A stretch of DNA of 64,000 bases, from assembly GCA_020632155.1 (NCBI GenBank), contig JACKGE010000001.1, positions 314,285 to 378,284 of the forward strand, given 5' to 3'. Made by a program: the position numbers and the translations under genes. The stretch comes from Candidatus Nomurabacteria bacterium. Its GTDB lineage: Bacteria > Patescibacteriota > Minisyncoccia > Phycocordibacterales > UBA918. The notes beneath the pieces were generated by a model that ran no database searches, was not told the origin of the DNA, and saw only the letters and a list, made by a program, of their open reading frames with translations. Shown here one piece after another: positions 1 to 64,000 of the stretch. How positions within the stretch are numbered: the first letter of the stretch is position 1; every line of letters starts with the position of its first letter.

Positions 1-426
1 CGTACCAAAGCAAATATCAAAGTGCGTCAGCCATTGCCCAAGCTCAGTATCAATATCGAACTGGAACCACAGTACGCCGAAATTGTTGCCGATGAGATCA
101 ATGTCAAGGAAGTGGTAAGTAACACACATCAATCAGAGCGGGCAGTTCTTGATACTGAAGTGACGCCAGAACTCAAAGCTGAAGGTGACGCTCGCGAACT
201 CATCCGTGCTATCCAAGATATGCGTAAGCAAGCCAACCTGCAGCCGTCTGATCGTATCGCTCTTACCATTCAGACCTCTGATGGTGGGGAAGCAATTGTG
301 CGTGGTTTTGAAGCGGAGATACAAAAGACTGTCGGAGCAGATAGTATTACCTTTGGTGATGCTGATGGTTCTGAGGTGCAGGCCAGTGAGCACTCGTTCA
401 CTATTGAGTTAACAAAAACGGCCTAA
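1..426 (+). CDS. ileS: Isoleucyl-tRNA synthetase, C-terminal fragment (5' end outside window)
   Basis: Frame open from the window edge. The C-terminal region (...NVKEV...AVLDTEVTPELKAEGDARELIRAIQDMRKQANLQPSDRI...) matches the conserved IleRS C-terminal anticodon-binding tail. Confidence 0.55.
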   Translation, partial: RTKANIKVRQPLPKLSINIELEPQYAEIVADEINVKEVVSNTHQSERAVLDTEVTPELKAEGDARELIRAIQDMRKQANLQPSDRIALTIQTSDGGEAIVRGFEAEIQKTVGADSITFGDADGSEVQASEHSFTIELTKTA

Positions 427-432
427 GGTAAG

Positions 433-1002
433 ATGGCGTACGCGACCTACACTACTGAAGCGCTTGTCTGCGGCAGTCGCGACAATAACACGTCTGATCG
501 TGCCTTCCTCCTCTTTACTAAAGAGGCGGGTATGCTCTGGGCCTCAGCACGCAGTGTTCGTGAAGAGCGATCCAAGCAACGCTTTGCCCTACAAGACTTC
601 TCACTCATACGAGTGTCACTGGTACGCGGCAAGAGCGGCTGGCGAATCGGTAGCGCTGAGTGTCTAGATAACTTCTATACACTTGCGCCTGATAGAGAGA
701 CACGTGGTGCGGTTACGCGGGTACTTCGTCTTGTGCGACAATTTGTACACGGTGAGGAACCACAACCACGCTTGTTTGCTGAAGTACAAGAAGTGCTACC
801 GCGCATCGCGGGCGGCGCGGTGGCCGCTAGTTTGGCTGCCGACGTCGCAACACTACGCATGCTCTATGTACTGGGGTATGTACAAAAAACCCCTTCACTG
901 ACAGCGTACCTTGAATCAGCGTGGCCTACGTGCCTAAAACCTCTTACCGAGGAGGCGGAAAAAGCCATCGAACAAGCTTTTTCGGTCAGTCACCTTGGTT
1001 AA
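433..1002 (+). CDS. recO: DNA repair protein RecO (short form)
   Basis: N-terminal OB-fold pattern (...ASARSVREERSKQRFALQDFSLIRVSL...SAE...) typical of RecO, 189 aa. No SD. Confidence 0.55.
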   Translation: MAYATYTTEALVCGSRDNNTSDRAFLLFTKEAGMLWASARSVREERSKQRFALQDFSLIRVSLVRGKSGWRIGSAECLDNFYTLAPDRETRGAVTRVLRLVRQFVHGEEPQPRLFAEVQEVLPRIAGGAVAASLAADVATLRMLYVLGYVQKTPSLTAYLESAWPTCLKPLTEEAEKAIEQAFSVSHLG

Positions 1003-1058
1003 TACCCGTACACGCTATGAAATAGACCCTGTGTTGGTCACGGGGTATACTGTTATTC

Positions 1059-3083
1059 ATGAGAGGGGAGAAAGATCCAGAACGAATTGAGGCGCTTCGC
1101 GAGCGCCTATATTCGCGTTCCGTACCGCCGCGCAAGCGCAAAGAAGAACCACTCACTGACGAACCGGTGCCGGTAAATAAGGAGTGGAAAACGCCGCCAA
1201 ACAGTGATATCAGACAACGTCACCCTGAACCAGAAAAGGCTGAGACAGTGCCCGATATAGTACCGAGAGAAGAAACCCCTGCACCTACAGCTACAGTAGC
1301 TCATTCAACGCCATCAACCTCAGATCAAGCTCTCTCATCTATGACTTCACGTAAAAAACGGCAATCATATCGAGTTAAGGTGCTGCTGGCAGCGGTGTTC
1401 TTTTTTGTGGTAGCAGTTGGTCTCTCCAGCCTCTTTATTCTCTTTGGTGGCAATGCTATTTCCGGCGAGAACATAACACTTAGCCTCAATGGCCCCTTTA
1501 CCATCGGTGGTGGTGAGATCATCCCACTGCAAGTAGGTATCACCAATCAGAATAGCGTAGCTATCGAGGGCGCCACCCTTATCATTGATTACCCGAAGGG
1601 TACGATGTCTGCTACTGAGACTGGCAAAGAGCTTTTTGTTGAGCGTATGTCACTCGAATCAATTGGGTCAGGTGAGACGGTTAATATTCCGGTACGGGCA
1701 CAGGTCTTTGGCGAGGAAAACGAGGAGCTGACCGTTAAAGCGTCTATTGAGTACCGCGTGCGCGGCTCCAATGCTACCTTCTATAAAGAAGCTGAACCAC
1801 TACGCTTTAAAGTCAGCTCCTCACCGATCGTGGTAACCATCGATTCAGTGAAAGAGATATCTTCCGGCCAAGAGTTTGAAATGAAGTTAAACGTACGCTC
1901 TAATTCACCGACCACACTTTCAGACATTTTGGTTAAGGCCGAGTATCCAAACGGGTTTGATTTCACCAGTTCTTCGCCACAGCCGTCTTCAGGCCGTAAC
2001 GCGTGGCTTATTGAAGAGCTTGAACCAGAGGAGAGTAGTACCATCACTATCCGTGGATTGGTAGTTGGCAAAGATAGCGATCAACGTGTCATTAATTTTT
2101 CTATTGGTGTGCCAAACGAGCGCGATCGCTCTACATTGGCTTCTATTTTTGCTATCTCATCGGCTGAGTTCACTATCGAGCAACCGTTCATTGATGTGGC
2201 GCTTGATGTAGATGGCGATACGGGTAGTGCGGTGGCTATCGAACCGGGGAAGCGTTCGCAAGTTAGTATCAACGTTGAAAACACCTTGAGTGATGCTGTC
2301 TACGATGTGCAGGTAACAGCCAAACTCTCCGGAAACGCGCTTTCTGGAGCGGAGATACTTGCCTCAAACGGATACTACAACTCTAATGCTCAGACCATCA
2401 CGTGGGATGTTTCCAATATTCGTAATCTAGAACAGCTTGATCCGGGGGGTGAACAAAGGTTCTCGTTCTCTATTACTCCGAGCAGTAATGTACCAGCGAC
2501 GCCGCAGGTAGTGGTTGATGTAACGGTAAATGCTCGGCGCGTCTCTGAGAGCAATGCCTCAGAAGCGCTCATTGGTGCGGTCACTTCCGCTATCAGGGTA
2601 GAAAGTTCACCATCGCTCGTTTCAGCCACCACCTTCAACACCGGTTCGTTCTCTGATGTGGGCCCGATTCCGCCTGAGGTAGGACGTACAACCTCGTACA
2701 CCATTGCACTCCGACTTACCAACGGCACCAATGATATTACCGGCGGTGTTATGACCGCTGAGCTCCCATCGTATGTCACATGGCTCGATAATACTGCCGG
2801 CCGCGGCACCTTTAGCTTTAACGAAAGCACACGTACGCTGACGTGGGAAACAGGCTCTATGCAGGGAGGGGAGTCTATGTCTGGCAGCTTCCAAGTTTCA
2901 ATCTTGCCAAGCACGTCGCAAATTGGTACAACACCAACGCTGGTCGGTGAACAGCGCTTTAAGGCCGACGACCGCTTTACCGGCAGTCTCATTCGCACCA
3001 CCAGTGCCGGTATTACTACCAAGATGTCGGAAGAATTCGGCTTCGATAAAGGTAATGGTCTTGTTAAAGCATCAGGAAACTAA
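1059..3083 (+). CDS. Large membrane-anchored surface protein. Basic/Pro-rich cytoplasmic N-terminus, one TM, then a beta-rich extracellular region of repeated Ig-like/DUF11-like segments
   Basis: 674-aa ORF with a hydrophobic segment LLAAVFFFVVAVGLSSLFILFGG. Remainder is T/S/V/N-rich and repetitive. Confidence 0.5.
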   Translation: MRGEKDPERIEALRERLYSRSVPPRKRKEEPLTDEPVPVNKEWKTPPNSDIRQRHPEPEKAETVPDIVPREETPAPTATVAHSTPSTSDQALSSMTSRKKRQSYRVKVLLAAVFFFVVAVGLSSLFILFGGNAISGENITLSLNGPFTIGGGEIIPLQVGITNQNSVAIEGATLIIDYPKGTMSATETGKELFVERMSLESIGSGETVNIPVRAQVFGEENEELTVKASIEYRVRGSNATFYKEAEPLRFKVSSSPIVVTIDSVKEISSGQEFEMKLNVRSNSPTTLSDILVKAEYPNGFDFTSSSPQPSSGRNAWLIEELEPEESSTITIRGLVVGKDSDQRVINFSIGVPNERDRSTLASIFAISSAEFTIEQPFIDVALDVDGDTGSAVAIEPGKRSQVSINVENTLSDAVYDVQVTAKLSGNALSGAEILASNGYYNSNAQTITWDVSNIRNLEQLDPGGEQRFSFSITPSSNVPATPQVVVDVTVNARRVSESNASEALIGAVTSAIRVESSPSLVSATTFNTGSFSDVGPIPPEVGRTTSYTIALRLTNGTNDITGGVMTAELPSYVTWLDNTAGRGTFSFNESTRTLTWETGSMQGGESMSGSFQVSILPSTSQIGTTPTLVGEQRFKADDRFTGSLIRTTSAGITTKMSEEFGFDKGNGLVKASGN

Positions 3084-3183
3084 AAAAGAACATGTCAGAA
3101 CAGGAAAACAAAATGGATCCCGTTAGAGTCCGCGGTCACGGAAAGAATATTGATATAAAGTAGTACAAATTTACAAAACGAAT

Positions 3184-4602
3184 ATGGCAGAGAAAAAAGT
3201 TGAACAAGAATCGCGACCTGACTCTAACGGGATGGAGAAGATCGTTTCGCTGTGTAAGCGCCGCGGTTTTGTCTTTCAGGGCAGCGAGATATATGGTGGA
3301 CTTGCTGGCATCTATGACTATGGACCAAACGGTGTTGAGCTTCTAAATAATCTTAAAAGATTATGGTGGAAAGCCAATGTCTACGATAAAGAAAATTACT
3401 ATGGTCTTGATTCAGGCATGTTCAAGCACCCAAAAGTTTGGGAAGCATCCGGACATACTTCAGGTTTTTCTGACCCATTGGCTGAATGTCGTGAATGTAA
3501 CACTCGCATCCGCGTTGATAAAGAGCTTGAGAAGGTTGGTGTAACAGCCGACGAAAAAATGTCTGAAACAGAGATTAATCAACTGTTTGATGCGCATCGT
3601 GAAGAGATAAAGTGTCCAAAGTGCGGACAGAAGAATTTTACTCCAGCGAGGGCTTTCAATTTACTCGTCAAATCAAACTTAGGAGACTTCACTTCAGAGG
3701 GCACGGAACCGGTTTATCTCCCTGGTGAAGCGTGTCAGGGCATTTATCTCAACTTCAAAAATGTTGTTGACTCCATGAACCCAAAAATTCCATTTGGCAT
3801 TGCACAGATAGGAAAGGCATTTCGTAATGAGATCTCACCTCGCAACTTTCTGTTTCGTACACGAGAGATGGAGCAGGCTGACACACAATATTTTGTGAAA
3901 CCAAATGAAAATAAAGAAGCCTACGAACTGATAAAACAAGACCGTTGGGATTGGTACCTTTCGATTGGTATTAAAGAAGAAAATTTGCGTTGGAAACAAC
4001 ATGAAAACTTGGTCTTTTATGCTAAGGACGCGTGGGATATTGAGTACAATTTCCCTGGAGGCTTTGATGAACTGGAAGGAATTCATGACCGCAGTGACTA
4101 CGATTTAACTCAGCATATGGAGTACTCGGGAACTGATGTCCGATACACTGACCCTGACAACGGTGAAAAATATATACCATGGATACTGGAGACATCGGTT
4201 GGACTTGGACGCATGTTCATGGCGGTTCTTTCAGATGCATATCACGAAGATGAGGTGGGTGGTAGTCAAAGAACAGTACTTAAGTTACATAAGGAGCTTG
4301 CACCATATCGTGTGGCAGTCTCACCACTCTTAAAGAACAAGCCGCAGCTAGTGGAAAAAGCGCGTGAGGTATTTGCCATGCTCAAAAAAGAGTTTGGCAA
4401 TGTGGCGTGGGATGATAATGGCAATGTCGGTAAGCGCTATCGCCGGCAAGATGAAATTGGCACCCCGCACTGCGTTACTATTGACTTTGATACTCTTGGC
4501 GAAGAAAATCCCGCTAACAAAGACACTGTCACCGTCCGCGATCGCGACACCGGTGAACAGGTTCGTGTCCCCGTAACCGATTTGATTGGTTACATACAAT
4601 AA
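3184..4602 (+). CDS. glyQS: Glycyl-tRNA synthetase, class II dimeric type
   Basis: N-terminus CKRRGFVFQGSEIYGGLAGIYDYGPNGVELLNNLKRLWW and full-length class II motifs. Confidence 0.9.
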   Translation: MAEKKVEQESRPDSNGMEKIVSLCKRRGFVFQGSEIYGGLAGIYDYGPNGVELLNNLKRLWWKANVYDKENYYGLDSGMFKHPKVWEASGHTSGFSDPLAECRECNTRIRVDKELEKVGVTADEKMSETEINQLFDAHREEIKCPKCGQKNFTPARAFNLLVKSNLGDFTSEGTEPVYLPGEACQGIYLNFKNVVDSMNPKIPFGIAQIGKAFRNEISPRNFLFRTREMEQADTQYFVKPNENKEAYELIKQDRWDWYLSIGIKEENLRWKQHENLVFYAKDAWDIEYNFPGGFDELEGIHDRSDYDLTQHMEYSGTDVRYTDPDNGEKYIPWILETSVGLGRMFMAVLSDAYHEDEVGGSQRTVLKLHKELAPYRVAVSPLLKNKPQLVEKAREVFAMLKKEFGNVAWDDNGNVGKRYRRQDEIGTPHCVTIDFDTLGEENPANKDTVTVRDRDTGEQVRVPVTDLIGYIQ

Positions 4603-4633
4603 AAACAACCCCCGCATCAATTTACGGAGGTTG

Positions 4634-5047
4634 CTAGGTCAGAAGGACCAGAAAGTAACCAAAGGCTAGAGGTATGCCAAAAGGAAGTCCTCGGCGTTGG
4701 TCTTTTTGGTAATACAGTACGGCGGCGGTTACTAATGTTGCTACCACACATCCGTTGATGAATAAAGCCATCTGTCCGCTGACAGGCCCTATTCCAAAAA
4801 GTAGGACTGCGGTAAGCTTCCCGTCACCGGCTCCCCACACTTGGAGATTGAAGAGCACTAGCCCCATCAATAACGTACTCAACCCAAGGGTAAGTGATCC
4901 CAAAAAATCAGGGTCACCCTCAAAGACCTTCTGTGCGCTAATGATGATAAGGAGCAGTAGGATGTTTTTATTGCTTATAATCCTACTCCTCCAATCAGAA
5001 ATTGCGACCCAGCAGAGGAGGGCCGCAGCAATCGAATCAAAGAACAT
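4634..5047 (-). CDS. Type IV prepilin peptidase, A24 family, CpaA/TadV-like (short)
   Basis: Polytopic membrane protein with a ...WGAGDGKL... aspartate motif resembling the CpaA/TadV GxGDxKL motif. Strong SD (GAGGAGGG) 7 nt upstream. Immediately downstream of an Flp pilin gene. Confidence 0.55.
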   Translation of the reverse strand: MFFDSIAAALLCWVAISDWRSRIISNKNILLLLIIISAQKVFEGDPDFLGSLTLGLSTLLMGLVLFNLQVWGAGDGKLTAVLLFGIGPVSGQMALFINGCVVATLVTAAVLYYQKDQRRGLPFGIPLAFGYFLVLLT

Positions 5048-5072
5048 CTGCTGACCCTCCTCGTGGCTTCGC

Positions 5073-5201
5073 TTACTGGCCGCTTGGCCCGAATGCGCTC
5101 ACAGCGCCGATGATCGCAACGGCAATAATCGCGGCAATGAGACCGTATTCGATGGCAGTTGCGCCAGATTCGCTTTTGATGAAGCGATTAATAAGTTTCA
5201 T
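5073..5201 (-). CDS. flp: Flp/Fap-family type IVb pilin, 42 aa (not in ORF track because under 60 aa)
   Basis: Reverse-strand translation MKLINRFIKSESGATAIEYGLIAAIIAVAIIGAVSAFGPSGQ* contains the canonical Flp motif G/ATAIEYGLIAA (prepilin cleavage after Gly). AAGGAG SD 9 nt upstream. Sits 25 nt upstream of the peptidase. Confidence 0.6.
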   Translation of the reverse strand: MKLINRFIKSESGATAIEYGLIAAIIAVAIIGAVSAFGPSGQ

Positions 5202-5328
5202 TCGTCGACTCCTTCTTCTGCTCGGCTCCGAATGGCCGAGAGTAATCTGATAAAAACATTGTTTAAATAAAGAGTCAAGTAAGTGACAAAATGTTTTTCT
5301 TGGTCAGCTGTGCTACATTAGAACCACT

Positions 5329-6771
5329 ATGTCTGAGCCAAAACCGCGTTATATAACCACCACCTTGCCCTATGTAAATGCTGACCCGCACGTTGGTTTT
5401 GCTCTGGAGGCAGTGCAAGCTGATGCCCTCGCACGTTACTGGCGGCTTATGGGCCACGAAGTCTTTTTCAACACTGGTACTGACGAGCATGGCCAGAAAA
5501 TTGCCCAGAAGGCTGACGAAGCAGGGAGGGATAGGCAAGAGTATGTAGATCACTATGCTGGGCAGTTTAATAAGCTCAAAGAAGCCCTCAACCTCTCTTA
5601 CGATCATTTTATTCGCACTACTGATGACGCCCACAAAGCAGCAGCGCAGGCTATCTGGCAGAAGTGTGCCGAGAACGGCGACATCTACAAAAAGAAATAC
5701 AAAGGCCTCTACTGTGTTGGCTGCGAGTTGTTTGTCCGCGAGAGCGACCTTGTTGATGGCAAGTGTCCGCACCACCCTAACCAAGAGCTGCAAGAGATCG
5801 AGGAAGAAAATTACTTCTTTGCACTTTCTAAGTACCAGTCGTACCTAGAGGAGTATCTCAGTGGCGATAGCGTTACGCCGGACTGGCAGCGAGCGTGGGC
5901 GCTAGAGTTTGTGAAAAAGGGTCTTGAGGACTTTAGTATCTCGCGCGAACGTGCTCGCCTCGATTGGGGTGTGCCGGTACCAAATGACGAGGATCAGGTC
6001 ATGTATGTGTGGTTTGATGCCCTTACTAACTACATCTCAACCCTCGGTTGGCCGGAGGATAGCGAGGGAACGTTTAAGAAGTTTTGGACTGACGGAGAGA
6101 CACTGCAGCTAGCCGGCAAAGACCAAGTACGTTTCCAGTCCATCATGTGGCAAGCAATGCTGAAAAGTGCCGGTGTGAAAGCCACTGACAAGGTCTTTTA
6201 CCATGGCTTTATCACGAGCGGTGGCCAGAAGATGAGCAAGAGCGTTGGTAACGTCATTTCACCGTACGAACTCGTGGAGCGTTATGGTACCGATGCGGCG
6301 CGGTACATTCTCCTGCGGCACGTGCATCCAACTGACGACTCGGACCTCACATGGGAAAAAATGGATGAGTGGTACACCGCCAACTTGGTTAATGGCCTTG
6401 GCAACCTCACCGCTCGTATCATGAAAATGGCTGAGACACACCTTGATAGTCCGATTGAAAAACCAGAGGTTGGTCAGTTCGATGAAGCGTATCTAAAAGC
6501 TCTTGATGAGTACGATTTCATGACTGCGTGTGATTTTGTCTGGAAGAAAGTAGGAGAGCTTGATGAGAAGATAACTGAGACCGAGCCATTCAAGTTGGTA
6601 AAAACTGATAAAGAAGCTGCGGTGAAAATAATCAAAGAGTTGGTTCACGATCTTTATATCGTTGGTCGCATGCTATTTCCACTGATGCCCAAGGCTAACG
6701 TAGCGATTAAAGAAGCCGTCCTCGCCAACAAAAAACCAGACAACCTCTTTAACCGTTTAGAAGATAAGTAG
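5329..6771 (+). CDS. metG: Methionyl-tRNA synthetase
   Basis: TTTLPYVNADPHVGFALEAVQADALARYWRLMGHEVFFNTGTDEHGQKI (HIGH-type motif) ...KMSKSVGN (KMSKS motif). Confidence 0.9.
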   Translation: MSEPKPRYITTTLPYVNADPHVGFALEAVQADALARYWRLMGHEVFFNTGTDEHGQKIAQKADEAGRDRQEYVDHYAGQFNKLKEALNLSYDHFIRTTDDAHKAAAQAIWQKCAENGDIYKKKYKGLYCVGCELFVRESDLVDGKCPHHPNQELQEIEEENYFFALSKYQSYLEEYLSGDSVTPDWQRAWALEFVKKGLEDFSISRERARLDWGVPVPNDEDQVMYVWFDALTNYISTLGWPEDSEGTFKKFWTDGETLQLAGKDQVRFQSIMWQAMLKSAGVKATDKVFYHGFITSGGQKMSKSVGNVISPYELVERYGTDAARYILLRHVHPTDDSDLTWEKMDEWYTANLVNGLGNLTARIMKMAETHLDSPIEKPEVGQFDEAYLKALDEYDFMTACDFVWKKVGELDEKITETEPFKLVKTDKEAAVKIIKELVHDLYIVGRMLFPLMPKANVAIKEAVLANKKPDNLFNRLEDK

Positions 6772-6798
6772 TTTATGTATCATATATGATACATAAAC
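6771..6798. repeat. 28-bp perfect palindrome GTTTATGTATCATATATGATACATAAAC (family B)
   Basis: Direct reading. Sits between the metG stop and the next gene. Core TATGTATCATATATGATACATA recurs at 48211-48234. Confidence 0.8.
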
Positions 6799-6809
6799 AG
6801 GATAAGTGT

Positions 6810-7379
6810 ATGAAAAACGCAATTATTGTTCATGGTATGCCAGGAAAAGAGGAATATTACTCACCTGAGTTTCCGTCAGCGAGTAATTTCCATTGGATAC
6901 CGTGGCTACAGAAACAATTGATAATTAAAGATATCAAAACTGATACACCAGAAATGCCGTATGCATATAGTCCTGACTACCCAATTTGGAAGACAGAATT
7001 TGAGCGTTTTGGTATCACTCCCGAAACGATACTAGTAGGACACAGTTGTGGAGGAGGGTTTATTGTCCGCTGGCTCTCTGAGAATAAAAACACACAGGTC
7101 GGAAAGGTAGTGCTCGTAGCTCCATGGATAGACCCAGAAGGTAAACTTGATACAGGTTTCTTTAACTTCAACATTGATCCGAATGTAGCTTCCAGAACCA
7201 GAGAACTCGTCATTTTTAATAGTAACGATGATGCACATGATATTCAAAAAAGTGTCAGTAAACTGAAATCAGTAATTAAAAATGTGAAGTACATTGAGTT
7301 TGATAAATACGGTCATTTTTGTCAGTCTGATTTAGGCACAGACGCCTTCCCTGAACTTCTCGAAGAAATTTTGAAATAA
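6810..7379 (+). CDS. Alpha/beta-hydrolase, RBBP9/YdeN-like serine hydrolase
   Basis: MKNAIIVHG...GHSCGG (GxSxG nucleophile elbow) ...D...H. Start moved to the ATG at 6810; the track start at 6786 lies inside the palindrome. Confidence 0.55.
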   Translation: MKNAIIVHGMPGKEEYYSPEFPSASNFHWIPWLQKQLIIKDIKTDTPEMPYAYSPDYPIWKTEFERFGITPETILVGHSCGGGFIVRWLSENKNTQVGKVVLVAPWIDPEGKLDTGFFNFNIDPNVASRTRELVIFNSNDDAHDIQKSVSKLKSVIKNVKYIEFDKYGHFCQSDLGTDAFPELLEEILK

Positions 7380-7382
7380 AGT

Positions 7383-8018
7383 ATGAATATTCTGGTTTTT
7401 GGCGATAGTATCACTCAAGGTTTCTATGACGTAGAGTGTGGCGGTTGGGTAAGTAGATTATCTACGTACGCTCAAGATAAAACCGTCCAGAATAATTGGG
7501 AAGGAGTAAATGGATATATTTTCAATCTGGGTATTTCGGGTGAGAGAACCACTGGCCTACGTAGTCGTTTTCTTGCAGAAGTACAAGCTCGGTACAAGAA
7601 CAATGAAGACACAACCGTTGTTGTAGCAATTGGCATAAATGATTCAATTCGTAATGAATTAACAAAGGAAAACTGGTGTCCATTCCTAGATTTTTCTCAA
7701 AACTATGACTGGCTTATTACTGAAGCCAAAAAATATGGTCAAGTTATAACCCTAGGCCTTACCCCGATTGACGAAAATATACTTCAGCCGATTCCTTGGT
7801 TCTCAGAATATTCCCATTACGAGACTGATCGTAGCAAATACGATACTGAGATCAAACGACTTTCAACGAATCATGGTGTTGTACATATTTCAATGAACGA
7901 TATTTTTAGTGACAAGTCCGGCCCGTTTCTTGTAGATGGGTTACATCCAAATAGTAATGGGCATCAATTAATTTTTCAGAGGATTAAAAGTGTTTTAGAA
8001 GAAATGAATATATTGTAA
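7383..8018 (+). CDS. SGNH/GDSL-family hydrolase
   Basis: N-terminal ILVFGDSITQG (GDS block), later GINDS and DGLHPN blocks. Confidence 0.7.
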   Translation: MNILVFGDSITQGFYDVECGGWVSRLSTYAQDKTVQNNWEGVNGYIFNLGISGERTTGLRSRFLAEVQARYKNNEDTTVVVAIGINDSIRNELTKENWCPFLDFSQNYDWLITEAKKYGQVITLGLTPIDENILQPIPWFSEYSHYETDRSKYDTEIKRLSTNHGVVHISMNDIFSDKSGPFLVDGLHPNSNGHQLIFQRIKSVLEEMNIL

Positions 8019-8020
8019 TT

Positions 8021-8266
8021 ATGCAAAGTGTTGAACAAATTCTAGAACGGAATGCTCGTGTAGAGGCCGACAAAGCATGGGAAACCAGTGGCACCCGCCG
8101 CGCTTGTATTGCGGCAGTCACGTATGGTATTGCTACACTTTTTATGTGGCGGATTGGCATCAGTGACCCATGGTTAAACGCTCTTGTCCCAACCGGTGGC
8201 TACGTACTCTCAACTCTCTCACTCCCGCTCATCAAACGTTGGTGGCTTAAGAAATACTATAAATAA
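8021..8266 (+). CDS. Small membrane protein, hypothetical
   Basis: 81-aa ORF with two hydrophobic segments. Immediately follows 7383-8018. Confidence 0.35.
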   Translation: MQSVEQILERNARVEADKAWETSGTRRACIAAVTYGIATLFMWRIGISDPWLNALVPTGGYVLSTLSLPLIKRWWLKKYYK

Positions 8267-8300
8267 ATCAGGATACAAGAACTGCTCCAATTAAAGACAA

Positions 8301-8356
8301 CACAGCGCCCTCTTTATATAGTACGGTTAACCGTACTATATAAAGAGGGCGCTGTG
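8301..8356. terminator. 56-bp perfect palindrome between convergent genes. Likely a bidirectional terminator hairpin whose core is family-A palindrome TATAGTACGGTTAACCGTACTATA
   Basis: CACAGCGCCCTCTTTATATAGTACGGTT|AACCGTACTATATAAAGAGGGCGCTGTG is self-complementary end to end. Lies between the stop of 8021-8266 (+) and the stop of 8372-8782 (-). Confidence 0.6.
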
Positions 8357-8371
8357 TTAAAAATGTTCTTG

Positions 8372-8782
8372 CTATTCAACTCGTTGTAATACAGACTTCC
8401 AGCGACCCCGTCCACGCGGAGGCATTCCTGCTTGTAATATTATTTCTAAAACTTCCCAAAACTTTCGATAGTCAGACTTGTTTTGTTTTAATATCGTTTC
8501 GATGTGTTTGTACCGACCACATTCATAATCTAAACGTATCTTCTCAGCGGTTGACGGACTGAGTTGTAGTAATTGCCATACGCGATAAGAGGAATTACCT
8601 TCAATGAACATTGTTATCGCAGCCAATCTTTTGATCAGCATTATTTTTTCTTCAGGCCCAAGCAAATCGTCAAAAAAATGCACTGCTGAGTTAACATTTA
8701 AGTCAGCCACCACTTTTCCAAATTGTTGGTATAGCTTATCAAATTCAGTCGCAGGGAGCTTTCTCTTCGAGACATTGGTCAT
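8372..8782 (-). CDS. TrpR/YerC/YecD-like helix-turn-helix DNA-binding protein
   Basis: ...EEKIMLIKRLAAITMFIEGNSSYRVWQLLQLSPSTAEKIR... resembles the TrpR-like (YerC) HTH. Flanked by family-A palindromes: 5 nt upstream of the start, and inside the downstream terminator. Confidence 0.5.
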   Translation of the reverse strand: MTNVSKRKLPATEFDKLYQQFGKVVADLNVNSAVHFFDDLLGPEEKIMLIKRLAAITMFIEGNSSYRVWQLLQLSPSTAEKIRLDYECGRYKHIETILKQNKSDYRKFWEVLEIILQAGMPPRGRGRWKSVLQRVE

Positions 8783-8786
8783 AAAT

Positions 8787-8812
8787 TTATAGTACGGTTA
8801 ACCGTACTATAA
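8787..8812. promoter_or_regulatory. 26-bp perfect palindrome TTATAGTACGGTTAACCGTACTATAA; candidate operator 5 nt upstream of the TrpR-like gene start
   Basis: Direct reading. Same core as 8301-8356 and 55391-55412. Confidence 0.5.
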
Positions 8813-8857
8813 CGCAATAGGGGTCCTGTGGTACTGTTACTAATAATTTAAATTTAT

Positions 8858-9724
8858 ATGTGGCAAACATACAAATACATTGACACTCATGCGCATCTTA
8901 ATCTCTCAGCCTTTAATGATGACCGAAATGTGGTGTTGGATACTATGGCTGAGCGGGGAGTAGCGGCTATAAATGTCGGTACTAAAGAAAGTACCAGCAA
9001 GCTAGCAGTAGAGTTAGCGGCAGAGCATGAACACTGTTACGCCATTATCGGCCTCCACCCGATTCAAACTACCGCTGGCCACCACGATGAAGACGAGATA
9101 GGGGAAGGTGGGCAGGCATTTAGCTCCAAAGGAGAAGTGTTTGACGCGGCTTTTTATCGTGAGCTGGCGGCGCAACCAAAAGTGGTTGGTATCGGCGAGT
9201 GCGGTTTTGATTATTGGCACAATGCACCAGATACCTATGCGGTGCAAGAAGCGGCGTTCGTTGCGCAGATAGAGCTGGCAAACGAACTTGGCCTCCCGCT
9301 TATGATCCACACTCGTGGCCCAAAGTCAGGGGAGGAGAGTCCGACCGGTCGCAGTGTCTATGCCGATGTGTACGAGACTCTAAAACAGTATGCCAAAGTG
9401 CCGTTTAATGTACATTTCTACGCTGGCACCTATGAGGAGGCAACTAAATTCTTTGAGCTTGGTGGCACTATCTCATTTACAGGCGTTATTACCTTTGCCA
9501 AAGATTATGAGGAAGTGGTACGAAAAGCACCGCTAGAGAAGATACATGCTGAGACCGACTGCCCATATGTCGCGCCGGTACCACACCGTGGCAAGCGCTG
9601 TGAACCGTGGATGGTGGAGGAGGTGTATAAAAAGATTGCTGAGATTAAGGGAGGGGATGAAGAGAAGGTGAGGATGCAGTTACTGGGAAATGCCTGTAAC
9701 TTTTATTCACTAGAAGTTGTATAA
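8858..9724 (+). CDS. tatD: TatD-family metal-dependent hydrolase/DNase
   Basis: YIDTHAHL...GECGFDY...MIHTR...ETDCPY motifs. Confidence 0.85.
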   Translation: MWQTYKYIDTHAHLNLSAFNDDRNVVLDTMAERGVAAINVGTKESTSKLAVELAAEHEHCYAIIGLHPIQTTAGHHDEDEIGEGGQAFSSKGEVFDAAFYRELAAQPKVVGIGECGFDYWHNAPDTYAVQEAAFVAQIELANELGLPLMIHTRGPKSGEESPTGRSVYADVYETLKQYAKVPFNVHFYAGTYEEATKFFELGGTISFTGVITFAKDYEEVVRKAPLEKIHAETDCPYVAPVPHRGKRCEPWMVEEVYKKIAEIKGGDEEKVRMQLLGNACNFYSLEVV

Positions 9725-9848
9725 TAAAAACAGATACATCAAGAGTGTAGAGGTGCTAAGGGATCTAGCCCAAGACTCTACCCGCAACCTGCATATCGCA
9801 AGGTGCGAATTCTAGCCCGCAAGGGAAAGATGTGTCACTCCATGAACA

Positions 9849-9880
9849 AAACCGACACATTTCCGTGTCGGTTTTGTTCT
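9849..9880 (+). terminator. Rho-independent terminator after tatD
   Basis: AAACCGACAC-atttcc-GTGTCGGTTT followed by TGTTCTTT. Confidence 0.6.
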
Positions 9881-9955
9881 TTAACATTACTCAAAGAAGG
9901 AGAGTAGAGATGCCTTACAGATTCGGTCACTTTACGGTGAATAAACAAGGTTTCC

Positions 9956-10444
9956 TTGTGTTTGAAGCGTTATTCGCCCTACGAGGAAGTAATTGTCCCA
10001 CATGACGTGTGTAAAAACGGCACTGCAGCGATTTCTGTTTATGTTCGCTCGCAGCTTCGTTCACGGCAAGACGCCCACAAAAAACACCAACGAGAGTACT
10101 TAGACCTACTGTCGTCAATCGACCACGGGGTCAGTACGCACTATGAGGGGGTAGTTCTGAAAGGCAGAATCACAAATAACGCGCATGAACGCGGCTTGTT
10201 TTCTGTTCATTTAGATTCTCCAACCATATATCAGTCTCGGTATGATGTCGTCGGTTCGTACTCTCGTGTGATGACAGGTCGTATTGAGTGGTGTTCAAAA
10301 GACACCTTCCTGTTAGCAGACTGGGTTATTGCTGAAGCAGAAAGGCACCTAGTCTCATTGTATAAAAGAGCGAAATTCAAACAGGCACACGCTCGAACCA
10401 TCGATCTAGCTACTGAACTAAACAAGACTGACGTGTATAGATAA
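9956..10444 (+). CDS. Hypothetical protein
   Basis: 162-aa ORF with no recognisable motifs. Followed by a strong hairpin terminator. Confidence 0.35.
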   Translation: MCLKRYSPYEEVIVPHDVCKNGTAAISVYVRSQLRSRQDAHKKHQREYLDLLSSIDHGVSTHYEGVVLKGRITNNAHERGLFSVHLDSPTIYQSRYDVVGSYSRVMTGRIEWCSKDTFLLADWVIAEAERHLVSLYKRAKFKQAHARTIDLATELNKTDVYR

Positions 10445-10446
10445 TA

Positions 10447-10474
10447 GCGAAACCCGAGCCTTTGGCTCGGGTTT
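10447..10474. terminator. Bidirectional terminator hairpin AAACCCGAGCC-tttg-GCTCGGGTTTT
   Basis: Lies between convergent genes 9956-10444 (+) and 10474-11406 (-). Confidence 0.65.
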
Positions 10475-11406
10475 TAATCAAATATGGAGATGAGGTAACC
10501 ATCAATCTTCCGCTGATCCCAGTCGTAGAAGTGAGCATTAGCTTTATGAAGATCAGTGGCGAGGTCCTCTCCAACAAAACGCCAGTGCCATGGTTCGAAG
10601 ACGTAGTAACTGTTGCCTGAAGGGTAGGAGAGAGTAAAGCCGTATTTGTGAGCGTTATCAAGGAGCCACTGATAGGCTGGTGTACTCTGGAACCCATCAA
10701 GGCCGCCGCCAAGACCATTTGTAGTGAAATCAATAGTGGTACCGAGTTGGTGTTCAGAGAAACCTTGGTCAGCGGAAAACGCATTGGCACCGCTACCGTA
10801 GGTGACGGTGTACGCACCCTTGAGCTGGGCCTGTGTTTCAAACGAACGGTACGCAGAGACTACCCAGAGATTGACCCCGTCATCTTTAGCATCCTCAACC
10901 ATGTCCTCAAAAAACGGCATGACCTTGCTGTGGAGTTGCAGCTCTTTTGATTCATTGTACTTCCATTCATTGTCTATCTCTTTAAGTGCCTCTGGTACGT
11001 AGTGTTCATTGAGGAAGTAGACCTTGGAGTATTTTTGCAGGAGTTCTTTGTCGGTCTTGGAAAGCTTATCGAGTACTTCGACAGTGCCGGTAAGTTCGTC
11101 GATGGTTTCACCAAACTCCTCGTTCTTGTCTTTTTCTCGTCGGAGGTCTCGTTCGGTGTCATCAAGCTCCTCTTGCGTGAGATCAAGATCGTCTGCTAGC
11201 TGTGCAATAGTGGCATCCCGTAGGGCTAAGGTGTCAGTGCTTGAAGCTATGTACGTATCAAACTGTGCTTTGGTACTTACTTGTAAGGTTGCAAGGTCAG
11301 TATAGAGCGAGCGCAGGTCGTAGTAGGCGTACGTATAGTAGCCAGCAATTACCAGTAAAAAGCCTAAACTGGCAAAAACGAGCTGTTTAACACTCGGCAT
11401 AGACAT
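10474..11406 (-). CDS. Peptidase M15 (VanY-like) D-alanyl-D-alanine carboxypeptidase. N-terminal TM anchor plus coiled-coil
   Basis: VVSAYRSFETQ...SEHQLGTTIDF...FEPWHWRFVG (VanY/M15B zinc-peptidase motifs). Start placed at MSMPSVKQLVFASLGFLL (TM). Confidence 0.7.
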   Translation of the reverse strand: MSMPSVKQLVFASLGFLLVIAGYYTYAYYDLRSLYTDLATLQVSTKAQFDTYIASSTDTLALRDATIAQLADDLDLTQEELDDTERDLRREKDKNEEFGETIDELTGTVEVLDKLSKTDKELLQKYSKVYFLNEHYVPEALKEIDNEWKYNESKELQLHSKVMPFFEDMVEDAKDDGVNLWVVSAYRSFETQAQLKGAYTVTYGSGANAFSADQGFSEHQLGTTIDFTTNGLGGGLDGFQSTPAYQWLLDNAHKYGFTLSYPSGNSYYVFEPWHWRFVGEDLATDLHKANAHFYDWDQRKIDGYLISIFD

Positions 11407-11510
11407 AGTCGGGTAATTGTACCACGCAAAATCGCCGTGTCGGCGGCATTGTAGGGTGGTCGTTTTTGTGGTACGGTACTGCCACATTATCAGGTTAATG
11501 ACAAATTATC

Positions 11511-12080
11511 GTGTCAGAAACAACAATGCCAGCAGCTGAGGCTGAGGTGTTAGTAGACGGCTCAGACGAGCAGTTTAGCTACGAACTCGCCTTCCACGTA
11601 CTTCCAACGGTTGCTGAAGGGGAAGTAACTACGGTCTTTGCCGACATTAAGGCTCTTATTACCAATGATAGTGGACATATCTTCGACGAAGAAGCGCCGG
11701 AGCGATTTGACCTAGCCTACGAGATTGAAAAGGTTATCGAAGGCAAGCATCGAAAGTTCGCAAGTGCGTATTTTGGTTGGGTTCGCTTTAAAGCTGAGGC
11801 TGAGGCGGTGCTCAAAATTACCGCTGAAATCGAATCACGACCAGACATCTTGCGACACCTTTTGATCAAGTTGACCCGCACAGAAGAAGAGAACCCGTTT
11901 CGATTCCACGAGGCTATCAAAGATCAGAAGATGGTCTCAACAGTAGAGGAGTCAGAAGTGTTGCCTGATGTAACTACCGTTACACACAGTGATGATGAGG
12001 ATGCCGGTACTGAAGACGAAGACGCTGGAGAAGTTGATGAAGAAGCCATCGATAAGGCTCTCGAAGAAAAAGAGGTTTAA
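11511..12080 (+). CDS. rpsF: 30S ribosomal protein S6 with an acidic C-terminal extension
   Basis: YELAFHVLP...GHIFDEEAPERFDLAYEI...AEIESRPDILRHLLIK follows the S6 pattern. Sits in the classic rpsF-ssb-rpsR arrangement. Confidence 0.7.
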   Translation: MSETTMPAAEAEVLVDGSDEQFSYELAFHVLPTVAEGEVTTVFADIKALITNDSGHIFDEEAPERFDLAYEIEKVIEGKHRKFASAYFGWVRFKAEAEAVLKITAEIESRPDILRHLLIKLTRTEEENPFRFHEAIKDQKMVSTVEESEVLPDVTTVTHSDDEDAGTEDEDAGEVDEEAIDKALEEKEV

Positions 12081-12099
12081 TGGGTAAACAAACGAGACT

Positions 12100-12552
12100 A
12101 TGTACATTAACAAAGCAATGATCTACGGAAACCTGACGCGTGATCCTGAACTACGTACGTTACCAAGTGGTATCAACGTGTGTTCATTTTCACTCGCCAC
12201 TAATCGTGTCTACAATGATCGCGATGGCAAGCGTCAGGAACAGACCGATTATCACAACGTAGTAGTATTCGGTAAGCAGGCTGAGACCACCGCCAAGTAC
12301 CTCACCAAGGGTAGTAGCGCGTATGTCGAAGGTCGTATGCAAACACGCAGTTGGGATGGTGATAATGGAGTCAAACAGTATCGCACCGAGGTCATTGCAG
12401 ATCGTGTACAGTTTGGTCCTCGTGGTGCCGGTAGCGGCGCTCCCACTGGAAATACTGTCAATTCTGGTACAGGTAAAGCAGAGGCAGAGGAGGCACCGAA
12501 GGCACCTGATTATCCAGAGGAGGATATCAATCCAGAGGACATCCCCTTTTAA
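12100..12552 (+). CDS. ssb: Single-stranded DNA-binding protein
   Basis: OB-fold N-terminus (NKAMIYGNLTRDPELR...) and acidic C-terminal tail ending DIPF. Confidence 0.9.
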   Translation: MYINKAMIYGNLTRDPELRTLPSGINVCSFSLATNRVYNDRDGKRQEQTDYHNVVVFGKQAETTAKYLTKGSSAYVEGRMQTRSWDGDNGVKQYRTEVIADRVQFGPRGAGSGAPTGNTVNSGTGKAEAEEAPKAPDYPEEDINPEDIPF

Positions 12553-12735
12553 GCTTAAACGGCCTTTTTCTAGCAATACTTGTCGTTCCCTCATAAAAAC
12601 ACTCACTGTATATCTAGATACACCTCGTGTTTTTACTTCAGTCCACGACTTCGTCTTGCCAGAAAAATTCTCGTTTAATCCAAAATTAAAAATACTAGCA
12701 CACTAAAAACTTGAACCTATAACCTAACCTGAACT

Positions 12736-12933
12736 ATGGAAGACCGACAAAAAAAGCAGCCGATCACCCATATCGACTACAAAGACATCACTCGTATCAA
12801 GAATCATGTGAATCCACACGCTCGCATGATGGGCCGCCGCCGAACCGGCTTTACCGCCAAGGCGCAGCGAGACTTTGCGCGCGCGGTAAAGCGTGCCCGC
12901 TTTATGGCCTTGATGCCGTACGTGAGTCATTAA
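12736..12933 (+). CDS. rpsR: 30S ribosomal protein S18
   Basis: ...IDYKDITRIKNHVNPHARMMGRRRTGFTAKAQRDFARAVKRARFMALMPY. Confidence 0.9.
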   Translation: MEDRQKKQPITHIDYKDITRIKNHVNPHARMMGRRRTGFTAKAQRDFARAVKRARFMALMPYVSH

Positions 12934-12939
12934 GATGAA

Positions 12940-12972
12940 AAAGCCGCGCCCAAAGAGCGCGGCTTTTTCTAT
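12940..12972 (+). terminator. Rho-independent terminator after rpsR
   Basis: AAAAAGCCGCGC-ccaaa-GAGCGCGGCTTTTTCT. Confidence 0.7.
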
Positions 12973-13037
12973 ATGTGACGTTATTTCTTAACTCGCAGTT
13001 ATAGATACATGAACCAGTTCTTTTTAGGAGTTCGACC

Positions 13038-13424
13038 ATGACCATTCATGTACTACCGGTGCGGGCTGATACCGGCACCAACATCCACCTCAAACTTGTC
13101 GGTAGTTGCGGCAAACGTATAGTAGCTACTGCTAGCGTACACATTGTAACTACCGACTCCCATGTGTACGCGTATCTGCACGACGTGCTTGTGAAGGAGG
13201 AATACCGCGGCCGTGGGTATGGGCGGCAGCTTATGATGGGGGTGCTCGTTGCGCTCCAAGAGTACGCAGATGACACTTGCAAATCCATTAAGCTACAGTT
13301 CACCAGTAGCCCCACGCGGGTCGCTGCCAACAGCCTCTATCAGAGTCTGGGCTTTGAACTCGTTGCAACTGCCACTAGCGGCGGCACTAATCTCTACCAA
13401 CGTATCATCGAGTCAGCAATGTGA
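13038..13424 (+). CDS. GNAT-family N-acetyltransferase
   Basis: ...VLVKEEYRGRGYGRQLM...SLGFEL (acetyl-CoA-binding motif A). Confidence 0.65.
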   Translation: MTIHVLPVRADTGTNIHLKLVGSCGKRIVATASVHIVTTDSHVYAYLHDVLVKEEYRGRGYGRQLMMGVLVALQEYADDTCKSIKLQFTSSPTRVAANSLYQSLGFELVATATSGGTNLYQRIIESAM

Positions 13425-13616
13425 CTTTGCTTGCTGGAGCCTATAGAATGGTGGTAGATGCGCTTCCACGGAGATGACCATGGGCCAGCTGAAACTCATT
13501 GACTACGCGTTTCGTACCGCGATTGCGATTCCGGTCTTCATTTTATTCGGAATCTGCTGGTACGTATCGTGACATGAAAAAAGGCGGGCGCCAACGGCGC
13601 CCGCCTCATCTTTTAC

Positions 13617-14192
13617 CTACGCTTTTTCCATTCGCTCTGAATATTCACCCGATTCAGTGTTGATGGAGATGACATCACCCTGATTGATGAACATAGGCAC
13701 CATGATGGTCGCTCCTGTCTCAAGCGTGACCTCTTTTTGGGCGCCACTTGAGGTATTACCTTTAACCGCTTCCATGGCTTCGGTCACTTTTAGTTCCACC
13801 TTAATAGGAATGTTGATACCAATGACCTCGTCGTTGTAGAGGATGGCGTCTACCTCACTCCGCTCTTTGAGGAATCGGCCTTCGGCCCCGACTAGTTCTT
13901 CTGAGAGGGCAAAGCGGGTACTGGGGTTACCTACCTCGTGGAACCAAAACTCACCTTTGTTCTTATATATATAGACGATTGGCTTCTTTTCCAGTTCAGC
14001 TTCTTCAGCAGTTTCGTTTACATGGAAGGTATTCTCCACTACGCGCCCAGAGATAAGGCTCTTTAGCTTGGTCACGTTGACCGGTTTACGCTGTTGCTTA
14101 CGAAAGACGTGGTGAGAAAGGACCAAGAAAGGCTCCTCGTCGTAGACGATGACCTTTTTGGTGAGTATTTCGTTATAAGAAAGTATGGCCAT
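13617..14192 (-). CDS. efp: Translation elongation factor P
   Basis: MAILSYNEILTKKVIVYDEEPFLVLSHHVFRKQQRKPVNVTKLKSLISGRVVENTF aligns with the EF-P N-terminus. Start trimmed from the track ORF to this Met. A GC hairpin (13580-13605) follows the stop. Confidence 0.85.
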   Translation of the reverse strand: MAILSYNEILTKKVIVYDEEPFLVLSHHVFRKQQRKPVNVTKLKSLISGRVVENTFHVNETAEEAELEKKPIVYIYKNKGEFWFHEVGNPSTRFALSEELVGAEGRFLKERSEVDAILYNDEVIGINIPIKVELKVTEAMEAVKGNTSSGAQKEVTLETGATIMVPMFINQGDVISINTESGEYSERMEKA

Positions 14193-14243
14193 TTTGTAAC
14201 TTTTGCTTGCGAATCTTGGTAATAACGAGCAAAATACTAGCAC

Positions 14244-14834
14244 ATGTTAGGCCTAACCACCACAGAGCGCGCCCAAGACCTTAGCGACGAAGAAGTGTTA
14301 CTGCGGGCGCGGAGGGAGCCGTGGCTCTTTGCAATCCTTCTTGAACGTCATCAGGACGCCTTTTTGCGCAAAGCACGAAGCATCATTCATAACGAGGAAG
14401 ACGCGGAGGAGATCGTGCAAGATACCTTTACCAAGGTATACATGAATGCTGATCGTTTTGAGGTGCGCGATGGCGCCACGTTCACTTCATGGGCGTACCG
14501 TATTCTTATGAATACCGCCTTTACTCGTTACCAGAAACGGCGTAAAGAGGGGGAGCGTTTCAGCGCCCTTGATCCGGAATTTGAACAGTTCATTGGTGAG
14601 CAGAAAAACCATTCTGGTTTTGAAGGGCAGCGCGACGCTATTGAGCGAATACTTGAACGCCTGCCGGGTCACTTTGCGCAGGTCTTACGCCTCCACTACC
14701 TTGAGCGCTGGAGTCATCAAGATATAGCTGATGAAAGTGGGGAATCGGTCGGGGCAGTGAAGACCCGTATTCACCGCGCTAAAGAGGCGTTTCGCCAAGA
14801 GGCTGACGGGGAGGAATCGACGCTATTATCGTAG
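14244..14834 (+). CDS. RNA polymerase sigma-70 family factor (ECF-like)
   Basis: Region 2 (...EEIVQDTFTKVYMNADRF...) and region 4 HTH (...HQDIADESGESVGAVKTRIHRAKEAFR...). Confidence 0.7.
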   Translation: MLGLTTTERAQDLSDEEVLLRARREPWLFAILLERHQDAFLRKARSIIHNEEDAEEIVQDTFTKVYMNADRFEVRDGATFTSWAYRILMNTAFTRYQKRRKEGERFSALDPEFEQFIGEQKNHSGFEGQRDAIERILERLPGHFAQVLRLHYLERWSHQDIADESGESVGAVKTRIHRAKEAFRQEADGEESTLLS

Positions 14835-14880
14835 CAATGTAACTTTTTTTAGTACAGTCAGGTTACATAAGGTACGAACC

Positions 14881-15204
14881 ATGTCAAAAATAAATAACTT
14901 ACAAAAGAACATAATGCGCCGCGTGTACTACACGTTTGGTTTGCGCCTCGCGACGCACACCATCACCTTGCATATAGTTATGCTCCTCGTGGCTGGCTAC
15001 GCCTTGGCAAAGTTAGTACATGTGGCGGCTATCTTTAATAATGTAATGAATCTACGAGTGGGGGAGCTTGGTCGGTATATTGTCGGTACGCTTACTCATA
15101 CTGACCTACTTACGCTTGTTGTCTTTGGCCTGCTTGTCTTCACGGGTCTGTCACTCCAGTGGCGACTTCTGGTACCGCGCGCGCGGATGGTGCGATTGGC
15201 ATAG
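14881..15204 (+). CDS. Small polytopic membrane protein. Putative anti-sigma factor, by position only
   Basis: 107-aa ORF, 3 hydrophobic segments, immediately downstream of the ECF sigma gene. Confidence 0.3.
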   Translation: MSKINNLQKNIMRRVYYTFGLRLATHTITLHIVMLLVAGYALAKLVHVAAIFNNVMNLRVGELGRYIVGTLTHTDLLTLVVFGLLVFTGLSLQWRLLVPRARMVRLA

Positions 15205-15221
15205 ATATAGTAGGGATACAC

Positions 15222-15252
15222 AAAAGGCCGGCGCGTAGCGCCGGCCTTTTGT
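15222..15252. terminator. Bidirectional terminator AAAAGGCCGGCGC-gtag-GCGCCGGCCTTTTGT
   Basis: Lies between convergent 14881-15204 (+) and recA (-). Confidence 0.7.
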
Positions 15253-15266
15253 GTACTCTGTATCCC

Positions 15267-16337
15267 TTACTCGTCGTCTTTTAAGGCCTTACGGACGTTC
15301 TTCTCTATTTCCTTAAGGAGTTTCTTATCCTCACGTAGTGTCGTACGGGCAGCGTCGTACCCACGACCAAGTTTTACGATGGTAGACTCGTCACCTCCTA
15401 GCGGCGTGTATGAGTATGACGCGCCGGATTTTTCTATCATCTTATATTTCTCGCCGAGTGCTAACAGTTCACCCTCACGACTAATACCCTCACCGTAAAT
15501 AAGATCGAATTCAGTGGTTCTAAATGGGGCAGCCACTTTGTTCTTCACCACTTTAACGCGATGACGGCCACCAACCACCTCCTCACCCTTCTTGATTTGT
15601 GCAATGCGGCGAATATCAAGACGCACTGATGTATAGAATTTAAGCGCTTTACCTCCCGGAGTGGTCTCAGGGTTTCCAAACATCACGCCAACCTGCATAC
15701 GAATTTGGTTAATGAAAACAACTACCGTTTTGCTCTTAGCAGTGATGGCGGTTAGCTTACGGAGAGCTTGACTCATGAGACGAGCCTGCTTACCAACGTG
15801 GTGGGCGCCCATCTCACCCTCAATTTCGTCTTTCGGAGTTAGGGCAGCTACTGAGTCTATGACAATGATGTCTATCTTTCCGGAACGCACAAGTGATTCC
15901 ACTATCTCTAGCGCTTGCTCACCATGGTCCGGTTGGGAAATAAGGAGTTCGTCGAGCTTCACCCCCAAATTCTTGGCGTACTCTGGGTCCATGGCGTGCT
16001 CAGCATCGATAAAGGCACAGATACCGCCCCCTTTTTGTGCTTCAGCGATTGCGTGAAGGGCAAGAGTGGTCTTACCGGATGATTCTGGACCATAGATCTC
16101 AATGATACGCCCCCGTGGATACCCACCGATACCAAGTGCGTCGTCTAGGCCGATAGAGCCAGAGGGAATAGAGGCCACGTCTACTTTTTGTGTCTCACCC
16201 AAGGTCATGATGGCTTCGTCACCAAACTTGGTCTTAATCGCCCGCAGCGTCTCAAGTACCTGATTAGTGTCTTGTCCTGATGATGGGTTTTCGTCTTTGA
16301 TCTTTGCTACTTTCTTAGTGGTTTTTTTGGTTGCCAT
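15267..16337 (-). CDS. recA: Recombinase RecA
   Basis: [51 protein letters not shown]... full RecA core. Confidence 0.95.
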
Positions 16338-16346
16338 ATTTCTATC

Positions 16347-16727
16347 TTAATTTAATGACGAATAAGGGGTGTACACAAAAGAACGTTCAATACTGGTCTC
16401 ACGGCCATACCGGTCTTTAGCGCTCACACGCACCAAGGTGTGACCGTTTTCGAGCACTACTGACTCGGTAAAGTCACCAGCTTCATCGGTGGAGATTGGC
16501 CGACCGTTTAAGTATATCTCAGTGATGTTTTTGGCGCTGCCGCTGAGTGTAATACGTCGCTCTGTCTGTGTTACCGAGGGCTCGTTTGTGAGGGTGAGGG
16601 AAGGACCGCTGATAAGCAAGCGTGCTTGGAACATGATGTAGAGAGCCGCCGAGCCAATGAGTGCGCAAAGGAAAATGGTCTTGAGAATACGCGGGGCGGT
16701 TACTTTTTGGACACGAATCGGTGACAT
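16347..16727 (-). CDS. Hypothetical membrane-anchored protein
   Basis: 126-aa ORF with an N-terminal TM. Sits between ftsK and recA, 7 nt after the ftsK stop. Confidence 0.4.
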   Translation of the reverse strand: MSPIRVQKVTAPRILKTIFLCALIGSAALYIMFQARLLISGPSLTLTNEPSVTQTERRITLSGSAKNITEIYLNGRPISTDEAGDFTESVVLENGHTLVRVSAKDRYGRETSIERSFVYTPYSSLN

Positions 16728-16730
16728 AGG

Positions 16731-18923
16731 CTATTGCTCATCAGAATATTCATCCTCTGCGCCTGCATCACTGCCGCCATTCATCAGCACCTCGCGCGGA
16801 CGTGACCCGTCTTGTGGCCCGATGACACCTTTCTCTTCGAGAATATCCATAAGGCGCGCCGCGCGTGAGTAGCCAATGCGGAGTTTGCGCTGCAAGTACG
16901 AGGTTGACGCTTTACCCGCCTCCATAACCGCCTGTCTAGCCTCCTCATAGAGGTCGTCACCGTCTTCGTCGTCAATCATGGCGCCAAATGTTGATTCACT
17001 GTTGTTGCCAGCAATATCATCAAGGTCTATCGAATCAAGTTCCTGAGCGTCTATCTGATCCTTGAGGTACTTCACTACTCGCTTCAGCTCATCTTCGCTG
17101 ACAAAGGCTGATTGCATACGAATTGGCTTCGCTAGTTCACCGGAAAGGAAGAGCATATCTCCTTGTCCAAGGAGTTTCTCGGCTCCCACTTGGTCGAGAA
17201 TGGTCCGTGAGTCTATTTGTGAAGCTACCTGTAGCGCCAAGCGGCTCGGAATGTTGGCTTTGATGGTACCAGTAATGATATTGACCGACGGTCGCTGGGT
17301 AGCGAGCATGAGGTGAATACCAACCGCGCGGCTCATCTGAGCGAGGCGCACAATGGAGGCCTCAAGTTCCTTTGGATAGGCCTGCATCAGGTCAGCCAGC
17401 TCGTCCATTACAATAACGATATATGGCATCGGTTCCGGTAAGCTCTCGCGCTCCTCATCAGGACTACCGTCCTTCTCGAACTTTTCTTTAGCTGGCTTAT
17501 AGATGTTGTCATGGTAGGAACCGATGTCACGGACCTTTTCCGCCTGCAAGACATCGTAGCGTCGTTCCATCTCCTTGATGGCCCACTTCAGCGCAATAAG
17601 TGCTTTCTTAGGTTGGGTGATAACTGGCGTTAGGAGATGCGGAATGTCGTTGTAGAGGGTAAGTTCGACGCGCTTCGGGTCAACCATGATGAAGCGGAGT
17701 TGGTCCGGTGAGTTCCTAAAGAGTAGGGAGGTGACGAGGGTATGGATGGTGACCGACTTACCCGAACCGGTGGTACCGGCAATAAGGGCGTGCGGCATTT
17801 TAGCCACGTTCGCAAAGTGCACGTGACCGGTGATGTCTTTACCGAGCGCAACCAGAAGTGGCTTCGGTGAGTCAGTGAATTCAGCGCTTGAGAGTAGTGA
17901 CGCAAGACCAACAGTAGACTTAGCGCTGTTTGGCACCTCAATACCCACGAGTGACTTGCCAGGAATCGGTGCTTCGATACGGATAGGGGAGGCTGCGAGG
18001 GCAAGCTCAAGGTTGTTCTGAAGACCAACTATCTTCGAGATGCGGACCCCTTCTGCTGGCTTCAGTGAGTAGCGGGTAACGGTTGGGCCAATAGATACCT
18101 CGTCCATCTCTACTTCAATACTGAAGTTCTTAAGAGTTCGTTTGATGATATTGGCGTTAGCTTTGACGTCACCGCTCTTAGCTTTCCCGCGGTCTTTTAG
18201 TAGGAGTGAGAGGGGAGGTGGGTTGTAAGTCCCTTCAAAGCTGGAAACAGCAAAGTCAGCCGCGCCCTTAGAGAGGCCCAGCCGTTCTTTGACGGACAGT
18301 TTCTTTGGTGAGTCCTCCTCTGCATCTTCAGTATCCTCCTCAGCCTCTTCGTCAGATTCTTCACCTTCTTCATCCTCCAGTCCGAGGTGTTCCATTTCGT
18401 CGTCATCGAGTGCCTCCTCGTCTTCACTGCGCTCACGGCGGGTGAAGAGTCGAGACAGTGCGAGGCTGGTGTCAAACGTAAGGAAGATACCTATTATGAC
18501 AAGTGCACCGAGTACAATGCCGGTGGCCAGTGATCCCATCAAATAGGTGAGAGGTGCCTCAATAGCCATACCGGTGATACCGCCGAGGTCCTGATGGTAG
18601 AGTTCAAAGAATCCCAGCAGGGAAACGAACATAAGAGCGATACCAATAATCTTTGAAGTACTGACCTCCTGATCGTCTTTAGGCTTTAGCATTGCGTAGA
18701 CGTAAAAGAGACAGGCAACCGGCGCAAGGTGAGCGCCGCCACCGAAAAGAAAATCAAGCGCCGTTTTAGTTAAGCTTCCTACACGTCCTGCAAAACCAAA
18801 GAGTGACAGCCAGAAATAGACAGCGAGGACCACAAACACGACTGCAGCAATAGCTTGTTTAGTGTGAGGTGAGAGATCATCAAAATATGCTTTCTTTGGT
18901 GGTTGCTTTTTTCGGGCGGCCAT
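16731..18923 (-). CDS. ftsK: DNA translocase FtsK/SpoIIIE
   Basis: N-terminal TM segments, acidic linker, motor domain (...HALIAGTTGSGKSVTIHTLVTSLLFRNSPDQLRFIMVDPKRVEL...) and C-terminal gamma winged helix. Confidence 0.9.
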   Translation of the reverse strand: MAARKKQPPKKAYFDDLSPHTKQAIAAVVFVVLAVYFWLSLFGFAGRVGSLTKTALDFLFGGGAHLAPVACLFYVYAMLKPKDDQEVSTSKIIGIALMFVSLLGFFELYHQDLGGITGMAIEAPLTYLMGSLATGIVLGALVIIGIFLTFDTSLALSRLFTRRERSEDEEALDDDEMEHLGLEDEEGEESDEEAEEDTEDAEEDSPKKLSVKERLGLSKGAADFAVSSFEGTYNPPPLSLLLKDRGKAKSGDVKANANIIKRTLKNFSIEVEMDEVSIGPTVTRYSLKPAEGVRISKIVGLQNNLELALAASPIRIEAPIPGKSLVGIEVPNSAKSTVGLASLLSSAEFTDSPKPLLVALGKDITGHVHFANVAKMPHALIAGTTGSGKSVTIHTLVTSLLFRNSPDQLRFIMVDPKRVELTLYNDIPHLLTPVITQPKKALIALKWAIKEMERRYDVLQAEKVRDIGSYHDNIYKPAKEKFEKDGSPDEERESLPEPMPYIVIVMDELADLMQAYPKELEASIVRLAQMSRAVGIHLMLATQRPSVNIITGTIKANIPSRLALQVASQIDSRTILDQVGAEKLLGQGDMLFLSGELAKPIRMQSAFVSEDELKRVVKYLKDQIDAQELDSIDLDDIAGNNSESTFGAMIDDEDGDDLYEEARQAVMEAGKASTSYLQRKLRIGYSRAARLMDILEEKGVIGPQDGSRPREVLMNGGSDAGAEDEYSDEQ

Positions 18924-19065
18924 AGGGAAATACTACAAACGACAGGGCTAGGAATCTAACAAACGAATATACATAATTCTACCACGCAGACGGCCGCTTA
19001 GACTGTGTATTAATCAGCCGACAGATACAGTAAAAAGCTAAGTGCAGGGCCACTAAAAGTCAGTT

Positions 19066-38228: not shown

Positions 38229-38464
38229 CGTCGGCTGGGGTGAAATGGTTAGGGCGACGGCTTGCCGTCGCCCTACACCAGAAACCTTGTGGTTTCTAGA
38301 GTTACTCACGCCTCAAGAAGTAGGCGAAGACAAGAGTGTCAATAAAAGGCACCAGTATGGAAATACACCAGCTGGTGCTATTTCTATACATGGCTGATTT
38401 TTTTAAGGCCAAGAAACCCCCGTCAGCCACAAGTGATACTAGGGTTTTTTGGTACAATGTCACT

Positions 38465-39841
38465 ATGAGAACCACAGAAGCCTGGGCTTTTAAGCGACAA
38501 CTTATCTACGGCACGTTTTTTACTACGCTGTTCATTTTGCTGGTAGTTTTTCTATATTTCCGCTATTTCTACAATCCAGCCACCTGTTTTGATGGGTCAC
38601 TAAATGGTGATGAGCTCGCAATCGACTGCGGCGGTAGTTGTGTACGTATTTGTCCGTTTGAAGTAAGCGATCCTGTTGTGAAGTGGTCACGTAGTTTTGA
38701 GATTCGTAGTGGTTTGTATAATGCGGTTGGGTATGTTGAGAACATGAACCGCGAGGCCTCAACCAAAGCGATTCCGTATACTTTTAAGCTTTACGATGCT
38801 GACGGACTTATAACAGAACGCAGCGGTACCACTGTCTTGCCGCCAGACAATGTATATCCTATTTTTGCTGGACGTATTGATACGGGCGGCCGCACACCAA
38901 CACGTACCTTCCTTGAGCTTGGTGAAGCTGAGCTGTGGCAACCATCCCCGCTCGGACGCGAGCAGTTCACGGTTGTTGATCGCTCACTATCGGGGGCTGA
39001 CAGTGAACCACGACTTGATGCGGTTATAGAGAATACGAGCCTCGAAGAAGCCCGCGAGGTCGAAGTGGTTGCCACCATATTTGATCAAAACGGAAATGCG
39101 CTCACTGCTTCGGAGACCTTTGTTGATAATTTTGCACCGCGTTCTAAAAAGCAGGTGGTCTTTACGTGGCCAGAGCCTATCGCTACTACCCTGCGTAGTT
39201 GTGAGGTGCCAACGGATGTGGTGATGGCGGTGGACCTCTCCGGTAGTATGAATAATGACGGCGGTGACCCACCAGAGCCAATTAGTAGTGTCATCAATGC
39301 TGCCAGTAGCTTTGTGTCGCGTCTTGGCGGGAAGGACCAAATCTCCATTGTCTCTTTTGCGAGTGATGCAGTACTTGAGCGACCGCTCGGGGGTGATACC
39401 GGTAGCGCTATTGAGACCATCAAGAACATGTCTATCTTGCCGGAGGAGGAAACTGGTAATACCAATACCGGCGAAGCTTTTGTGCGCGCACGGGAAGAAT
39501 TCACCACTAGTCGTCACAATAGCGATGCGCGTAAGGTGATGGTCATTCTAACGGACGGCCTCGCTACCGCACCGAGGGAAGAACCGGAGGTATACGCCCT
39601 TACGGAGGCCGCAACACTTAAGAATATGGATGTTGAAGTCTATGCTATTGGCCTTGGACAGCAGGTGAATATGGACTTCGTTCGCGCTATTGCTACTGAT
39701 CAAAGCTACGCCTTTCAAGCTCTTTCAAGCACTGACGTTGATGCAATTTACCAAAGTATCACAGCGGCTATTTGTGAGGACGGGCCGGCTGTTATCGAGA
39801 TTATTCCGAAATCTGACGCTAGTTTTGTGCCATTACAATAA
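38465..39841 (+). CDS. Membrane-anchored von Willebrand factor A (VWA) domain protein
   Basis: N-terminal TM (LIYGTFFTTLFILLVVFLYF). VWA MIDAS region ...VVMAVDLSGSMNN...ISIVSFASDAV...MVILTDGLA... Start trimmed to the Met before the TM. Confidence 0.65.
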   Translation: MRTTEAWAFKRQLIYGTFFTTLFILLVVFLYFRYFYNPATCFDGSLNGDELAIDCGGSCVRICPFEVSDPVVKWSRSFEIRSGLYNAVGYVENMNREASTKAIPYTFKLYDADGLITERSGTTVLPPDNVYPIFAGRIDTGGRTPTRTFLELGEAELWQPSPLGREQFTVVDRSLSGADSEPRLDAVIENTSLEEAREVEVVATIFDQNGNALTASETFVDNFAPRSKKQVVFTWPEPIATTLRSCEVPTDVVMAVDLSGSMNNDGGDPPEPISSVINAASSFVSRLGGKDQISIVSFASDAVLERPLGGDTGSAIETIKNMSILPEEETGNTNTGEAFVRAREEFTTSRHNSDARKVMVILTDGLATAPREEPEVYALTEAATLKNMDVEVYAIGLGQQVNMDFVRAIATDQSYAFQALSSTDVDAIYQSITAAICEDGPAVIEIIPKSDASFVPLQ

Positions 39842-39864
39842 GAAATATATTTAAAATCTGACTT

Positions 39865-39939
39865 CTTACAGAAGCTGTTCAGGTTGTCGTCATTTCTTTT
39901 CGCTTCCTCAAAAAATGACAGGCAACCTCTTGCAAAAGT
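39865..39939 (+). repeat. Intergenic two-part repeat element, locus A (CTTACAGAAGCTGTTCAGGTTG ... GCAACCTCTTGCAAAAGT), ~80-150 nt upstream of ftsW
   Basis: Same bipartite motif at 52782-52848 and 54097-54166. First half alone at 53743-53764. Confidence 0.6.
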
Positions 39940-40016
39940 CTCCCAGACTTTTTCACTAGTTTTGTACCGTTGCAGTAGTCATTTTCACTGATTCAAGACA
40001 GCTTTTGCATTTTTAG

Positions 40017-41159
40017 GTGATATCACGCATCATGTACACCATGCGATGGTGGCGATTATTTGCTGGTTTTGACCTCTGGCTCGTGCTAGCAGCACTTGCG
40101 CTGACACTACTTGGTTTGGTGACCATGTACACCTTCCAAGGTGATAATGGATACTTCACTCGGCAAGCCTATTGGATCATACTCAGTCTTGGTGTCATGG
40201 TGGCATCGATGCTTCCAGACTACCGTTTTTTGCGTACCGGCAATACCGCTTTCTTTTTTTATGTTGTCTCGGCGCTCTCACTCATACTCGTGCTTTTTAT
40301 TGGTGAGGTCACGCTTGGGGCGCAAAGTCGTTTTAACCTTGGTTTCTTTTCACTTCAACCTTCTGACCCAGCCAAGCTCGTCTTAATAGCACTTTTGGCT
40401 AAGTATTTCAGCAAGCGCCATGAACTCATTGGAGATTTTCGGCACATCATTATCTCTGGTCTCTATGCTTTTGTGATCTTTGGTCTCGTATTCATTCAGC
40501 CAGACTTCGGCTCGGCTATCATCCTCTTTTTTATTTGGTTTGGCATGGTGCTGGTGGCTGGTATCAAATTGCGCCACTTGCTCCTCGTCTTTTTGCTCGG
40601 TGCAGTAGCGTTTGGTGGTATGTGGGAGTTTGCCTTTCAGGATTACCAGAAAGAACGCATTATGACCTTTCTTGATCCGCTGTCTGATATTCAAGGCGCC
40701 GGGTACAACGCCTATCAGTCAACTATCGCTGTTGGTTCAGGCCAGCTTTTAGGTAAAGGGATTGGCTACGGTACACAATCAAAACTCCAGTTCTTGCCGG
40801 AGTACGAGACGGACTTCATTTTTGCTGCCTTTGCCGAGGAGTGGGGTTTGGTGGGGGTGCTCGTGCTCTTTCTGCTCTTTGCAGTGGTTATTTGGCGGCT
40901 GCTCTACCATGCGACACTTGGCGCAACCAATTTTGAGCGTTTGTTTGCCACGGGCGTGGCCATTCTCTTTGTGAGCCACTTCTTTGTGCACATTGGTATG
41001 AATATCGGTCTCTTGCCGGTAACTGGTACAACCGTTCCATTCCTTAGTTACGGCGGCACACACCTTATGACCGAATTCATGGGCCTTGGCATTGTCATGG
41101 CGATGCGTAAATACACCACCAGACACTATCAAGCGCGCGACATTCTCATTACTGAGTAA
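40017..41159 (+). CDS. ftsW: SEDS-family peptidoglycan glycosyltransferase/flippase (FtsW/RodA)
   Basis: About 10 TM segments with conserved FtsW/RodA blocks (...FQPSDPAKLVLIALLAKY..., ...QSKLQFLPEYETDFIFAAFAEEWGLVG..., ...GLLPVTGTTVPFLSYGGT...). Confidence 0.85.
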   Translation: MISRIMYTMRWWRLFAGFDLWLVLAALALTLLGLVTMYTFQGDNGYFTRQAYWIILSLGVMVASMLPDYRFLRTGNTAFFFYVVSALSLILVLFIGEVTLGAQSRFNLGFFSLQPSDPAKLVLIALLAKYFSKRHELIGDFRHIIISGLYAFVIFGLVFIQPDFGSAIILFFIWFGMVLVAGIKLRHLLLVFLLGAVAFGGMWEFAFQDYQKERIMTFLDPLSDIQGAGYNAYQSTIAVGSGQLLGKGIGYGTQSKLQFLPEYETDFIFAAFAEEWGLVGVLVLFLLFAVVIWRLLYHATLGATNFERLFATGVAILFVSHFFVHIGMNIGLLPVTGTTVPFLSYGGTHLMTEFMGLGIVMAMRKYTTRHYQARDILITE

Positions 41160-41161
41160 GG

Positions 41162-42343
41162 CTACATGGCTGCCTCAGCCTCAAAACGTGGGGGAGTAGG
41201 GTCGTTTTCGTAGATGGCGAGGGTGCCACCGACCATTTTGGCAATGCTAAACACCTCACCGCGTGCGAGCGCTGCTGCAGCGTACGCTGCTCGCTGTGCC
41301 GTATCGTGATACAGCTCAGCAATTGCCTGTGCCAGCGCCTCACTGTCCCCTGAGGGGATTAATAACCCCTCAACTTTGTCTGTGATGATCTCGGGAATGC
41401 CACCCACATTGCTTGCAATCACGGGCACGCCAGCCTGACAAGCCTCAATGGGTACGTAGGGAAATCCCTCACTGCGTGATGGCAAAACAAACACATCAGC
41501 GGCCTTGAGATACTGCGCGGCTTCGTCGATTGCACCAAGTAAAAAGACATGTGTCGCCAGGCCATGTGTAGCAATAAGGGCCTGCAGATTGTTGCGCTCA
41601 TCCCCGTCGCTGATGATTAGGTGACGGATTGGTAGTTTGTCCGCTGCAAGTTTTGCCATAGCTTCTATAGCCACATTATGTTGTTTGACTGGATGAAGTT
41701 CACCAATGGTGATGCTCCAAAAATCATCTTGGTACTGCTCGAGTTCAGGTGCGTAACCCATTAGGACACGTCTCGAACGATCTTTGGACTGTAGTGTAGC
41801 GGCTGCGCGACCGTTGTATACAACGGTCATCTTACGCTCTGCCCCCAACCATGCAAGCTGGCTCTTCAGCGTATGAGAGACAGCAATCGTTTGATGGCTG
41901 CCAATGACCGTTAACCAATGGAATAGTTTTAGCACTATTCGAGATAGTGCATTACGATTTTCATTAAAGGCCCAGCCGTGAGCGGTGAAAATGATACGCG
42001 GCACACCAAGTATGCGGCCCATCATGACACCTAAGAGGCCGGCTTTGGAACTGTTGATATGAAAGATATCAGGGTCCTCGTCTTTGATAAGGGAACCAAT
42101 TTGCCAGAGTGCCTGCAGTTCTTTAATGATAGATATGTCTCTTTGTAGTGCAGGAATAGAAAGTACTTTAAGACCGGCAGCTTCCAGCTTTTCTGTAAGC
42201 GGCCCGTTGCCACCAAGCGCTACGACCACCTCATACTGTTCGGTTGGCAGGTTAGTAGCAAGATCATAGACATAGCGCTGGGCTCCGCCAAAGTTGGACT
42301 TTGTTATAAGAAATAAAACCTTTTTCTTTCTTTGTTCGTTCAT
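41162..42343 (-). CDS. Glycosyltransferase family 4 (GT-B)
   Basis: ...LGAIDEAAQYLKAADVFVLPSRSEGFPYVPIEACQAGVPVIASNVGGIPEII... (EX7E-type GT4 C-terminal domain). Confidence 0.8.
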   Translation of the reverse strand: MNEQRKKKVLFLITKSNFGGAQRYVYDLATNLPTEQYEVVVALGGNGPLTEKLEAAGLKVLSIPALQRDISIIKELQALWQIGSLIKDEDPDIFHINSSKAGLLGVMMGRILGVPRIIFTAHGWAFNENRNALSRIVLKLFHWLTVIGSHQTIAVSHTLKSQLAWLGAERKMTVVYNGRAAATLQSKDRSRRVLMGYAPELEQYQDDFWSITIGELHPVKQHNVAIEAMAKLAADKLPIRHLIISDGDERNNLQALIATHGLATHVFLLGAIDEAAQYLKAADVFVLPSRSEGFPYVPIEACQAGVPVIASNVGGIPEIITDKVEGLLIPSGDSEALAQAIAELYHDTAQRAAYAAAALARGEVFSIAKMVGGTLAIYENDPTPPRFEAEAAM

Positions 42344-42491
42344 TGGTGCCTATAGTAACACTATTTATAAGTGACTAGTTACGACACTTGCTTGCCCGCG
42401 CACTAACTGGTCAGACTGCGCAAAAGCGCGTTAATTCACAAGTGAATTAACAGTCTTACCGTTAGTGTGCGGGCTTGCTAATTTACCCTGA

Positions 42492-43865
42492 TTGGGTACG
42501 ATTATTCTCAATATGGGAGAACGAACCCGAGAACTCATTGTGCTGGTGACTGGTGACATCATTTGTTTTATCAGCGCTCTGTGGTTGACGCTTTTTGTCA
42601 GGTACTTTGAGTGGCCGTCTGCTGAGAATCTGGCTGTCCACCTCACTCCCTTTCTATTACTTTCCGGTGTGTGGGTATTCATATTTTTCAGCTCAGGCCT
42701 CTACGACAAACATACAACACTCCTTAAGCAGAGCCTGCGCACACGCATTGTCTACACTCAGATCGTTAACATGGTGGCAGCGGTCGTCATGTTTATTGTC
42801 TTTCCGTTTGGTATCGCCCCAAAGACGAACTTGGCTATTTACATGGTTATCTCCACCGCTCTCATTTTTTGGTGGCGTCTAAAGCTTACCAACCACTTCT
42901 CTCCAAAAGAACAGCACAAGGCCATTTTGATTGCGGATGGGCAAGAGGCAGTAGAGCTTGTTGATGAGATAAACAACAACGATCGTTATAACTACTACTT
43001 CGTGCGGATCATCGATGAGAGTGTAGCCAAAAATACACCCGAGTTTGAGTCAAAATTGCTGCAACTTATAGAGCGTGACCAAATATCTATGGTCGTCGCT
43101 AGTGCACATAGTAGTTACACCACCAAGATTATGCCGGTTATTTTTGACATGGCATTCCTCAACTTCCGCTCGACATTCCTTGATTTCACTAAGCTCTATG
43201 AAGACACCTTTGACCGCGAACCGATCTCGGCGCTTCAGCACGACTGGTTCATTACTCATGTTTCACAATCGCGTAGTCTTTTTTATGATCTCTTTAAGCG
43301 TATTGCCGATATCCTTGGAGCGATTGTGCTCCTCATACCATGCACGATTGTGTTTCCAATCGTAGCTGCGTTTATTAAATTGGAAGATAAAGGGCCACTT
43401 TTGTATCGAACCGAACGTGTTGGTCAATTTAATCGTCCCATCACCATATATAAGTTCCGTACGATGTCCGGCCGAGATGAGGGTACTGAGGCGCTCGCGA
43501 CCAAACATGTAGTCACCAAGATAGGCTCCATACTTCGCAAGACCCGCCTTGATGAATTGCCGCAATTATTCAACGTCCTACGGGGAGACCTTTCATTTAT
43601 TGGACCGCGTCCTGAGATGCCAGCACTTGCTGCGGTCTATGCGGAGCAGATACCGTATTACAATACGCGCCATTTCATTAAACCGGGGCTTTCTGGCTGG
43701 GCACAGATAAATGACCTTGATGCACCGCGCGGTGGGGTAGATATCGAACGCACCATGAGTAAGCTCTCGTACGATCTTTTGTACCTCAAGCGCCGCTCTC
43801 TCTGGTTGGATTTACAGATTGCTATCAAAACACTGGCTACGTTAATTTTGCGTACCGGCTCGTAA
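42492..43865 (+). CDS. Polyprenyl-phosphate glycosyl-1-phosphate transferase (WbaP/Bac_transf family initiating sugar transferase)
   Basis: N-terminal TM segments. C-terminal ...KRIADILGAIVLLIPCTIVFPIVAAFIKLEDKGPLLYRTERVGQFNRPITIYKFRTM...LDELPQLFNVLRGDLSFIGPRPEMP... Confidence 0.85.
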   Translation: MGTIILNMGERTRELIVLVTGDIICFISALWLTLFVRYFEWPSAENLAVHLTPFLLLSGVWVFIFFSSGLYDKHTTLLKQSLRTRIVYTQIVNMVAAVVMFIVFPFGIAPKTNLAIYMVISTALIFWWRLKLTNHFSPKEQHKAILIADGQEAVELVDEINNNDRYNYYFVRIIDESVAKNTPEFESKLLQLIERDQISMVVASAHSSYTTKIMPVIFDMAFLNFRSTFLDFTKLYEDTFDREPISALQHDWFITHVSQSRSLFYDLFKRIADILGAIVLLIPCTIVFPIVAAFIKLEDKGPLLYRTERVGQFNRPITIYKFRTMSGRDEGTEALATKHVVTKIGSILRKTRLDELPQLFNVLRGDLSFIGPRPEMPALAAVYAEQIPYYNTRHFIKPGLSGWAQINDLDAPRGGVDIERTMSKLSYDLLYLKRRSLWLDLQIAIKTLATLILRTGS

Positions 43866-43908
43866 AATCTCTCGCCGCGGGGGATGTAGTTTGTTATACT
43901 CGCTGCAC

Positions 43909-44697
43909 ATGTTAGTAGATGGAAAAGCTATTGCTGCGGACATCTATCAAGAAATTCGCAATATCATTAGTCATACAGGAGAACGGCCACACCTGACGGT
44001 TTTTACCTGTGCACCGAATTTTGAAACGCAAAAATATCTTAATCTGAAACGCAAGAAAGCTGCTGAGGTTGGTATCGCAACGAACGTCATCGAATTTCCC
44101 GCAGATATCACCACCGAAGAGGTGATAGCCTCAATTAACCACGCCACCATACAAACCGATGGGGTAATTGTGCAGCTACCGTTTCCGGCTGCTGTCGATA
44201 CTGACCGAGTACTCCAAGTCGTTCCGGTCAGTCTTGATGTTGATGCTTTGCGGTACGTGGACGCTGAACACCACACCGTACTACCACCAGTAGTAGGAGC
44301 AATCGATGAGATCGCGCAGCGTTACGCCGTGTCACTGTTAGGTCGCAATGTGGTAGTGGTAGGACAAGGTCGTTTAGTTGGTAAGCCAGCGGCCAAGTGG
44401 GCGACGGCACTGGGTGCTAACGTTACGGTAATTGATAAAGACACTGATGCTCCCGAGGTTTTATTTAAAGAAGCAGACATAATCATTTCGGGTGCTGGGA
44501 AAGCGGGTCTCATTAAACCAGAAATGGTTAAAGATGGAGTGATTATATTTGATGCCGGCACCTCTGAGGAGGGCGGGGAATTACGTGGTGATGTTGATCC
44601 TTCCTGCGCAGACAAAGCGCGTTTGTTTACACCTGTCCCAGGAGGGATTGGACCAATTACAGTAGCGGTATTGCTACGTAATCTGGTTCAGCACTAA
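43909..44697 (+). CDS. folD: Bifunctional methylenetetrahydrofolate dehydrogenase/cyclohydrolase
   Basis: MLVDGKAIAADIYQEI...GVIVQLPFP...VVVVGQGRLVGKPAA...PVPGGIGPITVAVLLRN. Start trimmed to the Met aligning with the FolD N-terminus. Confidence 0.85.
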   Translation: MLVDGKAIAADIYQEIRNIISHTGERPHLTVFTCAPNFETQKYLNLKRKKAAEVGIATNVIEFPADITTEEVIASINHATIQTDGVIVQLPFPAAVDTDRVLQVVPVSLDVDALRYVDAEHHTVLPPVVGAIDEIAQRYAVSLLGRNVVVVGQGRLVGKPAAKWATALGANVTVIDKDTDAPEVLFKEADIIISGAGKAGLIKPEMVKDGVIIFDAGTSEEGGELRGDVDPSCADKARLFTPVPGGIGPITVAVLLRNLVQH

Positions 44698-44749
44698 GAC
44701 GCTCGGGGTGGTGCACAGATAGAATAATGGTGGTATAGTACCTCATCGT

Positions 44750-46171
44750 ATGTCTACGTCTGAAACGAATACTAACGCGAGCGTCAAGTGGTTACGCATG
44801 TTTTATGCCCTTATTGTGCTCATTATTGGTGGCCTTATCGGGCAATTTGTGTATCTCAATACTACCAATGACAGTGCCAGCTACCCATTTAAACTAGGAC
44901 TTGATCTCGCTGGTGGCAGTCACTTGGTCTACGAGGCTGACGTTTCTGAAATTGCGCCAAGCGATGTGGGTGAACTCATGAATGTTTTGCGTGATGTCAT
45001 TGAACGCCGCGTGAACACCTTCGGTGTCTCTGAGCCAATCGTGCAGGTAGAGCAGAGTAGTTTCGTCAGTGACACCCCATCCGAACGCCTTGTTGTCGAA
45101 CTTCCGGGGGTAACTGACGTGGAGACCGCCATTGAAGAGATTGGCAAGACACCACTTCTAGAATTCAAGTTAGTTGATGAGGCAGCTGCAAATGCTACCG
45201 CAACATCAACCATTACGCTGGACGCCTCGTCTACTGAAGACGGTGCGGTAAGTGTGCCAGTAGAACAGCCAAATCCGTTTATTACTACTGGTCTTACTGG
45301 TCGTTATCTTGAGGGGGCACAACTTGAATTCCTAGGGTCAAATAATCAAGGCGGACTGGCCAATGAACCGGTGGTCTCGATTCGTTTCAATAGTGAAGGA
45401 GGGCAGCTATTTGAAGACATCACACGTGCGCACGTTGGAGAGAATCTCGCTATCTTCCTTGATGGGCAGCTCGTGTCAGCGCCACGTATCAACGAGGTTA
45501 TTGCCGGTGGTACTGCTATTATCTCTGGTAACTTTACTCCTGACGAAGCGCGTGATTTGGCAGAGAACCTCAACTTCGGTGCCTTGCCGGTACCGATTGA
45601 ACTGAAGAGTACCCAGACTATTGGTGCCACACTCGGCGGAGAAGTGCTTGGCAAAGGTATCGAAGCCGGTACCATTGGTCTTGGTTTGGTGATGTTATTT
45701 ATGCTGCTGTGGTATCGTTTGCCAGGGATTGTGGCGGGAGTGGCACTTCTTATGTATGTCGTTGTCATGTTGGCACTCTTCCAGCTCATTCCAGTAACAC
45801 TTACGGCGGCGGGCCTCGCTGGCTTTGTGCTCTCACTTGGTATGGCTGTTGATGCCAACGTGCTCGTATTTGAACGCATGAAAGAGGAGTATCGGGATGG
45901 CAAGGGAAGCAATGAAGCGGCCCAGATTGGGTTTGCTCGGGCTTGGAGCGCTATTCGTGATGGTAACGTGACCAGTATTCTCTCTGCTATCATTCTTTTT
46001 TGGTTTGGCACCTCAATGGTAAAGGGTTTTGCACTTGTATTCGGTATTGGTGTCATTGTCTCTATGCTGACTGCACTTACGGTTACCCGTACGTTACTGA
46101 TGGCGTTGCCGCGGACGCAACTTGATGGTGGCATCATGGGCAAACTCTTTAATTCAGGTTTTAAGCGATAA
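44750..46171 (+). CDS. secD: Protein translocase subunit SecD
   Basis: N-terminal TM, then LGLDLAGGSHLVYEADVS... periplasmic domain and a C-terminal 6-TM domain. Confidence 0.9.
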   Translation: MSTSETNTNASVKWLRMFYALIVLIIGGLIGQFVYLNTTNDSASYPFKLGLDLAGGSHLVYEADVSEIAPSDVGELMNVLRDVIERRVNTFGVSEPIVQVEQSSFVSDTPSERLVVELPGVTDVETAIEEIGKTPLLEFKLVDEAAANATATSTITLDASSTEDGAVSVPVEQPNPFITTGLTGRYLEGAQLEFLGSNNQGGLANEPVVSIRFNSEGGQLFEDITRAHVGENLAIFLDGQLVSAPRINEVIAGGTAIISGNFTPDEARDLAENLNFGALPVPIELKSTQTIGATLGGEVLGKGIEAGTIGLGLVMLFMLLWYRLPGIVAGVALLMYVVVMLALFQLIPVTLTAAGLAGFVLSLGMAVDANVLVFERMKEEYRDGKGSNEAAQIGFARAWSAIRDGNVTSILSAIILFWFGTSMVKGFALVFGIGVIVSMLTALTVTRTLLMALPRTQLDGGIMGKLFNSGFKR

Positions 46172-46173
46172 GT

Positions 46174-47148
46174 ATGCGTATCATTCAGTACAAGAACATA
46201 TTGATAGCACTTGGCCTTGCGGCCATGCTTGTTTCAGCTGGGCTGGTATTCAAATACGGTCTTAATCTCGGTATTGATTTTACTGGCGGCGCGCTCACAG
46301 AGGTGGTCTATGAGACGCAACCAGAGAAAGCGGAGCTGGAATCAAACCTTAGCTCTATGGAACTTGGTGATTATTCACTTCGGGTCACTACAGATGAGAC
46401 TGGACGAGCTGGGTACATTTTACGCAGTCGCGACCTTAGTGAGCCAGAGCGGGTGCAGGTACAAGAAGTCCTTACTGCGGCAGGCCAAGGGGGAGAGATA
46501 ACCCGCTTTACATCAATAGGTCCAGTTATTGGACAAGAGCTCAAAGATAAGGCGGTCTGGGCCATTGGCGGCGTGGTTGCGATCATCGTGCTGTATGTTG
46601 CTTTTGCGTTTGCAGGAGTAGGTAAGCCAGTTGGTTCGTGGGTGTACAGTTTTATCACTATCTTTGTACTTGTTCACGATGTTTTGGTGCCGTCAGCACT
46701 TATGAGTCTCCTTGGCAAATTTGCCGGTATTGAGGTTGATGTACTCTTTGTGATGGCGCTTTTGGCGGTACTCGGTTACTCAGTTAACGACACGATTGTG
46801 GTCTTTGACCGCGTACGTGAGAATCTCATTAAGTATCGACAGGAAAAGAAAAAAGTGCGCCGCGATGAGTTTGGTCAAAAACACGAAGAGATTGATTACA
46901 CTTTCGACAAGCCGTTCTCTGAGATCGTCGGCATCTCAGTCTCTGAGACCTTGCTCCGCTCTTTTAATACTTCATTCACTACGTTCTTGGCACTGGTGGC
47001 CCTCTACTTCTTTGGTGGTGATGTTACTAAGACGTTCGCACTGGTACTTATCGCTGGTGTAGTGGCTGGTACGTACTCGTCTATCTTCCTTGCCAGTCCA
47101 CTTTTGGTTTGGTACGCGTCGTGGCAAGAGAAAAAACAGTCTAGATAA
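46174..47148 (+). CDS. secF: Protein translocase subunit SecF
   Basis: ...GIDFTGGALTEVVYE... and a 6-TM C-terminus. Immediately follows secD. Terminator GCGCGAGGCCAATTGGCCTCACGCTTTTT at 47158-47186. Confidence 0.9.
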   Translation: MRIIQYKNILIALGLAAMLVSAGLVFKYGLNLGIDFTGGALTEVVYETQPEKAELESNLSSMELGDYSLRVTTDETGRAGYILRSRDLSEPERVQVQEVLTAAGQGGEITRFTSIGPVIGQELKDKAVWAIGGVVAIIVLYVAFAFAGVGKPVGSWVYSFITIFVLVHDVLVPSALMSLLGKFAGIEVDVLFVMALLAVLGYSVNDTIVVFDRVRENLIKYRQEKKKVRRDEFGQKHEEIDYTFDKPFSEIVGISVSETLLRSFNTSFTTFLALVALYFFGGDVTKTFALVLIAGVVAGTYSSIFLASPLLVWYASWQEKKQSR

Positions 47149-47205
47149 AAACAAAAGGCGCGAGGCCAATTGGCCTCACGCTTTTTGTTTGGTAGTATAC
47201 CGCCT

Positions 47206-47769
47206 ATGATAATTGGTTTAACAGGTTCGTTTGGAGCAGGGAAGGGAGTAGTTTCTGATTATTTGGTCGACACAAAAAAATTTGCACACTTCTCAGCTCG
47301 CACATTCATTATCGCAGAGATAGAACGACGTGGTTTGCCGATTGATAGAAACAGTATGATCGAGGTAGCAAATGATCTTCGTCACACCTACGGACCAACC
47401 TATATATTCGAACAACTGGTGGCCATGGCCAAAGAACATGGTGGTAACTGTGTGGTTGAGAGCATTCGAGCGGTTGCTGAAGCGCGGTACATGCAAGAGC
47501 AGGGAGGGGTCGTGCTTGGAGTAGATGCCCCGCCGGAGCTACGGTATGAACGTATCGTTAAACGAGGTAGTGAGACAGACCATGTGACTTTTGATGAGTG
47601 GCGCGCGCAGGAGGTGAGGGAGTCAAACCCAGATGACCCTACTAAGCAGGACATCTTTGGTGCCCTTAAAGAATCAGATGTCATTATTCAAAATGACGGT
47701 ACGGTTCCTGAGTTGCATACAAAGATAGAAGAATTTCTCGCACTGTACACGAACGACGCAGCAACGTAG
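47206..47769 (+). CDS. P-loop nucleotide/CoA kinase (dephospho-CoA kinase / dNMP kinase-like)
   Basis: MIIGLTGSFGAGKGVVSDYL (Walker A at the extreme N-terminus, as in CoaE). Start placed after the secF terminator. Confidence 0.45.
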   Translation: MIIGLTGSFGAGKGVVSDYLVDTKKFAHFSARTFIIAEIERRGLPIDRNSMIEVANDLRHTYGPTYIFEQLVAMAKEHGGNCVVESIRAVAEARYMQEQGGVVLGVDAPPELRYERIVKRGSETDHVTFDEWRAQEVRESNPDDPTKQDIFGALKESDVIIQNDGTVPELHTKIEEFLALYTNDAAT

Positions 47770-47820
47770 GCAAAAACAGATAACAAAAATAAGTCTTTGT
47801 ATCCTATAGGATACAAAGAC

Positions 47821-48210
47821 TTATTTTTGTTTCCACATTTCTTCTATCAATGAAAAAAGTAAAAAGTGAGTAGGGTATTTTTTCTTAAGATTTTCATACG
47901 AAAAAGGCGGGACAAATTTTGAGGCATGTTTTTTACTTACACGTTGGTTATTTTTTTGATAAGAAGAAACATATTCACTAAATTCATTTTCCAACCAACG
48001 ATTCATCTGAGCAAATGTGTTTGGGCTTACCTGAAGCCGGTCATTAATTTCAAAACGTGTTTTACCAGACAAAATCGCTTGAGCAATAAGTATACGTCGA
48101 CCAAGTGCGATTTTTTCGCGCTCAGTCAATAGTCGAACAATGGTTTCAACTTCATTGGCGGTTGCAATTTCGAAAGCTTGTAGGGCAAGCTCGTCAATGT
48201 CTTTTTTCAT
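47821..48210 (-). CDS. TrpR/YerC/YecD-like HTH DNA-binding protein (second paralog)
   Basis: ...LTEREKIALGRRILIAQAILSGKTRFEINDRLQVSPNTFAQMNRWL... Family-B palindrome abuts its start codon. Confidence 0.55.
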   Translation of the reverse strand: MKKDIDELALQAFEIATANEVETIVRLLTEREKIALGRRILIAQAILSGKTRFEINDRLQVSPNTFAQMNRWLENEFSEYVSSYQKNNQRVSKKHASKFVPPFSYENLKKKYPTHFLLFSLIEEMWKQK

Positions 48211-48234
48211 CTATGTATCATATATGATACATAG
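48211..48234. promoter_or_regulatory. 24-bp perfect palindrome CTATGTATCATATATGATACATAG (family B) directly abutting the start of the TrpR-like gene
   Basis: Direct reading. Same core as 6771-6798. Confidence 0.5.
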
Positions 48235-48263
48235 AGATATATAAAATAAGTGGAGGAGTTAAT

Positions 48264-48809
48264 CTAGTTTATTTTTGCGTAGTCGAAGAGAACATTGAAT
48301 GCCTTACACCACGTCAGCACATACGGGTATTCCGTCAGGTCTACATCAAGCGGCATGCCGTAGACGATGTCGCCTTTGTTGCCCTTAGCAGTGCCGAGGT
48401 CGATGATGTCAGTGGCCTCAAGGTCTTTTGATAGGTACACATGCAGGTCTGGGCCATTGGTGCCGTCGTAGTCTTGAAAGTAGAGCACTCGTTCTTCTGG
48501 ACTCTCAACCACGTCGACGGTGCCGCTGACAGGGTGTCCGCTTGTGCCCTTGATAGGAAACGGTCCTCGTGAGAGTGAACCATCAGCAGTCACTTCGGTG
48601 TGAACTGTAGGAGATTCTTCAGTTGAGTCGCTACTAGTCGCCGGCTGCTGCTTTCGTGCCGCGTCAACCTGTCGCTGGGCTTCAAGGCGAGCTTGGAGGG
48701 TCGGATCAAGGGTGTCTTTGACTTCTGTGTCGATAAAAAGTGGTGAAAAGGCCCACCACAGAAACGCCCCAAGGGCGATACACAGAAGGGCAAATAGTGT
48801 TTTCTTCAT
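48264..48809 (-). CDS. DM13-domain protein with an N-terminal TM anchor
   Basis: ...GPFPIKGTSGHPVSGTVDVVESPEERVLYFQDYDGTNGPDLHVYLSKDL... resembles the DM13 domain pattern. Confidence 0.45.
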   Translation of the reverse strand: MKKTLFALLCIALGAFLWWAFSPLFIDTEVKDTLDPTLQARLEAQRQVDAARKQQPATSSDSTEESPTVHTEVTADGSLSRGPFPIKGTSGHPVSGTVDVVESPEERVLYFQDYDGTNGPDLHVYLSKDLEATDIIDLGTAKGNKGDIVYGMPLDVDLTEYPYVLTWCKAFNVLFDYAKIN

Positions 48810-48894
48810 TACTTCAAGCTTACCATGACTTCGTTTGTAGTCGCGAAAACATGGTATTATTTAGCGACAAACTATTAACAACAAACAATTATTT

Positions 48895-49368
48895 ATGGAT
48901 ATTAAAGAGATTTTCAATTGGTTTCTTGATCCGGTCAAAAACCATTACTTTGATTTTGAGGGTCGAGCAACACGCCAACAGTTTTGGATGTTCGTACTCG
49001 TATACATGGTCATCTACATTGTAGCGATGATCGTATCTGAGGCACTGGCACTCTTGTTCTCGCTCGGGATCATGCTACCAGCACTTGGTATTACTGCGCG
49101 TCGTCTGCATGACATCGATATGAGCGGCTGGTGGCAGCTTATTGGTTTTATTCCGCTACTCGGTCTTATCATCATGATCGTTCTGACTGCAAAGCAGGGC
49201 ATGACTGGTGCCAACCGTTTCGGCGGCGATCCACGAACTGGTGCTGCTGGAACCGCAGATATGGCAACAGCCACATCAGCGGAGACACCAATGAATACTG
49301 TGACCGAGATGACTACACCTGAAGCCCCAGCTGTTGGAGACACTTCAGAGGATACTAAGTCAATGTAA
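48895..49368 (+). CDS. DUF805 (YhaH-like) inner-membrane protein
   Basis: ...FDFEGRATRQQFWMFVLVYMVIYIV... followed by further TM segments. Terminator AAAAACTCCGCC-ttcg-GCGGGGTTTTTTAT at 49384-49412. Confidence 0.6.
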   Translation: MDIKEIFNWFLDPVKNHYFDFEGRATRQQFWMFVLVYMVIYIVAMIVSEALALLFSLGIMLPALGITARRLHDIDMSGWWQLIGFIPLLGLIIMIVLTAKQGMTGANRFGGDPRTGAAGTADMATATSAETPMNTVTEMTTPEAPAVGDTSEDTKSM

Positions 49369-49418
49369 TCTAATGACTAAAAAAACTCCGCCTTCGGCGG
49401 GGTTTTTTATATTTTGGT

Positions 49419-50138
49419 TTAGTTATGAATACGCGTGCCAATAAAGTTCTCGCCGCGCAGGTATTTCTGTAGCTCCTCAAGATGGGCACCATTTATGGCA
49501 GCCACCTCAATGTCATGTGCCTCGGCTTCACGGGCAGCAACTGGATCAAACGGGGTAGAGAGTCCAGGATCCCAATCTTCGGGTATCAGTTTCCTAAAAT
49601 CAGTCCATGTTATATCCTCAATCTTTTCGGCGGTCTCATCACGGCGTGGATCAGCGGTATAGACGTAGTCGATGTTAGAAAGATTGATGACCTTTTTGGC
49701 ACCTACTTTTTCCGCGATTTGGATAGCGCGCAGATCCGTACTCCCACCAGGGCGATAACCAGCAGCAACGATGAGATTCGCCTCTGCGGGAGCATCAAGT
49801 ACGTCATCCGGATTGGTGACCATTACTCTGTGGGCGGTGTCTTTAAATATAGTACGTAGGAGGTGTCCATTAAGGCGGGTGGCGTGGATACCGATCCAGT
49901 CAAGGTCTTCATCATCGAGGCCGGCCACCGTATACGCTGCATCTTGGTATCGTCGCGCTGTTTTGCCACCACCGGCAATTATTACGAAGCGCCGTCCGTG
50001 TTCCTGTATCTCACTCTCAATAAGTTGCTTAAGGCCAGTAAGAAAAGAAGTGTCTATTTGGTCGGGGGCAATGAGTGAACCACCAACTGACATAACAATG
50101 GTTTCTTGCATACGGGTACATTGTACGTGCACAGACAC
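49419..50138 (-). CDS. pyrH: Amino-acid-kinase-family protein; archaeal-type UMP kinase-like
   Basis: ...IVMSVGGSLI...FVIIAGGGKTAR... and a C-terminal nucleotide-binding region. Confidence 0.55.
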   Translation of the reverse strand: MSVHVQCTRMQETIVMSVGGSLIAPDQIDTSFLTGLKQLIESEIQEHGRRFVIIAGGGKTARRYQDAAYTVAGLDDEDLDWIGIHATRLNGHLLRTIFKDTAHRVMVTNPDDVLDAPAEANLIVAAGYRPGGSTDLRAIQIAEKVGAKKVINLSNIDYVYTADPRRDETAEKIEDITWTDFRKLIPEDWDPGLSTPFDPVAAREAEAHDIEVAAINGAHLEELQKYLRGENFIGTRIHN

Positions 50139-50175
50139 AAAAGTCTAATCATTTCTGTTGTGTTACCATGCATTT

Positions 50176-50538
50176 ATGAGGTTAAACAAACCTGTATTTC
50201 TTTTAATACAACTGTTAATTTTACTGGGGGCTCTAGCTATTGTAGTTGTAGTCATGCTGTATGTGACCAGTTCTCGTGATGGGATGGTACATGATACAAA
50301 TACTCAGGCCGTCTTGAAACGACTAGAAACGTCTGCTTCTAGCTATCATCGACGCTTGGACAGTTACGAAGCCATGTGCGGAGACATCGGGGTTCCAGAG
50401 GGTTTTTACTGTACTGAAACAGGCTCTGATTTTTCTATTGAAACAACACTAACTGACGGTTCATATTACTGTACGGATAGTACCGGTTACTTTGGGCCTA
50501 ATTCTGGCTCAGTACAAGGTCGTAGCGCGTGTCGCTAG
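50176..50538 (+). CDS. Small secreted/membrane-anchored Cys-containing protein, hypothetical
   Basis: MRLNKPVFLLIQLLILLGALAIVVVVMLYV anchor followed by ~90 aa containing 5 Cys. Confidence 0.3.
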   Translation: MRLNKPVFLLIQLLILLGALAIVVVVMLYVTSSRDGMVHDTNTQAVLKRLETSASSYHRRLDSYEAMCGDIGVPEGFYCTETGSDFSIETTLTDGSYYCTDSTGYFGPNSGSVQGRSACR

Positions 50539-50577
50539 AGGTATGTCAACAGGAGAGCAAACCTTCCCGCGCTGGGG

Positions 50578-50605
50578 TTGCACTTTTAAAGGATATCTGT
50601 ATAAT
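50578..50605 (+). promoter_or_regulatory. Near-consensus sigma-70-type promoter (TTGCAC-16-TATAAT) for the 16S rRNA
   Basis: ggTTGCACttttaaaggatatctgTATAATactgg, about 445 nt upstream of the 16S 5' end. Confidence 0.55.
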
Positions 50606-51049
50606 ACTGGCCACTGTTCACGGGAGTGAAGAACGCGTTTTTAAAGCGCGTTTCGAGTTTGGGTAAGTTCCTACTCGCACTGTCGGAGGGAGCAGCGTTT
50701 TTCGACAATACTCATCTGCACACATCAGCCAACAATTTATTTTTGTCTGATGTGTGCTGGTGAGGGTCATGTGTTTCAAAAGATTAATTGGAGAAACAGA
50801 TGATTTGAATAGATCAAATCAATCGACCTTATGATTGATTTGAGTACCAAGTTGTAATCAATTTATTTTGGTTATGACGGTACGCATCAGCAAGACAATT
50901 GAAATTTGTTTTTTCTTTTGTCTTATCCTTTAGGAGGTTCATTGAAGAGCGCTAACAGAGTACAGCGCACCGGAATGATGCATCTGCATGATTTCGATAG
51001 TAGATGAACCCAGGTAAGAACTACTTTAAGTAGATCCAAACCTGTCTTA

Positions 51050-52503
<1,454 letters not shown>

Positions 52504-52631
52504 AATTGGACACGTCGTGGTTGCTCTGGTAACAGAGTGACAACTCGCGGCTAATTGGTCGGTCTTATGTGCCTCAATTGAGCATGTAAGAGGTAATGAT
52601 ACTTGAACCTTTAGCTAGTATTTGACTGTAG

Positions 52632-52942
52632 GGAAAGACCTACCCCAAAAAGGATAAGACAAAAGAGATAGCAAAGACAAGAAAGACGCTTACACCCTTG
52701 GTATAAGCGTCTTTCTTGTTGCGCAAGCACATACTTTTGTGACCCACTTTGAGAGGTTGGTCTACGCGAGCGAAAGCCCCGCTTACAGCGGCTGTTCAGG
52801 TTGATGTTATTTTTCATTCTTCAAAATAACTAGCAACCTCTTGCGAAGTGACATTTAGTCACTTCTCACCCCAAAAAGGATAAGACAAAAGAAGATGCAA
52901 ATAGACAAGAAAAAATGACCCAGCACTGCTGGGTCATTTTTT
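52632..52942 (+). repeat. Duplicated module downstream of the 16S. Direct repeat CCCCAAAAAGGATAAGACAAAAGA (52632 and 52869), each followed by a long terminator-like hairpin (52677-52718; 52901-52942)
   Basis: Direct reading. Hairpins CAAGAAAGACGCTTACACC-cttg-GTATAAGCGTCTTTCTTG and CAAGAAAAAATGACCCAGC-actg-CTGGGTCATTTTTTCTTG. Confidence 0.6.
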
Positions 52943-52968
52943 CTTGTTGTACAACCATTCTTTAGATG

Positions 52969-53499
52969 TTAATTCGGTCGTGGAGTTGGAGTCGGTACTT
53001 GGGAATCACTATAGGGGTTTGGCGTTGGGGTTGGAACTCGCGACTCGTCATATGGATTATTCGGATTTGCCGTCGGTACCACATTAGTGTTATCAGGCAG
53101 GTCGGTATAGTTATTGCTTGGGCTGAAATTGTTTGTATTTTCAGATCTACCAAAGAATTCAAACCCGACGCTGAAATCGAAGAATGTCCAAGCGCTGCCA
53201 TTTCTCCACGAGCCCTCTTCAACATAGTCGGAGTTAAGCGGATAATCATTATTGAAACCAAGTCCACTGATTAACAAGTTTACAATACCCCAAATGCTCA
53301 TCAGAAATACAAAGGCAGCAATGCCGTAGATGGCTTGTTGCTTGGCTTGCTCGCGTGCGGCCGCGTCATCTCCCTTAAGGATAAAGTACTGGAAGGTGCG
53401 GTAGAGAAAAAAAAGTAAACCAACCGCGAAGAGGAAGGGAATAAGGATACTGTTAATGAAGACACCAATAGCAACCAGATATTCTTGTAGGCTATTCAT
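52969..53499 (-). CDS. Small two-TM protein with VirB2/TrbC-pilin-like topology plus a Pro/Thr/Asn-rich C-terminal tail (putative)
   Basis: MNSLQEYLVAIGVFINSILIPFLFAVGLLFFLY-(basic loop)-AIYGIAAFVFLMSIWGIVNLLISGLGF. Tail ...PTPTPNPYSDSQVPTPTPRPN. Confidence 0.3.
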   Translation of the reverse strand: MNSLQEYLVAIGVFINSILIPFLFAVGLLFFLYRTFQYFILKGDDAAAREQAKQQAIYGIAAFVFLMSIWGIVNLLISGLGFNNDYPLNSDYVEEGSWRNGSAWTFFDFSVGFEFFGRSENTNNFSPSNNYTDLPDNTNVVPTANPNNPYDESRVPTPTPNPYSDSQVPTPTPRPN

Positions 53500-53784
53500 A
53501 CTGGCAATTTTACCGCAAAATGGTCTTTTTTGGGCTGCACAAGCGGGATAAATAGTTTACGTTTGTGGGGTTTTTTGGTAGTATTGCGGGACTTTTGCAG
53601 AGTTTGACGACGTTGAACCCTGTGTCCGGGCTTATGGCTCTGAAACATAAACTGCTTTATGTTTCAGCCGGTCGTGACGTCAGGAACGAATTGCCGATAT
53701 TTATGAGGCGATAGGGTGGCTAGACAAGAGTTCGACTGACTTCTTACAGAAGCTGTCCAGTTTTTCAAAATTTTTTAAATTTGT

Positions 53785-53858
53785 CCGGGCTTAGCTCAGT
53801 TGGCTAGAGCGTTCGACTGATACTCGAAAGGTCCAAGGTTCAAATCCTTGAGCCCGGA
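53785..53858 (+). tRNA. tRNA-Ile (anticodon GAT), stand-alone
   Basis: Acceptor CCGGGCT/AGCCCGG, D-arm GCTC-AGTTGGCTA-GAGC, anticodon stem TTCGA/TCGAA with loop CTGATAC, T-arm CAAGG-TTCAAAT-CCTTG, discriminator A. No encoded CCA. Confidence 0.8.
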
Positions 53859-54064
53859 CAAATTTCGAAAATTTCAGAAAAACTCTTGCGTTGCTCCAAG
53901 TGTTCGCAACTCACTCGAAAGGTCCAAGGTTGACCTAGAAATTAGGGAGAGTTTACTCGACCATAATTTCGAAAATACTCTTGTGGTGGACCTAGAAAAT
54001 AATGACCGAAGGGAATATATTTTCGAAAATACTCTTGTGGTGCAAATCCTTGAGCCCGGACAAA
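53859..54064 (+). repeat. tRNA-Ile 3'-fragment copies interleaved with ~54-nt tandem repeats (att-like remnant)
   Basis: Partial tRNA copy TTCGCAACTCACTCGAAAGGTCCAAGGTT (53903-53931). Exact copy of the tRNA 3' end CAAATCCTTGAGCCCGGACAAA (54043-54064). Direct repeats (A)ATTTCGAAAATACTCTTGTGGTG at 53965-53988 and 54019-54042. Confidence 0.7.
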
Positions 54065-54228
54065 GGCTTTTATCATGGTTGATTTTCGACTGCCCGCTTA
54101 CAGCGGCTAGTCAGATTGTCAGTATTTTTCACAAGTTCAAAATACTAGGCAACCTCTTGCGAAAGTGTCTGGTGCTCGGACAAAAAGTGAGCTTTATTTT
54201 TAAAGCGCTTTGCACTAGTATTACACCC

Positions 54229-55572
54229 ATGGATTTCTCGGAACAGTTCAAAGGCAAGAAGATAACGGTTATGGGGCTCGGTCTTTTGGGTCGGGGTGTT
54301 GGTGACGCAGCGTATTTAGCCGAATGTGGCGCAGAAGTGACGGTTACCGACCTCAAATCTGAGGAACAACTTACCGATTCGGTCGAAAAACTTAAATTGT
54401 ACCCAAACGTACGTTTTGCGCTCAACGGACACAAAGAAGAAGATTTTGAAAACGTTGATATGGTACTTGTCGCTGCTGGGGTGCCGTTTGACTCTCCATA
54501 TTTAGCTCATGCCCATAAGGCCGGTGTGCCATTGAAGCAAAGTGCGGCACTCTTTGCTGAGTTATCTGGCATTCCTATTATTGGCGTTACCGGTACCCGC
54601 GGTAAAAGTACGGTCACTGCTATGGTCCATCATGTTCTGTCGGTCACTACCGGTGAACACATCATTAAGGGCGGTAATGTGCGTGGTGTCTCTAATTTAC
54701 AGTTGCTCAAAGAAGTGAAAGAAGACTCGTTAGCGGTACTGGAGCTTGATTCATGGCAATTGCAAGGTTTTGGGTGGGCTGGTATTTCACCGCAGATCGT
54801 GGTCTTCACCAATTTCATGCCCGATCACATGAATTACTATAAGAATGATATGGACGCATACTTTACGGATAAAGCAAACATCTTTTTACACCAAAAAGAG
54901 AGTGGCGTGTTCATCACGGTGCCGGAGGTATTTGAACGAGCAAAAAAAATGGCAGGCACACTTGGTCAGGAGGTGGTGTTGGTGGATGATTCAACCTTGC
55001 CAGAGGACGTACTGCTTTCAATGCCAGGTGAGCACAATCGCCTCAATGCCGCTCTAGCGGTGGCGGCCCTTCGCGCTGTTAGCCTCACGGATGAGGAAAT
55101 ATTTACTGGTCTTGCCAGTTTCTCTGGCGTTGAAGGTCGCTTGCAACTGCTCACAACCGTCGACAATGTTCGTATCTACAACGACAACAATGCCACTACA
55201 CCGCAGGCCACCGTAGCGGCTCTTGAAGCCCTTGATGTTGGCAACAAAAACATTGTGCTTATTGCGGGCGGCGCTGATAAAGGCCTTGAACTACTGCAGT
55301 TAACTGCGGCAATCAGGGAGCACTGTAAGCAAACAATACTTATCCCGGGTACCGGTACAGAGAGATTGCTCGCAGCTCTAGAGGGGGGAAATAGTACGGT
55401 TAACCGTACTATAGCAGTAGAAGATTTGCAGCAGGCAGTAGAAGAGGCGCGGCTGGCAGCCAAAAATGGCGATATTATCCTCTTTAGCCCAGCCTTCTCA
55501 TCATTCAGTCAGTACAATAATGAATATGAGCGTAATGATGAATTTGTTGAGTTAGTGAAAAAATATGAGTAA
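54229..55572 (+). CDS. murD: UDP-N-acetylmuramoyl-L-alanine--D-glutamate ligase
   Basis: MDFSEQFKGKKITVMGLGLLGRGVGDAAYLAECGAEVTVTD...IIGVTGTRGKSTVTAM... Start trimmed: the track ORF's first 127 codons read through tRNA fragments and repeats. Family-A palindrome embedded in-frame at 55391-55412. Confidence 0.85.
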   Translation: MDFSEQFKGKKITVMGLGLLGRGVGDAAYLAECGAEVTVTDLKSEEQLTDSVEKLKLYPNVRFALNGHKEEDFENVDMVLVAAGVPFDSPYLAHAHKAGVPLKQSAALFAELSGIPIIGVTGTRGKSTVTAMVHHVLSVTTGEHIIKGGNVRGVSNLQLLKEVKEDSLAVLELDSWQLQGFGWAGISPQIVVFTNFMPDHMNYYKNDMDAYFTDKANIFLHQKESGVFITVPEVFERAKKMAGTLGQEVVLVDDSTLPEDVLLSMPGEHNRLNAALAVAALRAVSLTDEEIFTGLASFSGVEGRLQLLTTVDNVRIYNDNNATTPQATVAALEALDVGNKNIVLIAGGADKGLELLQLTAAIREHCKQTILIPGTGTERLLAALEGGNSTVNRTIAVEDLQQAVEEARLAAKNGDIILFSPAFSSFSQYNNEYERNDEFVELVKKYE

Positions 55573-56848
55573 TTACAAGCGTATACATTTCATTGGCGTT
55601 GGTGGGATTGGGATGTCGGGTTTGGCGCGGCTGTATTTGCATGAGGGCGCTGTGGTAAGTGGTAGCGACCGCGCGCTCTCTGACCTCACGAGAGCGCTCG
55701 AAGCCGAGGGCGTGACTTTTTTTGCTGAACAAAGCGCAGAGAATATTACAAACGATATTGATTTGGTGGTGTACACCGAGGCGATGAGTAAAGATCATCC
55801 GGAGATGACGGCGGCGCGTGCCCTCGGAGTGCCGATGATGAACTACTTTGAGGCACTGGGTGCCGTGGCCAATGAGTACTACCTCATTGCAGTAGCTGGA
55901 ACACACGGCAAGACCACCACCACTGCCATGCTGATAGACATTTTTGAGCAAGCCGGTCTCGATCCTACTGCCATCGTTGGTTCGCTTCGCAGTAGTACTG
56001 GCAAGAATTATCGAGCGGGGAAGAGCAAGTATTTTATCGTTGAGGCCTGTGAGTATAAACGGGACTTTTTAAGTCTTAACCCCGATGTGCTCGTTATTAC
56101 TAATATTGAGCCGGAGCATCTCGATTACTACCACGACCTTGCTGATATTCAGTCAGCCTTTACTGAACTAGCCACTAAGGTGCCAGCAGAAGGCGCAATC
56201 ATCGCGAGCGTGCGTGATGCCAATGTAGCGCCGGTCCTTGAGGGTGTTGCGGCCACAGTGATCGATTATAAAGACAGCGTTGACCTAGTGTCACCAATGA
56301 AGCAACCCGGACTTCATAATCGCTTTAATGCCGCCGCAGCGCGCGCGGCAGCAACTTTTTGCGGTGTCGCAGAGGGCGTTGCAGGGCAGGCAACCAGCGA
56401 GTTTGCCGGCACGTGGCGTCGCTTTGAATACAAAGGCGAGTTACAAGGGGCGCCTATCTACGATGATTACGCGCATCACCCAACGGAACTGGCAGCCACT
56501 ATGGCCGGTGCGCGTGAGCTGTATCCAGACAAGAACTTGGTGGTAGTGTTTCAGCCACACCTCTATTCACGCACGGCTGAGCAGTTTGATGGTTTTGTAG
56601 CAGAACTCTCTAAAGGCGATCAAGTGATTTTGACCCATGTCTACGATGCGCGCGATACCGGTGGTGGGGTAACAGGAGAGCGGTTGGCAGTAGCAGTGAA
56701 AGAGAAAAACCCGAATACGGAGTATTTTGAAAAGTTTGATGATATTGTGGCAAATCTCAAGGAGACCATTATAAAAGATGACGTAGTGCTTGTAGTGGGA
56801 GCGGGGGATGTTTCGAGTGTCGCTACCAATTTGACAAAACACTTTTAA
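55565..56848 (+). CDS. murC: UDP-N-acetylmuramate--L-alanine ligase
   Basis: IHFIGVGGIGMSGLARLY...AVAGTHGKTTTTAML... Confidence 0.9.
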   Translation: MSNYKRIHFIGVGGIGMSGLARLYLHEGAVVSGSDRALSDLTRALEAEGVTFFAEQSAENITNDIDLVVYTEAMSKDHPEMTAARALGVPMMNYFEALGAVANEYYLIAVAGTHGKTTTTAMLIDIFEQAGLDPTAIVGSLRSSTGKNYRAGKSKYFIVEACEYKRDFLSLNPDVLVITNIEPEHLDYYHDLADIQSAFTELATKVPAEGAIIASVRDANVAPVLEGVAATVIDYKDSVDLVSPMKQPGLHNRFNAAAARAAATFCGVAEGVAGQATSEFAGTWRRFEYKGELQGAPIYDDYAHHPTELAATMAGARELYPDKNLVVVFQPHLYSRTAEQFDGFVAELSKGDQVILTHVYDARDTGGGVTGERLAVAVKEKNPNTEYFEKFDDIVANLKETIIKDDVVLVVGAGDVSSVATNLTKHF

Positions 56849-56887
56849 TATAGTTTATTTGTAACGGACGCAAACAGGGAGGGTCCA

Positions 56888-57370
56888 ATGAAATTTTTGT
56901 ATGGAGCGACCCGTTGGGTCATTCTTGTTGGGCCAGTTGCGTTGAAGATAGCGCGTTTCCGCCCGTACCGCTTAGTTGCAAGACTTTTTGTACATGCTCG
57001 TAATGGCGAAGTAAGGATGCGACTCGACAAATTCGACAGTCGTTCCAAGCTCGTCGCCGTCTGCAGGTACATTGGGGCAGGTGTGTCGGCCAACCGAGCT
57101 GAATACCATTTGTACAGGGAAGATGAGCGGCTCCGTCTGATACCGGTGAAAAGTATCTGGTTCTGGGGTCTTGTTCTTGTTCAGTCGCGGGGCGATGCAA
57201 TTCCTCACGACTGTGCCGAAGAGGCCACAAGTCATCCTATGTGGTCAGCGATGCTGGAAGAGGCTGGTTCTGCAAATAAAGCGCTAAAGCAATTTTGTCT
57301 CTTCAACGGACGACCACATCTCGCTGACTATGGCAGATGGGACCTAGAAGGAGTAATCAAAACTGTTTGA
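56888..57370 (+). CDS. Hypothetical basic R/W-rich protein with a strong GGGAGGG SD (atypical for this genome)
   Basis: 160-aa ORF, ~52% GC, cagGGAGGGtccaATG. Confidence 0.35.
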   Translation: MKFLYGATRWVILVGPVALKIARFRPYRLVARLFVHARNGEVRMRLDKFDSRSKLVAVCRYIGAGVSANRAEYHLYREDERLRLIPVKSIWFWGLVLVQSRGDAIPHDCAEEATSHPMWSAMLEEAGSANKALKQFCLFNGRPHLADYGRWDLEGVIKTV

Positions 57371-57443
57371 ACATCAATTTGAAGCGTCGGCCATGGGAGT
57401 GGCCGAGCTTTTCTTTTTTATAAAAACGAGCTAGGCTACGCGC

Positions 57444-58151
57444 ATGGAAGAGAAAGGAACGCTATCAATAGCTGCCACCCCGATCGGGAACCTTGAGGAC
57501 ATTACCTTGCGTGCTCTTCGAGTGCTCAAAGAAGCCGATTATGTACTCTGTGAAGATACGCGGGTAACGGGGAAGCTACTCAAACACTACAATATTGAAA
57601 CCAAGCTCAAACGCTATGACGCACACGCGAGCGAAAAAGTACACGAGCAAGTATTGGCTGATCTCGCAGCAGGGAAACATATTGCCTTGGTGAGCGATGC
57701 TGGTACGCCGAGCGTGAGTGATCCGGGGGTACTGTTGGTGTCAAACGCGCGCGCCGCAGGCGCGCGCGTTGAGACCATTCCCGGCCCTTCAGCGGTGACG
57801 GCAGCTTTCTCTATTGCCGGACTCACCGGCAACCAGTTCACTTTCTTGGGTTTTGTACCACAGAAAAAGGGACGTGAGACTTTTTTCAAAGCGCTGGCGG
57901 AGTATGATTATCCGGTTATTTTCTTTGAATCAACACACCGCATTATGAAAACCCTCCATGCTTTATCAGAAACGTATGGGGAAAATAGTACGATATATCG
58001 TACAATAATGGTGGCGAGAGAATTGACCAAAATGCATGAAGAAATGGTCCTAGGCACTCCCGAGGAGGTGTTGACCTATTTTGAAAGCTCTCCAGAAAAA
58101 CAGCGAGGGGAGTTTGTAGTCATTGTGGCCCCAGAAGGACGTGCGGTATAA
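57444..58151 (+). CDS. rsmI: 16S rRNA (cytidine1402-2'-O)-methyltransferase
   Basis: GTLSIAATPIGNLEDITLRALRVLKEADYVLCEDTRVTGKLLKHY...ARELTKMHEE. A 16-bp palindrome GTACGATATATCGTAC is embedded at 57987-58002. Confidence 0.85.
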   Translation: MEEKGTLSIAATPIGNLEDITLRALRVLKEADYVLCEDTRVTGKLLKHYNIETKLKRYDAHASEKVHEQVLADLAAGKHIALVSDAGTPSVSDPGVLLVSNARAAGARVETIPGPSAVTAAFSIAGLTGNQFTFLGFVPQKKGRETFFKALAEYDYPVIFFESTHRIMKTLHALSETYGENSTIYRTIMVARELTKMHEEMVLGTPEEVLTYFESSPEKQRGEFVVIVAPEGRAV

Positions 58152-58158
58152 TACTGGG

Positions 58159-58401
58159 ATGAGTAGAGAATCTTTGGTTTTATTGGCCGGCTTGATTGTT
58201 TTCTTTGTCCCGGTCCTCGGTATTCCGATGATATGGAAGACATACCTTCTGTATGGCTTGGGAATACTCCTGATGATACTTGGTTTTTCGCTACGCCGAA
58301 GTTCATATCTGCGCAAGATCGACCGTGGTAATGGACAGCGTGCCACGGATTCCTTTGTTGAGAGTGATCCGATCGCATCTAATAATAACGATAGCGTATG
58401 A
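58159..58401 (+). CDS. Small two-TM membrane protein. Stop overlaps the next start (ATGA)
   Basis: MSRESLVLLAGLIVFFVPVLGIPMIWKTYLLYGLGILLMILGF... Confidence 0.3.
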   Translation: MSRESLVLLAGLIVFFVPVLGIPMIWKTYLLYGLGILLMILGFSLRRSSYLRKIDRGNGQRATDSFVESDPIASNNNDSV

Positions 58402-59744
58402 AACACTGGACCTTGGGTGCGTTCGGAGCAACGGCACTTGGTCTTGGTGCGGCAGGTGTCATCTGGCTGCCCGGTCTCACAACCGTTTCATACACAGCCA
58501 ACGTTGTATCGCCAGCCCAGCAGGAACGTCAAGCGGAGGCACTTTCCAGCAGTGAGCCTGATTCGATCACAGAGGTGGATAATCGACCGATTGTTAAGCA
58601 TGTTCCATTACCGAAGGCTGTTAAAGCCATCTACATGACCTCGTGCGTTGTTGGCACACCGTCATTTCGTGAGAAGTTAGTGACACTGGCTAATGAAACC
58701 GAGGTTAACAGTATTGTTATCGACATTAAAGACTTTTCGGGCACGCTCTCATTTCCGCCAGAACACGAAGAGTGGCAATCAGCTTGGCAGGAAGCACGAT
58801 GTGGTACTCGCGACATGCGGGACTTTGTGACGTCGCTACATGAGGCCGGATTATTTATTATTGGGCGTATCACTGTCTTCCAAGACCCGTTCTACACCAG
58901 TCGTCACCCTGAATTAGCAGTCAAAAAGGCTGATGGGGTGACTGTCTGGAAGGACTACAAGGGTCTCTCGTTCATTGATGTTGGTTCCAAGCCATACTGG
59001 GATCATCTTGTTATGTTGGCGGTTGATTCGTATAACGTAGGCTTTGACGAACTTAACTTCGATTATGTTCGGTACCCGTCAGACGGTCCGATGTCAGACA
59101 TCTCGTTTACGCAGTCACAGAGTTATCCAGATGACGATGACAAACAGGCAAATTTAGAGGCGTTCTTCAAGTACCTCAATGAGCGTCTTGATGACGAGTC
59201 GCTGTACGCTGCTTACAAACATGAGAACACTGGTCGCGACACCGCTACACCATGGACCAGTGCCGACCTTTTCGGCATGACCACTACCAACTACGATGAC
59301 CTATCAATCGGACAGGTGCAGGACCGCGCGGCACCATATTTTGATTTCATTGCCCCTATGGTCTACCCATCCCACTACCCAGACTCATTCCTTGGTCTTG
59401 GCGATCCTAACCTGTACCCCTATAAGGTGGTCAACTACGCCATGCAGTCAGGAGTTGACCGGATGATTGCCTCAACTACGCCAATGCAAGGCTTTTTGCA
59501 TACCCCGATATACACCACAAACGCCAGTGGTACTAAGGAATTCACCGGCCGCTACGAAAAACCAGTGTACACGGCTGATAAATTCCGCACCTGGATACAA
59601 GATTTTGACTATGGTGGTGATTATGATGCCGCTGACGTGCGGGCTGAGATACAGGCTAGTTATGACGCGGGAGTGAACTCGTGGATGATCTGGGCATCAA
59701 GTAACATCTATACCAGAGCCGCGTTGTTAGGTCCTTCTGAATAG
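58398..59744 (+). CDS. Secreted putative glycoside-hydrolase-like protein (GHL10 / DUF4015-like TIM-barrel)
   Basis: N-terminal anchor/signal, then ...AIYMTSCVVGT...NSIVIDIKDFSGT...FIIGRITVFQDP...GFDELNFDYVRYP... typical of the DUF4015 / YngK-like family. Confidence 0.5.
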   Translation: MKHWTLGAFGATALGLGAAGVIWLPGLTTVSYTANVVSPAQQERQAEALSSSEPDSITEVDNRPIVKHVPLPKAVKAIYMTSCVVGTPSFREKLVTLANETEVNSIVIDIKDFSGTLSFPPEHEEWQSAWQEARCGTRDMRDFVTSLHEAGLFIIGRITVFQDPFYTSRHPELAVKKADGVTVWKDYKGLSFIDVGSKPYWDHLVMLAVDSYNVGFDELNFDYVRYPSDGPMSDISFTQSQSYPDDDDKQANLEAFFKYLNERLDDESLYAAYKHENTGRDTATPWTSADLFGMTTTNYDDLSIGQVQDRAAPYFDFIAPMVYPSHYPDSFLGLGDPNLYPYKVVNYAMQSGVDRMIASTTPMQGFLHTPIYTTNASGTKEFTGRYEKPVYTADKFRTWIQDFDYGGDYDAADVRAEIQASYDAGVNSWMIWASSNIYTRAALLGPSE

Positions 59745-59790
59745 TGACGATACTGTTAACGACACGGTGTAAGAGTGATTCTGTTATACT

Positions 59791-61752
59791 ATGACCATGT
59801 CATACGATCCGGAGCGAATCACATTCTTTGCGCAAACAGACGCGCGCGGTAAGAATTTGCCCTTTGGTATCAAGGCCAAGGATCGTTCCCGCCATGTCTA
59901 CGTCATTGGTAAGACGGGTATGGGTAAATCGACCTTGCTCGAAAACATGGCTATTCAAGATATTCGCAATGGCGAGGGCGTTGCCTTTATCGACCCCCAT
60001 GGTCAGACTGCGGAAACCCTTCTCAATTACGTGCCGGAAGAACGCATCAAAGATGTGCTCTACTTTGCTCCGTTTGATATGGAGCACCCGGTCTCATTCA
60101 ATGTCATGGAAGACGTTGGTCCTGATAAGCGCCACTTGGTCGTCTCTGGCCTCATGTCGGTATTTGAGAAGATCTGGGTGGACGCGTGGAGCGCCCGTAT
60201 GGCGTACATTCTCCAGAACACACTGATGGCGCTCCTTGAGTATCCAGATTCGACCCTTCTTGGAGTGAACCGCATGCTATCGGACAAAAACTACCGCAAG
60301 AAGGTCGTTGATAATATTCAGGACCCGTCGGTAAAGTCATTCTGGGTAGACGAATTTGCCAAGTACAACGAACGGTACATGCAGGAAGCGGGAGACGCCA
60401 TCAAGAACAAGATCGGCCAGTTTACCGCCAACCCCCTCATCCGCAATATCATTGGTCAGCCAAAATCGAGTTTTGATATTCGCAAGATCATGGACGAGAA
60501 GAAGATCCTCATCATGAACCTCTCCAAAGGTCTCGTGGGTGAAACTAATGCCAACCTGCTTGGCTCGATGCTTACGACCCGCATTTATCTTGCAGCCATG
60601 AGCCGCGCTGATATGCCATATCAGCAGCTGCAGCAAATGCCGAATTTCTACTTTTATGTGGACGAGTTCCAGTCGTTTGCCAATGCTACCTTTGCGGACA
60701 TTCTTTCCGAGGCACGAAAGTACAAACTCAATCTCACCATTGCCCACCAGTATATCGAGCAGATGGAAGAAGAAGTCAAGAACGCGGTCTTTGGTAACGT
60801 CGGTACGATTATCTCATTTCGAGTCGGTCCGTTTGATGCTGAGGTGCTCGAGACCATCTTTGCACCGAAATTCACCGCTGTTGATATTGTTAACCTCGGT
60901 TTTGCACAAGTTTATATGACGCTCATGATCGACGGCATTGGCTCAGCGCCATTTTCTGCCACCACTATACCGCCACTGCAGCACCACGGTTTGTCGTACA
61001 AAGATGTTGTGGTTGATTCGAGTCGCAAACAATTTGCCCATGGTCGCAAAGAGGTAGAAGAGGCCATTTTCGGTTGGCACGAGATTGGTGAGGGTGACGA
61101 TAAAAATAAAAAGATCGCAGACTCTAAACGACTATCCGGTGATACTAAGCAGCGAACAGAACGGCCAAAGGAAGATAGGGGGAAGAATAGAGACAGAGAC
61201 AGAGACACACATAAAGACCGTTCACAGTCACGTAGTGGTGTGAACGATGCTAAAAGTAGTAGATCAGAACGACCACATACCAATAGTGAGCGACCAACAA
61301 AGCGTCCAGAGCGCGATAGCGAGAAGAAGTCACAACCTACGACCCCAAACAAAGATCTTACTGAGCTTCGTTCTATTCTCGCCACCATAGCCAAGCCGCA
61401 GAACGCTAATGCAGCCGAAAAGTCCAGTGATTCCCGTGGTCCAAGTGCTTCGAAAGAAAAGTCACCCGCTCAAAGCGCAGCTGCGGCGGACAACAAACAA
61501 GACCTACGAAGTGTCCTTGCTGGTGTGATAGGTAGTGCAACTGGAGAAAAACCCCAATCCATCGAAGAAAAAAAAGAGTCGCCGTCATCAAACCAAGCAC
61601 CAAAACCAGGCAACGCTGCAGTGGCGCAGTCTGTACCTATTGATACACAACCAAAACAATCATCAGCGCCGGAGAATACTTCCGAACTAGACCCCAAACA
61701 ACTCGAACGGATGATGCGTGTGACTACTAGCGATAGATCACCCCTTAAATAA
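59791..61752 (+). CDS. TrwB/TraD/VirD4-like coupling-protein P-loop ATPase (soluble, no N-terminal TM) with a ~230-aa disordered basic/Ser-rich C-terminal tail
   Basis: ...HVYVIGKTGMGKSTLLENMAIQDIRNGEGVAFIDPHGQ... parallels the TrwB/TraD Walker A and following Dxx(N/H)G block. Walker B-like ...FYFYVDEFQSF... The C-terminal third is K/R/D/S-rich low complexity. Confidence 0.55.
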   Translation: MTMSYDPERITFFAQTDARGKNLPFGIKAKDRSRHVYVIGKTGMGKSTLLENMAIQDIRNGEGVAFIDPHGQTAETLLNYVPEERIKDVLYFAPFDMEHPVSFNVMEDVGPDKRHLVVSGLMSVFEKIWVDAWSARMAYILQNTLMALLEYPDSTLLGVNRMLSDKNYRKKVVDNIQDPSVKSFWVDEFAKYNERYMQEAGDAIKNKIGQFTANPLIRNIIGQPKSSFDIRKIMDEKKILIMNLSKGLVGETNANLLGSMLTTRIYLAAMSRADMPYQQLQQMPNFYFYVDEFQSFANATFADILSEARKYKLNLTIAHQYIEQMEEEVKNAVFGNVGTIISFRVGPFDAEVLETIFAPKFTAVDIVNLGFAQVYMTLMIDGIGSAPFSATTIPPLQHHGLSYKDVVVDSSRKQFAHGRKEVEEAIFGWHEIGEGDDKNKKIADSKRLSGDTKQRTERPKEDRGKNRDRDRDTHKDRSQSRSGVNDAKSSRSERPHTNSERPTKRPERDSEKKSQPTTPNKDLTELRSILATIAKPQNANAAEKSSDSRGPSASKEKSPAQSAAAADNKQDLRSVLAGVIGSATGEKPQSIEEKKESPSSNQAPKPGNAAVAQSVPIDTQPKQSSAPENTSELDPKQLERMMRVTTSDRSPLK

Positions 61753-61759
61753 GCTAATC

Positions 61760-63145
61760 ATGTGGCGAAACTGGGCATTAAACACAGTGTTCGTGTTTTG
61801 TGCCGCCCCAGTAACTGCGCAGGCAGCAGTCATCATCAACGAGATCGCCTGGATGGGAACAGAAAGTTCAGCGAATGATGAGTGGATCGAGCTCTATAAC
61901 ACTGGTCCTACTGAGGTAGTACTTGATGGATGGGAAGTGTCTGATGGTATGAACCTCTCGATTGCTCTCAGTGGCACACTTTCGGCTGGTAGCCATGCCG
62001 TTCTTGAGCGAACTGATGACGATTCTGCTCACGGTGCTGCCTTTCTCATCTATACGGGGGCGCTCCCAAACACTGGTGCCACCATGCGTCTATATCGCGC
62101 TGACGGTTCAATAGAGGATCAAGTTGCAGGCGGTGAGAATTGGGAACTCATCGGTGGTGATAACGTCACCAAGGAGACGGCGCAGTATACGAGTAGTGGC
62201 TGGATAACCGCTGCTGCCACCCCCGGCCGTGAAAATGCTAGCACCGGAAGTACTGAGACTACTACAGAGACAAGTCAAGGAACAAAGACAACCACAACAT
62301 CGTCTACTGGTTCGGCAACTACCAAAGCAGTAAGTGCCGCTGACGAGCTGTCACATGAACTAACGCTCACGTTCTTGGTGCCGACTGTGGCCTACGTCGG
62401 ACAACCGGTCACTTTTACTGCTGAGGCGACTGGCCTTGGCGCCGGAGTGCTGAGTTCACTTCGCTACTCGTGGAATTTTGGTGATCTTGGTACCGCCAAA
62501 GGTGAAGAGGTGTCACATACGTATCGGTACCCTGGTAAATATATTATTAGTGCCCGTGGTGCGTACGGAGAATATGAAGCTATCAAAGAGGCAACCGTCA
62601 CTATTTTGCCAGTTGATCTCTCCATTACCCATTCGCCAACCGGTGACCTCCAGCTACATAACGATGCTAAATACACCATCGATCTCTCGCGCTTCACAGT
62701 TGCGGGTATTAAGTTGCCGGACCGGACCAAACTACTGGCGGGCAGTACGCTCACGATACCAAAACGTGACTTAGCGCCAAGTGCGCAGCTGCTCACCACG
62801 GTCTATGACAGTTCAGGCACGCTTGCCCTGATGTCAGGAGGTGAGACTACAGCGCAACCACAGAGTGAACCAACTGCTATAGCACCCTCAGTTGCGTTTG
62901 TGACACCTACTCCAGAACCGTACGTGGCGGCATCTGAGACTACTGATGGTGTCGATACACAATTTGTGTTTGCTGCTGAGGTATCAACCACCACACCTAC
63001 GGCTGCTGAAGTTAATTTTGGAGCGACTGACCAGCAGGCAGCCATAGCTGCAGCTCCCGCAACGCCTACATCGTCTCGCTGGCCGTACCTTGGCTTGGTT
63101 GGCGTTCTATTGGTAGGAAGTTTTGGTCTCTTGGTGCGGCAGTAA
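61760..63145 (+). CDS. Secreted Lamin-tail-domain (LTD) protein with a Thr-rich linker, PKD-like domain and C-terminal TM anchor
   Basis: Signal peptide, then ...AVIINEIAWMGTESSANDEWIELYNTG... (LTD hallmark), ...YSWNFGDLGTAKGEEVSHTYRYPGKYII... (PKD), and C-terminal WPYLGLVGVLLVGSFGLLVRQ. Confidence 0.6.
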   Translation: MWRNWALNTVFVFCAAPVTAQAAVIINEIAWMGTESSANDEWIELYNTGPTEVVLDGWEVSDGMNLSIALSGTLSAGSHAVLERTDDDSAHGAAFLIYTGALPNTGATMRLYRADGSIEDQVAGGENWELIGGDNVTKETAQYTSSGWITAAATPGRENASTGSTETTTETSQGTKTTTTSSTGSATTKAVSAADELSHELTLTFLVPTVAYVGQPVTFTAEATGLGAGVLSSLRYSWNFGDLGTAKGEEVSHTYRYPGKYIISARGAYGEYEAIKEATVTILPVDLSITHSPTGDLQLHNDAKYTIDLSRFTVAGIKLPDRTKLLAGSTLTIPKRDLAPSAQLLTTVYDSSGTLALMSGGETTAQPQSEPTAIAPSVAFVTPTPEPYVAASETTDGVDTQFVFAAEVSTTTPTAAEVNFGATDQQAAIAAAPATPTSSRWPYLGLVGVLLVGSFGLLVRQ

Positions 63146-63190
63146 AAAAGGCGGTAACTTTTTTCGGTTTGGATTGTTATATAAGGACAT

Positions 63191-64000
63191 ATGTCAGACA
63201 AACAGTCGATTGTGGTCGTGGGCGGTGGTACTGGTGCGTATACACTACTTTCTGGTCTTAAGGAGTATCAGGACACAATCGACATTACGGCTATTATCAA
63301 TATGTCTGACTCAGGCGGCTCTACCGGCCGCCTGCGCGACCAGTTCGGACAACTGCCGGTTGGTGACGTGCGCATGGCCTTGGCCGCGCTCGCTGACGAG
63401 AATACAGAACACGCTGGTCTGCTCCGTCAGCTTTTTATGTACCGTTTTGCTCAGGGCGACGGTCTCTCTGGGCACAGCTTTGGCAATCTCTTTTTAACTG
63501 CGCTCACTGATATCCTCGGCAGCGAAGCGGAGGCGGTTGCCGCTGCCGGAGAACTTCTTAACGTATCAGGACGGGTGGTACCAGTGACCGCCGATAACGT
63601 CCACTTAGTGGCTACCTATGATGACGGAGTAACCATAACGGGCGAACATGCAATTGATGCGCCAGCAGAGGACCGTACCGGACGGCGGATAGTGGAACTG
63701 CGAACGGAGCCGGCAGGAAGGCTCAGTGCTGAGGCAGATAAAGCGCTGCGCAACGCGGATGTTATCGTGATCGGTCCGGGCGATCTCTATTCCAGTCTGC
63801 TCGCAAATATAGTGATAGACGGTTTTGCTGAAGCAGTGGCGCGCAGTCGTGGTCGGGTAGTCTATGTTGCCAATCTGATGGAGCGCATCGGGCAGACTGA
63901 AGGCATGAGTGTCACCGATTGTACAAACGAAATCGGGCGTTATCTCGGTGTGAATCCTGATATCGTGCTTCTCAATCAGGCTGCGCTTCCAGCTGCAGTC
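63191..64000 (+). CDS. YvcK/CofD-like (UPF0052, gluconeogenesis factor / 2-phospho-L-lactate transferase family) protein; 3' end outside window
   Basis: MSDKQSIVVVGGGTGAYTLLSGLK...INMSDSGGSTGRLRDQFGQLPVGDVR... Open to the window edge. Confidence 0.7.
   Translation, partial: MSDKQSIVVVGGGTGAYTLLSGLKEYQDTIDITAIINMSDSGGSTGRLRDQFGQLPVGDVRMALAALADENTEHAGLLRQLFMYRFAQGDGLSGHSFGNLFLTALTDILGSEAEAVAAAGELLNVSGRVVPVTADNVHLVATYDDGVTITGEHAIDAPAEDRTGRRIVELRTEPAGRLSAEADKALRNADVIVIGPGDLYSSLLANIVIDGFAEAVARSRGRVVYVANLMERIGQTEGMSVTDCTNEIGRYLGVNPDIVLLNQAALPAAV

Follow-up and report, generated by a model that had tools for sequence, protein, structure and literature searches.

Two small genes on the reverse strand of this DNA, one for a Flp-type prepilin and one for an A24-type prepilin peptidase, lie between two tRNA ligase genes of a CPR bacterium. 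An earlier reading made from the letters alone (below, the sequence-only reading) had presented them as the core of a Tad/Flp pilus and had added that they may have been laterally acquired. The question raised by this locus is whether the pair amounts to a pilus system or to a piece of one that was captured from elsewhere. We addressed it in the whole 64-kb stretch of DNA in which the pair lies (the window), in the corresponding loci of related bacteria and among the homologs of the two proteins.

A Flp prepilin gene and a short prepilin peptidase gene

The positions of the two genes, their strand, the 42-residue translation of the pilin (MKLINRFIKSESGATAIEYGLIAAIIAVAIIGAVSAFGPSGQ), the 25-nt gap from the pilin stop codon to the peptidase ATG (5048-5072) and the GDGK motif of the peptidase were all as the sequence-only reading had given them (Table 1). 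The statement that the pilin is unannotated was true only of an ORF track with a 60-aa cutoff; NCBI names the same ORF 'Flp family type IVb pilin [Candidatus Nomurabacteria bacterium]', and public gene callers call it too. The assignment of both proteins to their families was borne out by the profile search that had been proposed as a check. Pfam Flp_Fap (PF04964) matched the pilin with 54.8 bits (E 8.3e-15; gathering cut-off 32.2), and Peptidase_A24 (PF01478) matched the peptidase with 44.2 bits (cut-off 26.5) over profile positions 2-101 of 104. NCBIfam gave no match to the 42-aa pilin and nothing above noise for the peptidase.

The pilin has a large family, with 7010 homologs at E <= 1e-3, the closest of which are 74-86% identical to it over the aligned part. 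Those of the closest homologs that carry a name are mostly from Alphaproteobacteria (Caulobacter, Brevundimonas, Notoacmeibacter, Rhizomicrobium, Henriciella and Hyphococcus). Its processing site is canonical, with a short basic leader, MKLINRFIKSESG, that ends in Gly at -1 and is followed by ATAIEYGL. In the alignment of structure chains, A14 falls on residue 1 of the mature Tad pilins 8U1K and 8U2B/8UCR, and the cleavage site that had been predicted between Gly and ATAIEYGL thus agrees with the start of the mature Caulobacter pilin in 8U1K. G13, E18 and Y19 are invariant columns of the family alignment, and the last two correspond to Glu5 and Tyr6 of the mature peptide. These two residues form the core hydrogen-bond network that is required for assembly of the Tad pilus (PMC11067988).

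The other end of the protein is different. The Flp_Fap match is confined to profile positions 1-32 of 46, and in an alignment with 15 homologs the ORF stops four residues past the invariant Gly38, whereas all 15 run on for another 12-25 residues, including a near-invariant Phe that is absent here. Every one of the best 120 matches is 50-66 aa long, as against 42 aa, and the mature peptide would have 29 residues where the solved Tad pilins have 45. A full-length mature pilin combines the core helix with a C-terminal amphipathic surface segment, and this pilin does not; it is the shortest Flp that we found among thousands of homologs. The 25-nt spacer downstream, which holds a well-formed SD, keeps no trace of a coding sequence for the C-terminal segment. 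The exposed surface of the Caulobacter Tad pilus is made by the C-terminal end of the 45-residue pilin (PMC11067988). As judged from these alignments, the pilin is truncated, with the leader, the cleavage site, the hydrophobic core helix and E5/Y6 kept and the surface-forming C-terminal third absent, though the short form could also be the natural one of the donor. The description of the protein as a textbook Flp prepilin is therefore apt for the leader and the processing site but not for the remainder, of which the C-terminal segment is missing.

The peptidase is a polytopic membrane protein with a confidently predicted fold of the FlaK/presenilin-like type. Its two catalytic aspartates, D18 and D75 (the latter within GAGDGKL), are invariant in the family alignment; R22, N26, G62, G72 and P122 are conserved as well, and all 12 family-conserved positions are present. 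It belongs to the short form of these enzymes, aligning end to end with relatives of 140-150 aa and lacking the N-terminal methyltransferase/zinc-binding region of PilD. An exhaustive phmmer search of 1.84 billion representatives returned its own cluster and then proteins of at most 35% identity (E 7e-10). There were 82 matches with E < 1e-3, mostly of ~140-160 aa, and those with a name were TadV/CpaA-type prepilin peptidases of Pasteurellaceae, Vibrio, Enterovibrio, Pantoea and Dongshaea. A word-indexed homolog search found only the protein itself. The protein thus appears from its sequence to be a complete and catalytically competent peptidase of the short TadV/CpaA kind, within which it is, by the same comparisons, an orphan.

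Table 1. Features of the prepilin-peptidase locus, its flanks and the host 16S rRNA gene (window positions)
Feature	Position	Strand	Basis or remark
Glycine-tRNA ligase gene glyS (glyQS type), left flank, conserved host gene	3184..4602	+	NCBIfam NF003211, 568 bits
Terminator-like hairpin and T-run, overlapping the peptidase stop codon	4604..4635	-	13 pairs, 6 GC, then TTTTTATTGTAT
Short A24 prepilin peptidase gene, TadV/CpaA type, 137 aa	4634..5047	-	Pfam Peptidase_A24
GAGDGKL motif of the peptidase, residues 72-78	4814-4834	-	D75 codon 4823-4825
Catalytic D18 of the peptidase	4994-4996	-	
SD-like motif GAGGAGGG	5055..5062	-	7 nt before the peptidase ATG, inside the 25-nt spacer
Flp-family prepilin gene, 42 aa	5073..5201	-	Pfam Flp_Fap PF04964
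Predicted mature pilin, 29 aa, ATAIEYGLIAAIIAVAIIGAVSAFGPSGQ	5076-5162	-	stop codon 5073-5075
Pilin leader MKLINRFIKSESG	5163-5201	-	ends in Gly13
Pilin upstream region (5' UTR and presumed promoter), with GC-rich hairpin CTCGGC...GCCGAG beside the SD	5202..5308	-	
SD-like motif AAGGAG	5209..5214	-	7 nt before the pilin ATG
Native metG upstream element TGTGCTACATT, extended -10-like motif and short leader	5309..5328	+	conserved in relatives
Methionine-tRNA ligase gene metG, right flank, conserved host gene	5329..6771	+	Pfam tRNA-synt_1g, E 1e-101
16S rRNA gene, 3' tail GGAUUAAUUCCAAU where bacteria have GGAUCACCUCCUUu	51047..52506	+	Rfam alignment

An insertion between glyS and metG

The DNA on both sides of the pair belongs to the CPR. 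Public copies of the proteins of the window are labelled Candidatus Kaiserbacteria or Nomurabacteria, and the window shows hallmarks of the CPR: a 23S rRNA with insertions of ~750 nt, a 16S rRNA gene unlinked from that of the 23S rRNA, a T4SS-pilin-like gene and a VirD4-like ATPase. Within the CPR, the host is of the Parcubacteria type, Kaiserbacteria/Nomurabacteria-like.

A scan of the GTDB species representatives with GlyRS yielded 80 Patescibacteria loci (69-86% identity), and the order RecO-DUF11-GlyRS-MetRS was kept in about 50 of them. Neither tblastn nor a six-frame hmmsearch with the family profiles detected Flp or A24 in the glyS loci of these relatives (1.27 Mb). The gap between glyS and metG measures 12 nt in one relative (L010), 36 nt in two (L018, L023), 52 nt in two others (L016, L019) and 85 nt in another (L022); elsewhere it holds unrelated small ORFs or a membrane protein of ~350 aa. 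Because about 50 syntenic relatives lack the pair, we conclude from this comparison that it is a lineage-specific insertion of ~0.6-0.7 kb in a variable glyS-metG slot. When the insert was aligned with the relatives' loci by blastn, only chance-level matches were obtained, and neither exact insertion junctions nor target-site repeats could be defined.

The right-hand limit of the insert can nevertheless be narrowed. In the metG upstream regions of L012, L014, L015, L020, L022 and L024, a TGnTAnnnT extended -10-like motif precedes the metG ATG by 10-15 nt. It is kept here at 5309-5319, so host sequence resumes at 5309, and the boundary would lie somewhere within 5202..5308. No consensus sigma-70 promoter was found on the reverse strand of this same segment, upstream of the pilin. 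On the other side, the terminator-like hairpin abuts the glyS stop codon at 4602. The relatives have an A-run/hairpin/T-run terminator 3' of glyS, and a similar function is presumed for the hairpin at 4604..4635.

The translation signals of the two genes set them apart from the rest of the window. An SD core of at least 6 nt is present in 2 of the 61 ORFs of the window, and these are exactly the pilin and the peptidase (calculated p ~5e-4). The calculated duplex of the pilin motif AAGGAG has an energy of -8.3 kcal/mol with the canonical anti-SD and -5.3 with the genome's own 16S tail; for the peptidase motif GAGGAGGG the corresponding values are -12.3 and -3.8 kcal/mol. The 35 native ORFs that start with ATG have a mean duplex energy of -1.9 kcal/mol with the canonical anti-SD, and their leaders average 69% A+T. 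In the Rfam alignment, the 16S tail lacks the CCUCC anti-SD with maximal posterior probability, and CCTCC is absent from the 60 nt beyond the end of the 16S gene. Loss of the anti-SD has been described for a Parcubacteria subgroup (PMC9297842).

Since the host 16S rRNA lacks CCUCC and the native genes lack SDs, the SDs of the pair are best explained as left over from a donor that uses SDs. They pair weakly with the host 16S tail and are therefore a sign of a foreign, fairly recent origin and not of efficient translation in this host. The sequence-only reading had described these motifs as strong and unlike those of neighbouring native genes. That contrast stands, but strength in the sense of efficient translation does not, because of this poor pairing with the host 16S tail. 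Its suggestion of lateral acquisition, on the other hand, has gained ground: the pair is absent from the ~50 syntenic relatives, it carries SDs in a genome without an anti-SD, and no CPR relative of the pair was found among the 1.84 billion representatives.

We considered the possibility that a proteobacterial gene pair had been mis-assembled or mis-binned into CPR DNA, which would also account for the proteobacterial affinity of the nearest relatives of both genes and for SD motifs that are foreign to the host. Yet, the pair and its glyS and metG junctions recur with 100% identity in seven contigs that come from independent assemblies and samples (ENA, Logan), and the conserved CPR genes on either side are no more than a few tens of nucleotides away from the insert. 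Furthermore, the insert matches its host in composition, with a GC fraction of 0.495 against 0.477 for the window and a dinucleotide signature at the 50th percentile. An artefact of this kind is hardly credible. The seven identical contigs represent one clonal population, the only one known to carry the pair.

Composition says little about the origin of the insert, since the tests for foreignness were weak or neutral and the codon usage of the peptidase alone was mildly atypical (z = -2.1). As to the donor, Alphaproteobacteria are indicated by the pilin and, weakly, Gammaproteobacteria by the peptidase, and the similarities allow no closer assignment than a Proteobacteria-type tad locus. A tblastn search of plasmids and phages with the peptidase returned no match and identified no vector.

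The missing Tad machinery and the possible roles of the pair

If the pair were a pilus system in its own right, the motor and platform genes would be needed as well. Pfam scans that covered every window ORF of at least 200 aa and nearly every one of at least 100 aa detected no T2SSE, T2SSF, secretin, TadE/F, TadZ or PilM/N/O in the 64-kb window; an AAA_31/CpaE-type match was likewise absent from it. A motif scan of the 64 kb found no class III signal-like N-terminus besides that of the pilin ORF. These results agree with the remark of the sequence-only reading that tadZ, cpaF and tadBC are not to be found in the window. Tad genes are thus lacking for 4.6 kb on one side of the insert and 59 kb on the other. 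A VWA protein (38336-39841) and its neighbour were considered as TadG-like candidates and set aside, as they showed VWA matches only and no TadE/Tad N-terminal motif.

The loci of two of the closest pilin homologs (P0003 and P0007) have a different make-up. They comprise, in this order, flp, an A24 peptidase gene (171-173 aa), RcpC, secretin, CpaD, CpaE/TadZ, CpaF (T2SSE), TadB and TadC, with two TadE genes and a pilus-N protein upstream on the opposite strand, and the ATPase and platform genes lie within 5-8 kb of flp. This order is the canonical cpa/tad organisation of nine or more genes, of which the window has the first two only. The peptidase itself shows short local matches to the CpaA proteins of these loci (12/27 and 22/70 identities). 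By its gene order, the insert is the 5' end of a tad/cpa operon with its first two genes and nothing further, and the term pilus core is not appropriate for two genes that open an operon of nine or more in the nearest homologs. The pair, though real, is probably stranded and not a working pilus core.

Our preferred reading, to which we give a probability of about 0.5, is that of a recently captured operon fragment that has yet to decay and from which no Tad pilus is made. This best estimate rests on the missing surface segment of the pilin and on an insert without motor or platform. Segment 4603-5308 would be a laterally acquired piece of a Proteobacteria-type tad/cpa (type IVc pilus) operon, perhaps taken from a neighbouring or host bacterium, for instance by DNA uptake. 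If the genes were transcribed and translated, the peptidase, which probably can cleave the neighbouring pilin as far as its conserved residues indicate, would act in the membrane, cutting behind Gly13 and releasing the 13-residue leader. The product would be a hydrophobic helix of 29 residues that remains embedded there. Polymerisation into a Tad pilus would most likely fail for want of a cognate TadA/B/C motor and of the outer part of the pilin, and the pair is unlikely to be able to build such a pilus. The streamlining of CPR genomes, from which useless DNA tends to disappear, counts against a stranded fragment. Moreover, the intact ORFs and the presence of all conserved peptidase positions fit continued use as well as recent arrival, and they keep functional readings alive.

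The most direct of these is a functional Tad (type IVc) pilus, in which the pair works with tadZ, tadA, tadB, tadC and pseudopilins encoded elsewhere in the genome. Both genes are intact, the catalytic residues of the peptidase are conserved and the assembly-critical E5 and Y6 of the pilin are present. In some bacteria, tadV is unlinked from the tad locus. The window, moreover, covers 64 kb of a genome that measures 487 kb or more (an NCBI contig of 486,692 bp carries the pilin), and the pair would be functional if Tad machinery or that of another type IV filament were encoded elsewhere in it. Yet, machinery acquired together with the pair should lie beside it, as it does in the operons of the homologs, and the insert measures ~0.7 kb and occupies a slot that relatives have empty. 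The pilin lacks the segment that forms the pilus surface. Surveys of Patescibacteria report PilBCDT of the T4aP type and not Tad (PMC10469934, PMC11623550). We found no paper that ties Flp or Tad genes or pili to CPR bacteria in a literature search with incomplete full-text coverage. We consider a functional Tad pilus unlikely.

Alternatively, as the sequence-only reading had also suggested, the pair might have been hijacked by the filament system that CPR bacteria do have. The processed mini-Flp would then be polymerised, or built in as a minor subunit, by a resident type IVa-like PilB/PilC, and the TadV-type peptidase would have been acquired along with it since PilD-type peptidases do not process Flp leaders. 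We are not aware of a Flp pilin whose assembly by a T4aP machine has been demonstrated. PilBCDT is encoded by most Patescibacteria (PMC10469934), and their type IV pili serve attachment to the host (PMC11623550). The N-terminal helix of Flp, with its Glu5, is similar to alpha1-N throughout the type IV pilins, and the pilin is found together with its own peptidase, as this arrangement requires. On the other side, T4aP genes are absent from the 64-kb window, a 29-residue helix without the outer segment would expose a hydrophobic surface, and the SD-based, GC-rich leaders of the pair differ from native initiation contexts. Such a takeover appears doubtful.

A third functional reading dispenses with the pilus. 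The cleaved 29-aa helix would be a repurposed small membrane peptide, membrane-active, involved in signalling or mimicking or interfering with the Tad pili of a host bacterium, and the peptidase would be its maturation enzyme. The core of the pilin has 74-86% identity with Flp pilins, most of them alphaproteobacterial, and a loss of the outer segment that spares the leader, the cleavage site and the peptidase is not the pattern expected of random decay. The episymbiotic life of CPR bacteria and their uptake of host DNA also speak for such a role. We know of no precedent for a non-pilus role of a Flp peptide, however; the proposal is purely inferential, and with one clonal population carrying the pair there is no conservation signal. 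This makes it an improbable explanation. A reading that joins elements of the last two, a maintained minimal module in which a host-derived 29-aa mini-Flp and its own TadV-type peptidase serve type IVa-like polymerisation or interaction with, or mimicry of, the Tad pili of a proteobacterial host, is in our view quite unlikely too.

Relation to known systems and significance

The stranded fragment that we favour can be set against several known systems. In Caulobacter crescentus pilA-cpaA, with which the pilA-cpaA-F Tad/Cpa locus opens, and in equivalent alphaproteobacterial cpa loci, a Flp-type pilin gene is followed by an A24 peptidase gene in the same orientation, as it is here. The cleavage site is shared with them, and the mature pilins start with almost the same residues (ATAIEYGLI...). 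The differences lie further on: the mature pilin of these loci has 45 residues with an exposed C-terminal segment instead of 29 without it, their peptidase has 171-173 aa instead of 137, and the spacer between the two genes measures ~110-150 nt instead of 25. Cpa loci also carry cpaB-F and tadB/C downstream, all of which are absent here, where the host is a CPR bacterium.

The best relatives of the peptidase are TadV of Pasteurellaceae and TadV/CpaA of Vibrio and Pantoea. These proteins of ~140-150 aa are 27-35% identical to the present one, with which they have both catalytic Asp, GxGDxKL and the absence of a methyltransferase domain in common. Unlike the pair, their genes sit inside complete tad loci of diderm Proteobacteria. 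The order in the Aggregatibacter/Actinobacillus locus, for example, is flp-1-flp-2-tadV-rcpCAB-tadZABCDEFG. FlaK (PDB 3S0X), the archaeal preflagellin peptidase of the GxGD aspartyl type (A24B), is 18% identical to our peptidase, but it has an extra soluble domain and its substrates are archaellins and not Flp pilins. The type IVa-like pili of Patescibacteria (PilB/C/D/M/N/O/T, as in Nanosynbacter lyticus TM7x) belong to the same type IV filament superfamily and are the usual pilus of the phylum (PMC11623550, PMC10469934). Their pilins are lollipop-shaped, have globular domains and are processed by PilD; that system is absent from the window, whereas the pair is of the Tad type and foreign.

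Both proteins thus belong to known families, and what is unusual is that an orphan pair, the shortest Flp found and SDs that persist as fossils come together in a CPR host. The pair represents a clean, well-bounded gene capture by an ultrasmall CPR bacterium, and its foreign origin was shown in three ways, by synteny, by the lack of a CPR relative and by these fossils in a genome without an anti-SD. It follows from the last of these that SD motifs could mark recent imports in Parcubacteria that have lost the anti-SD. If the pair is a stranded fragment, which we hold to be more likely, it advises caution against inferring 'Tad pili' in MAGs from Flp and A24 annotations alone. If, instead, it is expressed and used, it would provide the smallest type IV pilin known and a new route of interaction between CPR bacteria and the surface of their hosts, and the nearest relatives of a functional module would point to the host of this episymbiont.

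Variation at the glyS-metG gap

The gap between glyS and metG, which in the window holds the Flp pair (an Flp-family prepilin gene and an A24 prepilin peptidase gene), is a variable site among related Patescibacteria. In some relatives it is empty (12-85 nt). Two loci (L014 and L015) carry a 55-aa glycine-zipper-like membrane ORF there and two others (L009 and L017) an ORF of about 158 aa, while deeper relatives (among L028-L049) have a multi-pass membrane protein of about 350 aa in this position.

The 16S rRNA tail and Shine-Dalgarno-like motifs

The canonical anti-Shine-Dalgarno sequence is absent from the 16S rRNA (51047-52506; 3' end 52490-52506), the 3' tail of which reads GGAUUAAUUCCAAU in place of GGAUCACCUCCUUu, and the leaders of native genes are AT-rich and lack a Shine-Dalgarno (SD) motif. 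Loss of the anti-SD was already known for a subgroup of Parcubacteria (PMC9297842).

SD-like motifs were nevertheless found before other ORFs of the window. A high-GC island of about 1 kb (37173-38228; GC 0.58-0.64 versus a window mean of 0.48; GC3 0.83) coincides with an ORF of 300-350 aa, whose true start is likely the ATG at 37323. This ORF has no Pfam match and is preceded by the SD-like AAAGGGAGAGA; it is a candidate for a second foreign gene with a fossil SD, i.e. an SD-like motif in a genome whose 16S rRNA lacks the canonical anti-SD. SD-like motifs also precede a 160-aa ORF at 56888-57370 (GGGAGGG, -11.6 kcal/mol), again without a Pfam match, and a GNAT acetyltransferase ORF at 13038-13424 (AGGAG, -6.8 kcal/mol). 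Each of these two ORFs may have been imported into this SD-less genome.

Secretion-like genes, a low-GC block and rRNA layout

The T4SS_pilin-like ORF, the VirD4/TraG/HerA-like ATPase and the surface protein listed in the table belong to a type IV secretion/conjugation-like apparatus of the CPR type, which is unrelated to the Flp pair. Separately, a block at 25681-28027 has a low GC content (0.35-0.41) and atypical codon usage. Besides the two ORFs tabulated for it, it contains ORFs that gave no matches; the block may be a mobile element.

The 23S rRNA (32291-35961) spans 3671 nt versus 2925 nt for the model, and therefore carries insertions that total about 750 nt. Two stretches inside the 23S rRNA, 33894-34485 and 35402-35749, contain small ORFs. 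The 16S rRNA is unlinked to the 23S and 5S genes, lying 15 kb downstream.

Coordinates of selected features in the window
Feature	Position	Strand	Context
Extended -10-like element of metG	5309-5319		
IS200-like Y1 transposase	26138-26827		low-GC block
Small SLT-domain lytic transglycosylase ORF	26857-27219		low-GC block
5S rRNA	36054-36164		after 23S rRNA
T4SS_pilin-like ORF (PF18895)	52969-53499	-	
tRNA-Ile(GAT)	53785-53859		after 16S rRNA
VirD4/TraG/HerA-like ATPase	59791-61752	+	
Lamin-tail and PKD surface protein	61760-63145	+	

An element upstream of metG

The extended -10-like element TGnTAnnnT is conserved before the metG ATG in six related loci (L012, L014, L015, L020, L022 and L024). 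Its distance of merely 10-15 nt from the ATG implies very short leaders, and SD-independent initiation, in the clade of the window's host.

Follow-up and report, generated by a model that had tools for sequence, protein, structure and literature searches.

We propose that the 129-aa TrpR/HisR-like protein encoded in the window (the whole 64-kb stretch of DNA analysed here, from a member of the Patescibacteria that is ultra-small and uncultured) is an autorepressor. Its operator would be a perfect palindrome at the start of its own gene, a diverged copy in the terminator behind the gene would serve as an auxiliary operator, and a remote copy between metG and a hydrolase gene would be a recent insertion. 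We estimate the probability of this explanation as a whole at roughly 60%. The family-B features on which it is built are as follows:

6771-6798, no strand: remote family-B palindrome, 28 bp, perfect, GTTTATGTATCATA followed by TATGATACATAAAC; PWM score 25.6 bits, second best in the window
47782-47831, no strand: 50-bp perfect palindrome (A-tract, stem, T-tract), bidirectional intrinsic terminator; 20 pairs and a T-tail in the terminator scan
47796-47817, no strand: diverged copy of the candidate operator, TTTGTATCCTATAGGATACAAA, at the tip of the terminator hairpin; PWM score 9.0 bits, third in the window; GTATC-N6-GATAC exact
47821-48210, minus strand: gene of the 129-aa TrpR/HisR-like HTH protein with a conserved C-terminal two-helix module (PFSYExLKxxYPxHFLLFSL)
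48210-48235, no strand: start-site palindrome, 26 bp, perfect, TCTATGTATCATA followed by TATGATACATAGA (that is, TCTATGTATCATATATGATACATAGA); PWM score 32.7 bits, best in the window

The initial annotation described a 28-bp perfect palindrome between metG and the downstream hydrolase gene, and we found it exactly there. It also described a 24-bp perfect palindrome at 48211-48234 that abuts the start codon of the regulator gene. That palindrome is perfect and does lie at the start codon, but it measures 26 bp and overlaps the codon by one base. The common core ascribed to the two palindromes was confirmed as a 22-mer, TATGTATCATATATGATACATA, identical at 6774-6795 and 48212-48233. It occurs exactly twice in 64 kb, where 0 occurrences are expected; no further match was present in the window even with up to 3 mismatches, and 100 shuffles gave 0 matches. 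A window scan for GTATC-N6-GATAC returned exact matches at 6777, 47799 and 48215 only, and a PWM derived from the orthologous sites detected the same three sites, the next score being -2.1 bits. The copy at 47796-47817 was absent from the initial annotation. Weak matches to GTATC-N6-GATAC at 6931, 7012 and 7831, in the hydrolase operon, appeared clustered; their PWM score was nil and they were dropped. Rfam gave no match for the palindromes or for a repeat of about 110 nt that is described below.

The annotated gene at 47821-48210 on the minus strand is real. Its product scored 21.5 bits against Pfam PF01371, under the cut-off of 27 bits, and 14 bits against the NCBIfam TrpR model, whose cut-off is 67; about a third of the homologues carry a precomputed PF01371 match. 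A PDB profile search with the family profile returned the YerC/HisR-type structures 3KOR (E 9e-5) and 3FRW (E 3e-4). We also compared an AF2 model of the protein (mean pLDDT 85.8) with the PDB by Foldseek. The top 39 matches were all TrpR/HisR-type, with probabilities of 0.82-0.99 and target-normalised TM-scores of 0.44-0.60, at weak E-values (0.16-1.3). The model therefore predicts a TrpR-type helical fold with a central HTH, and residues 100-128 form an extra C-terminal module that has no counterpart in these matches. The designation "TrpR/YerC-like" in the initial annotation thus holds as a distant relationship, but not at the level of the Pfam cut-off: the protein is a distant Trp_repressor relative, not a clear family member. 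The sub-threshold Trp_repressor HTH match was its only Pfam signal, and no catalytic or transposase domain was found. A phage or defence-system origin was rejected, as neither PHROG nor PADLOC gave a match. The protein family comprises 898 clusters at 50% identity, in Patescibacteria/CPR MAGs. The regulator gene lies in a conserved order (AA_kinase, DUF805, DM13, regulator, AAA_18 kinase), and is therefore not itself mobile. The neighbouring genes are metG and those for hydrolases, a DM13 protein, a kinase and SecDF; genes of the his or trp type were not found nearby.

The window encodes a second TrpR-like protein, which we refer to as family A:

8299-8358: family-A terminator palindrome of 60 bp with the same 24-mer, after the stop codon
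8372-8782, minus strand: gene of the 136-aa TrpR-like paralogue, family A
8787-8812: family-A start palindrome, 4 nt before the gene start
55391-55412: third copy of the family-A palindrome, inside a coding region

This paralogue scored 16.9 bits against PF01371 (cut-off 27), and hhalign showed that it and the 129-aa protein share a homologous HTH core (89%, E 2e-6). The architecture of family A is that of family B, with its own palindrome. We compared 16 loci recovered by protein similarity, and three family-A loci, namely the 136-aa gene of the window and two orthologue loci. In 16 of 16 homologue loci and in all three family-A loci each gene was flanked by one palindrome of its own at both ends. 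The palindromes at the start were 22-26 bp long and perfect in every homologue examined. Across these loci the palindrome changes together with the recognition-helix region. Proteins with SPNTF[AT]Q are paired with ATGTATCA, paralogues with SPNTFSR/RN/TT with A[TC]CTATC[AC] or ATTATCA, and proteins with VGL[DTS]TV, as well as family A (SPSTA/SPSTV), with unrelated palindromes. Paralogues within a single genome have separate palindromes, as seen for A and B in the window and for loci L013 and L020 of the same MAG. The proposal of two regulator/operator pairs in the initial annotation is supported by this covariation. It had passed over the fact that every gene also carries a post-stop copy in a terminator hairpin (47782-47831 for B, 8299-8358 for A). 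The predicted cognate site of the 129-aa protein is ATGTATCA-N4-TGATACAT, to which it would bind as a dimeric TrpR/HisR-like HTH repressor.

The same covariation bears on the view that another factor binds the palindromes, or that they are purely structural bidirectional terminators, so that the TrpR-like genes would be adjacent by chance and the copy at 6771 would be unlinked to the 129-aa protein. We regard this as very unlikely. Post-stop copies and many remote copies do have the formal features of intrinsic terminators, but any such factor would need to change in step with each paralogue over about 20 loci and at least 8 distinct palindromes, and to tell two palindrome families apart inside single genomes. 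It is the sequence that is conserved, not pairing alone. The start-site copy ends on the ATG with no T-tract after it, which makes no sense for a terminator, and at 6771 the coding strand likewise shows no T-tract.

Next to the start codon, the arrangement suggests an operator placed on a promoter. The last base of the 48210-48235 palindrome is the A of the regulator ATG (CAT at 48208-48210 on the plus strand). In 12 distinct orthologous loci, whose proteins are 45-66% identical, the same 26-bp palindrome was found at the start of the gene. It ends on the A of the ATG in 10 of them; in L035 and L039 its position differs by 1-2 nt, which is given both as 1-2 nt closer and as ending 1-2 nt before the ATG. 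Upstream of the palindrome we observed no sequence conservation across the 12 loci. Two promoter-like hexamers were noted:

48217-48222, minus strand: -10-like hexamer TATGAT, 6 nt before the ATG
48240-48245: weak -35-like TTTATA

Neither a conserved -35 element nor a conserved promoter was found upstream of the start-site palindrome across the orthologues, and therefore the promoter was called on the -10 box alone. The hexamer reads TATAAT in orthologues L011, L013 and L015. This G-to-A change was observed at the start-site palindrome and never at the post-stop site, and in L011 and L013 it affects the start-proximal half only. The position of the hexamer predicts that the regulator mRNA is leaderless. 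Of the 63 window genes, 11 have an SD-like motif; among the remaining 52, about 15 show TAnnnT at 5-8 nt upstream of the start. Judged by these motifs, leaderless starts seem to be frequent in this genome. The -10 box of the regulator gene, itself leaderless on this reading, would then come from the half of the 26-bp palindrome nearer the start. Since the candidate operator overlaps this box, bound protein would occlude RNA polymerase at -10, and the gene would be self-repressed.

We also considered that the protein may act on RNA, binding a 5' hairpin that masks the AUG and the 3' terminator hairpin, and so controlling translation or termination. All copies are able to form stable hairpins (-16.3 kcal/mol at 6771), and the start-site hairpin, if transcribed from upstream, would sequester the A of the AUG. 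But a conserved promoter is missing upstream of the palindrome, and the asymmetric G-to-A change to TATAAT in L011 and L013 breaks the hairpin while it improves the -10 box. The stem sequence is conserved beyond pairing, no compensatory changes were seen in the 8-nt half-sites, and the predicted fold is that of a TrpR-type HTH binding double-stranded DNA. We regard action on RNA as very unlikely.

Further, we analysed the copy behind the gene. In 16 of 16 loci ascertained by protein, and in family A as well, a second copy of the palindrome follows the stop codon at a distance of 1-30 nt. In the window it is part of the palindrome at 47782-47831, which overlaps the regulator stop codon and separates the regulator from the convergent AAA_18 kinase gene (47170-47769). 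This palindrome has a stem-loop followed by a T-tract, as an intrinsic terminator does, and the same was observed in most orthologues. Within the post-stop copies the half-sites are conserved, the outer stem co-varies, and the 4 nt in the middle are unconstrained and in many cases break the palindrome. Such a pattern is the signature expected where a protein-binding site is superimposed on a terminator. The window copy is degenerate (two changes per half-site, 9 bits). Orthologues have a consensus copy at the position of 47796-47817. At the DNA level, the terminator copy would most likely serve as an auxiliary operator, either by looping or by binding cooperatively, or else stand in the way of convergent transcription as a roadblock; in the transcript it would also make up the terminator hairpin. 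The two sites flanking the gene are 415-447 bp apart, centre to centre (about 416 bp in the window), with no fixed helical phase. This spacing speaks neither for nor against looping.

At the remote copy, the flanking genes are as annotated: metG at 5329-6771, a PF06821 hydrolase gene from the ATG at 6810 and an SGNH hydrolase gene at 7383-8018. The first base of the palindrome doubles as the final base of the metG stop codon (TAG, 6769-6771), and 11 nt separate its other end from the hydrolase ATG. Three short features accompany it:

6763-6769, plus strand: left copy of the 7-nt direct repeat GATAAGT
6785-6790, plus strand: -10-like hexamer TATGAT within the palindrome, as read from the sequence; putative
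6801-6807, plus strand: right copy of the direct repeat GATAAGT

In the relatives examined only 1-4 nt separate the metG stop codon from the next ATG; there is no palindrome and the whole spacer is missing. Hence about 36 nt were inserted at 6771 in this lineage, and the site does not qualify as a conserved operator. The 38-nt spacer was kept in 5 of 5 same-species assemblies checked, so that no strain polymorphism of the insertion was seen. The GATAAGT pair is a possible target-site duplication. The RNA hairpin of this copy (z = -2.9) lacks the T-tract of a terminator on the plus, coding strand, and the terminator scan flagged the minus strand only, where there is no gene to terminate. A promoter consensus scan of the 6771 region gave weak matches only, no more than in shuffles. 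Use of the -10-like hexamer would place the transcription start near 6797 and leave a leader of 13 nt, with AGGA at 6799-6802, ahead of the ATG at 6810.

Binding of the 129-aa protein at 6771 is plausible because 22 bp are identical to its own start-site palindrome. We suggest that the site is a recent lineage-specific duplicate of the operator in a once-tight metG|hydrolase junction, where it would offer the regulator an extra binding site and might function either as a roadblock or as an internal, -10-only promoter of the hydrolase and SGNH genes that is under regulation. The initial annotation had regarded it as a regulon site that controls the hydrolase/SGNH operon. We found no support for this role: besides the tight junction of the relatives, no homologue of the hydrolase, nor of metG, was found next to any other site among the neighbours of the 137 sites described below.

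We then scanned metagenomes with the site pattern. The scan returned at least 120 stretches, some of them from unrelated organisms, and is to be read as a sample and not as a count. Among the matches listed, 123 of 137 pattern sites were intergenic, while 76% of positions in the same loci are genic (P ~1e-59). Remote sites among these matches fell in 14 convergent, 40 co-directional and 8 divergent spacers, which equals the background split; they were no commoner at promoter-bearing spacers than at terminator-only ones. The enrichment at promoters that the initial annotation expected was thus not observed in this heterogeneous sample. Many remote sites have extended stems of non-conserved sequence with A/T tracts, which points to a hairpin or terminator function as much as to an operator function. 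We also clustered the 252 proteins neighbouring the 137 sites among the matches listed. Apart from the regulator and its synteny partners (AAA_18 kinase, AA_kinase, DUF805, DM13), the only families that recurred came from a low-GC group of unrelated organisms, which have the motif with different flanks; a conserved regulon was therefore rejected.

These data are relevant to another explanation, that the palindromes are mainly dispersed REP-like hairpin modules, with the TrpR-like protein as the cognate, RAYT-like binder of the element and the 6771 copy as a new insertion. The job of the protein would then be spread, protection or termination control of the element rather than classical promoter control. 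The insertion of about 36 nt where relatives have 1-4 nt, bracketed by GATAAGT repeats, is in line with it, as are the background spacer mix and the many long, variable A/T-tract stems of the remote sites. Within one genome the copies agree in the centre, which is otherwise unconstrained, and even in the outer stem. In L012 the remote copy equals the post-stop copy over 38 nt, in L015 their agreement spans 26 nt, and in the window the copies at 6774 and 48212 match over 22 nt. A 962-kb contig has at least 3 copies of the repeat of about 110 nt, which contains the palindrome. But that contig has at least 4 sites in all, and the window has 3 sites in 64 kb, 1 of them remote; such low numbers are more regulon-like than those of a REP family. 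The protein has neither a catalytic or transposase domain nor a PHROG or PADLOC match, its gene sits in conserved synteny, and the insertion is fixed in the five same-species assemblies checked. At the 136 sites listed, flanking direct repeats were distributed as in the displaced-flank control, with no enrichment. Half-sites conserved across phylum-level distances around a variable loop are what protein recognition predicts, not what a mere hairpin would need. We consider the REP-like explanation unlikely.

In a further reading, the palindrome might be a self-contained, portable module of -10-only promoter, operator and hairpin terminator that is copied to fresh junctions between genes, as at metG|hydrolase, and rewires the targets of a TrpR-like protein specific to Patescibacteria. 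A conserved protein site in terminator tips would then imply that the protein modulates termination or read-through, or convergent and antisense transcription, genome-wide and not at promoters alone. We regard this reading as unlikely.

Patescibacteria (CPR) have tiny genomes with few recognisable regulators. Here the cognate operator may be read from both ends of the gene of each protein, which would yield a table of orthogonal repressor/operator pairs together with an internal control for motif discovery. It also opens up predictions on leaderless promoters, and on operators that double as terminators, in organisms whose genetics is still in its infancy. The metG|hydrolase insertion is a concrete case of a putative binding site gained at an operon junction, and, if the regulator acts there, an example of regulon growth in reduced genomes.

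In our literature search only the work on HisR/YerC was found, and no description of a regulatory code of Patescibacteria. trpR represses itself. Members of the Trp_repressor family need an amino acid, Trp or His, as co-repressor to bind DNA. The TrpR family, including YerC (HisR), binds perfect or near-perfect palindromes of about 20 bp with lineage-specific motifs, and a candidate autoregulatory site is present at about half of hisR genes (PMC9413887). The HisR motif, cacTTTA-N6-TAAAgtg, lies upstream of his biosynthesis or transport genes (PMC9413887). Like HisR (B. subtilis YerC) and TrpR, the window protein is predicted to be a small all-helical dimeric HTH protein, with matches to 3KOR, 3FRW, 3G1C and E. 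coli TrpR. Its candidate operator is likewise a palindrome at the regulator's own gene, as is often the case in those systems, of 22-26 bp here against about 20 bp there. Unlike them, it is about 30 aa longer, with a conserved C-terminal two-helix module that they lack, its motif fits neither the HisR nor the TrpR motif, and no his or trp genes are near. For TrpR/HisR we found no description of an operator that ends on a leaderless ATG or of a second copy in the terminator.

The lac operators O1 and O2 are 401 bp apart. The proposed arrangement resembles theirs in having a main operator at the promoter and a second copy about 400 bp downstream (415-447 bp here), but the second site lies past the stop codon in a terminator hairpin, the helical phasing is not consistent, and looping is proposed only. 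With REP/REPIN-RAYT systems it shares a gene flanked by cognate palindromes, a separate palindrome family for each paralogue, extra intergenic copies that often lie just after stop codons, and the sign of a new insertion. It differs from them in having no HUH/Y1 transposase domain, in the very few copies as compared with tens to hundreds per genome, in the conserved synteny of the gene and in flanking repeats that were no more frequent than in the control. In Tus/TerB and RTP/Ter, the gene is autoregulated from an adjacent site, with other sites scattered elsewhere, and the Ter sites themselves are asymmetric and polar. Here too a small DNA-binding protein, as predicted from its fold, is encoded next to one of a few dispersed sites, by which its gene is presumably controlled, but the palindromes are perfect, the fold is different and nothing ties the sites to the replication terminus. 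In summary, these comparisons suggest that we are most likely dealing with a familiar repressor/operator system in a new variant form, and not with a new kind of element.

The gene for the 129-aa TrpR/HisR-like protein (family B) is accompanied by related palindromes at three places in the window. They are listed here with the neighbouring genes.

Family-B features (window positions)
6771-6798: remote 28-bp perfect palindrome GTTTATGTATCATA/TATGATACATAAAC; its first base closes the metG stop codon, and 11 nt separate its right end from the ATG at 6810
6810-7379: PF06821 serine hydrolase gene downstream of this palindrome, ATG at 6810
47782-47831: 50-bp perfect palindrome carrying the diverged third copy TTTGTATCCTATAGGATACAAA at its tip (47796-47817)
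47821-48210, minus strand: gene of the 129-aa protein
48210-48235: start-site 26-bp perfect palindrome; its final base supplies the A of this gene's ATG

The 22-mer TATGTATCATATATGATACATA, common to the palindromes at 6771 and 48210, occurs exactly twice in the window. No further match with up to three mismatches was found there or in 100 shuffles. A scan of the 64 kb with a PWM built from orthologous sites returned three places only (32.7, 25.6 and 9.0 bits; next best -2.1). The initial annotation had described the first two copies, which we confirmed, and had overlooked the diverged third; the start-site palindrome, given there as 24 bp abutting the gene, was present but slightly longer. By its score the 50-bp palindrome, which overlaps the stop codon of the regulator gene, is a bidirectional intrinsic terminator. 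Elsewhere in the window, just past ORF 19066-19884, a 42-bp perfect palindrome (TGTACTTTAAAGGCCAGAGCAT/ATGCTCTGGCCTTTAAAGTACA) adjoins an imperfect 46-bp one (19879-19955); their sequence is unrelated to families A and B.

The Pfam Trp_repressor match of the 129-aa protein was sub-threshold (21.5 bits, cut-off 27). A profile of 27 homologues matched the YerC/HisR-type structures 3KOR (E 9e-5) and 3FRW (E 3e-4), and the top 39 Foldseek matches of the AlphaFold2 model (mean pLDDT 85.8) were TrpR/HisR structures, with weak E-values. Past the TrpR-like core we observed a poorly predicted linker and then a confidently predicted, highly conserved C-terminal helix pair (PFSYExLKxxYPxHFLLFSL), which TrpR and HisR lack. 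The paralogous 136-aa protein of family A is homologous across the HTH core (hhalign 89%, E 2e-6), and neither protein matched phage or defence-system profiles. The family is large and diverse: a search of a 50%-identity clustered library gave 898 representatives at E<=1e-3, and all recovered loci came from Patescibacteria/CPR MAGs.

The organism itself fits CPR, in which unlinked rRNA genes and 23S insertions are typical. The 23S (32291-35961) and 5S (36054-36164) genes lie about 15 kb from the 16S gene (51047-52506). At 3671 nt the 23S gene exceeds its 2925-nt model by roughly 750 nt of insertions; small ORFs on the minus strand lie within it (33894-34485), and the extra sequence may come from an intron or from the insertion of a homing endonuclease.

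We compared 16 loci found by protein similarity alone with the window family-A gene and two loci of its orthologues. In every locus the same palindrome was found upstream of the start and just past the stop. The close orthologues of family B, from 12 distinct loci and with 45-66% protein identity, all carried the same 26-mer upstream, TCTATGTATCAT[G/A]TATGATACATAGA, which ended on the A of ATG in 10 of 12 and lay 1-2 nt closer in L035 and L039; the DNA further upstream was unconserved. Across the compared loci the palindrome tracked the recognition helix.

Recognition-helix region and half-site or palindrome
VSPNTF[AT]Q: ATGTATCA
SPNTFSR / SPNTFRN / SPNTFTT: ATCTATCC, ACCTATCA, ATCTATCA, ATTATCA
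VGL[DTS]TV: unrelated palindromes
SPSTA (family A, window): TAGTACGGTTAACCGTACTA
SPSTV/SQSTV (family A, loci L145 and L147): CTCCAATCGATTGGAG

Paralogue pairs within one genome also hold different palindromes (A and B in the window; L013 and L020 in one MAG). A third-party factor binding the palindromes would have to co-vary with every one of these pairings, and therefore direct recognition of each palindrome by its adjacent TrpR-like protein is by far the simplest reading. The regulator/operator pairs proposed in the initial annotation are thus well supported by the covariation. TrpR-family proteins including YerC (HisR) bind palindromes of about 20 bp whose consensus is specific to the lineage, and a candidate autoregulatory site accompanies roughly half of hisR genes (PMC9413887).

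Family A has the same architecture.

Family-A features (window positions)
8372-8782, minus strand: gene of the 136-aa protein
8787-8812: palindrome with the 24-mer TATAGTACGGTTAACCGTACTATA, 4 nt ahead of the start of this gene
8299-8358: 60-bp perfect terminator palindrome past the stop, with a second copy of the 24-mer at its tip
55391-55412: third copy, within a coding region; the next gene lies about 170 nt further on

The family-A core, GTAC..GTTAAC..GTAC, is similar to the trp operator motif of E. coli given in PMC9413887. The syntenic orthologues L145 and L147 carry the wholly different CTCCAATCGATTGGAG at both gene ends.

The start-proximal half of the 48210-48235 palindrome contains TATGAT exactly 6 nt ahead of the ATG, the spacing expected of a -10 box whose transcript has no leader and starts on the A of ATG. 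The hexamer is the consensus TATAAT in L011, L013 and L015. In L011 and L013 the change is limited to the start-proximal half and breaks the palindrome, and it was never present in any post-stop copy of the orthologues compared; this speaks for selection acting on a -10 box. No conserved -35 element was found upstream of the start-site palindrome in the orthologues. In the window an SD-like 4-mer precedes only 11 of 63 predicted genes, and among the other 52 about 15 show a TAnnnT hexamer 5-8 nt ahead of the start codon, so leaderless initiation is plausible as a common mode in this organism. Family A has TACTAT 6 nt ahead of its ATG. With a dimer on the start-site palindrome, -10 box and start point would both be covered, and autorepression would follow.

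The orthologue post-stop copies keep every base of the half-sites ATGTATCA/TGATACAT; their central 4 nt are variable and often non-palindromic (CGAA, CAAA, TACA), and the outer stem, flanked by A- and T-tracts, differs in sequence and keeps its complementarity. Fixed half-sites, a free centre and a co-varying stem are the mark of two constraints on the same DNA, one from a protein site and one from a terminator hairpin. The window copy has drifted, with two changes per half-site. From locus coordinates, the main operator and the post-stop copy are 415-447 bp apart with no fixed helical phase, a separation comparable to that of lac O1-O2. The most likely roles of the post-stop copy would be that of an auxiliary operator, an idea based on this distance, or that of a barrier to transcription arriving from the conserved, convergent AAA_18 kinase gene.

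Where relatives share the gene order of the window (GlyRS, metG, hydrolase(s), ..., family-A regulator, TatD; L145, L147-L150), only 1-4 nt separate the metG stop from the next ATG. The window spacer is 38 nt, of which the palindrome takes 28, and by this comparison it is a lineage-specific insertion, fixed in 5/5 assemblies of the species. Over 22 nt, the freely variable centre among them, the remote copy is identical to the start-site operator, and same-genome copies elsewhere are identical over 38 nt (L012) and 26 nt (L015), which points to duplication rather than convergence. In L012 (8699-8720 and 10413-10434) and L015 (9940-9961 and 10394-10415) the remote copy equals the post-stop copy, loop and outer stem included; by implication, the whole terminator module was recently duplicated or underwent gene conversion. 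A 7-nt direct repeat, GATAAGT, brackets the 6771 palindrome (6763-6769 and 6801-6807). Flanking repeats were not enriched at family-B-pattern sites generally, which leaves a target-site duplication as no more than a possible explanation.

On the coding strand the 6771 copy forms a stable hairpin (-16.3 kcal/mol) with no T-tract, and we rejected it as a canonical terminator. It could supply TATGAT (6785-6790), from which transcription would begin near 6797 and leave a 13-nt leader with AGGA; equally, it could be a roadblock inside a metG-hydrolase transcript. The 6771 copy is plausible as a binding site, but the control of the hydrolase operon initially proposed for it is not conserved in the relatives and would be a hypothetical role. 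No hydrolase homologue was found beside any other sampled site. The PF06821 hydrolase is itself unusually conserved, with 3170 homologues at 60-72% identity, including ones source-labelled Kaiserbacteria, Kuenenbacteria, Roizmanbacteria, Pacebacteria and Saccharimonadales, and in 5/5 related loci examined it lies close to or directly at the metG 3' end.

Metagenome contigs scanned for TATGTATCA-N4-TGATACATA gave at least 120 stretches. With the protein-ascertained loci and the window, the listed stretches held at least 137 distinct sites, in a sample that includes unrelated organisms and crude gene models. Among the matches listed, 123 of 137 sites were intergenic, where 76% of positions in the same loci are genic under the same crude model (P ~1e-59), and most were not beside a regulator gene. 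The 62 remote sites listed with both neighbours defined (14 convergent, 40 co-directional, 8 divergent) followed the background, so the promoter enrichment anticipated initially did not appear at promoter-bearing spacers. Many listed sites had long outer stems of variable sequence with A/T tracts. On Ga0156292_11, a 962-kb metagenome contig, the palindrome lies in a repeat of about 110 nt (CTAATTAAAAAGACT...TTCTATGTATCA-N4-TGATACATAGAATTATGTATAAATAGTTGCAGAAAAGCGAA...AAATTAATTAGCA) with at least three copies, which recurs in another sample (L032 ~8225-8335; L102 ~6585-6695; L071 ~1010-1120, reverse strand; also L122/L067). It had no Rfam match and could be a small RNA gene, promoter cassette or miniature mobile element. 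The background orientation mix, the variable stems and this repeat keep alive the alternative that the palindrome is a dispersed hairpin module and the TrpR-like protein its cognate binder; low copy number, a protein with no catalytic domain and a regulator gene in conserved synteny speak against it.

In summary, these results suggest that the family-B system works like TrpR/HisR autoregulation, with a distant, extended relative as the protein. Two of its features are unusual and conserved: the predicted operator ends on the ATG of a predicted leaderless gene, and a second predicted operator lies inside the gene's own terminator.

Follow-up and report, generated by a model that had tools for sequence, protein, structure and literature searches.

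Lineage-specific palindromes bracketing a TrpR/YerC-fold gene in Patescibacteria as predicted operators of its product

In the window (the whole 64-kb stretch of DNA that was analysed), a minus-strand gene (8372..8782) for a 136-aa protein with a predicted TrpR/YerC fold is bracketed by two perfect palindromes with a common core, and comparison with homologous loci makes it probable, at about 70%, that these palindromes are operators of the adjacent protein, a putative repressor that would regulate its own gene together with a few conserved extra sites. The protein is predicted to bind the palindromes as a dimer; the upstream copy would cover the -10 element and the spacer of its own promoter, whose transcript probably starts at the ATG, and a dimer bound there would block RNA polymerase and result in negative autoregulation. 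The downstream copy, which is extended here to a 60-bp hairpin, may offer the protein a second operator and also close the transcription unit by acting as barrier or terminator. Further copies (in murD and rsmI, and in leuS and apbE in relatives) would be selected at fixed places and bound by the same protein, most plausibly as elongation roadblocks or structural anchors.

Palindromes, promoter and protein in the window

The downstream palindrome (8299-8358) is perfect over 60 bp, with arms of 30 + 30 bp and no spacer; it begins 13 nt past the stop codon of the 8372..8782 gene, has convergent genes on either side and carries the 24-bp core (TATAGTACGGTTAACCGTACTATA) at its centre (8317-8340). 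The preliminary description had located it correctly but measured it as 56 bp (8301-8356). The upstream palindrome, described there as a 26-bp version of the same core just before the start codon, was recovered at 8787-8812: it is perfect over 26 bp, holds the 24-bp core at 8788-8811 and the shorter core TAGTACGGTTAACCGTACTA at 8790-8809, and is separated from the ATG by four bases (8783-8786), which places its centre 17 nt from the first base of the start codon. A third copy of the 24-bp core, with 1 mismatch, is found at 55390-55413. Chance had been judged an unlikely origin, and the 24-bp core indeed occurred in none of 100 dinucleotide-preserving shuffles. Scanning the 64 kb for TAGTACG-N6-CGTACTA gave exactly four sites (8319, 8790, 55392 and 57986), the last with an ATATAT centre and 1 mismatch, and no degenerate or intermediate sites above the shuffle background. 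The HpaI-type centre that had been pointed out is irrelevant because the centre hexamer differs among lineages; the restriction-site reading was rejected since other palindromic hexamers are present in other lineages, even within one genome.

A candidate -10 hexamer (TACTAT, 8789..8794, minus strand) can be read inside the upstream palindrome, with exactly 6 nt between it and the ATG and a candidate -35 element (TTGCGT, 8812-8817, minus strand) at a spacer of 17 nt. A consensus sigma-70 scan did not call the proposed promoter (TTGCGT / 17 nt / TACTAT agrees at 7 of 12 positions); the proposal of a leaderless promoter consequently depends on the conserved 6-nt spacing. Among 78 unique homolog upstream regions, 32 have TANNNT exactly 6 nt ahead of the start codon, with 1-10 at most other offsets and a secondary peak of 18 at offset 18. 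A Shine-Dalgarno-like motif is present in 1 of the 78, and the window gene has no Shine-Dalgarno sequence. The gene may thus be transcribed without a leader, and the position of the -10 inside the palindrome, the 6-nt spacing and the missing Shine-Dalgarno sequence fit autorepression of such a promoter.

The 136-aa protein (100% match to NCBI KC722_02265, from the uncultured, ultra-small Candidatus Kaiserbacteria) has a helix-turn-helix at approximately residues 65-87 and a conserved C-terminal tail (AGMPPRGRGRWKS). Its Pfam Trp_repressor score is 16.9 bits (E = 0.0068), below the 27-bit cut-off, the other Pfam match being a weak HTH_23, and a precomputed PF01371 match is present in a few homologs. 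A family profile built from 38 homologs matched YerC/HisR-like structures in the PDB (3KOR, E = 1.2e-5; 3G1C, 4.4e-4; 3FRW, 7.8e-4). The AF2 model (pLDDT 86) comprises 8 helices, and the best 26 Foldseek matches in the PDB are all TrpR/YerC-like (probability 0.66-1.0, target TM-scores 0.53-0.74), with weak E-values of 0.05-1.5. Profile and model together support a TrpR-type all-helical fold with a helix-turn-helix; the label "TrpR/YerC-like" given earlier therefore stands at the profile and fold level, although it fails at the Pfam cut-off. The protein belongs to a large, widespread Patescibacteria family of 1,127 clusters (50% identity) at E <= 1e-10, and no description of this family or of a palindromic regulon was found in the literature on CPR/Patescibacteria combined with TrpR or palindromic regulons. 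It may respond to a small-molecule co-repressor, and its PRGRGRW tail may contact the minor groove of the AT-rich centre.

A second, paralogous TrpR-like gene (47821..48210) lies within the window in a self-bracketed system (47782-48235) with its own palindrome on both sides and the hexamer TATGAT placed 6 nt ahead of its start codon, an internal replicate of the bracket arrangement. The family-B site has the sequence TGTATCATATATGATACA. Neither of the two TrpR-like proteins of the window gave a match in PADLOC or PHROGs and the 20-mer was not found in viral contigs; a defence or phage origin was rejected on these grounds.

Conservation and drift of the bracket

Homologs at 30-100% identity provided 78 evaluable loci. 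In 73 of them, a word of 12 nt or more (median 20) from the last 75 nt ahead of the ATG recurs in the first 100 nt behind the stop codon, compared with 0/156 when the upstream region was set against the ORF interior, and near-perfect palindromes flank the gene on both sides in 62/78 loci. These counts clearly indicate that the bracket is conserved around the gene. The palindrome itself is strongly lineage-dependent (e.g., TATCGCGGTTAACCGCGATA, CTATCCGATATATCGGATAG and ACCTTTCGGTTAACCGAAAGGT) and the two flanks of one gene agree, a pattern that demonstrates covariation of palindrome and lineage. The order tatD-gene-metG is kept while the palindromes change, for which reason a mobile cassette was rejected. 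Positions relative to the ATG and the stop codon are likewise fixed: the distance from the upstream centre to the ATG peaks at 17 nt (n = 15) and 27-30 nt (n = 31), most of the 83 loci inspected have a lineage-specific perfect palindrome centred 11-37 nt upstream of the start codon, and the downstream centre lies at a median of 16 nt past the stop codon. The centres of the two flanking copies are 421-532 bp apart with no 10-11 bp periodicity (R = 0.02-0.12), so a phase-dependent DNA loop between them is unsupported and was rejected. Presence of the palindrome at orthologous loci that carry the regulator, a check suggested in the preliminary description, is borne out by the words shared between flanks, and its proposal of an autoregulatory operator for a dimeric helix-turn-helix protein is strongly favoured by the comparative evidence (bracket, lineage covariation, fixed distance to the ATG and overlap with the -10). 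The palindrome centres recorded by lineage are GTTAAC, ATTAAT, ATCGAT, ATATAT, TTCGAA, ATGCAT, GTATAC, ACCGGT and AACGTT.

The same palindromes could act as RNA hairpins (terminators, or elements of mRNA stability and processing), the proximity of a gene for a helix-turn-helix protein being incidental to any DNA binding. Folded as RNA they are very stable (-52 kcal/mol and z = -16.6 for the 60-mer; short copies, -12 to -14 kcal/mol), symmetric changes in the arms preserve pairing and many copies lie just past stop codons; the downstream copy in the window also scored as terminator-like on the minus strand, with the tail TGTGTTGTCT. Only 4 of 60 downstream copies in the homolog loci are followed by a T-rich tail (5 or more T among the 8 nt that follow), however, and the terminator role assigned earlier to the downstream copy is only weakly supported. 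Furthermore, the central 4-6 nt that would form the loop are always self-complementary, which fits two-fold DNA symmetry and not an RNA loop, and single-arm variants show no bias toward G-U pairs. The upstream copy would lie outside the mRNA of the gene if the start is leaderless. In Rfam no family reached its threshold (plant miRNA hairpin models and TwoAYGGAY came to 37 bits against the 113-171 needed), and a known RNA family was rejected, these sub-threshold matches being of a generic long-hairpin type. A pure hairpin reading also leaves unexplained why the sequence tracks one helix-turn-helix family in 73/78 loci, and it is disfavoured as highly improbable.

Copies inside murD, rsmI and other genes

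A search of 596 Gb of genomes recovered the 20-mer in 32 stretches from approximately 14 Patescibacteria MAGs, where about 0.5 would be expected by chance according to our own estimate, with 1-6 exact copies per MAG. Of some 31 copies sorted by position, 16 lie inside ORFs, all of them in the hydrophilic frame STVNRT, and many others just past stop codons, often between convergent genes. The loci concerned are the gene itself, murD, rsmI, leuS, apbE, MBL/rpmB and ybjQ; none of the sites found is at trp or his genes. The outer arms vary from copy to copy, and centres that differ within one genome and are still palindromic were seen in the window (rsmI copy), DYNY01, JAYTMA01 and JAWKSQ01.

The murD copy of the window (55390..55413, AATAGTACGGTTAACCGTACTATA) reads in frame as N-S-T-V-N-R-T-I, lies 152 nt before the murC start and corresponds to a surface loop in the C-terminal domain of MurD. 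The orthologous position holds a copy in three further loci, and in three others (L120, L121 and L122) the loop carries lineage-specific palindromes instead: that of L121 (TATCGCGATTAATCGCGATA, checked in the DNA) is the very sequence that flanks the gene in L050, and that of L122 (AGTACGATCGATCGTACT, checked in the DNA) the one that flanks it in L035. The NSTVNCTI of another MurD homolog was considered as a decayed site and rejected, as it is compatible with a perfect palindrome of another lineage (AGTACAGTTAACTGTACT). In rsmI, the window has a centre variant (57986..58005, TAGTACGATATATCGTACAA) whose perfect 16-bp palindrome (57988-58003) encodes S-T-I-Y-R-T in the same six codons that encode STVNRT in other genomes. 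Orthologous copies are present in four other loci, and the site occupies these six codons in all lineages, with LTVNRK, LSIDRK, LPIDWK and STIDRT as other forms. Site-less loops of the LPAEKK type have the same length as STVNRT and LTVNRK and can be aligned with them codon by codon, which means that the rsmI copy arose by substitution and not by insertion; an insertion origin was rejected for this gene, and murD is uninformative on the point because its loop varies in length. At orthologous murD, rsmI, leuS and apbE positions the core is identical while the 45-nt flanks have 32-56% ungapped identity (87% for one apbE flank in a single pair). The intragenic peptides include STVNRT, STIDRT, IAINRD and LTVNRK, and the fact that the murD and rsmI loops take lineage-specific palindromic forms suggests that the DNA site dictates the peptide. 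Taken at the level of sequence, the intragenic copies are evidently under constraint on the DNA itself. The preliminary description was right about the bracketing palindromes and missed these in-frame copies, the co-evolution of copies across lineages and the second paralogous system.

In-frame and 3' copies of this kind also recall selfish or symbiotic short repeats (REP/REPIN- or MITE-like), in which the flanked gene would be the cognate binding or mobilising factor, as with RAYT. As in REP-RAYT pairs, the gene has its cognate palindrome on both sides and palindrome type goes together with protein lineage; the copies prefer 3' intergenic spacers and tolerated in-frame loops (16/16 intragenic copies in one frame), the outer arms differ among copies, several palindrome families coexist in one genome, and one genome (L001) is exceptional in that an asymmetric variant forms arrays there, with 8 or more copies and a companion motif. 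On the other hand, the protein is an all-helical helix-turn-helix protein in which Pfam, the AF2 model and Foldseek revealed no HUH/Y1 or DDE catalytic domain, and orthologous positions are shared by deeply diverged genomes with unrelated flanks. Many scattered copies had been named as the sign of a selfish repeat; with mismatches allowed, the 64 kb contains four sites only. This low copy number, the conserved gene synteny, the rsmI copy without an indel (LPAEKK vs LTVNRK) and the lack of matches in phage and defence libraries or viral contigs leave the mobile-element alternative of the preliminary description unsupported, and we regard a selfish repeat as very unlikely.

The operator reading has to accommodate several features. 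With the exception of the one at the promoter of the gene itself, most copies lie outside promoter positions, an unusual distribution for a regulon; the sites are all-or-none, with perfect symmetry over at least 20 bp, although a transcription factor could find its targets in a genome of about 1 Mb with less information; and centres that vary within a genome yet stay palindromic are not predicted by a simple half-site model. One possibility, which we consider doubtful, is that the protein and its sites constitute genome-wide, co-evolving landmarks (roadblocks, terminators or insulators in tiny genomes) instead of a promoter regulon, with a specificity that drifts fast and is followed by all sites, codons of murD, rsmI and leuS included, such that DNA sites would determine protein sequence, and possibly with several orthogonal paralogous systems per genome. 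A related explanation, in our view unlikely, retains the same protein and sites but makes their function mainly architectural, as roadblock, terminator, insulator or parS/matS-like landmark, control of its own gene being one case among others. It would account for copies at conserved codons in ORFs or a few nucleotides from stops, often between convergent genes, for the all-or-none sites with few exact copies per MAG (put here at about 4 to 6), and for a gene closed by a site on each side, the downstream one close behind the stop codon. The sites also resemble parS, whose copies are near-perfect 16-bp palindromes and often intragenic. The 136-aa protein, in contrast, has neither the ParB N-terminal (CTPase) nor the HTH_ParB domain in Pfam, a canonical ParB is already present in at least one related genome (contig L034), the sites of JAWKSQ01 and MFLT01 are scattered over different contigs with no clustering, and T-rich tails after downstream copies are rare.

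Relation to known systems and significance

TrpR-family repressors recognize 20-bp palindromic operators, and YerC (= HisR) has a site of its own ahead of its gene in roughly half of the genomes (PMC9413887). In 1TRO, the trp operator reads TGTACTAGTTAACTAGTACA (PMC2504314). The protein of the window would share with HisR (B. subtilis YerC) and TrpR (PF01371) the all-helical TrpR-type helix-turn-helix fold, with profile-level homology to the structures named above, as well as perfect-palindrome sites of ~20 bp with a lineage-specific consensus, one of them before the regulator's own gene, the operators here being predicted. The canonical site, GTAC-GGTTAACC-GTAC, is similar to that of trp, GTAC-TAGTTAACTA-GTAC, although the GTAC blocks are 8 bp apart here and 10 bp apart there. 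HisR and TrpR differ in being shorter than 110 aa, whereas the protein here has ~135 aa, an extra helix and the conserved PRGRGRW tail. Here, moreover, the host is a patescibacterium, the Pfam gathering score is failed, the sites are not beside trp or his genes, and the site is repeated directly past the stop codon in nearly every lineage, with in-frame copies in housekeeping genes.

The likeness to REP/REPIN-RAYT systems consists of a single-copy, vertically inherited gene flanked by cognate short palindromes whose type covaries with the protein clade, and of dispersed copies that favour gene 3' ends; RAYT is an HUH tyrosine transposase, however, unlike the helix-turn-helix protein here, and REP elements reach tens to hundreds of copies per genome, whereas the few copies here stand at orthologous coding positions and arose by substitution. 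ParB/parS and MatP/matS are similar in having few near-perfect 16-20 bp palindromes per genome, many of them intragenic at conserved positions and one beside the gene of the binding protein, but here there are no ParB domains and no sign of clustering at origin or terminus. Chromosomal parS is highly conserved, and the site described here changes fast between lineages. In Rickettsia palindromic elements, too, palindromic DNA is read in a tolerated frame and encodes surface loops of housekeeping proteins; these elements measure ~100-150 bp, in contrast to sites of 18-24 bp in low copy number, an rsmI copy without insertion relative to site-less homologs and a sequence that tracks its cognate (predicted) DNA-binding protein.

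A large part of bacterial diversity falls within the mostly uncultured Patescibacteria (CPR), in which very few regulators can be recognised. Since the predicted site can be read from the flanks of each gene, the specificity of the protein would become predictable for hundreds of lineages without experiment, with a small, conserved set of candidate targets (the gene itself, murD-murC, rsmI, leuS, apbE and rpmB). The in-frame copies would represent a natural example, of unusual clarity, in which a DNA-binding site constrains, and co-evolves with, the amino-acid sequence of unrelated housekeeping proteins, and the recognition code of the TrpR-type helix-turn-helix may be learned from the data set that the many protein-site pairs provide.

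A perfect palindrome on both sides of the gene

The TrpR/YerC-like gene of the window (ORF 8372..8782, minus strand, 136 aa) is bracketed by a palindrome that is a real, non-chance feature. The downstream copy is perfect over 60 bp (8299–8358, 30-nt arms, no spacer), so that the preliminary description had placed the palindromes correctly and made this one too short at 56 bp; the upstream copy is a perfect 26-mer (8787–8812) lying 4 bases from the ATG. Both contain the 24-bp core TATAGTACGGTTAACCGTACTATA (8317–8340 and 8788–8811), absent from 100 shuffles of the window, which bears out the earlier view that chance is unlikely to have produced them. A third core copy with one mismatch is found at 55390–55413, and a fourth site, TAGTACGATATATCGTACAA with the centre ATATAT, lies inside rsmI (57986–58005). 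A generalised scan for TAGTACG-N6-CGTACTA (GTTAAC being the canonical centre) returned exactly 4 sites in the 64 kb and no intermediate-quality sites above the shuffle background; the sites are therefore all-or-none. Elsewhere in the window, terminator-like hairpins with unrelated G+C-rich stems and A and T runs on either side are located at 15217–15255, 22614–22647, 52677–52719 and 52905–52947, so that conventional terminators exist in this genome alongside the palindromes that contain the putative operators.

A search of 185,579 species-representative genomes with the canonical 20-mer gave 32 matching stretches, all but one in Patescibacteria MAGs, against a chance expectation in the collection of about 0.5 by our own estimate. 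Paired copies 445–454 bp apart surround a 135–140-aa gene in L004, L016 and L031, and in L010 with one mismatch. The only exact 20-mer outside Patescibacteria (L020, 7541–7560, in a MAG labelled Azotimanducaceae) is inside an ATP-citrate-lyase-like gene in the STVNRT frame, and is probably a chance match or a misbinned contig since about 0.5 chance matches are expected. Among the homolog loci (contigs of divergent homologs and 80 metagenome loci), nearly every gene has an identical perfect palindrome at both ends, the type of which varies by lineage: TAGTACGATTAATCGTACTA in L033, TAGTACGATCGATCGTACTA in L035, TAGTACAGTTAACTGTACTA in L038, CTTACGGTTAACCGTAAG in L039, TATCGCGGTTAACCGCGATA in L036 and CTATCCGATATATCGGATAG in L037, with ACCTTTCGGTTAACCGAAAGGT, ACCTTCCATTCGAATGGAAGGT and TAGTGCGATGCATCGCACTA among the further types. 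At 73 of 78 evaluable loci, the 75 nt preceding the gene and the 100 nt following it share a word of 12 nt or more (median 20), compared to 0/156 when upstream regions were set against ORF interiors (longest word 10 nt), and 62/78 loci carry near-perfect palindromes with matching centres on both sides. The pairing of palindrome and regulator noted in the preliminary description is found at homologous loci, on both sides and in lineage-specific sequence. Additionally, the order tatD, gene and metG (tatD being the direct neighbor) is kept in the window, L033, L035 and L039, and L038 keeps tatD next to the gene with no metG called there; despite this neighborhood, the palindrome differs among all five. 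The gene is therefore vertically inherited and chromosomal rather than a mobile cassette, and the earlier suggestion of a mobile element carrying or targeting the regulator is not supported.

Putative operators before and after the gene

Upstream palindrome centres fall at two preferred distances from the A of the ATG, 17 nt at 15 loci (and 15–16 nt at 5 more) and 27–30 nt at 31 loci. TANNNT occurs exactly 6 nt before the ATG in 32 of 78 unique upstream regions, compared to 1–10 at most other offsets and a secondary peak of 18 at offset 18, and a Shine-Dalgarno-like motif is present in only one of the 78. In the window, the candidate -10 hexamer TACTAT (8789–8794, minus strand) forms the outer part of an operator half-site, with TTGCGT 17 nt further upstream. 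Such spacing is consistent with leaderless transcription from a promoter that the palindrome would overlap, at the -10 in one group of loci and at the -35 plus spacer in the other, which is how autorepressor sites are classically arranged. We infer the leaderless promoter from this spacing, as a simple consensus promoter scan makes no call at the window site.

Downstream palindromes are centred a median of 16 nt past the stop at the homolog loci, and the median perfect length is 26 bp for upstream and downstream copies alike. The terminator proposed in the preliminary description holds in part: the 60-bp window copy (RNA fold -52 kcal/mol) scores as terminator-like for the minus strand, but a T-rich tail follows only 4/60 downstream copies. 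Centre-to-centre distances of the flanking copies (421–532 bp) show no helical periodicity. The downstream copy is therefore regarded as a putative second operator that would also close the transcription unit. That the palindromes are purely RNA hairpins appears the least probable explanation, given their invariably self-complementary centres, the lack of a G-U bias, the rarity of T-tails and the leaderless geometry. The reading preferred here, to which we give a probability of about 70% from sequence comparison, is that a TrpR-fold dimer binds the palindromes on both sides of its own gene: the upstream site would autorepress the leaderless promoter, the downstream site would serve as second binding site and transcript end, and the few remaining copies would be conserved binding sites, for which roadblock and landmark functions are the main guesses.

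Dispersed copies in other genes

Outside the bracket, the canonical 20-mer occupies orthologous positions in different MAGs: inside murD (window, L012, L030, L015), rsmI (L007, L014, L024, L018), leuS (L013, L017, L021, L032) and apbE (L002, L025), between an MBL-fold gene and rpmB (L027, L029) and upstream of ybjQ (L011, L023). Most non-promoter copies are inside ORFs or at 3' ends. All 16 intragenic copies are in one frame, encoding S-T-V-N-R-T; of the alternatives, one has TAG and TAA stops and the other reads hydrophobic VRLTVL. The 45-nt flanks show 32–56% ungapped identity (87% for one apbE flank, a single pair) versus 100% in the core, whose identity therefore does not come from recent common ancestry. 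In the leuS products of the four Patescibacteria listed, an inserted NUDIX domain follows the editing domain (Pfam). In L033 (16545–20147), L035 (16262–19834) and L039 (17510–20417), class I tRNA synthetase genes of about 1,190–1,200 aa match Pfam tRNA-synt_1, Anticodon_1 and DUF5915, with a His_Phos_1 (histidine-phosphatase) match inside the synthetase core.

The MurD octapeptide sits in a loop of variable length and is missing from the closest relatives (70% identity). Other homologs have STVNCT, STIDRT, MSINRH, IAINRD, TLIYQS or TSIYGS in this loop, only readable as other perfect palindromes, three of which were confirmed in DNA: TATGTCGATTAATCGACATA in L120, whose contig carries it twice, TATCGCGATTAATCGCGATA in L121, which matches the gene flanks of L050 exactly, and GAATAGTACGATCGATCGTACTATTC in L122, the gene-flanking type of L035. 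The RsmI site always uses the same six codons (STVNRT, STIDRT, STIYRT, LTVNRK, LSIDRK, LPIDWK, SPIDWT) and aligns without indels to the LPAEKK-type loops of site-less homologs, which rules out insertion; the site therefore arose by substitution under selection on DNA. A REP/RAYT-like repeat system is improbable, if marginally less so than pure hairpins: the protein fold, the number of copies, their orthologous positions and this indel-free rsmI site all contradict it.

The dispersed sites seem to follow the lineage-specific palindrome types of the gene flanks, as expected if a single protein reads them all, with correspondence within one genome seen only for the canonical type and not always exact. 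Centres vary within a genome yet remain palindromic: DYNY01 has ATCGAT at the gene flanks and GTTAAC in other copies. The rsmI copy is often unlike the others of its genome (L030 ~5029–5044, L015 5757–5776, window 57986–58005); it has the centre ATCGAT in JAYTMA01 and belongs to a different family, TTCCAATCGATTGGAA, in JAWKSQ01, 3.7 kb from a canonical murD copy, while murD, leuS and apbE keep GGTTAACC in these two genomes and the window. The same protein–site pairs might instead have an architectural or roadblock role, which we consider unlikely, though less so than repeats or hairpins.

A second bracketed gene and the protein family

The window also contains a distant paralog of the TrpR-like gene, at 47821..48210 (minus strand, 129 aa; A1 profile E=1.7e-6 among window ORFs; Pfam Trp_repressor 21.5 bits; hhalign 80%). 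Its upstream palindrome TCTATGTATCATA/TATGATACATAGA (48210–48235) overlaps the ATG, which TATGAT precedes by 6 nt, and its 50-bp downstream palindrome (47782–47831, core TGTATCCTA/TAGGATACA) does the same with the stop. The third palindrome of this family, GTTTATGTATCATA/TATGATACATAAAC, is found at 6771–6798, where metG stops and the following gene starts. As an internal replicate, this bracket suggests that genes for such proteins are generally bracketed in this way, and argues for several putative orthogonal protein–site pairs coexisting; other palindrome families in related MAGs point in the same direction. The family AAATATACCTGTTAACAGGTATATTT, close to the canonical TAGTACGG-type sites, occurs in two different MAGs (L019, 802–833 and 1925–1954; L005, 3830–3867) and may belong to yet another paralog. 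In a Kaiserbacteria MAG (L001, 590–800 and 2300–2720), at least 8 copies of the asymmetric variant GTTCGGTTAACCGTAC, each followed by the companion motif GTGTGGTGTA(A/G)TT, form irregular arrays beside the gene homolog, which look like local proliferation of a composite repeat; the homolog itself has a C-terminus without the GRGRW tail.

The 136-aa product has a 100% match, a hypothetical protein, in a Candidatus Kaiserbacteria MAG. Pfam Trp_repressor scored 16.9 bits, below the 27-bit cut-off, and NCBIfam gave no match; a 38-homolog profile retrieved the YerC/HisR-like crystal structures 3KOR, 3G1C and 3FRW (E = 1.2e-5 to 7.8e-4). The AF2 model (pLDDT 86) has eight helices, and its best 26 PDB matches are all TrpR/YerC-like chains, with weak E-values. 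The homolog alignment contains the TrpR-type segment LLGxEEKIMLxKRLAAI...SSYRVWQLLxxSPSTAERI and a nearly invariant C-terminal tail, AGMPPRGRGRWKS, absent from TrpR and HisR; the tail, with its PRGRGRW motif, is AT-hook-like and may recognise the AT-rich centre of the palindrome. YerC of B. subtilis is HisR, a TrpR-family histidine repressor with 20-bp palindromic operators of lineage-specific consensus, one of which precedes its own gene in about half of genomes (PMC9413887). The window site GTACGGTTAACCGTAC resembles the trp operator of 1TRO, TGTACTAGTTAACTAGTACA (PMC2504314), which has 2 more bp between the GTAC blocks. The TrpR-like proteins matched nothing in the defence and phage libraries, and a literature search found neither this family nor its sites described for CPR bacteria. 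At E<=1e-10 the gene family comprises 1,127 clusters (50% identity), nearly all of 125–150 aa. It adds to the TrpR/YerC family a new branch that is structurally extended and has an unusual layout of putative operators, kept across many lineages.

Follow-up and report, generated by a model that had tools for sequence, protein, structure and literature searches.

A conserved three-hairpin intergenic element of Patescibacteria found in the loops of other hairpins

INTRODUCTION

Several kinds of short bacterial repeats fold into hairpins. The REP/BIME and REPIN sequences of Proteobacteria, mobilized by RAYT, are short, non-coding, extragenic and multi-copy, and form hairpins in single strands. They occur singly, in tandem or head to head, also as mosaics with other motifs; the enzyme is not encoded beside the copies, which can persist for a long time. 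ERIC, BOX and Correia/NEMIS-type repeats are roughly 100 to 150 nt long and are transcribed with neighboring genes, and their functions are debated. BOX is modular (A/B/C). Each of these families is restricted to one genus or family, and we know of none reported in Patescibacteria. The PATEs, derived from IS200/IS605, have neither terminal inverted repeats nor target duplications, are recognized as single strands, and have different subterminal hairpins at their two ends as well as a short conserved 3' boundary sequence (TCAA in IS608). Finally, small structured insertions are found in tRNA loops, among them the archaeal bulge-helix-bulge introns and the group I introns at position 35/36 in Patescibacteria (PMC13011429).

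The element described here, found in a 64-kb window (the whole stretch of DNA analyzed), shares traits with each of these. It has all of the REP/BIME/REPIN properties listed above, the mosaics in this case joining its core to M2 and terminator-like units. However, REPs are simple palindromes of 20 to 40 nt with a GTAG-type head, conserved within a genus or family, whereas the element is 85 to 100 nt (roughly 90) with three hairpins and about 25 conserved unpaired bases, spans two candidate phyla, and sits inside the loops of other hairpins. As generally described, the ERIC, BOX and Correia/NEMIS types resemble it in being intergenic, stably folded as RNA and present in either orientation, but ERIC and Correia have terminal inverted repeats and the others are simple modular repeats. 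Like PATEs, the element copies show no terminal inverted repeats and no target-site duplications, and the element has dissimilar end hairpins (P1 and P3) and a conserved 3' boundary, UCAC. In contrast to PATEs, its copies favor neither strand with respect to GC skew (22 versus 31), there is no conserved target sequence on the 5' side and no Y1 transposase or TnpB near any copy, and the middle hairpin, P2, is constrained to the same degree as the ends. The likeness to tRNA-loop introns lies in positions in an anticodon loop (after position 35) and a T loop; here the host sequences are not valid tRNA genes, most copies are outside tRNA-like contexts, and the element, which matches no Rfam intron, is far shorter than a group I intron.

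RESULTS

The initial annotation described a bipartite repeat of about 75 nt. Its two parts are the conserved core of a larger non-coding unit comprised of three consecutive hairpins on one strand, which reaches about 25 nt past motif 2. The first hairpin, P1, has a near-invariant CUUACAG loop and is followed by the linker J1/2, nnGUnCA; P2 is a long hairpin, variable in sequence and length; the linker (U)CUUGC leads to P3, and P3 is followed by UCAC. The spacing between the conserved blocks changes with the length of P2 and P3. Where the core lies within a host hairpin, the 3' junction reads ...CUC-AC and then continues into the 3' strand of the host stem. A covariance model (CM) search of the window returned exactly four sites, the same four at which motif 1 (CTTACAGNNGCTGTYCAGRTTG) had been reported (39865, 52782, 53743 and 54097, all on the + strand; no matches in 100 shuffles):

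39859..39958, +, c1, complete "solo" core in the VWA-ftsW spacer; CM match of 91.2 bits over the full model, and fold
52776..52871, +, c2, complete solo core; CM match of 87.8 bits
53737..53916, +, c3; CM match of 52.2 bits to model positions 1-91, interrupted by a 90-nt insertion in the loop of P2
53737..53784, +, c3 5' half: P1 (53740-53752), J1/2 CUGUCCA and the 5' strand of an extended AT-rich P2 stem
53785..53859, +, tRNA-Ile(GAU) gene (ARAGORN; Rfam tRNA, 72 bits)
53860..53916, +, c3 3' half: 3' strand of P2, CUCUUGC (53883-53889), P3 GUUGC...GCAAC and UCAC (53911-53914)
54091..54183, +, c4, upstream of murD; CM match of 55.3 bits, with mismatches in P3

In c1, P1 occupies 39862-39874 (loop 39865-39871), J1/2 39875-39880, P2 39881-39928 and P3 39931-39955; this copy ends in UCAC and has no closing helix. 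Copy c2 lies 270 nt downstream of the 16S rRNA, flanked by two paralogous terminator-like long hairpins (52642-52720 and 52868-52950, family D15). Other details of the first description needed revision. Motif 2 is present as described at 39920 and 54147, but at 52832 only with a 1-nt deletion. The site at 53743, listed as motif 1 alone, is a complete copy whose second half (CTCTTGC, hairpin and TCAC) lies at 53883-53914, past the tRNA-Ile gene. Copies given as 85 to 90% identical are in fact 57 to 68% identical over the whole element, and motif 1 alone agrees at 15 to 20 of 22 positions. The distances to ftsW and murD, described as equal, are only roughly alike: motif 1 is at -132 from the murD start and, depending on the start chosen for ftsW, at -152 (GTG 40017), -167 (ATG 40032) or -176 (ATG 40041). 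The string CACTAGT does occur at both copies, though not equivalently: at 39954 its CAC belongs to the 3' UCAC of the element, and at 54213 it lies about 45 nt further downstream, overlapping a TAGTAT -10-like box 7 nt before the murD ATG.

At the tRNA-Ile locus the element and tRNA sequences are nested. The apex of the long AT-rich P2 stem of c3 is the tRNA-Ile gene, standing in the place of the P2 hairpin (AAATTTGTCC, the tRNA, then GGACAAATTT). On the 5' side of c3 is TTCGACTGA, a match to the anticodon stem and loop of tRNA-Ile that extends to position 35, and directly 3' is TCGAA..., a tRNA-Ile-like 3' half. Copy c4 retains P1 and P2 intact, but in place of P3 and UCAC, both degenerate, it has sequence like the tRNA-Ile 3' end (GCTCGGACAAA); a degenerate tRNA-Ile 5' half precedes it at 54065-54092. 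We read c3 as a core lodged in a tRNA-Ile-like scaffold, at the anticodon loop, with the real tRNA-Ile gene inside its own P2, and c4 as a decaying copy within another scaffold of this kind. The outer tRNA-like scaffolds could not yield a functional tRNA, since they have no valid D arm and carry further insertions.

A scan for the exact 22-base pattern gave 40 loci beyond the window where by our calculation about two were expected by chance. Essentially all are in Patescibacteria (CPR), in Saccharimonadota and Parcubacteria-group lineages; the source MAGs are Saccharibacteria, Kaiserbacteria, Paceibacteria and Minisyncoccia, lineages that NCBI places in separate candidate phyla. To our knowledge this conservation is far deeper than that of any known bacterial repeat family. 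No viral contig matched the element, and no Rfam 15 family was matched by it, even at E<=10; on the latter basis we consider the element not previously described.

A structured, RNA-like fold is strongly supported, and covariation among the copies is strong. RNAalifold of 45 copies yielded the three hairpins, with compensatory changes in 15 of 27 pairs. The CM alignment comprises 66 copies, 45 with the exact pattern (42 from the genome scan and the three matching window copies) and 21 found by the model alone; because those 45 contain the pattern, the invariance of its 22 positions is partly by construction. The 21 model-only copies still keep CUUACAG, GU.CA, CUUGC and UCAC, with occasional changes. 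Over the 66 copies, 96.3% of cells are paired, compared to 78.2% in shuffles and 42 to 53% with partners slid, percentages that are inflated because the CM alignment is fitted to the structure. Both-sided changes occur in 23 of 27 pairs, and the covariation score is 0.468 versus 0.142 when shuffled. The outer stem of P2 swaps wholesale among subtypes (AGGUUG/CAACCU, CACUCAUUGG/CCAAUGAGUG and others). As to strand, the long form, a scaffold of the M2 long-hairpin family plus the core (about 200 to 230 nt), folds better on the + strand in eight of eight cases, with a consensus energy of -50.9 versus -32.1 kcal/mol and 44 G-U versus 13 A-C pairs; one U-G pair, present in 47 of 66 copies, alternates with U-A and C-G. 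The strand assignment rests on the long form and this pair, because the core alone folds slightly better in reverse by RNAalifold (-24.4 versus -17.4). The folded strand is probably RNA.

Presence and absence at homologous sites indicate gain or loss. The VWA-ftsW spacer is 175 nt in the window versus 29 to 85 nt in four syntenic relatives (L041 to L044), all of which lack the element at this site, and the L038 copy is likewise absent in relatives. Truncated, nested and head-to-head copies occur, as do tandem arrays in which the units abut exactly. Hairpins that carry the core in their loops are tRNA-like anticodon and T arms (including the tRNA-Ile-like anticodon loop), a terminator, and M2. 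The same genomes contain both empty M2 hairpins (GAGCCGTACTTT-TTGTACGGTGA) and filled ones (GAGCCGTACTTGTTG, a core of 81 to 84 nt, TCACGGTGA), and the two forms are flanked by homologous sequence on either side. Comparison of these filled and empty paralogues, and of the orthologous sites, suggests at the sequence level that the core was inserted. Of the three readings first offered, a miniature repeat element is therefore the closest, being multi-copy, intergenic, gained and lost, in tandem and within hairpin loops; it is not a classical MITE, since it lacks terminal inverted repeats and target-site duplications.

The copies are placed independently of neighboring genes. Their orientation to these is random over 66 copies (19 antisense between genes, 18 sense), and only about half have a same-strand gene downstream. 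The downstream and flanking genes are unrelated (dnaE, thrS, tpiA, pgk, murJ, ABC-F, pilins, glycosyltransferases). Among 145 flanking ORFs, no family is matched by more than three members, and the 25 most frequent families include no transposase, integrase or reverse transcriptase. The other two initial readings, a shared promoter or regulatory module of cell-envelope genes and a cis-regulatory leader RNA, are not supported, in view of the spacers of the relatives, the random orientation and the unrelated flanking ORFs; of the leader proposal, the structured fold stands.

DISCUSSION

The explanation we prefer, held at about even confidence, is that the element is a non-autonomous, structured insertion module of Patescibacteria, kept as a single-stranded (probably RNA) fold. 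Copies would land in intergenic DNA, characteristically in hairpin loops that already exist, whether of terminators, of tRNA-like anticodon and T arms or at the apex of M2 long hairpins. With the host stem as a fourth helix, the complete structure would be a four-way junction. A factor encoded at another locus may act in trans to recognize the invariant loop and linker bases and to copy or maintain the module, and selection, rather than the persistence of neutral debris, would keep the copies. Counting against this reading, the 145 flanking ORFs revealed no enzyme able to mobilize the module, and neither terminal inverted repeats nor target-site duplications were seen.

A leader or riboswitch for ftsW and murD has in its favor the conserved fold and the two window copies 80 to 180 nt upstream of these genes on the same strand; already contradicted by the context data set out above, it is highly unlikely; moreover, a terminator and a convergent gene come after c2, and there is a tRNA within c3. 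Equally improbable is a shared sigma-70-type promoter module. The element does contain TTGC and TTGTC strings resembling -35 boxes, and c4 one weak consensus match. However, the promoter reading fits poorly with covarying stems, for which a promoter has no need, and with the variable spacing of the conserved blocks; the would-be -10 positions read UCACNN or CUGGCA, there is no TAnnnT peak at any fixed offset from the core, and better candidates, the TAGTAT boxes at 53579 and 54216, are outside the element. An intron-like or intervening-sequence-like RNA that invades hairpin loops, and is removed (by self-cleavage or by host nuclease and ligase) or tolerated in the host RNA, is doubtful but somewhat better placed. 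It would explain the intact tRNA-like "exon" pieces around the element; in each of two genomes that share 89% 16S identity, these pieces match that genome's functional tRNA-Ile exactly. Also consistent with it are the position of the core in the anticodon and T loops of tRNA-Ile-like scaffolds, the exact abutment of tandem units, the topology of three helices and a host stem with conserved linkers, typical of small ribozymes, and the unusual tRNA introns known at position 35/36 in Patescibacteria (PMC13011429). Against this, the outer scaffolds could give no functional tRNA, most copies are outside any gene, no Rfam ribozyme or intron family is matched, and the hammerhead core (CUGANGA/GAAA) is absent.

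A structured RNA domain with a host function (a platform for protein binding, a scaffold for RNA processing or a component of a small RNP), spread by vertical descent and ordinary duplication, is possible, if on the unlikely side. The long form would then be an independently transcribed ncRNA gene, and c3 would organize the pre-tRNA-Ile transcript, its P2 stem surrounding the tRNA in the way that processing stems surround rRNA. The + strand preference of the long form, although it is usually antisense or convergent to its neighbors, implies transcription of its own, and several long forms have -10-like hexamers immediately beyond their closing helix. Conservation of the loop and linker bases extends over two candidate phyla. 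The tRNA-Ile unit, including a leader of about 210 nt that contains a TGGTAGTAT extended -10 box, aligns at 73.6% between genomes sharing only 89% 16S identity. In contrast, there is no fixed-distance promoter upstream of the core and no excess of same-sense terminators downstream (14/64 versus 15 to 20/64 in controls), relatives lack the element at homologous sites, tandem, truncated and nested copies resemble repeat-element behavior, and cores 91% identical sit inside scaffolds 54% identical. Syntenic copies bear on both this reading and the insertion module: they are 92.7% identical where adjacent coding DNA is 71 to 75% identical, and since they last between species and are better kept than neighboring genes, a host-functional RNA fits them at least as well as a selfish element does. 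The P3 stems of that syntenic pair differ, by eye, by one paired change, GAACTGGG/CCCATTTC versus GAAAAGGG/CCCTTTTC.

A three-hairpin element with covarying stems

Motif 1 and motif 2, the two halves of the bipartite repeat described in the initial annotation, occur in the window four and three times, respectively, always on the + strand. The repeat is real, as shuffled sequence contains no motif matches, and the gene names that came with it, ftsW and murD, are correct. The window is part of a Patescibacteria (CPR) genome, and relatives of its RodA, at 76-84% identity, are from CPR metagenome bins. Copies and neighboring genes are arranged as follows.

32291-36164, 23S-5S rRNA genes
39841, end of a VWA-domain gene
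39859-39958, + strand, element copy c1, in the VWA-ftsW spacer
40017-40041, start of the FtsW/RodA-family gene
51047-52506, 16S rRNA gene
52776-52871, + strand, element copy c2, 3' of the 16S
52969-53499, minus strand, T4SS-pilin-like gene
53737-53916, + strand, element copy c3
53785-53859, sole tRNA-Ile(GAU) gene (ARAGORN, Rfam)
54091-54183, + strand, element copy c4, upstream of murD
54229, start of murD
55565, start of murC

The 23S-5S pair comes first and is not linked to the 16S gene. Among the window copies the first hairpin, P1, differs by compensatory changes (CTTC-TTACA-GAAG in two copies, CCGC-TTACA-GCGG in the other two), and the region between the motifs pairs as GTCATTT/AAATGAC, GTTATTTT/AAAATAAC or AGTATTTT/AAAATACT.

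Searching one genome from each prokaryotic species for the pattern CTTACAGNNGCTN{30,60}GCAACCTCTTGC gave 40 loci, where about 2 are expected by chance (22 fixed bases, 31 gap lengths, 1.2e12 positions). Copies from other genomes show a further hairpin, the third, 3' of motif 2, with a conserved UCAC after it. With a covariance model built on 44 copies, the loci (429 kb) plus the window yielded 66 copies at E<1e-5, of which 21 lack the search pattern, the majority having been ascertained through the exact pattern. RNAalifold folds the element as three hairpins in succession. Standard pairs fill 96.3% of the cells in the 66 copies, compared with 78.2% after shuffling and 42-53% with slid partners, and 23 of the 27 pairs change on both sides; this alignment was fitted to the model, which favors the structure, and a MAFFT-only alignment gave the same helices. 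The conserved fold for which a covariation test had been suggested is thereby strongly supported, with the covariance model and RNAalifold. The outer stem of the long second hairpin, P2, comes in at least two covarying subtypes. Near-invariant in all copies are the P1 loop CUUACAG, GU.CA in linker 1, (U)CUUGC in linker 2 and the 3' UCAC; these bases suggest that the element, whether a mobile module or a host RNA domain, has a conserved protein or RNA partner.

Distribution among Patescibacteria

Patescibacteria genomes are tiny and streamlined, and to our knowledge almost nothing is known of their non-coding RNA and repeat content. The pattern matches come from Saccharibacteria, Kaiserbacteria, Paceibacteria, Minisyncoccia and "Patescibacteria group" MAGs; Kaiseribacteriota and Saccharimonadota are separate candidate phyla in NCBI. 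Each genome tends to hold not one but several copies. Five element-bearing contigs (L002, L007, L009, L025 and L028) belong to MAGs labelled Acidimicrobiales, Azotimanducaceae or Patiriisocius, and an M23 peptidase homologue also carries the Acidimicrobiales label. Because a RodA from an Azotimanducaceae-labelled MAG is 78% identical to that of the window, CPR mis-binning is suggested, and the element contigs in MAGs with non-CPR labels may be mis-binned Patescibacteria contigs. A viral origin was rejected, as IMG/VR contigs gave zero pattern matches.

At the gathering threshold, Rfam 15 reported rRNA and tRNA alone in the window and 18 loci; at E<=10, the four window copies, two long forms and a pair of M2 hairpins (both described below) drew scattered sub-threshold chance matches. 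The element combines abundant compensatory changes and sequence conservation across candidate phyla with the absence of an Rfam 15 family. No description of it was found in the searchable literature, and a paper on group I introns in Patescibacteria tRNA genes (PMC13011429) leaves it unmentioned. The covariance model lets annotators flag element sites instead of calling promoters or leaders there.

The element sits in loops of other hairpins

In a subfamily from Kaiserbacteria and relatives, the core caps a hairpin of about 200-230 nt (the long form), with arms of about 30 paired bases and many compensatory changes. The + strand of the long form folds better in eight of eight cases, with 44 G-U against 13 A-C pairs. 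For the core alone, folding energy gives the + strand no advantage; one conserved U-G pair, alternating with U-A and C-G, favors it.

A second family of long hairpins, M2, is an element in its own right, with the apex GAGCCGTAC-TTTTT-GTACGGTGA, a conserved 5' motif CAGATGC.AGGCGCGCAAGGAAA and a 3' motif GCAACAAMGCAGAT; it is conserved in both CPR lineages and has no Rfam 15 match. Many M2 hairpins lack the core. When filled and empty M2 hairpins of the same genomes are compared, the filled ones have 81-84 nt inserted at the apical loop, between flanks that are homologous on both sides, "insertion" being understood here from comparisons of paralogues and between species. The cores are 91% identical, against 54% for the scaffolds, and filled and empty scaffolds are intermixed by similarity. 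The window holds an M2-type hairpin of its own.

28743-28836, minus strand, M2-type long hairpin (nhmmer E=1.7e-8 against the M2 profile)

It reads TTAGATGCGAGGCGTGCGAAGAAAA...GGTGAAC-TATTCT-GTTCAGTGA...GCACAACGACGCAGATGAAG, with AATCTTAATTT/AAATTAAGATT as its closing stem and a T run after it, and lies antisense in the 155-nt spacer of two + strand ORFs (28111-28734 and 28889-29356), which may or may not be counterparts of rplJ-rplL, genes that abut in the relative L043.

Three further host sites are of other kinds.

L038, terminator hairpin, AAAAAAAGACCC..CTGGG..[core]AC CCCAG..GGGTCTTTTTT
L018, T loop of a tRNA-Ile 3' fragment
Window, copy c3, anticodon loop of a tRNA-Ile-like scaffold

The core at the L038 locus is missing in relatives, whose spacers are too diverged for a precise empty site to be defined. 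In every hairpin host the 3' junction is the same: ...CUC|AC, after which the host stem resumes with its 3' strand, and element and host stem together make a four-way junction. A universal closing helix was rejected, since flank-flank duplex energies are no better than after permutation of the flanks (p=0.15); only copies lodged in a host hairpin have the fourth helix. Complementary flanks, found in about one-third of the copies, differ from copy to copy and belong to the host hairpins; c1 and c2 have no closing helix. Some copies form tandem arrays (in L025, where the period is 85 nt, in L008, and in L001, beside an assembly gap), some are truncated and some are paired head to head. A location in hairpin loops is unusual among bacterial repeats, and the hosts here include tRNA-shaped scaffolds around an essential tRNA-Ile gene. 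This habit offers a concrete way into the question of how Patescibacteria build and remodel RNA structures between genes.

A nested tRNA-Ile unit

Around the real tRNA-Ile gene of the window lie pieces identical to tRNA-Ile, in the correct order.

53590-54064, nested tRNA-Ile unit (in L018, 660-1100)
~53637, acceptor 5' strand piece
53715-53739, D-loop region and TTCGACTGA
following the D-loop piece, c3, with the real tRNA-Ile gene in its P2
53913-53931, tRNA-Ile piece ACTCGAAAGGTCCAAGGTT, 3' of c3
53932-54042, tandem pair of units (57 and 54 nt), GACCTAGAAA...TTCGAAAATACTCTTGTGGTG, lodged in the outer 3' fragment of tRNA-Ile, at its T loop
54043-54061, CAAATCCTTGAGCCCGGAC, last outer tRNA-Ile piece

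Each of the three loops in the outer, tRNA-Ile-like sequence is interrupted by an insertion, and the arms of a long outer helix, GTCCGGGCT/AGCCCGGAC, embrace the whole unit. Having no valid D arm, the outer scaffold is not itself a tRNA gene. The 3' parts of the tandem units resemble the 3' half of c3, and the units look like a decayed, partly duplicated element. Copy c4 lies in a second, more decayed tRNA-Ile-like scaffold.

The distantly related Saccharibacteria MAG of L018 (16S 89% identity; MurD 59% over 116 residues) has a unit of the same architecture, with outer pieces matching its own tRNA-Ile. Window and L018 units align over 311 nt with 73.6% identity; some 210 nt of this is leader, which contains the extended -10 box TGGTAGTAT. 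Because architecture and sequence are shared at this distance, the unit is under constraint. A putative extended -10 box, TGGTAGTAT (53576-53584), precedes a leader of about 195 nt with a covarying hairpin, CTGAAACATAAA-CTGC-TTTATGTTTCAG. At least c3 is predicted to be transcribed along with the tRNA, in sense orientation.

In the CPR loci, duplicates of at least 10 nt, direct or inverted, lie within 700 nt of nine out of 15 tRNA genes (L006, L015, L018, L020, L022, L027 and L037). The duplicates mostly copy the tRNA's own T arm and acceptor 3' end; many build a large palindrome with the terminator inside it, and some adjoin a core element.

Regulatory readings

The copy upstream of ftsW had been taken as possible regulation of that gene. 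In the four relatives with the same VWA-ftsW-glycosyltransferase synteny (L041-L044), the corresponding spacer is 29-85 nt and contains no element; across 76 kb, these relatives have one good copy, located elsewhere. Nor does a leader or other cis-regulatory role hold for the family: flanking genes fall into the orientation classes (-,-) 19, (+,+) 18, (+,-) 8 and (-,+) 5, as at random. With gene contexts from a simple ORF caller, the nearest genes are unrelated housekeeping genes, and no Pfam family is found in more than 3 of the 145 flanking ORFs. A riboswitch, 5' leader or 3'-UTR element was rejected on these three grounds. As to a promoter, the spacing of the blocks varies and the stems covary; TAnnnT upstream has no peak at any offset (at most 5 of 66), and a promoter consensus scan was likewise without signal, so that a sigma-70 promoter, with hexamers at a fixed 16-18 nt and a fixed -10, was dismissed. 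The regulatory and promoter readings are essentially excluded, and the ftsW and murD copies should not count as evidence for a cell-envelope regulon.

Same-sense terminators are not in excess 3' of the core, and a typical small-RNA gene consisting of the core alone seems unlikely, as no fixed promoter or terminator was found. The long form, as noted, prefers the + strand, and it has -10-like boxes nearby.

Mobile module or host RNA

The suggestion of a miniature repeat stood in part: the element is multi-copy and non-coding and differs by presence and absence, but it has neither terminal inverted repeats nor a target-site duplication. Direct repeats flank neither c1, c2 nor the other copies inspected, and the ends of the element are different hairpins (P1 and P3-UCAC). 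In the 8-20 kb around each copy, no transposase, integrase or reverse transcriptase is among the 25 most frequent families of flanking ORFs. A search for an associated protein, by clustering 408 ORFs and comparing the 145 flanking ORFs with Pfam, returned housekeeping genes only. Local GC skew, as a proxy for replication strand, places 22 copies on the G-rich and 31 on the C-rich strand; an IS200/IS605-type single-strand element was rejected for lack of orientation bias. The closest known kinds are REP/BIME/REPIN mosaics, structured repeats of the ERIC/BOX/Correia type and the IS200/IS605-derived PATEs. The element is set apart from all of these by its three hairpins, by having no inverted terminal repeats, by its site in the loops of hairpins and by its sequence conservation across candidate phyla.

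We give about an even chance to a non-autonomous structured insertion module that would be kept as a single-stranded, probably RNA, fold. The main rival, which we hold to be rather unlikely, is a host-functional RNA domain that has spread by ordinary duplication. Syntenic copies across species are 92.7% identical, against 71-75% for the adjacent coding DNA, and a second syntenic pair has 84% identity over 168 aligned nt with flanks that are not alignable. On the other side stand the presence/absence differences: c1 as well as the L038 copy is missing in relatives, and M2 is both filled and empty. An intron-like or ribozyme-like element seems improbable. A group I intron (P3-P9, at least about 200 nt) was rejected, the core being 85-100 nt and mostly intergenic, with no Intron_gpI match at E<=10. 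The hammerhead (CUGANGA ... GAAA ... UH) resembles the element in three-helix topology only; here the linkers are nnGUnCA and (U)CUUGC, and no Rfam hammerhead match was found.

Finally, a new class of hairpin-loop-invading RNA element, intron- or ribozyme-like, which would copy itself into loops and then be excised or act catalytically, is improbable in our judgment. Its targets would be loops in structured RNAs or in the genes encoding them, namely those of tRNA-shaped scaffolds, of terminators and of M2; the invariant CUUACAG with the GU.CA, CUUGC and UCAC linkers could be the active or recognition core, and the nested tRNA-Ile unit might be a functional product of invasion.

A tRNA or tRNA-like gene was discarded, given that ARAGORN and Rfam report genuine tRNAs alone and the element has no tRNA signature sequences. 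T-box, attC, boxA antitermination and retron were set aside because their defining features are absent, as judged by sequence resemblance.

Other features of the window

The 23S gene (32291-35961) is 3671 nt long, compared with a 2925-position model, and has about 750 nt of insertion(s); the syntenic relatives L041 and L042 have LAGLIDADG and GIY-YIG homing-endonuclease ORFs in the region matching it. About 370 nt before the 16S gene begins, 39 nt (50642-50680) match an internal 23S segment (35005-35043, containing GGGTAAGTTCC) at 72% identity; the resemblance may be due to an rRNA fragment or to chance. Two perfect or near-perfect palindromes recur, TATAGTACGGTTAACCGTACTATA (24 nt; 8317-8340, 8788-8811, 55390-55413 and 57984-58007) and TATGTATCATATATGATACATA (22 nt; 6774-6795, 47796-47817 and 48212-48233); an operator-like role is possible, as is a small hairpin repeat. 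Copy c2 is flanked by two paralogous units.

52642-52720 and 52868-52950, ACCCCAAAAAGGATAAGACAAAAGA..GCAAA..GACAAGAAA, hairpin of about 20 bp, then TTTCTTGTTG

The interiors of the two hairpins differ compensatorily, and the units look like bidirectional terminators. TAGTAT, the hexamer of the putative tRNA-Ile promoter (53579-53584), recurs as a -10-like box (within 54216-54231) that ends 7 nt 5' of the murD ATG, a position that suggests a leaderless murD mRNA.

Follow-up and report, generated by a model that had tools for sequence, protein, structure and literature searches.

The 64,000-nucleotide (nt) stretch of DNA analyzed here (the window) encodes three proteins with T4SS- or DNA-flavored domains: a VirB2-like pilin, a TrwB/VirD4-like ATPase, and an LTD protein. 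This raises the question of whether all three belong to a single T4SS-like apparatus, encoded by scattered genes and serving DNA acquisition or cell-cell transfer, as the original prediction suggested, and, if not, which of them belong together. Pfam and NCBIfam searches bore out all three genes and their family assignments; PF02534, TraG-D_C (PF12696), and the LTD model were matched, and the pilin matched PF18895 (T4SS_pilin). The coordinates are given in Table 1.

Table 1. Features of the locus, with positions in the window.
Feature	Position	Strand	Basis
16S rRNA, flanks pilin	51047-52506		
Terminator-like hairpin, 20-bp stem, directly 3' of pilin	52677..52719	-	pattern match only
Orphan VirB2-like pilin, 176 aa	52969..53499	-	PF18895 T4SS_pilin
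tRNA-Ile, flanks pilin	53785-53859		
Terminator-like hairpin just upstream of rsmI	57387-57406		pattern match
rsmI (TP_methylase), likely first gene of same-strand block	57444..58151	+	synteny with TP_methylase genes of L002-L004
Small conserved 2-TM hairpin protein, ~80 aa	58159..58401	+	
DUF4015 putative glycosyl hydrolase, N-terminal hydrophobic segment	58398..59744	+	PF13200, E 5e-72
TM-less VirD4/TrwB-type coupling-protein-like ATPase, 653 aa	59791..61752	+	Pfam, AF2, Foldseek
ATPase domain, residues 1-430	59791-61080	+	
Walker A GKTGMGKST, residues 40-48	59908..59934	+	orthologue conservation
Walker B FYFYVDEF(Q), residues 286-293	60646..60669	+	orthologue conservation
Low-complexity disordered tail, residues 431-653 (223 aa)	61081..61749	+	composition, alignment
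Conserved C-terminal peptide LDPKQLERMMRVTTSDRSPLK of the tail	61687-61749	+	
Surface-anchored protein, 461 aa	61760..63145	+	Pfam, TM/signal segments
N-terminal signal peptide (signal-like segment)	before LTD	+	
LTD, residues 18-122	61811-62125	+	Pfam, E 3.8e-16
PKD, residues 208-266	62381-62557	+	Pfam, E 4.9e-10
Divergent second LTD-like region	after PKD	+	orthologues L003, L080
Thr/Ala/Pro-rich linker	before C-terminal TM anchor	+	
C-terminal TM anchor, residues 441-459	63080-63136	+	

The ATPase matched four Pfam families above their gathering cut-offs (PF02534 T4SS-DNA_transf, PF10412 TrwB_AAD_bind, PF12696 TraG-D_C, and PF01935 DUF87), although weakly (E values of 1e-5 to 4e-7); its best partial NCBIfam matches, SXT_TraD and the CD1115 VirD4-like family, were both far below the cut-offs. 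The Walker A motif is kept in 77 of 82 complete orthologues and the Walker B hhDEFQ motif in all 82, and among 121 family representatives, G40 and K46 are invariant, with D291 and E292 nearly so. Foldseek searches with the AF2 model (pLDDT, 96.2; pTM, 0.93) returned TrwB-deltaN70 as the top match (E value of 2e-13, TM score of 0.61 to 0.63, ∼440 columns), with HerA, Cag-beta, and DotL ranking next; the model aligns with TrwB from end to end, the helical insertion at residues 111 to 235 included. Among plasmid-encoded proteins, its nearest relatives are monoderm and archaeal type IV coupling proteins (T4CPs), one of them a pLS20-type protein (∼30% identity) that adjoins relaxase and VirB4-like genes. 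Judged by its sequence and predicted fold, the ATPase belongs to the T4CP (VirD4/TrwB) lineage and should be catalytically intact. As had been claimed, its P-loop comes without an N-terminal membrane anchor: no TM segment was detected (maximum Kyte-Doolittle value of 1.36 over 19-residue windows, below TM-type hydrophobicity), and the open reading frame cannot be extended upstream, since its start directly follows a stop codon. Paralogues in CPR that do have an N-terminal TM, together with a DUF8128 domain, resemble the T4CPs of monoderm plasmids. The membrane domain, present in these paralogues and in the monoderm plasmid relatives, thus appears from the sequences to have been lost.

In Paceibacteria-type CPR bacteria, the ATPase is now encoded on the chromosome and is under strong constraint. 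The median identity of the ATPase domain across related loci was 75%, versus 50 to 61% for MurC, MurD, and RsmI, a contrast that is somewhat inflated because the 80 related loci were selected, for their highest similarity, from at least 580. The tail, at only ∼27% identity, was expected to be Ser rich, disordered, and basic; the first two properties were found (Ser, 14%; Lys, 11%; Arg, 9%), but it is only mildly basic, with a net charge of +9 (45 K+R versus 36 D+E). It is not featureless, since short motifs are conserved within it: two internal "DL+..L" motifs (KDLTELRSILATI and QDLRSVLAGVI in the alignment consensus) and, at the C termini of the 82 orthologues, LDPKxLERMMRV..TPLK among close relatives and [VI]PE[DE].LR..L in others.

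The three genes had been described as not contiguous, which holds for the pilin only (6.3 kb upstream of the ATPase gene, opposite strand), whereas the ATPase and surface-protein genes share a strand, with only 7 nt between the stop codon of the former and the start of the latter. In related Paceibacteria-type loci from different species, the same surface-protein gene lies directly 3' of the ATPase gene in 49 of 76 cases, typically with a gap of 2 to 13 nt. The remaining 27 loci lack an adjacent copy (21 have a GT4 glycosyltransferase gene instead), which indicates that the ATPase has no strict need of the surface-protein gene in cis. This tight, conserved gene pair supports a functional link between the two proteins; we found no description in the literature of such an ATPase paired with a ComEA/LTD protein.

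Both domains of what had been called a secreted LTD and PKD protein were recovered, but the C-terminal TM anchor indicates that it is tethered to the cell surface and not freely secreted. Its cytoplasmic tail comprises only 2 to 5 residues, making direct contact with the ATPase impossible. Among its orthologues, a second LTD was detected after the PKD in L003 (E value of 1.9e-5) and L080 (E value of 6.9e-9). The N-terminal module is an LTD in 35 loci and an HhH in 12 loci, the ComEA-type HhH taking the LTD position in 12 species. Both HhH proteins tested (L003 and L085) matched PF12836 (E values of 7e-19 and 9e-23) and, above its cut-off, TIGR00426 ("ComEA HhH repeat region"), and the PKD, the second LTD-like region, and the C-terminal anchor are homologous between the LTD and HhH types. 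Because LTD and HhH types occur intermingled in ATPase sub-clades of 86 to 93% identity, the swap must have occurred at least three times. The same alternation is known from secreted DNases, where it was read as functional analogy (PMC4486849); bacterial LTDs are not established DNA binders, and the LTD of ExeM is dispensable in vivo (PMC6085458). We infer that the LTD studied here may bind DNA, and the gene pair is plausibly DNA related. Our preferred reading, to which we assign a probability of roughly 40%, is that the ATPase is a coupling-protein motor exapted to work independently of a T4SS, moving DNA that a surface LTD/HhH receptor has captured.

The pair, which is the core of the finding, forms a two-gene module within a same-strand block of rsmI and the genes for the small 2-TM protein, the DUF4015 protein, the ATPase, and the surface protein; the hairpin count in the region is not above that of shuffled sequence. 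The small 2-TM protein carries the motifs P.LGIP..WK and LRR.AYLR.I...GER..DSFVE and had no match in Pfam or NCBIfam. Its gene precedes the ATPase gene, on the same strand and always after rsmI, in 62 of the 63 loci for which 3.5 kb or more of upstream sequence was available; it is immediately 5' of the ATPase gene in 9 loci, and other genes often intervene (34/63 loci). The protein might serve the ATPase as a membrane partner, but this link may be mere synteny. The DUF4015 gene overlaps the small 2-TM gene by 4 nt, ends 46 nt before the ATPase gene, and lies between the two in most related loci, being absent in some.

The wider neighborhood of the ATPase gene is one of cell-envelope biogenesis (murD, murC, DUF4015, L,D-transpeptidase/DD-carboxypeptidase, GT4, and a YvcK/CofD-like gene). 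The ATPase could accordingly supply the energy for exporting or assembling an envelope component, with the LTD/PKD protein as a structural or adhesive element; LTDs are also found with oligosaccharide-binding domains and membrane-associated hydrolases (PMC6085458), and the GT4 gene takes the 3' position in the 21 loci mentioned above. We consider this role unlikely, however, as synteny around the mur genes is common to the chromosomes of these genomes in general, no T4CP, HerA, or FtsK-type ATPase is known as a glycan mover, and the HhH module found in the LTD position is a dedicated DNA-binding domain.

The pilin matched PF18895 at residues 11 to 76 (E value of 1.3e-8; 35.2 bits versus a gathering cut-off of 26.6) and, weakly, the NCBIfam Mbov_0395 pilin-like model. 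Its predicted topology of two TM segments and a tail was confirmed, with hydrophobic segments at ∼8 to 41 and 59 to 77 followed by a 96-amino-acid Asn/Pro/Ser/Thr-rich stretch. The hairpin directly downstream suggests that the gene is monocistronic, and tRNA-Ile, murD, murC, a 160-amino-acid ORF, and rsmI separate it from the ATPase gene. The pilin/tRNA-Ile arrangement was found again in 7 related loci, and a position ∼6 to 9 kb upstream of the ATPase gene is kept in 8; this shared position reflects only the general rRNA/tRNA/mur synteny of the chromosome. Among long-form ATPase paralogues of other CPR classes, an adjacent pilin, of the PF18895 family, was present at only 1 of 82 loci. The pilin is thus an independent orphan and no part of the ATPase operon, and of the proposed functional link, only that between the ATPase and the LTD protein was retained.

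Nor did the suggested check for co-localization with VirB4, VirB6, or ComEC return any partner: none of these, and no relaxase, is encoded in the window or was found in the flanks of 80 related loci, where the large ORFs without other explanation were examined; VirB4, VirB6, and ComEC were also absent among Pfam-annotated neighbors in L002 to L005; and no comEC, comFC, or dprA gene was found near the ATPase gene. With the pilin tied to neither of the other genes, we rejected a scattered T4SS; an assembly of all three proteins into one apparatus, despite their domains and the recurring pilin position, is highly improbable. The locus comprises an orphan operon for a coupling protein and, unrelated to it, an orphan pilin.

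The Patescibacteria T4SS is encoded near dnaA/dnaN in Paceibacteria, and the ATPase might act at a distance as a conventional T4CP that feeds protein or DNA substrates to it, the surface protein being a mere neighbor. It has the family membership and the fold of a T4CP, T4CP genes often lie away from virB4 (PMC12102498), a VirD4-like component is listed among the Patescibacteria T4SS parts in a FEMS review (PMC12857230), and one of the plasmid-like TM and DUF8128 paralogues adjoins a PF18895 pilin. Near-universal orphan T4CP homologues in Patescibacteria are already known: 5,713 were reported from 2,918 of 3,035 genomes, only 148 of them near virB4, whereas VirB4 occurs in fewer genomes (2,407), and in S. 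epibionticum t4cp, like comEC, is non-essential while the T4SS genes are essential (PMC12102498, PMC10633639). These figures, the missing TM anchor, and the near absence of relaxases in CPR argue against a conventional T4CP, which would also leave the recurrent tight pairing with an LTD/HhH-alternating surface protein unexplained; we regard it as a possible but rather doubtful alternative.

If the ATPase is instead a T4SS-independent DNA motor, the surface protein would be exported and held by its C-terminal TM helix via the long linker, its tip (LTD here, HhH in close relatives) capturing extracellular double-stranded DNA in a ComEA-like manner. A cytoplasmic hexamer of the ATPase would dock on a membrane partner, either the small 2-TM protein or a ComEC channel encoded elsewhere, and the short amphipathic motifs in its disordered tail may recruit partners. 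ATP hydrolysis would then probably draw a DNA strand inward. A dispensable competence factor would not usually be as strongly conserved as the ATPase is (75% versus ∼50% in the Mur ligases), which counts against DNA uptake. The gene-pair evidence is silent on direction, all characterized T4CPs push DNA outwards, and TraJ of pIP501 binds single-stranded DNA (PMC4981023), so the ATPase could also expel chromosomal DNA (TdtA-type donation or gonococcal secretion) that the surface protein holds for matrix or transfer. Such export seems improbable to us: no relaxase, oriT-processing gene, or channel is nearby (window and flanks), the systems from which ComEA-type modules are known serve uptake, and the nucleotide auxotrophy of CPR bacteria leads one to expect a need for import (PMC6744442).

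Only 31% of CPR genomes have an annotated ComEA, for which reason an alternative DNA-binding mechanism has been proposed (PMC6744442), and the surface LTD/HhH protein is a candidate to fill this gap. For the motor, a precedent is the two-part coupling protein TraI/TraJ of pIP501, in which a small membrane protein, the product of an upstream gene, recruits a TM-less, single-stranded-DNA-binding T4CP (PMC4981023), much as the small 2-TM protein might recruit the TM-less ATPase described here.

The ATPase has 100% identity to an NCBI protein of a Candidatus Kaiserbacteria MAG, which places the window in a Paceibacteria-type CPR genome. The ATPase gene and the gene for the surface protein with a lamin tail domain (LTD, PF00932) adjoin each other, with 7 nt between them, which corrects the original prediction that these genes are not contiguous. 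The gene for the pilin-like protein is separated from the ATPase block by the tRNA-Ile gene and the mur genes. A YvcK/CofD-like gene is also located 3′ of the surface-protein gene in L003, a homologous locus from another genome, and synteny therefore reaches beyond the ATPase/surface-protein pair.

Features of the region around the ATPase and surface-protein genes (window positions)
Feature	Positions	Strand	Remarks
16S rRNA	51047-52506	+	
Pilin-like gene	52969-53499	-	PF18895
tRNA-Ile(GAT)	53785-53859	+	
murD and murC, then a 160-aa ORF	between tRNA-Ile(GAT) and rsmI		
rsmI	57444-58151		
Small 2-TM ORF	58159-58401	+	no Pfam or NCBIfam match
DUF4015 gene	58398-59744		
ATPase gene	59791-61752	+	
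LTD/PKD surface-protein gene	61760-63145	+	
YvcK/CofD-like gene	63200-64000	+	start only; runs past the window end

The assignment of the ATPase to the type IV coupling proteins (T4CPs) was borne out, with T4SS-DNA_transf, TrwB_AAD_bind, TraG-D_C, and DUF87 all matching weakly yet above their cut-offs (PF10412 TrwB_AAD_bind, 28.2 bits versus a cut-off of 20.5; the DUF87 match is marginal). The Walker A motif GKTGMGKST (residues 40-48) is kept in 77 of 82 orthologues and the Walker B motif FYFYVDEFQ (residues 286-293) in all 82; across 121 family representatives, G40, K46, D291, and E292 vary little or not at all. An AlphaFold2 (AF2) model built from an alignment of 121 diverse members reached a pLDDT of 96.2 and a pTM of 0.93, superseding an earlier model from 35 sequences of >83% identity (pLDDT 66, residues 293-390 unresolved). 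In a Foldseek search of the PDB with the predicted structure, TrwB-deltaN70 ranked first (E value of 2e-13, TM-score of 0.61 to 0.63, ∼440 aligned columns), followed by HerA (TM-score of ∼0.5), Cag-beta, and DotL. The all-alpha domain of coupling proteins has its counterpart in a helical block of the model (residues 111-235) that interrupts the P-loop domain. This TrwB-like domain, the marginal DUF87 match, and the lower rank and TM-score of HerA argue against a HerA/FtsK-type translocase; the window does encode a genuine FtsK at another position (16731-18923). A defense system with HerA-type partners seems less likely, because the housekeeping synteny is conserved and TrwB fits better than HerA does.

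As predicted, the ATPase contains no TM segment; an N-terminal TM anchor was not found in the protein (maximum 19-residue hydropathy of 1.36), and the ORF cannot be extended upstream. The C-terminal tail, originally described as disordered, basic, and Ser rich, is indeed disordered; it is of mixed charge (net +9) and not strongly basic, and it holds conserved short motifs that probably recruit partners.

A search of 1.84 billion protein representatives returned 21,741 clusters at an E value of ≤1e-3 and 5,808 at ≤1e-30. These relatives fall into two architectures, a short form (N-terminal ATPase domain followed by a tail), to which the window's protein belongs, and a long form in which a 300- to 460-aa N-terminal extension with TM helices and DUF8128 comes first and whose ATPase domain is 45 to 52% identical to that of the window's protein. 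A profile of the missing TM and DUF8128 part gave no matches in the window or in 85 related loci that would indicate a separate gene for it. The nearest plasmid relatives are monoderm and archaeal T4CPs, such as a pLS20-type plasmid protein that is ∼30% identical, has an N-terminal extension of ∼350 aa, and adjoins relaxase and VirB4-like genes. The short form therefore appears to be a derived branch of the monoderm T4CPs that is without an anchor.

Several observations on these relatives are recorded here in their own right. In other CPR classes, the long-form DUF8128 plus T4CP genes occur as two paralogues within ∼10 kb, beside a sigma-70 r4/HARE-HTH gene and secDF; examples are two metagenomic loci, L086 (5558-8116 and 10001-13237) and L087 (10001-12826 and 20701-22826), and one long-form copy in L087 is followed by a run of seven unannotated genes (107 to 321 aa). 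The closest non-CPR relative in PLSDB is a 395-aa, ATPase-domain-only homologue with 39% identity on a plasmid of the alphaproteobacterium Sulfitobacter mediterraneus (NZ_CP081110.1, 99994-101181; L168); it is an isolated gene among transposases and says nothing on function. Near-identical CPR-type ATPase genes (74 to 88% identity) on very short contigs of a "Vibrio sp." MAG (1.7 kb, L007) and a "Gammaproteobacteria" MAG (2.4 kb, L046) most likely reflect mis-binning. Many loci labeled "uncultured Candidatus Saccharibacteria" show Paceibacteria-type synteny, and these labels look doubtful.

Scanning one genome per species, we found close homologues of the ATPase in at least 580 species, and the best 80 of these (73 to 88% identity) were surveyed; all 80 are CPR MAGs of Kaiser-, Adler-, Nomura-, Zambryski-, and Taylorbacteria and Paceibacterota type. 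ORFs were called in these loci and searched with profiles built on the window's proteins. Downstream DNA of at least 1.2 kb was available for 76 loci. A homologue of the surface protein was encoded directly 3′ of the ATPase gene in 49 of these, usually after a gap of 2 to 13 nt, and a GT4 glycosyltransferase gene occupied that position instead in 21. On the 5′ side of the ATPase gene, 63 loci reached far enough upstream, and 62 of them carried a small 2-TM gene, in every case immediately after rsmI. The usual next gene is DUF4015, which parts the small gene from the ATPase gene in the window, as further genes do in 34 loci; 9 loci lack DUF4015, and there the small TM gene lies right beside the ATPase gene. 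Proteins of the small 2-TM family, which is unannotated, share the conserved motifs P.LGIP..WK and LRR.AYLR.I..GER..DSFVE. With the caveat that the loci were chosen by ATPase similarity, median identities to the window's proteins were 75% for the ATPase domain, 61% for RsmI, 59% for DUF4015, 51% for MurC, and 50% for MurD, compared to 38% for the small TM protein, 35% for the surface protein, and 27% for the ATPase tail.

In the surface protein, the predicted LTD and PKD domains were both confirmed (LTD, residues 18-122, 59.9 bits versus a cut-off of 34.3), with the amendment that it also carries a C-terminal TM helix (residues 441-459). Together with a signal-like N terminus, this predicts an extracytoplasmic, membrane-tethered protein. 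A weak similarity (E value of 0.002) connects it to the signal and LTD region of the extracellular nuclease ExeM, whose LTD contributes to DNA degradation in vitro in a role that is unsettled (PMC6085458). Orthologues share a fixed chassis consisting of the PKD domain, a second LTD-like domain, a linker, and a C-terminal anchor with the motif [W/Y]P[Y/W]L.L.G, on which the N-terminal module varies: according to our own profile, it is an LTD in 35 loci and a helix-hairpin-helix (HhH) module in 12. Two of these 12 HhH proteins, those of L003 and L085 (homologous loci from other genomes), were confirmed as ComEA type, with PF12836 E values of 7e-19 and 9e-23 and scores of 54.3 and 71.4 bits, respectively, against TIGR00426, "competence protein ComEA HhH repeat region" (cut-off of 53.1). 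No HhH module (HHH_3 or TIGR00426) was found in the window's own surface protein, where the LTD occupies that position. The two types interleave among ATPase subclades that are 86 to 93% identical, which indicates that the module was exchanged several times between close relatives; for example, a Kaiserbacteria locus (L009) combines an ATPase 87% identical to that of the window with the HhH version. An LTD/HhH alternation of this kind is also known from secreted DNases, where it was taken as functional analogy (PMC4486849). The surface proteins end with the anchor motif, the TM helix, and 2 to 5 mostly basic residues (encoded at 63080-63145 in the window, 12700-12796 in L003, and 8180-8247 in L085), a C terminus whose sequence resembles a PEP-CTERM or GlyGly-CTERM sorting signal; none of the NCBIfam CTERM models matched it.

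The predicted pilin proved to be a genuine member of PF18895 (residues 11-76, 35.2 bits versus a cut-off of 26.6), with hydrophobic segments at residues 8-41 and 59-77 and an Asn/Pro-rich tail of 96 aa that is highly variable among orthologues. It is an independent unit: its gene lies between the 16S rRNA and tRNA-Ile genes on the opposite strand and in no type IV secretion system (T4SS) cluster, since T4SS genes were not found in the window. A terminator-like hairpin with a 20-bp stem is present 3′ of the gene (52719-52677); promoter and terminator matches were no more numerous than those in shuffled sequence, and single hairpins are hints only. The same pilin/tRNA-Ile arrangement was seen in 7 related loci and reflects general synteny rather than a functional cluster. 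Among 82 metagenomic long-form loci, a Pfam scan of 45 small multi-TM ORFs identified a single PF18895 neighbor of a long-form gene (in L087), so that T4CP/pilin adjacency was rejected as a family-wide rule; the commonest small membrane neighbor was SecF (12 of the 45 ORFs). The original proposal that the pilin, the ATPase, and the LTD protein could form one apparatus for DNA acquisition or transfer is supported in part, for the ATPase and LTD pair, and is not supported for the pilin; as a three-gene apparatus, it is highly improbable.

Some further features of this part of the contig deserve mention. The rrn operon is split, with 23S-5S (32291-36164) ∼15 kb from the 16S rRNA gene; after the latter come first the antisense pilin gene and only then tRNA-Ile(GAT) (51047-53859). 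The 23S rRNA match (32291-35961, + strand) spans 3,671 nt compared to 2,925 nt for the model, so that it includes ∼750 inserted nucleotides; a 115-aa ORF (35402-35749) lies within the match, which may hold an intron or other insertion such as CPR rRNA genes often have. At 26138-27219 (+ strand), an IS200-type Y1 transposase gene (26138-26827) has directly behind it a gene for a small SLT-domain lytic transglycosylase (26857-27219), accompanied by a 123-aa ORF that is unannotated.

The original prediction had proposed to look for co-localization with VirB4, VirB6, or ComEC. Neither these nor a relaxase was detected by Pfam scans among the larger ORFs of the 64-kb window, which include tRNA synthetases, RecA, FtsK, ribosomal proteins, SecDF, and glycosyltransferases, or in the Pfam-annotated contexts of four homologues (L002 to L005). 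Large unexplained flank ORFs (≥500 aa) of the 80 loci fell into 72 matched families, and the 25 listed representatives are envelope and housekeeping enzymes without a VirB4-like ATPase among them. That the protein is a conventional T4CP acting with a distant T4SS is a credible but unlikely alternative, which the full-length match to TrwB would fit. Quinonero-Coronel et al. (2025) reported VirB4 in 2,407 Patescibacteria assemblies and 5,713 VirD4-type homologues in 2,918 of 3,035 genomes (96%), only 148 of them near virB4, with relaxases almost absent (PMC12102498). They noted that t4cp is nonessential in S. epibionticum and therefore left exaptation or another function possible (PMC12102498). 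Wang et al. (2023) found that comEC is needed for transformation yet nonessential and that T4SS genes are essential (PMC10633639).

Taken together, the best-supported reading, to which we assign a probability of roughly 40%, is that the ATPase would be an exapted coupling-protein motor that acts apart from a T4SS and works with a putative surface DNA receptor. Of the two directions, DNA import would be more likely, because of the ComEA-type module and because CPR bacteria are nucleotide auxotrophs; export of DNA by the same proteins is, on these grounds, very unlikely. The small 2-TM protein or ComEC would be the candidate membrane partner. Three findings speak against a motor with a receptor: one third of the species lack an adjacent receptor gene, the neighborhood is one of cell envelope biogenesis, and the ATPase is conserved more strongly than expected of a dispensable competence factor. 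An envelope-related role, for which that neighborhood might be cited, is quite unlikely when set beside the TrwB-like fold and the ComEA-type modules. Going further, we tentatively propose that the short ATPase and the surface LTD/ComEA-HhH receptor, perhaps with the small 2-TM protein, could form an unrecognized, T4SS-free DNA-import system of Paceibacteria-type CPR bacteria, in which a conjugation motor, reversed in direction or docked anew onto ComEC, would supply cells that are auxotrophic for nucleotides. If true, such a system would explain the near-universal, strongly conserved orphan T4CP genes of the CPR radiation.

A large part of bacterial diversity consists of Patescibacteria, which are unable to make nucleotides and live off other cells. 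The T4CP family and its orphan status in CPR bacteria are already published; as far as we found, what is new is the highly conserved subfamily without an anchor, together with the operon that it repeatedly forms with an LTD/ComEA-HhH surface protein, and our literature search yielded no published description of the pairing. The orphan T4CP thereby gains a defined partner that can be put to the test: a protein tethered at the surface, with either a ComEA DNA-binding module or an LTD as its tip. Should this pair move DNA, it would represent a new uptake or release route derived from a conjugation ATPase, would give bacterial LTDs a function, and would help to explain DNA binding by ComEA-poor CPR bacteria; ComEA is annotated in only 31% of CPR genomes, for which Meheust et al. 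(2019) suggested an alternative DNA-binding mechanism (PMC6744442). If it does not, a constrained anchor-less T4CP subfamily is still set apart from true T4SS parts, a separation that matters to the annotation of thousands of CPR genomes.

Compared to known systems, the pilin resembles Patescibacteria T4SS pilins in its score above the PF18895 cut-off and its two-helix hairpin, and it differs from them in being single, far from any virB4, and extended by the variable tail; in the published survey, a pilin gene lies near virB4 in well over half of the assemblies that bear one, and some have arrays of 2 to 11 pilin genes (PMC12102498). With the CPR long forms and the pLS20-type T4CP, the ATPase shares the same Walker motifs, and the CPR long forms also end in a basic low-complexity tail; unlike the window's protein, which starts with the ATPase domain, all of these begin with an extension of 300 to 460 aa, which in the CPR long forms includes TM helices, and the long forms stand in other contexts, often near secDF. 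The P-loop domain with its inserted all-alpha domain and the full-length structural match to TrwB-deltaN70 are shared with T4CPs in general (TrwB of R388, VirD4, TraD, Cag-beta, and DotL), and the C-terminal extension with short interaction-type motifs recalls TraD. In contrast to these proteins, the ATPase lacks the N-terminal TM domain, has no T4SS, relaxase, or mobile element nearby, is chromosomal in a housekeeping neighborhood, is more conserved than the adjacent Mur ligases, and is paired with a surface LTD/ComEA-like protein; its sequence identity to TrwB is only about 13 to 14%. A parallel for the missing anchor is TraJ of pIP501, an anchor-less T4CP ATPase that binds single-stranded DNA nonspecifically and is thought to be brought to the membrane by TraI, a small membrane protein encoded just upstream (PMC4981023). 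pIP501 conjugation is of the Gram-positive MPF-FATA type, within which the T4SS lineage of CPR bacteria falls (PMC12102498). Window-type loci likewise have a conserved small 2-TM gene 5′ of a TM-less T4CP, although traI and traJ lie within a 15-gene conjugation operon with relaxase and VirB4, none of which is found here, and in the window DUF4015 stands between the two genes whose products would putatively interact. Finally, with regard to competence systems, the surface protein differs from ComEA in that an LTD takes the place of the HhH module, the anchor is C terminal rather than N terminal as in Gram-positive ComEA (a reversed topology), and PKD and second LTD-like domains are added; the motor is a T4CP-type ATPase and not a DEAD-box helicase as in the ComEC/ComFA pathway, and no comEC is adjacent. 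What it has in common with ComEA is a membrane-tethered extracellular protein that would present a module for nonspecific binding of double-stranded DNA, with a ComEA-type HhH module in the 12 related species (confirmed in two), and, as with ComFA and the Gram-positive uptake machinery, a cytoplasmic ATPase is encoded alongside.
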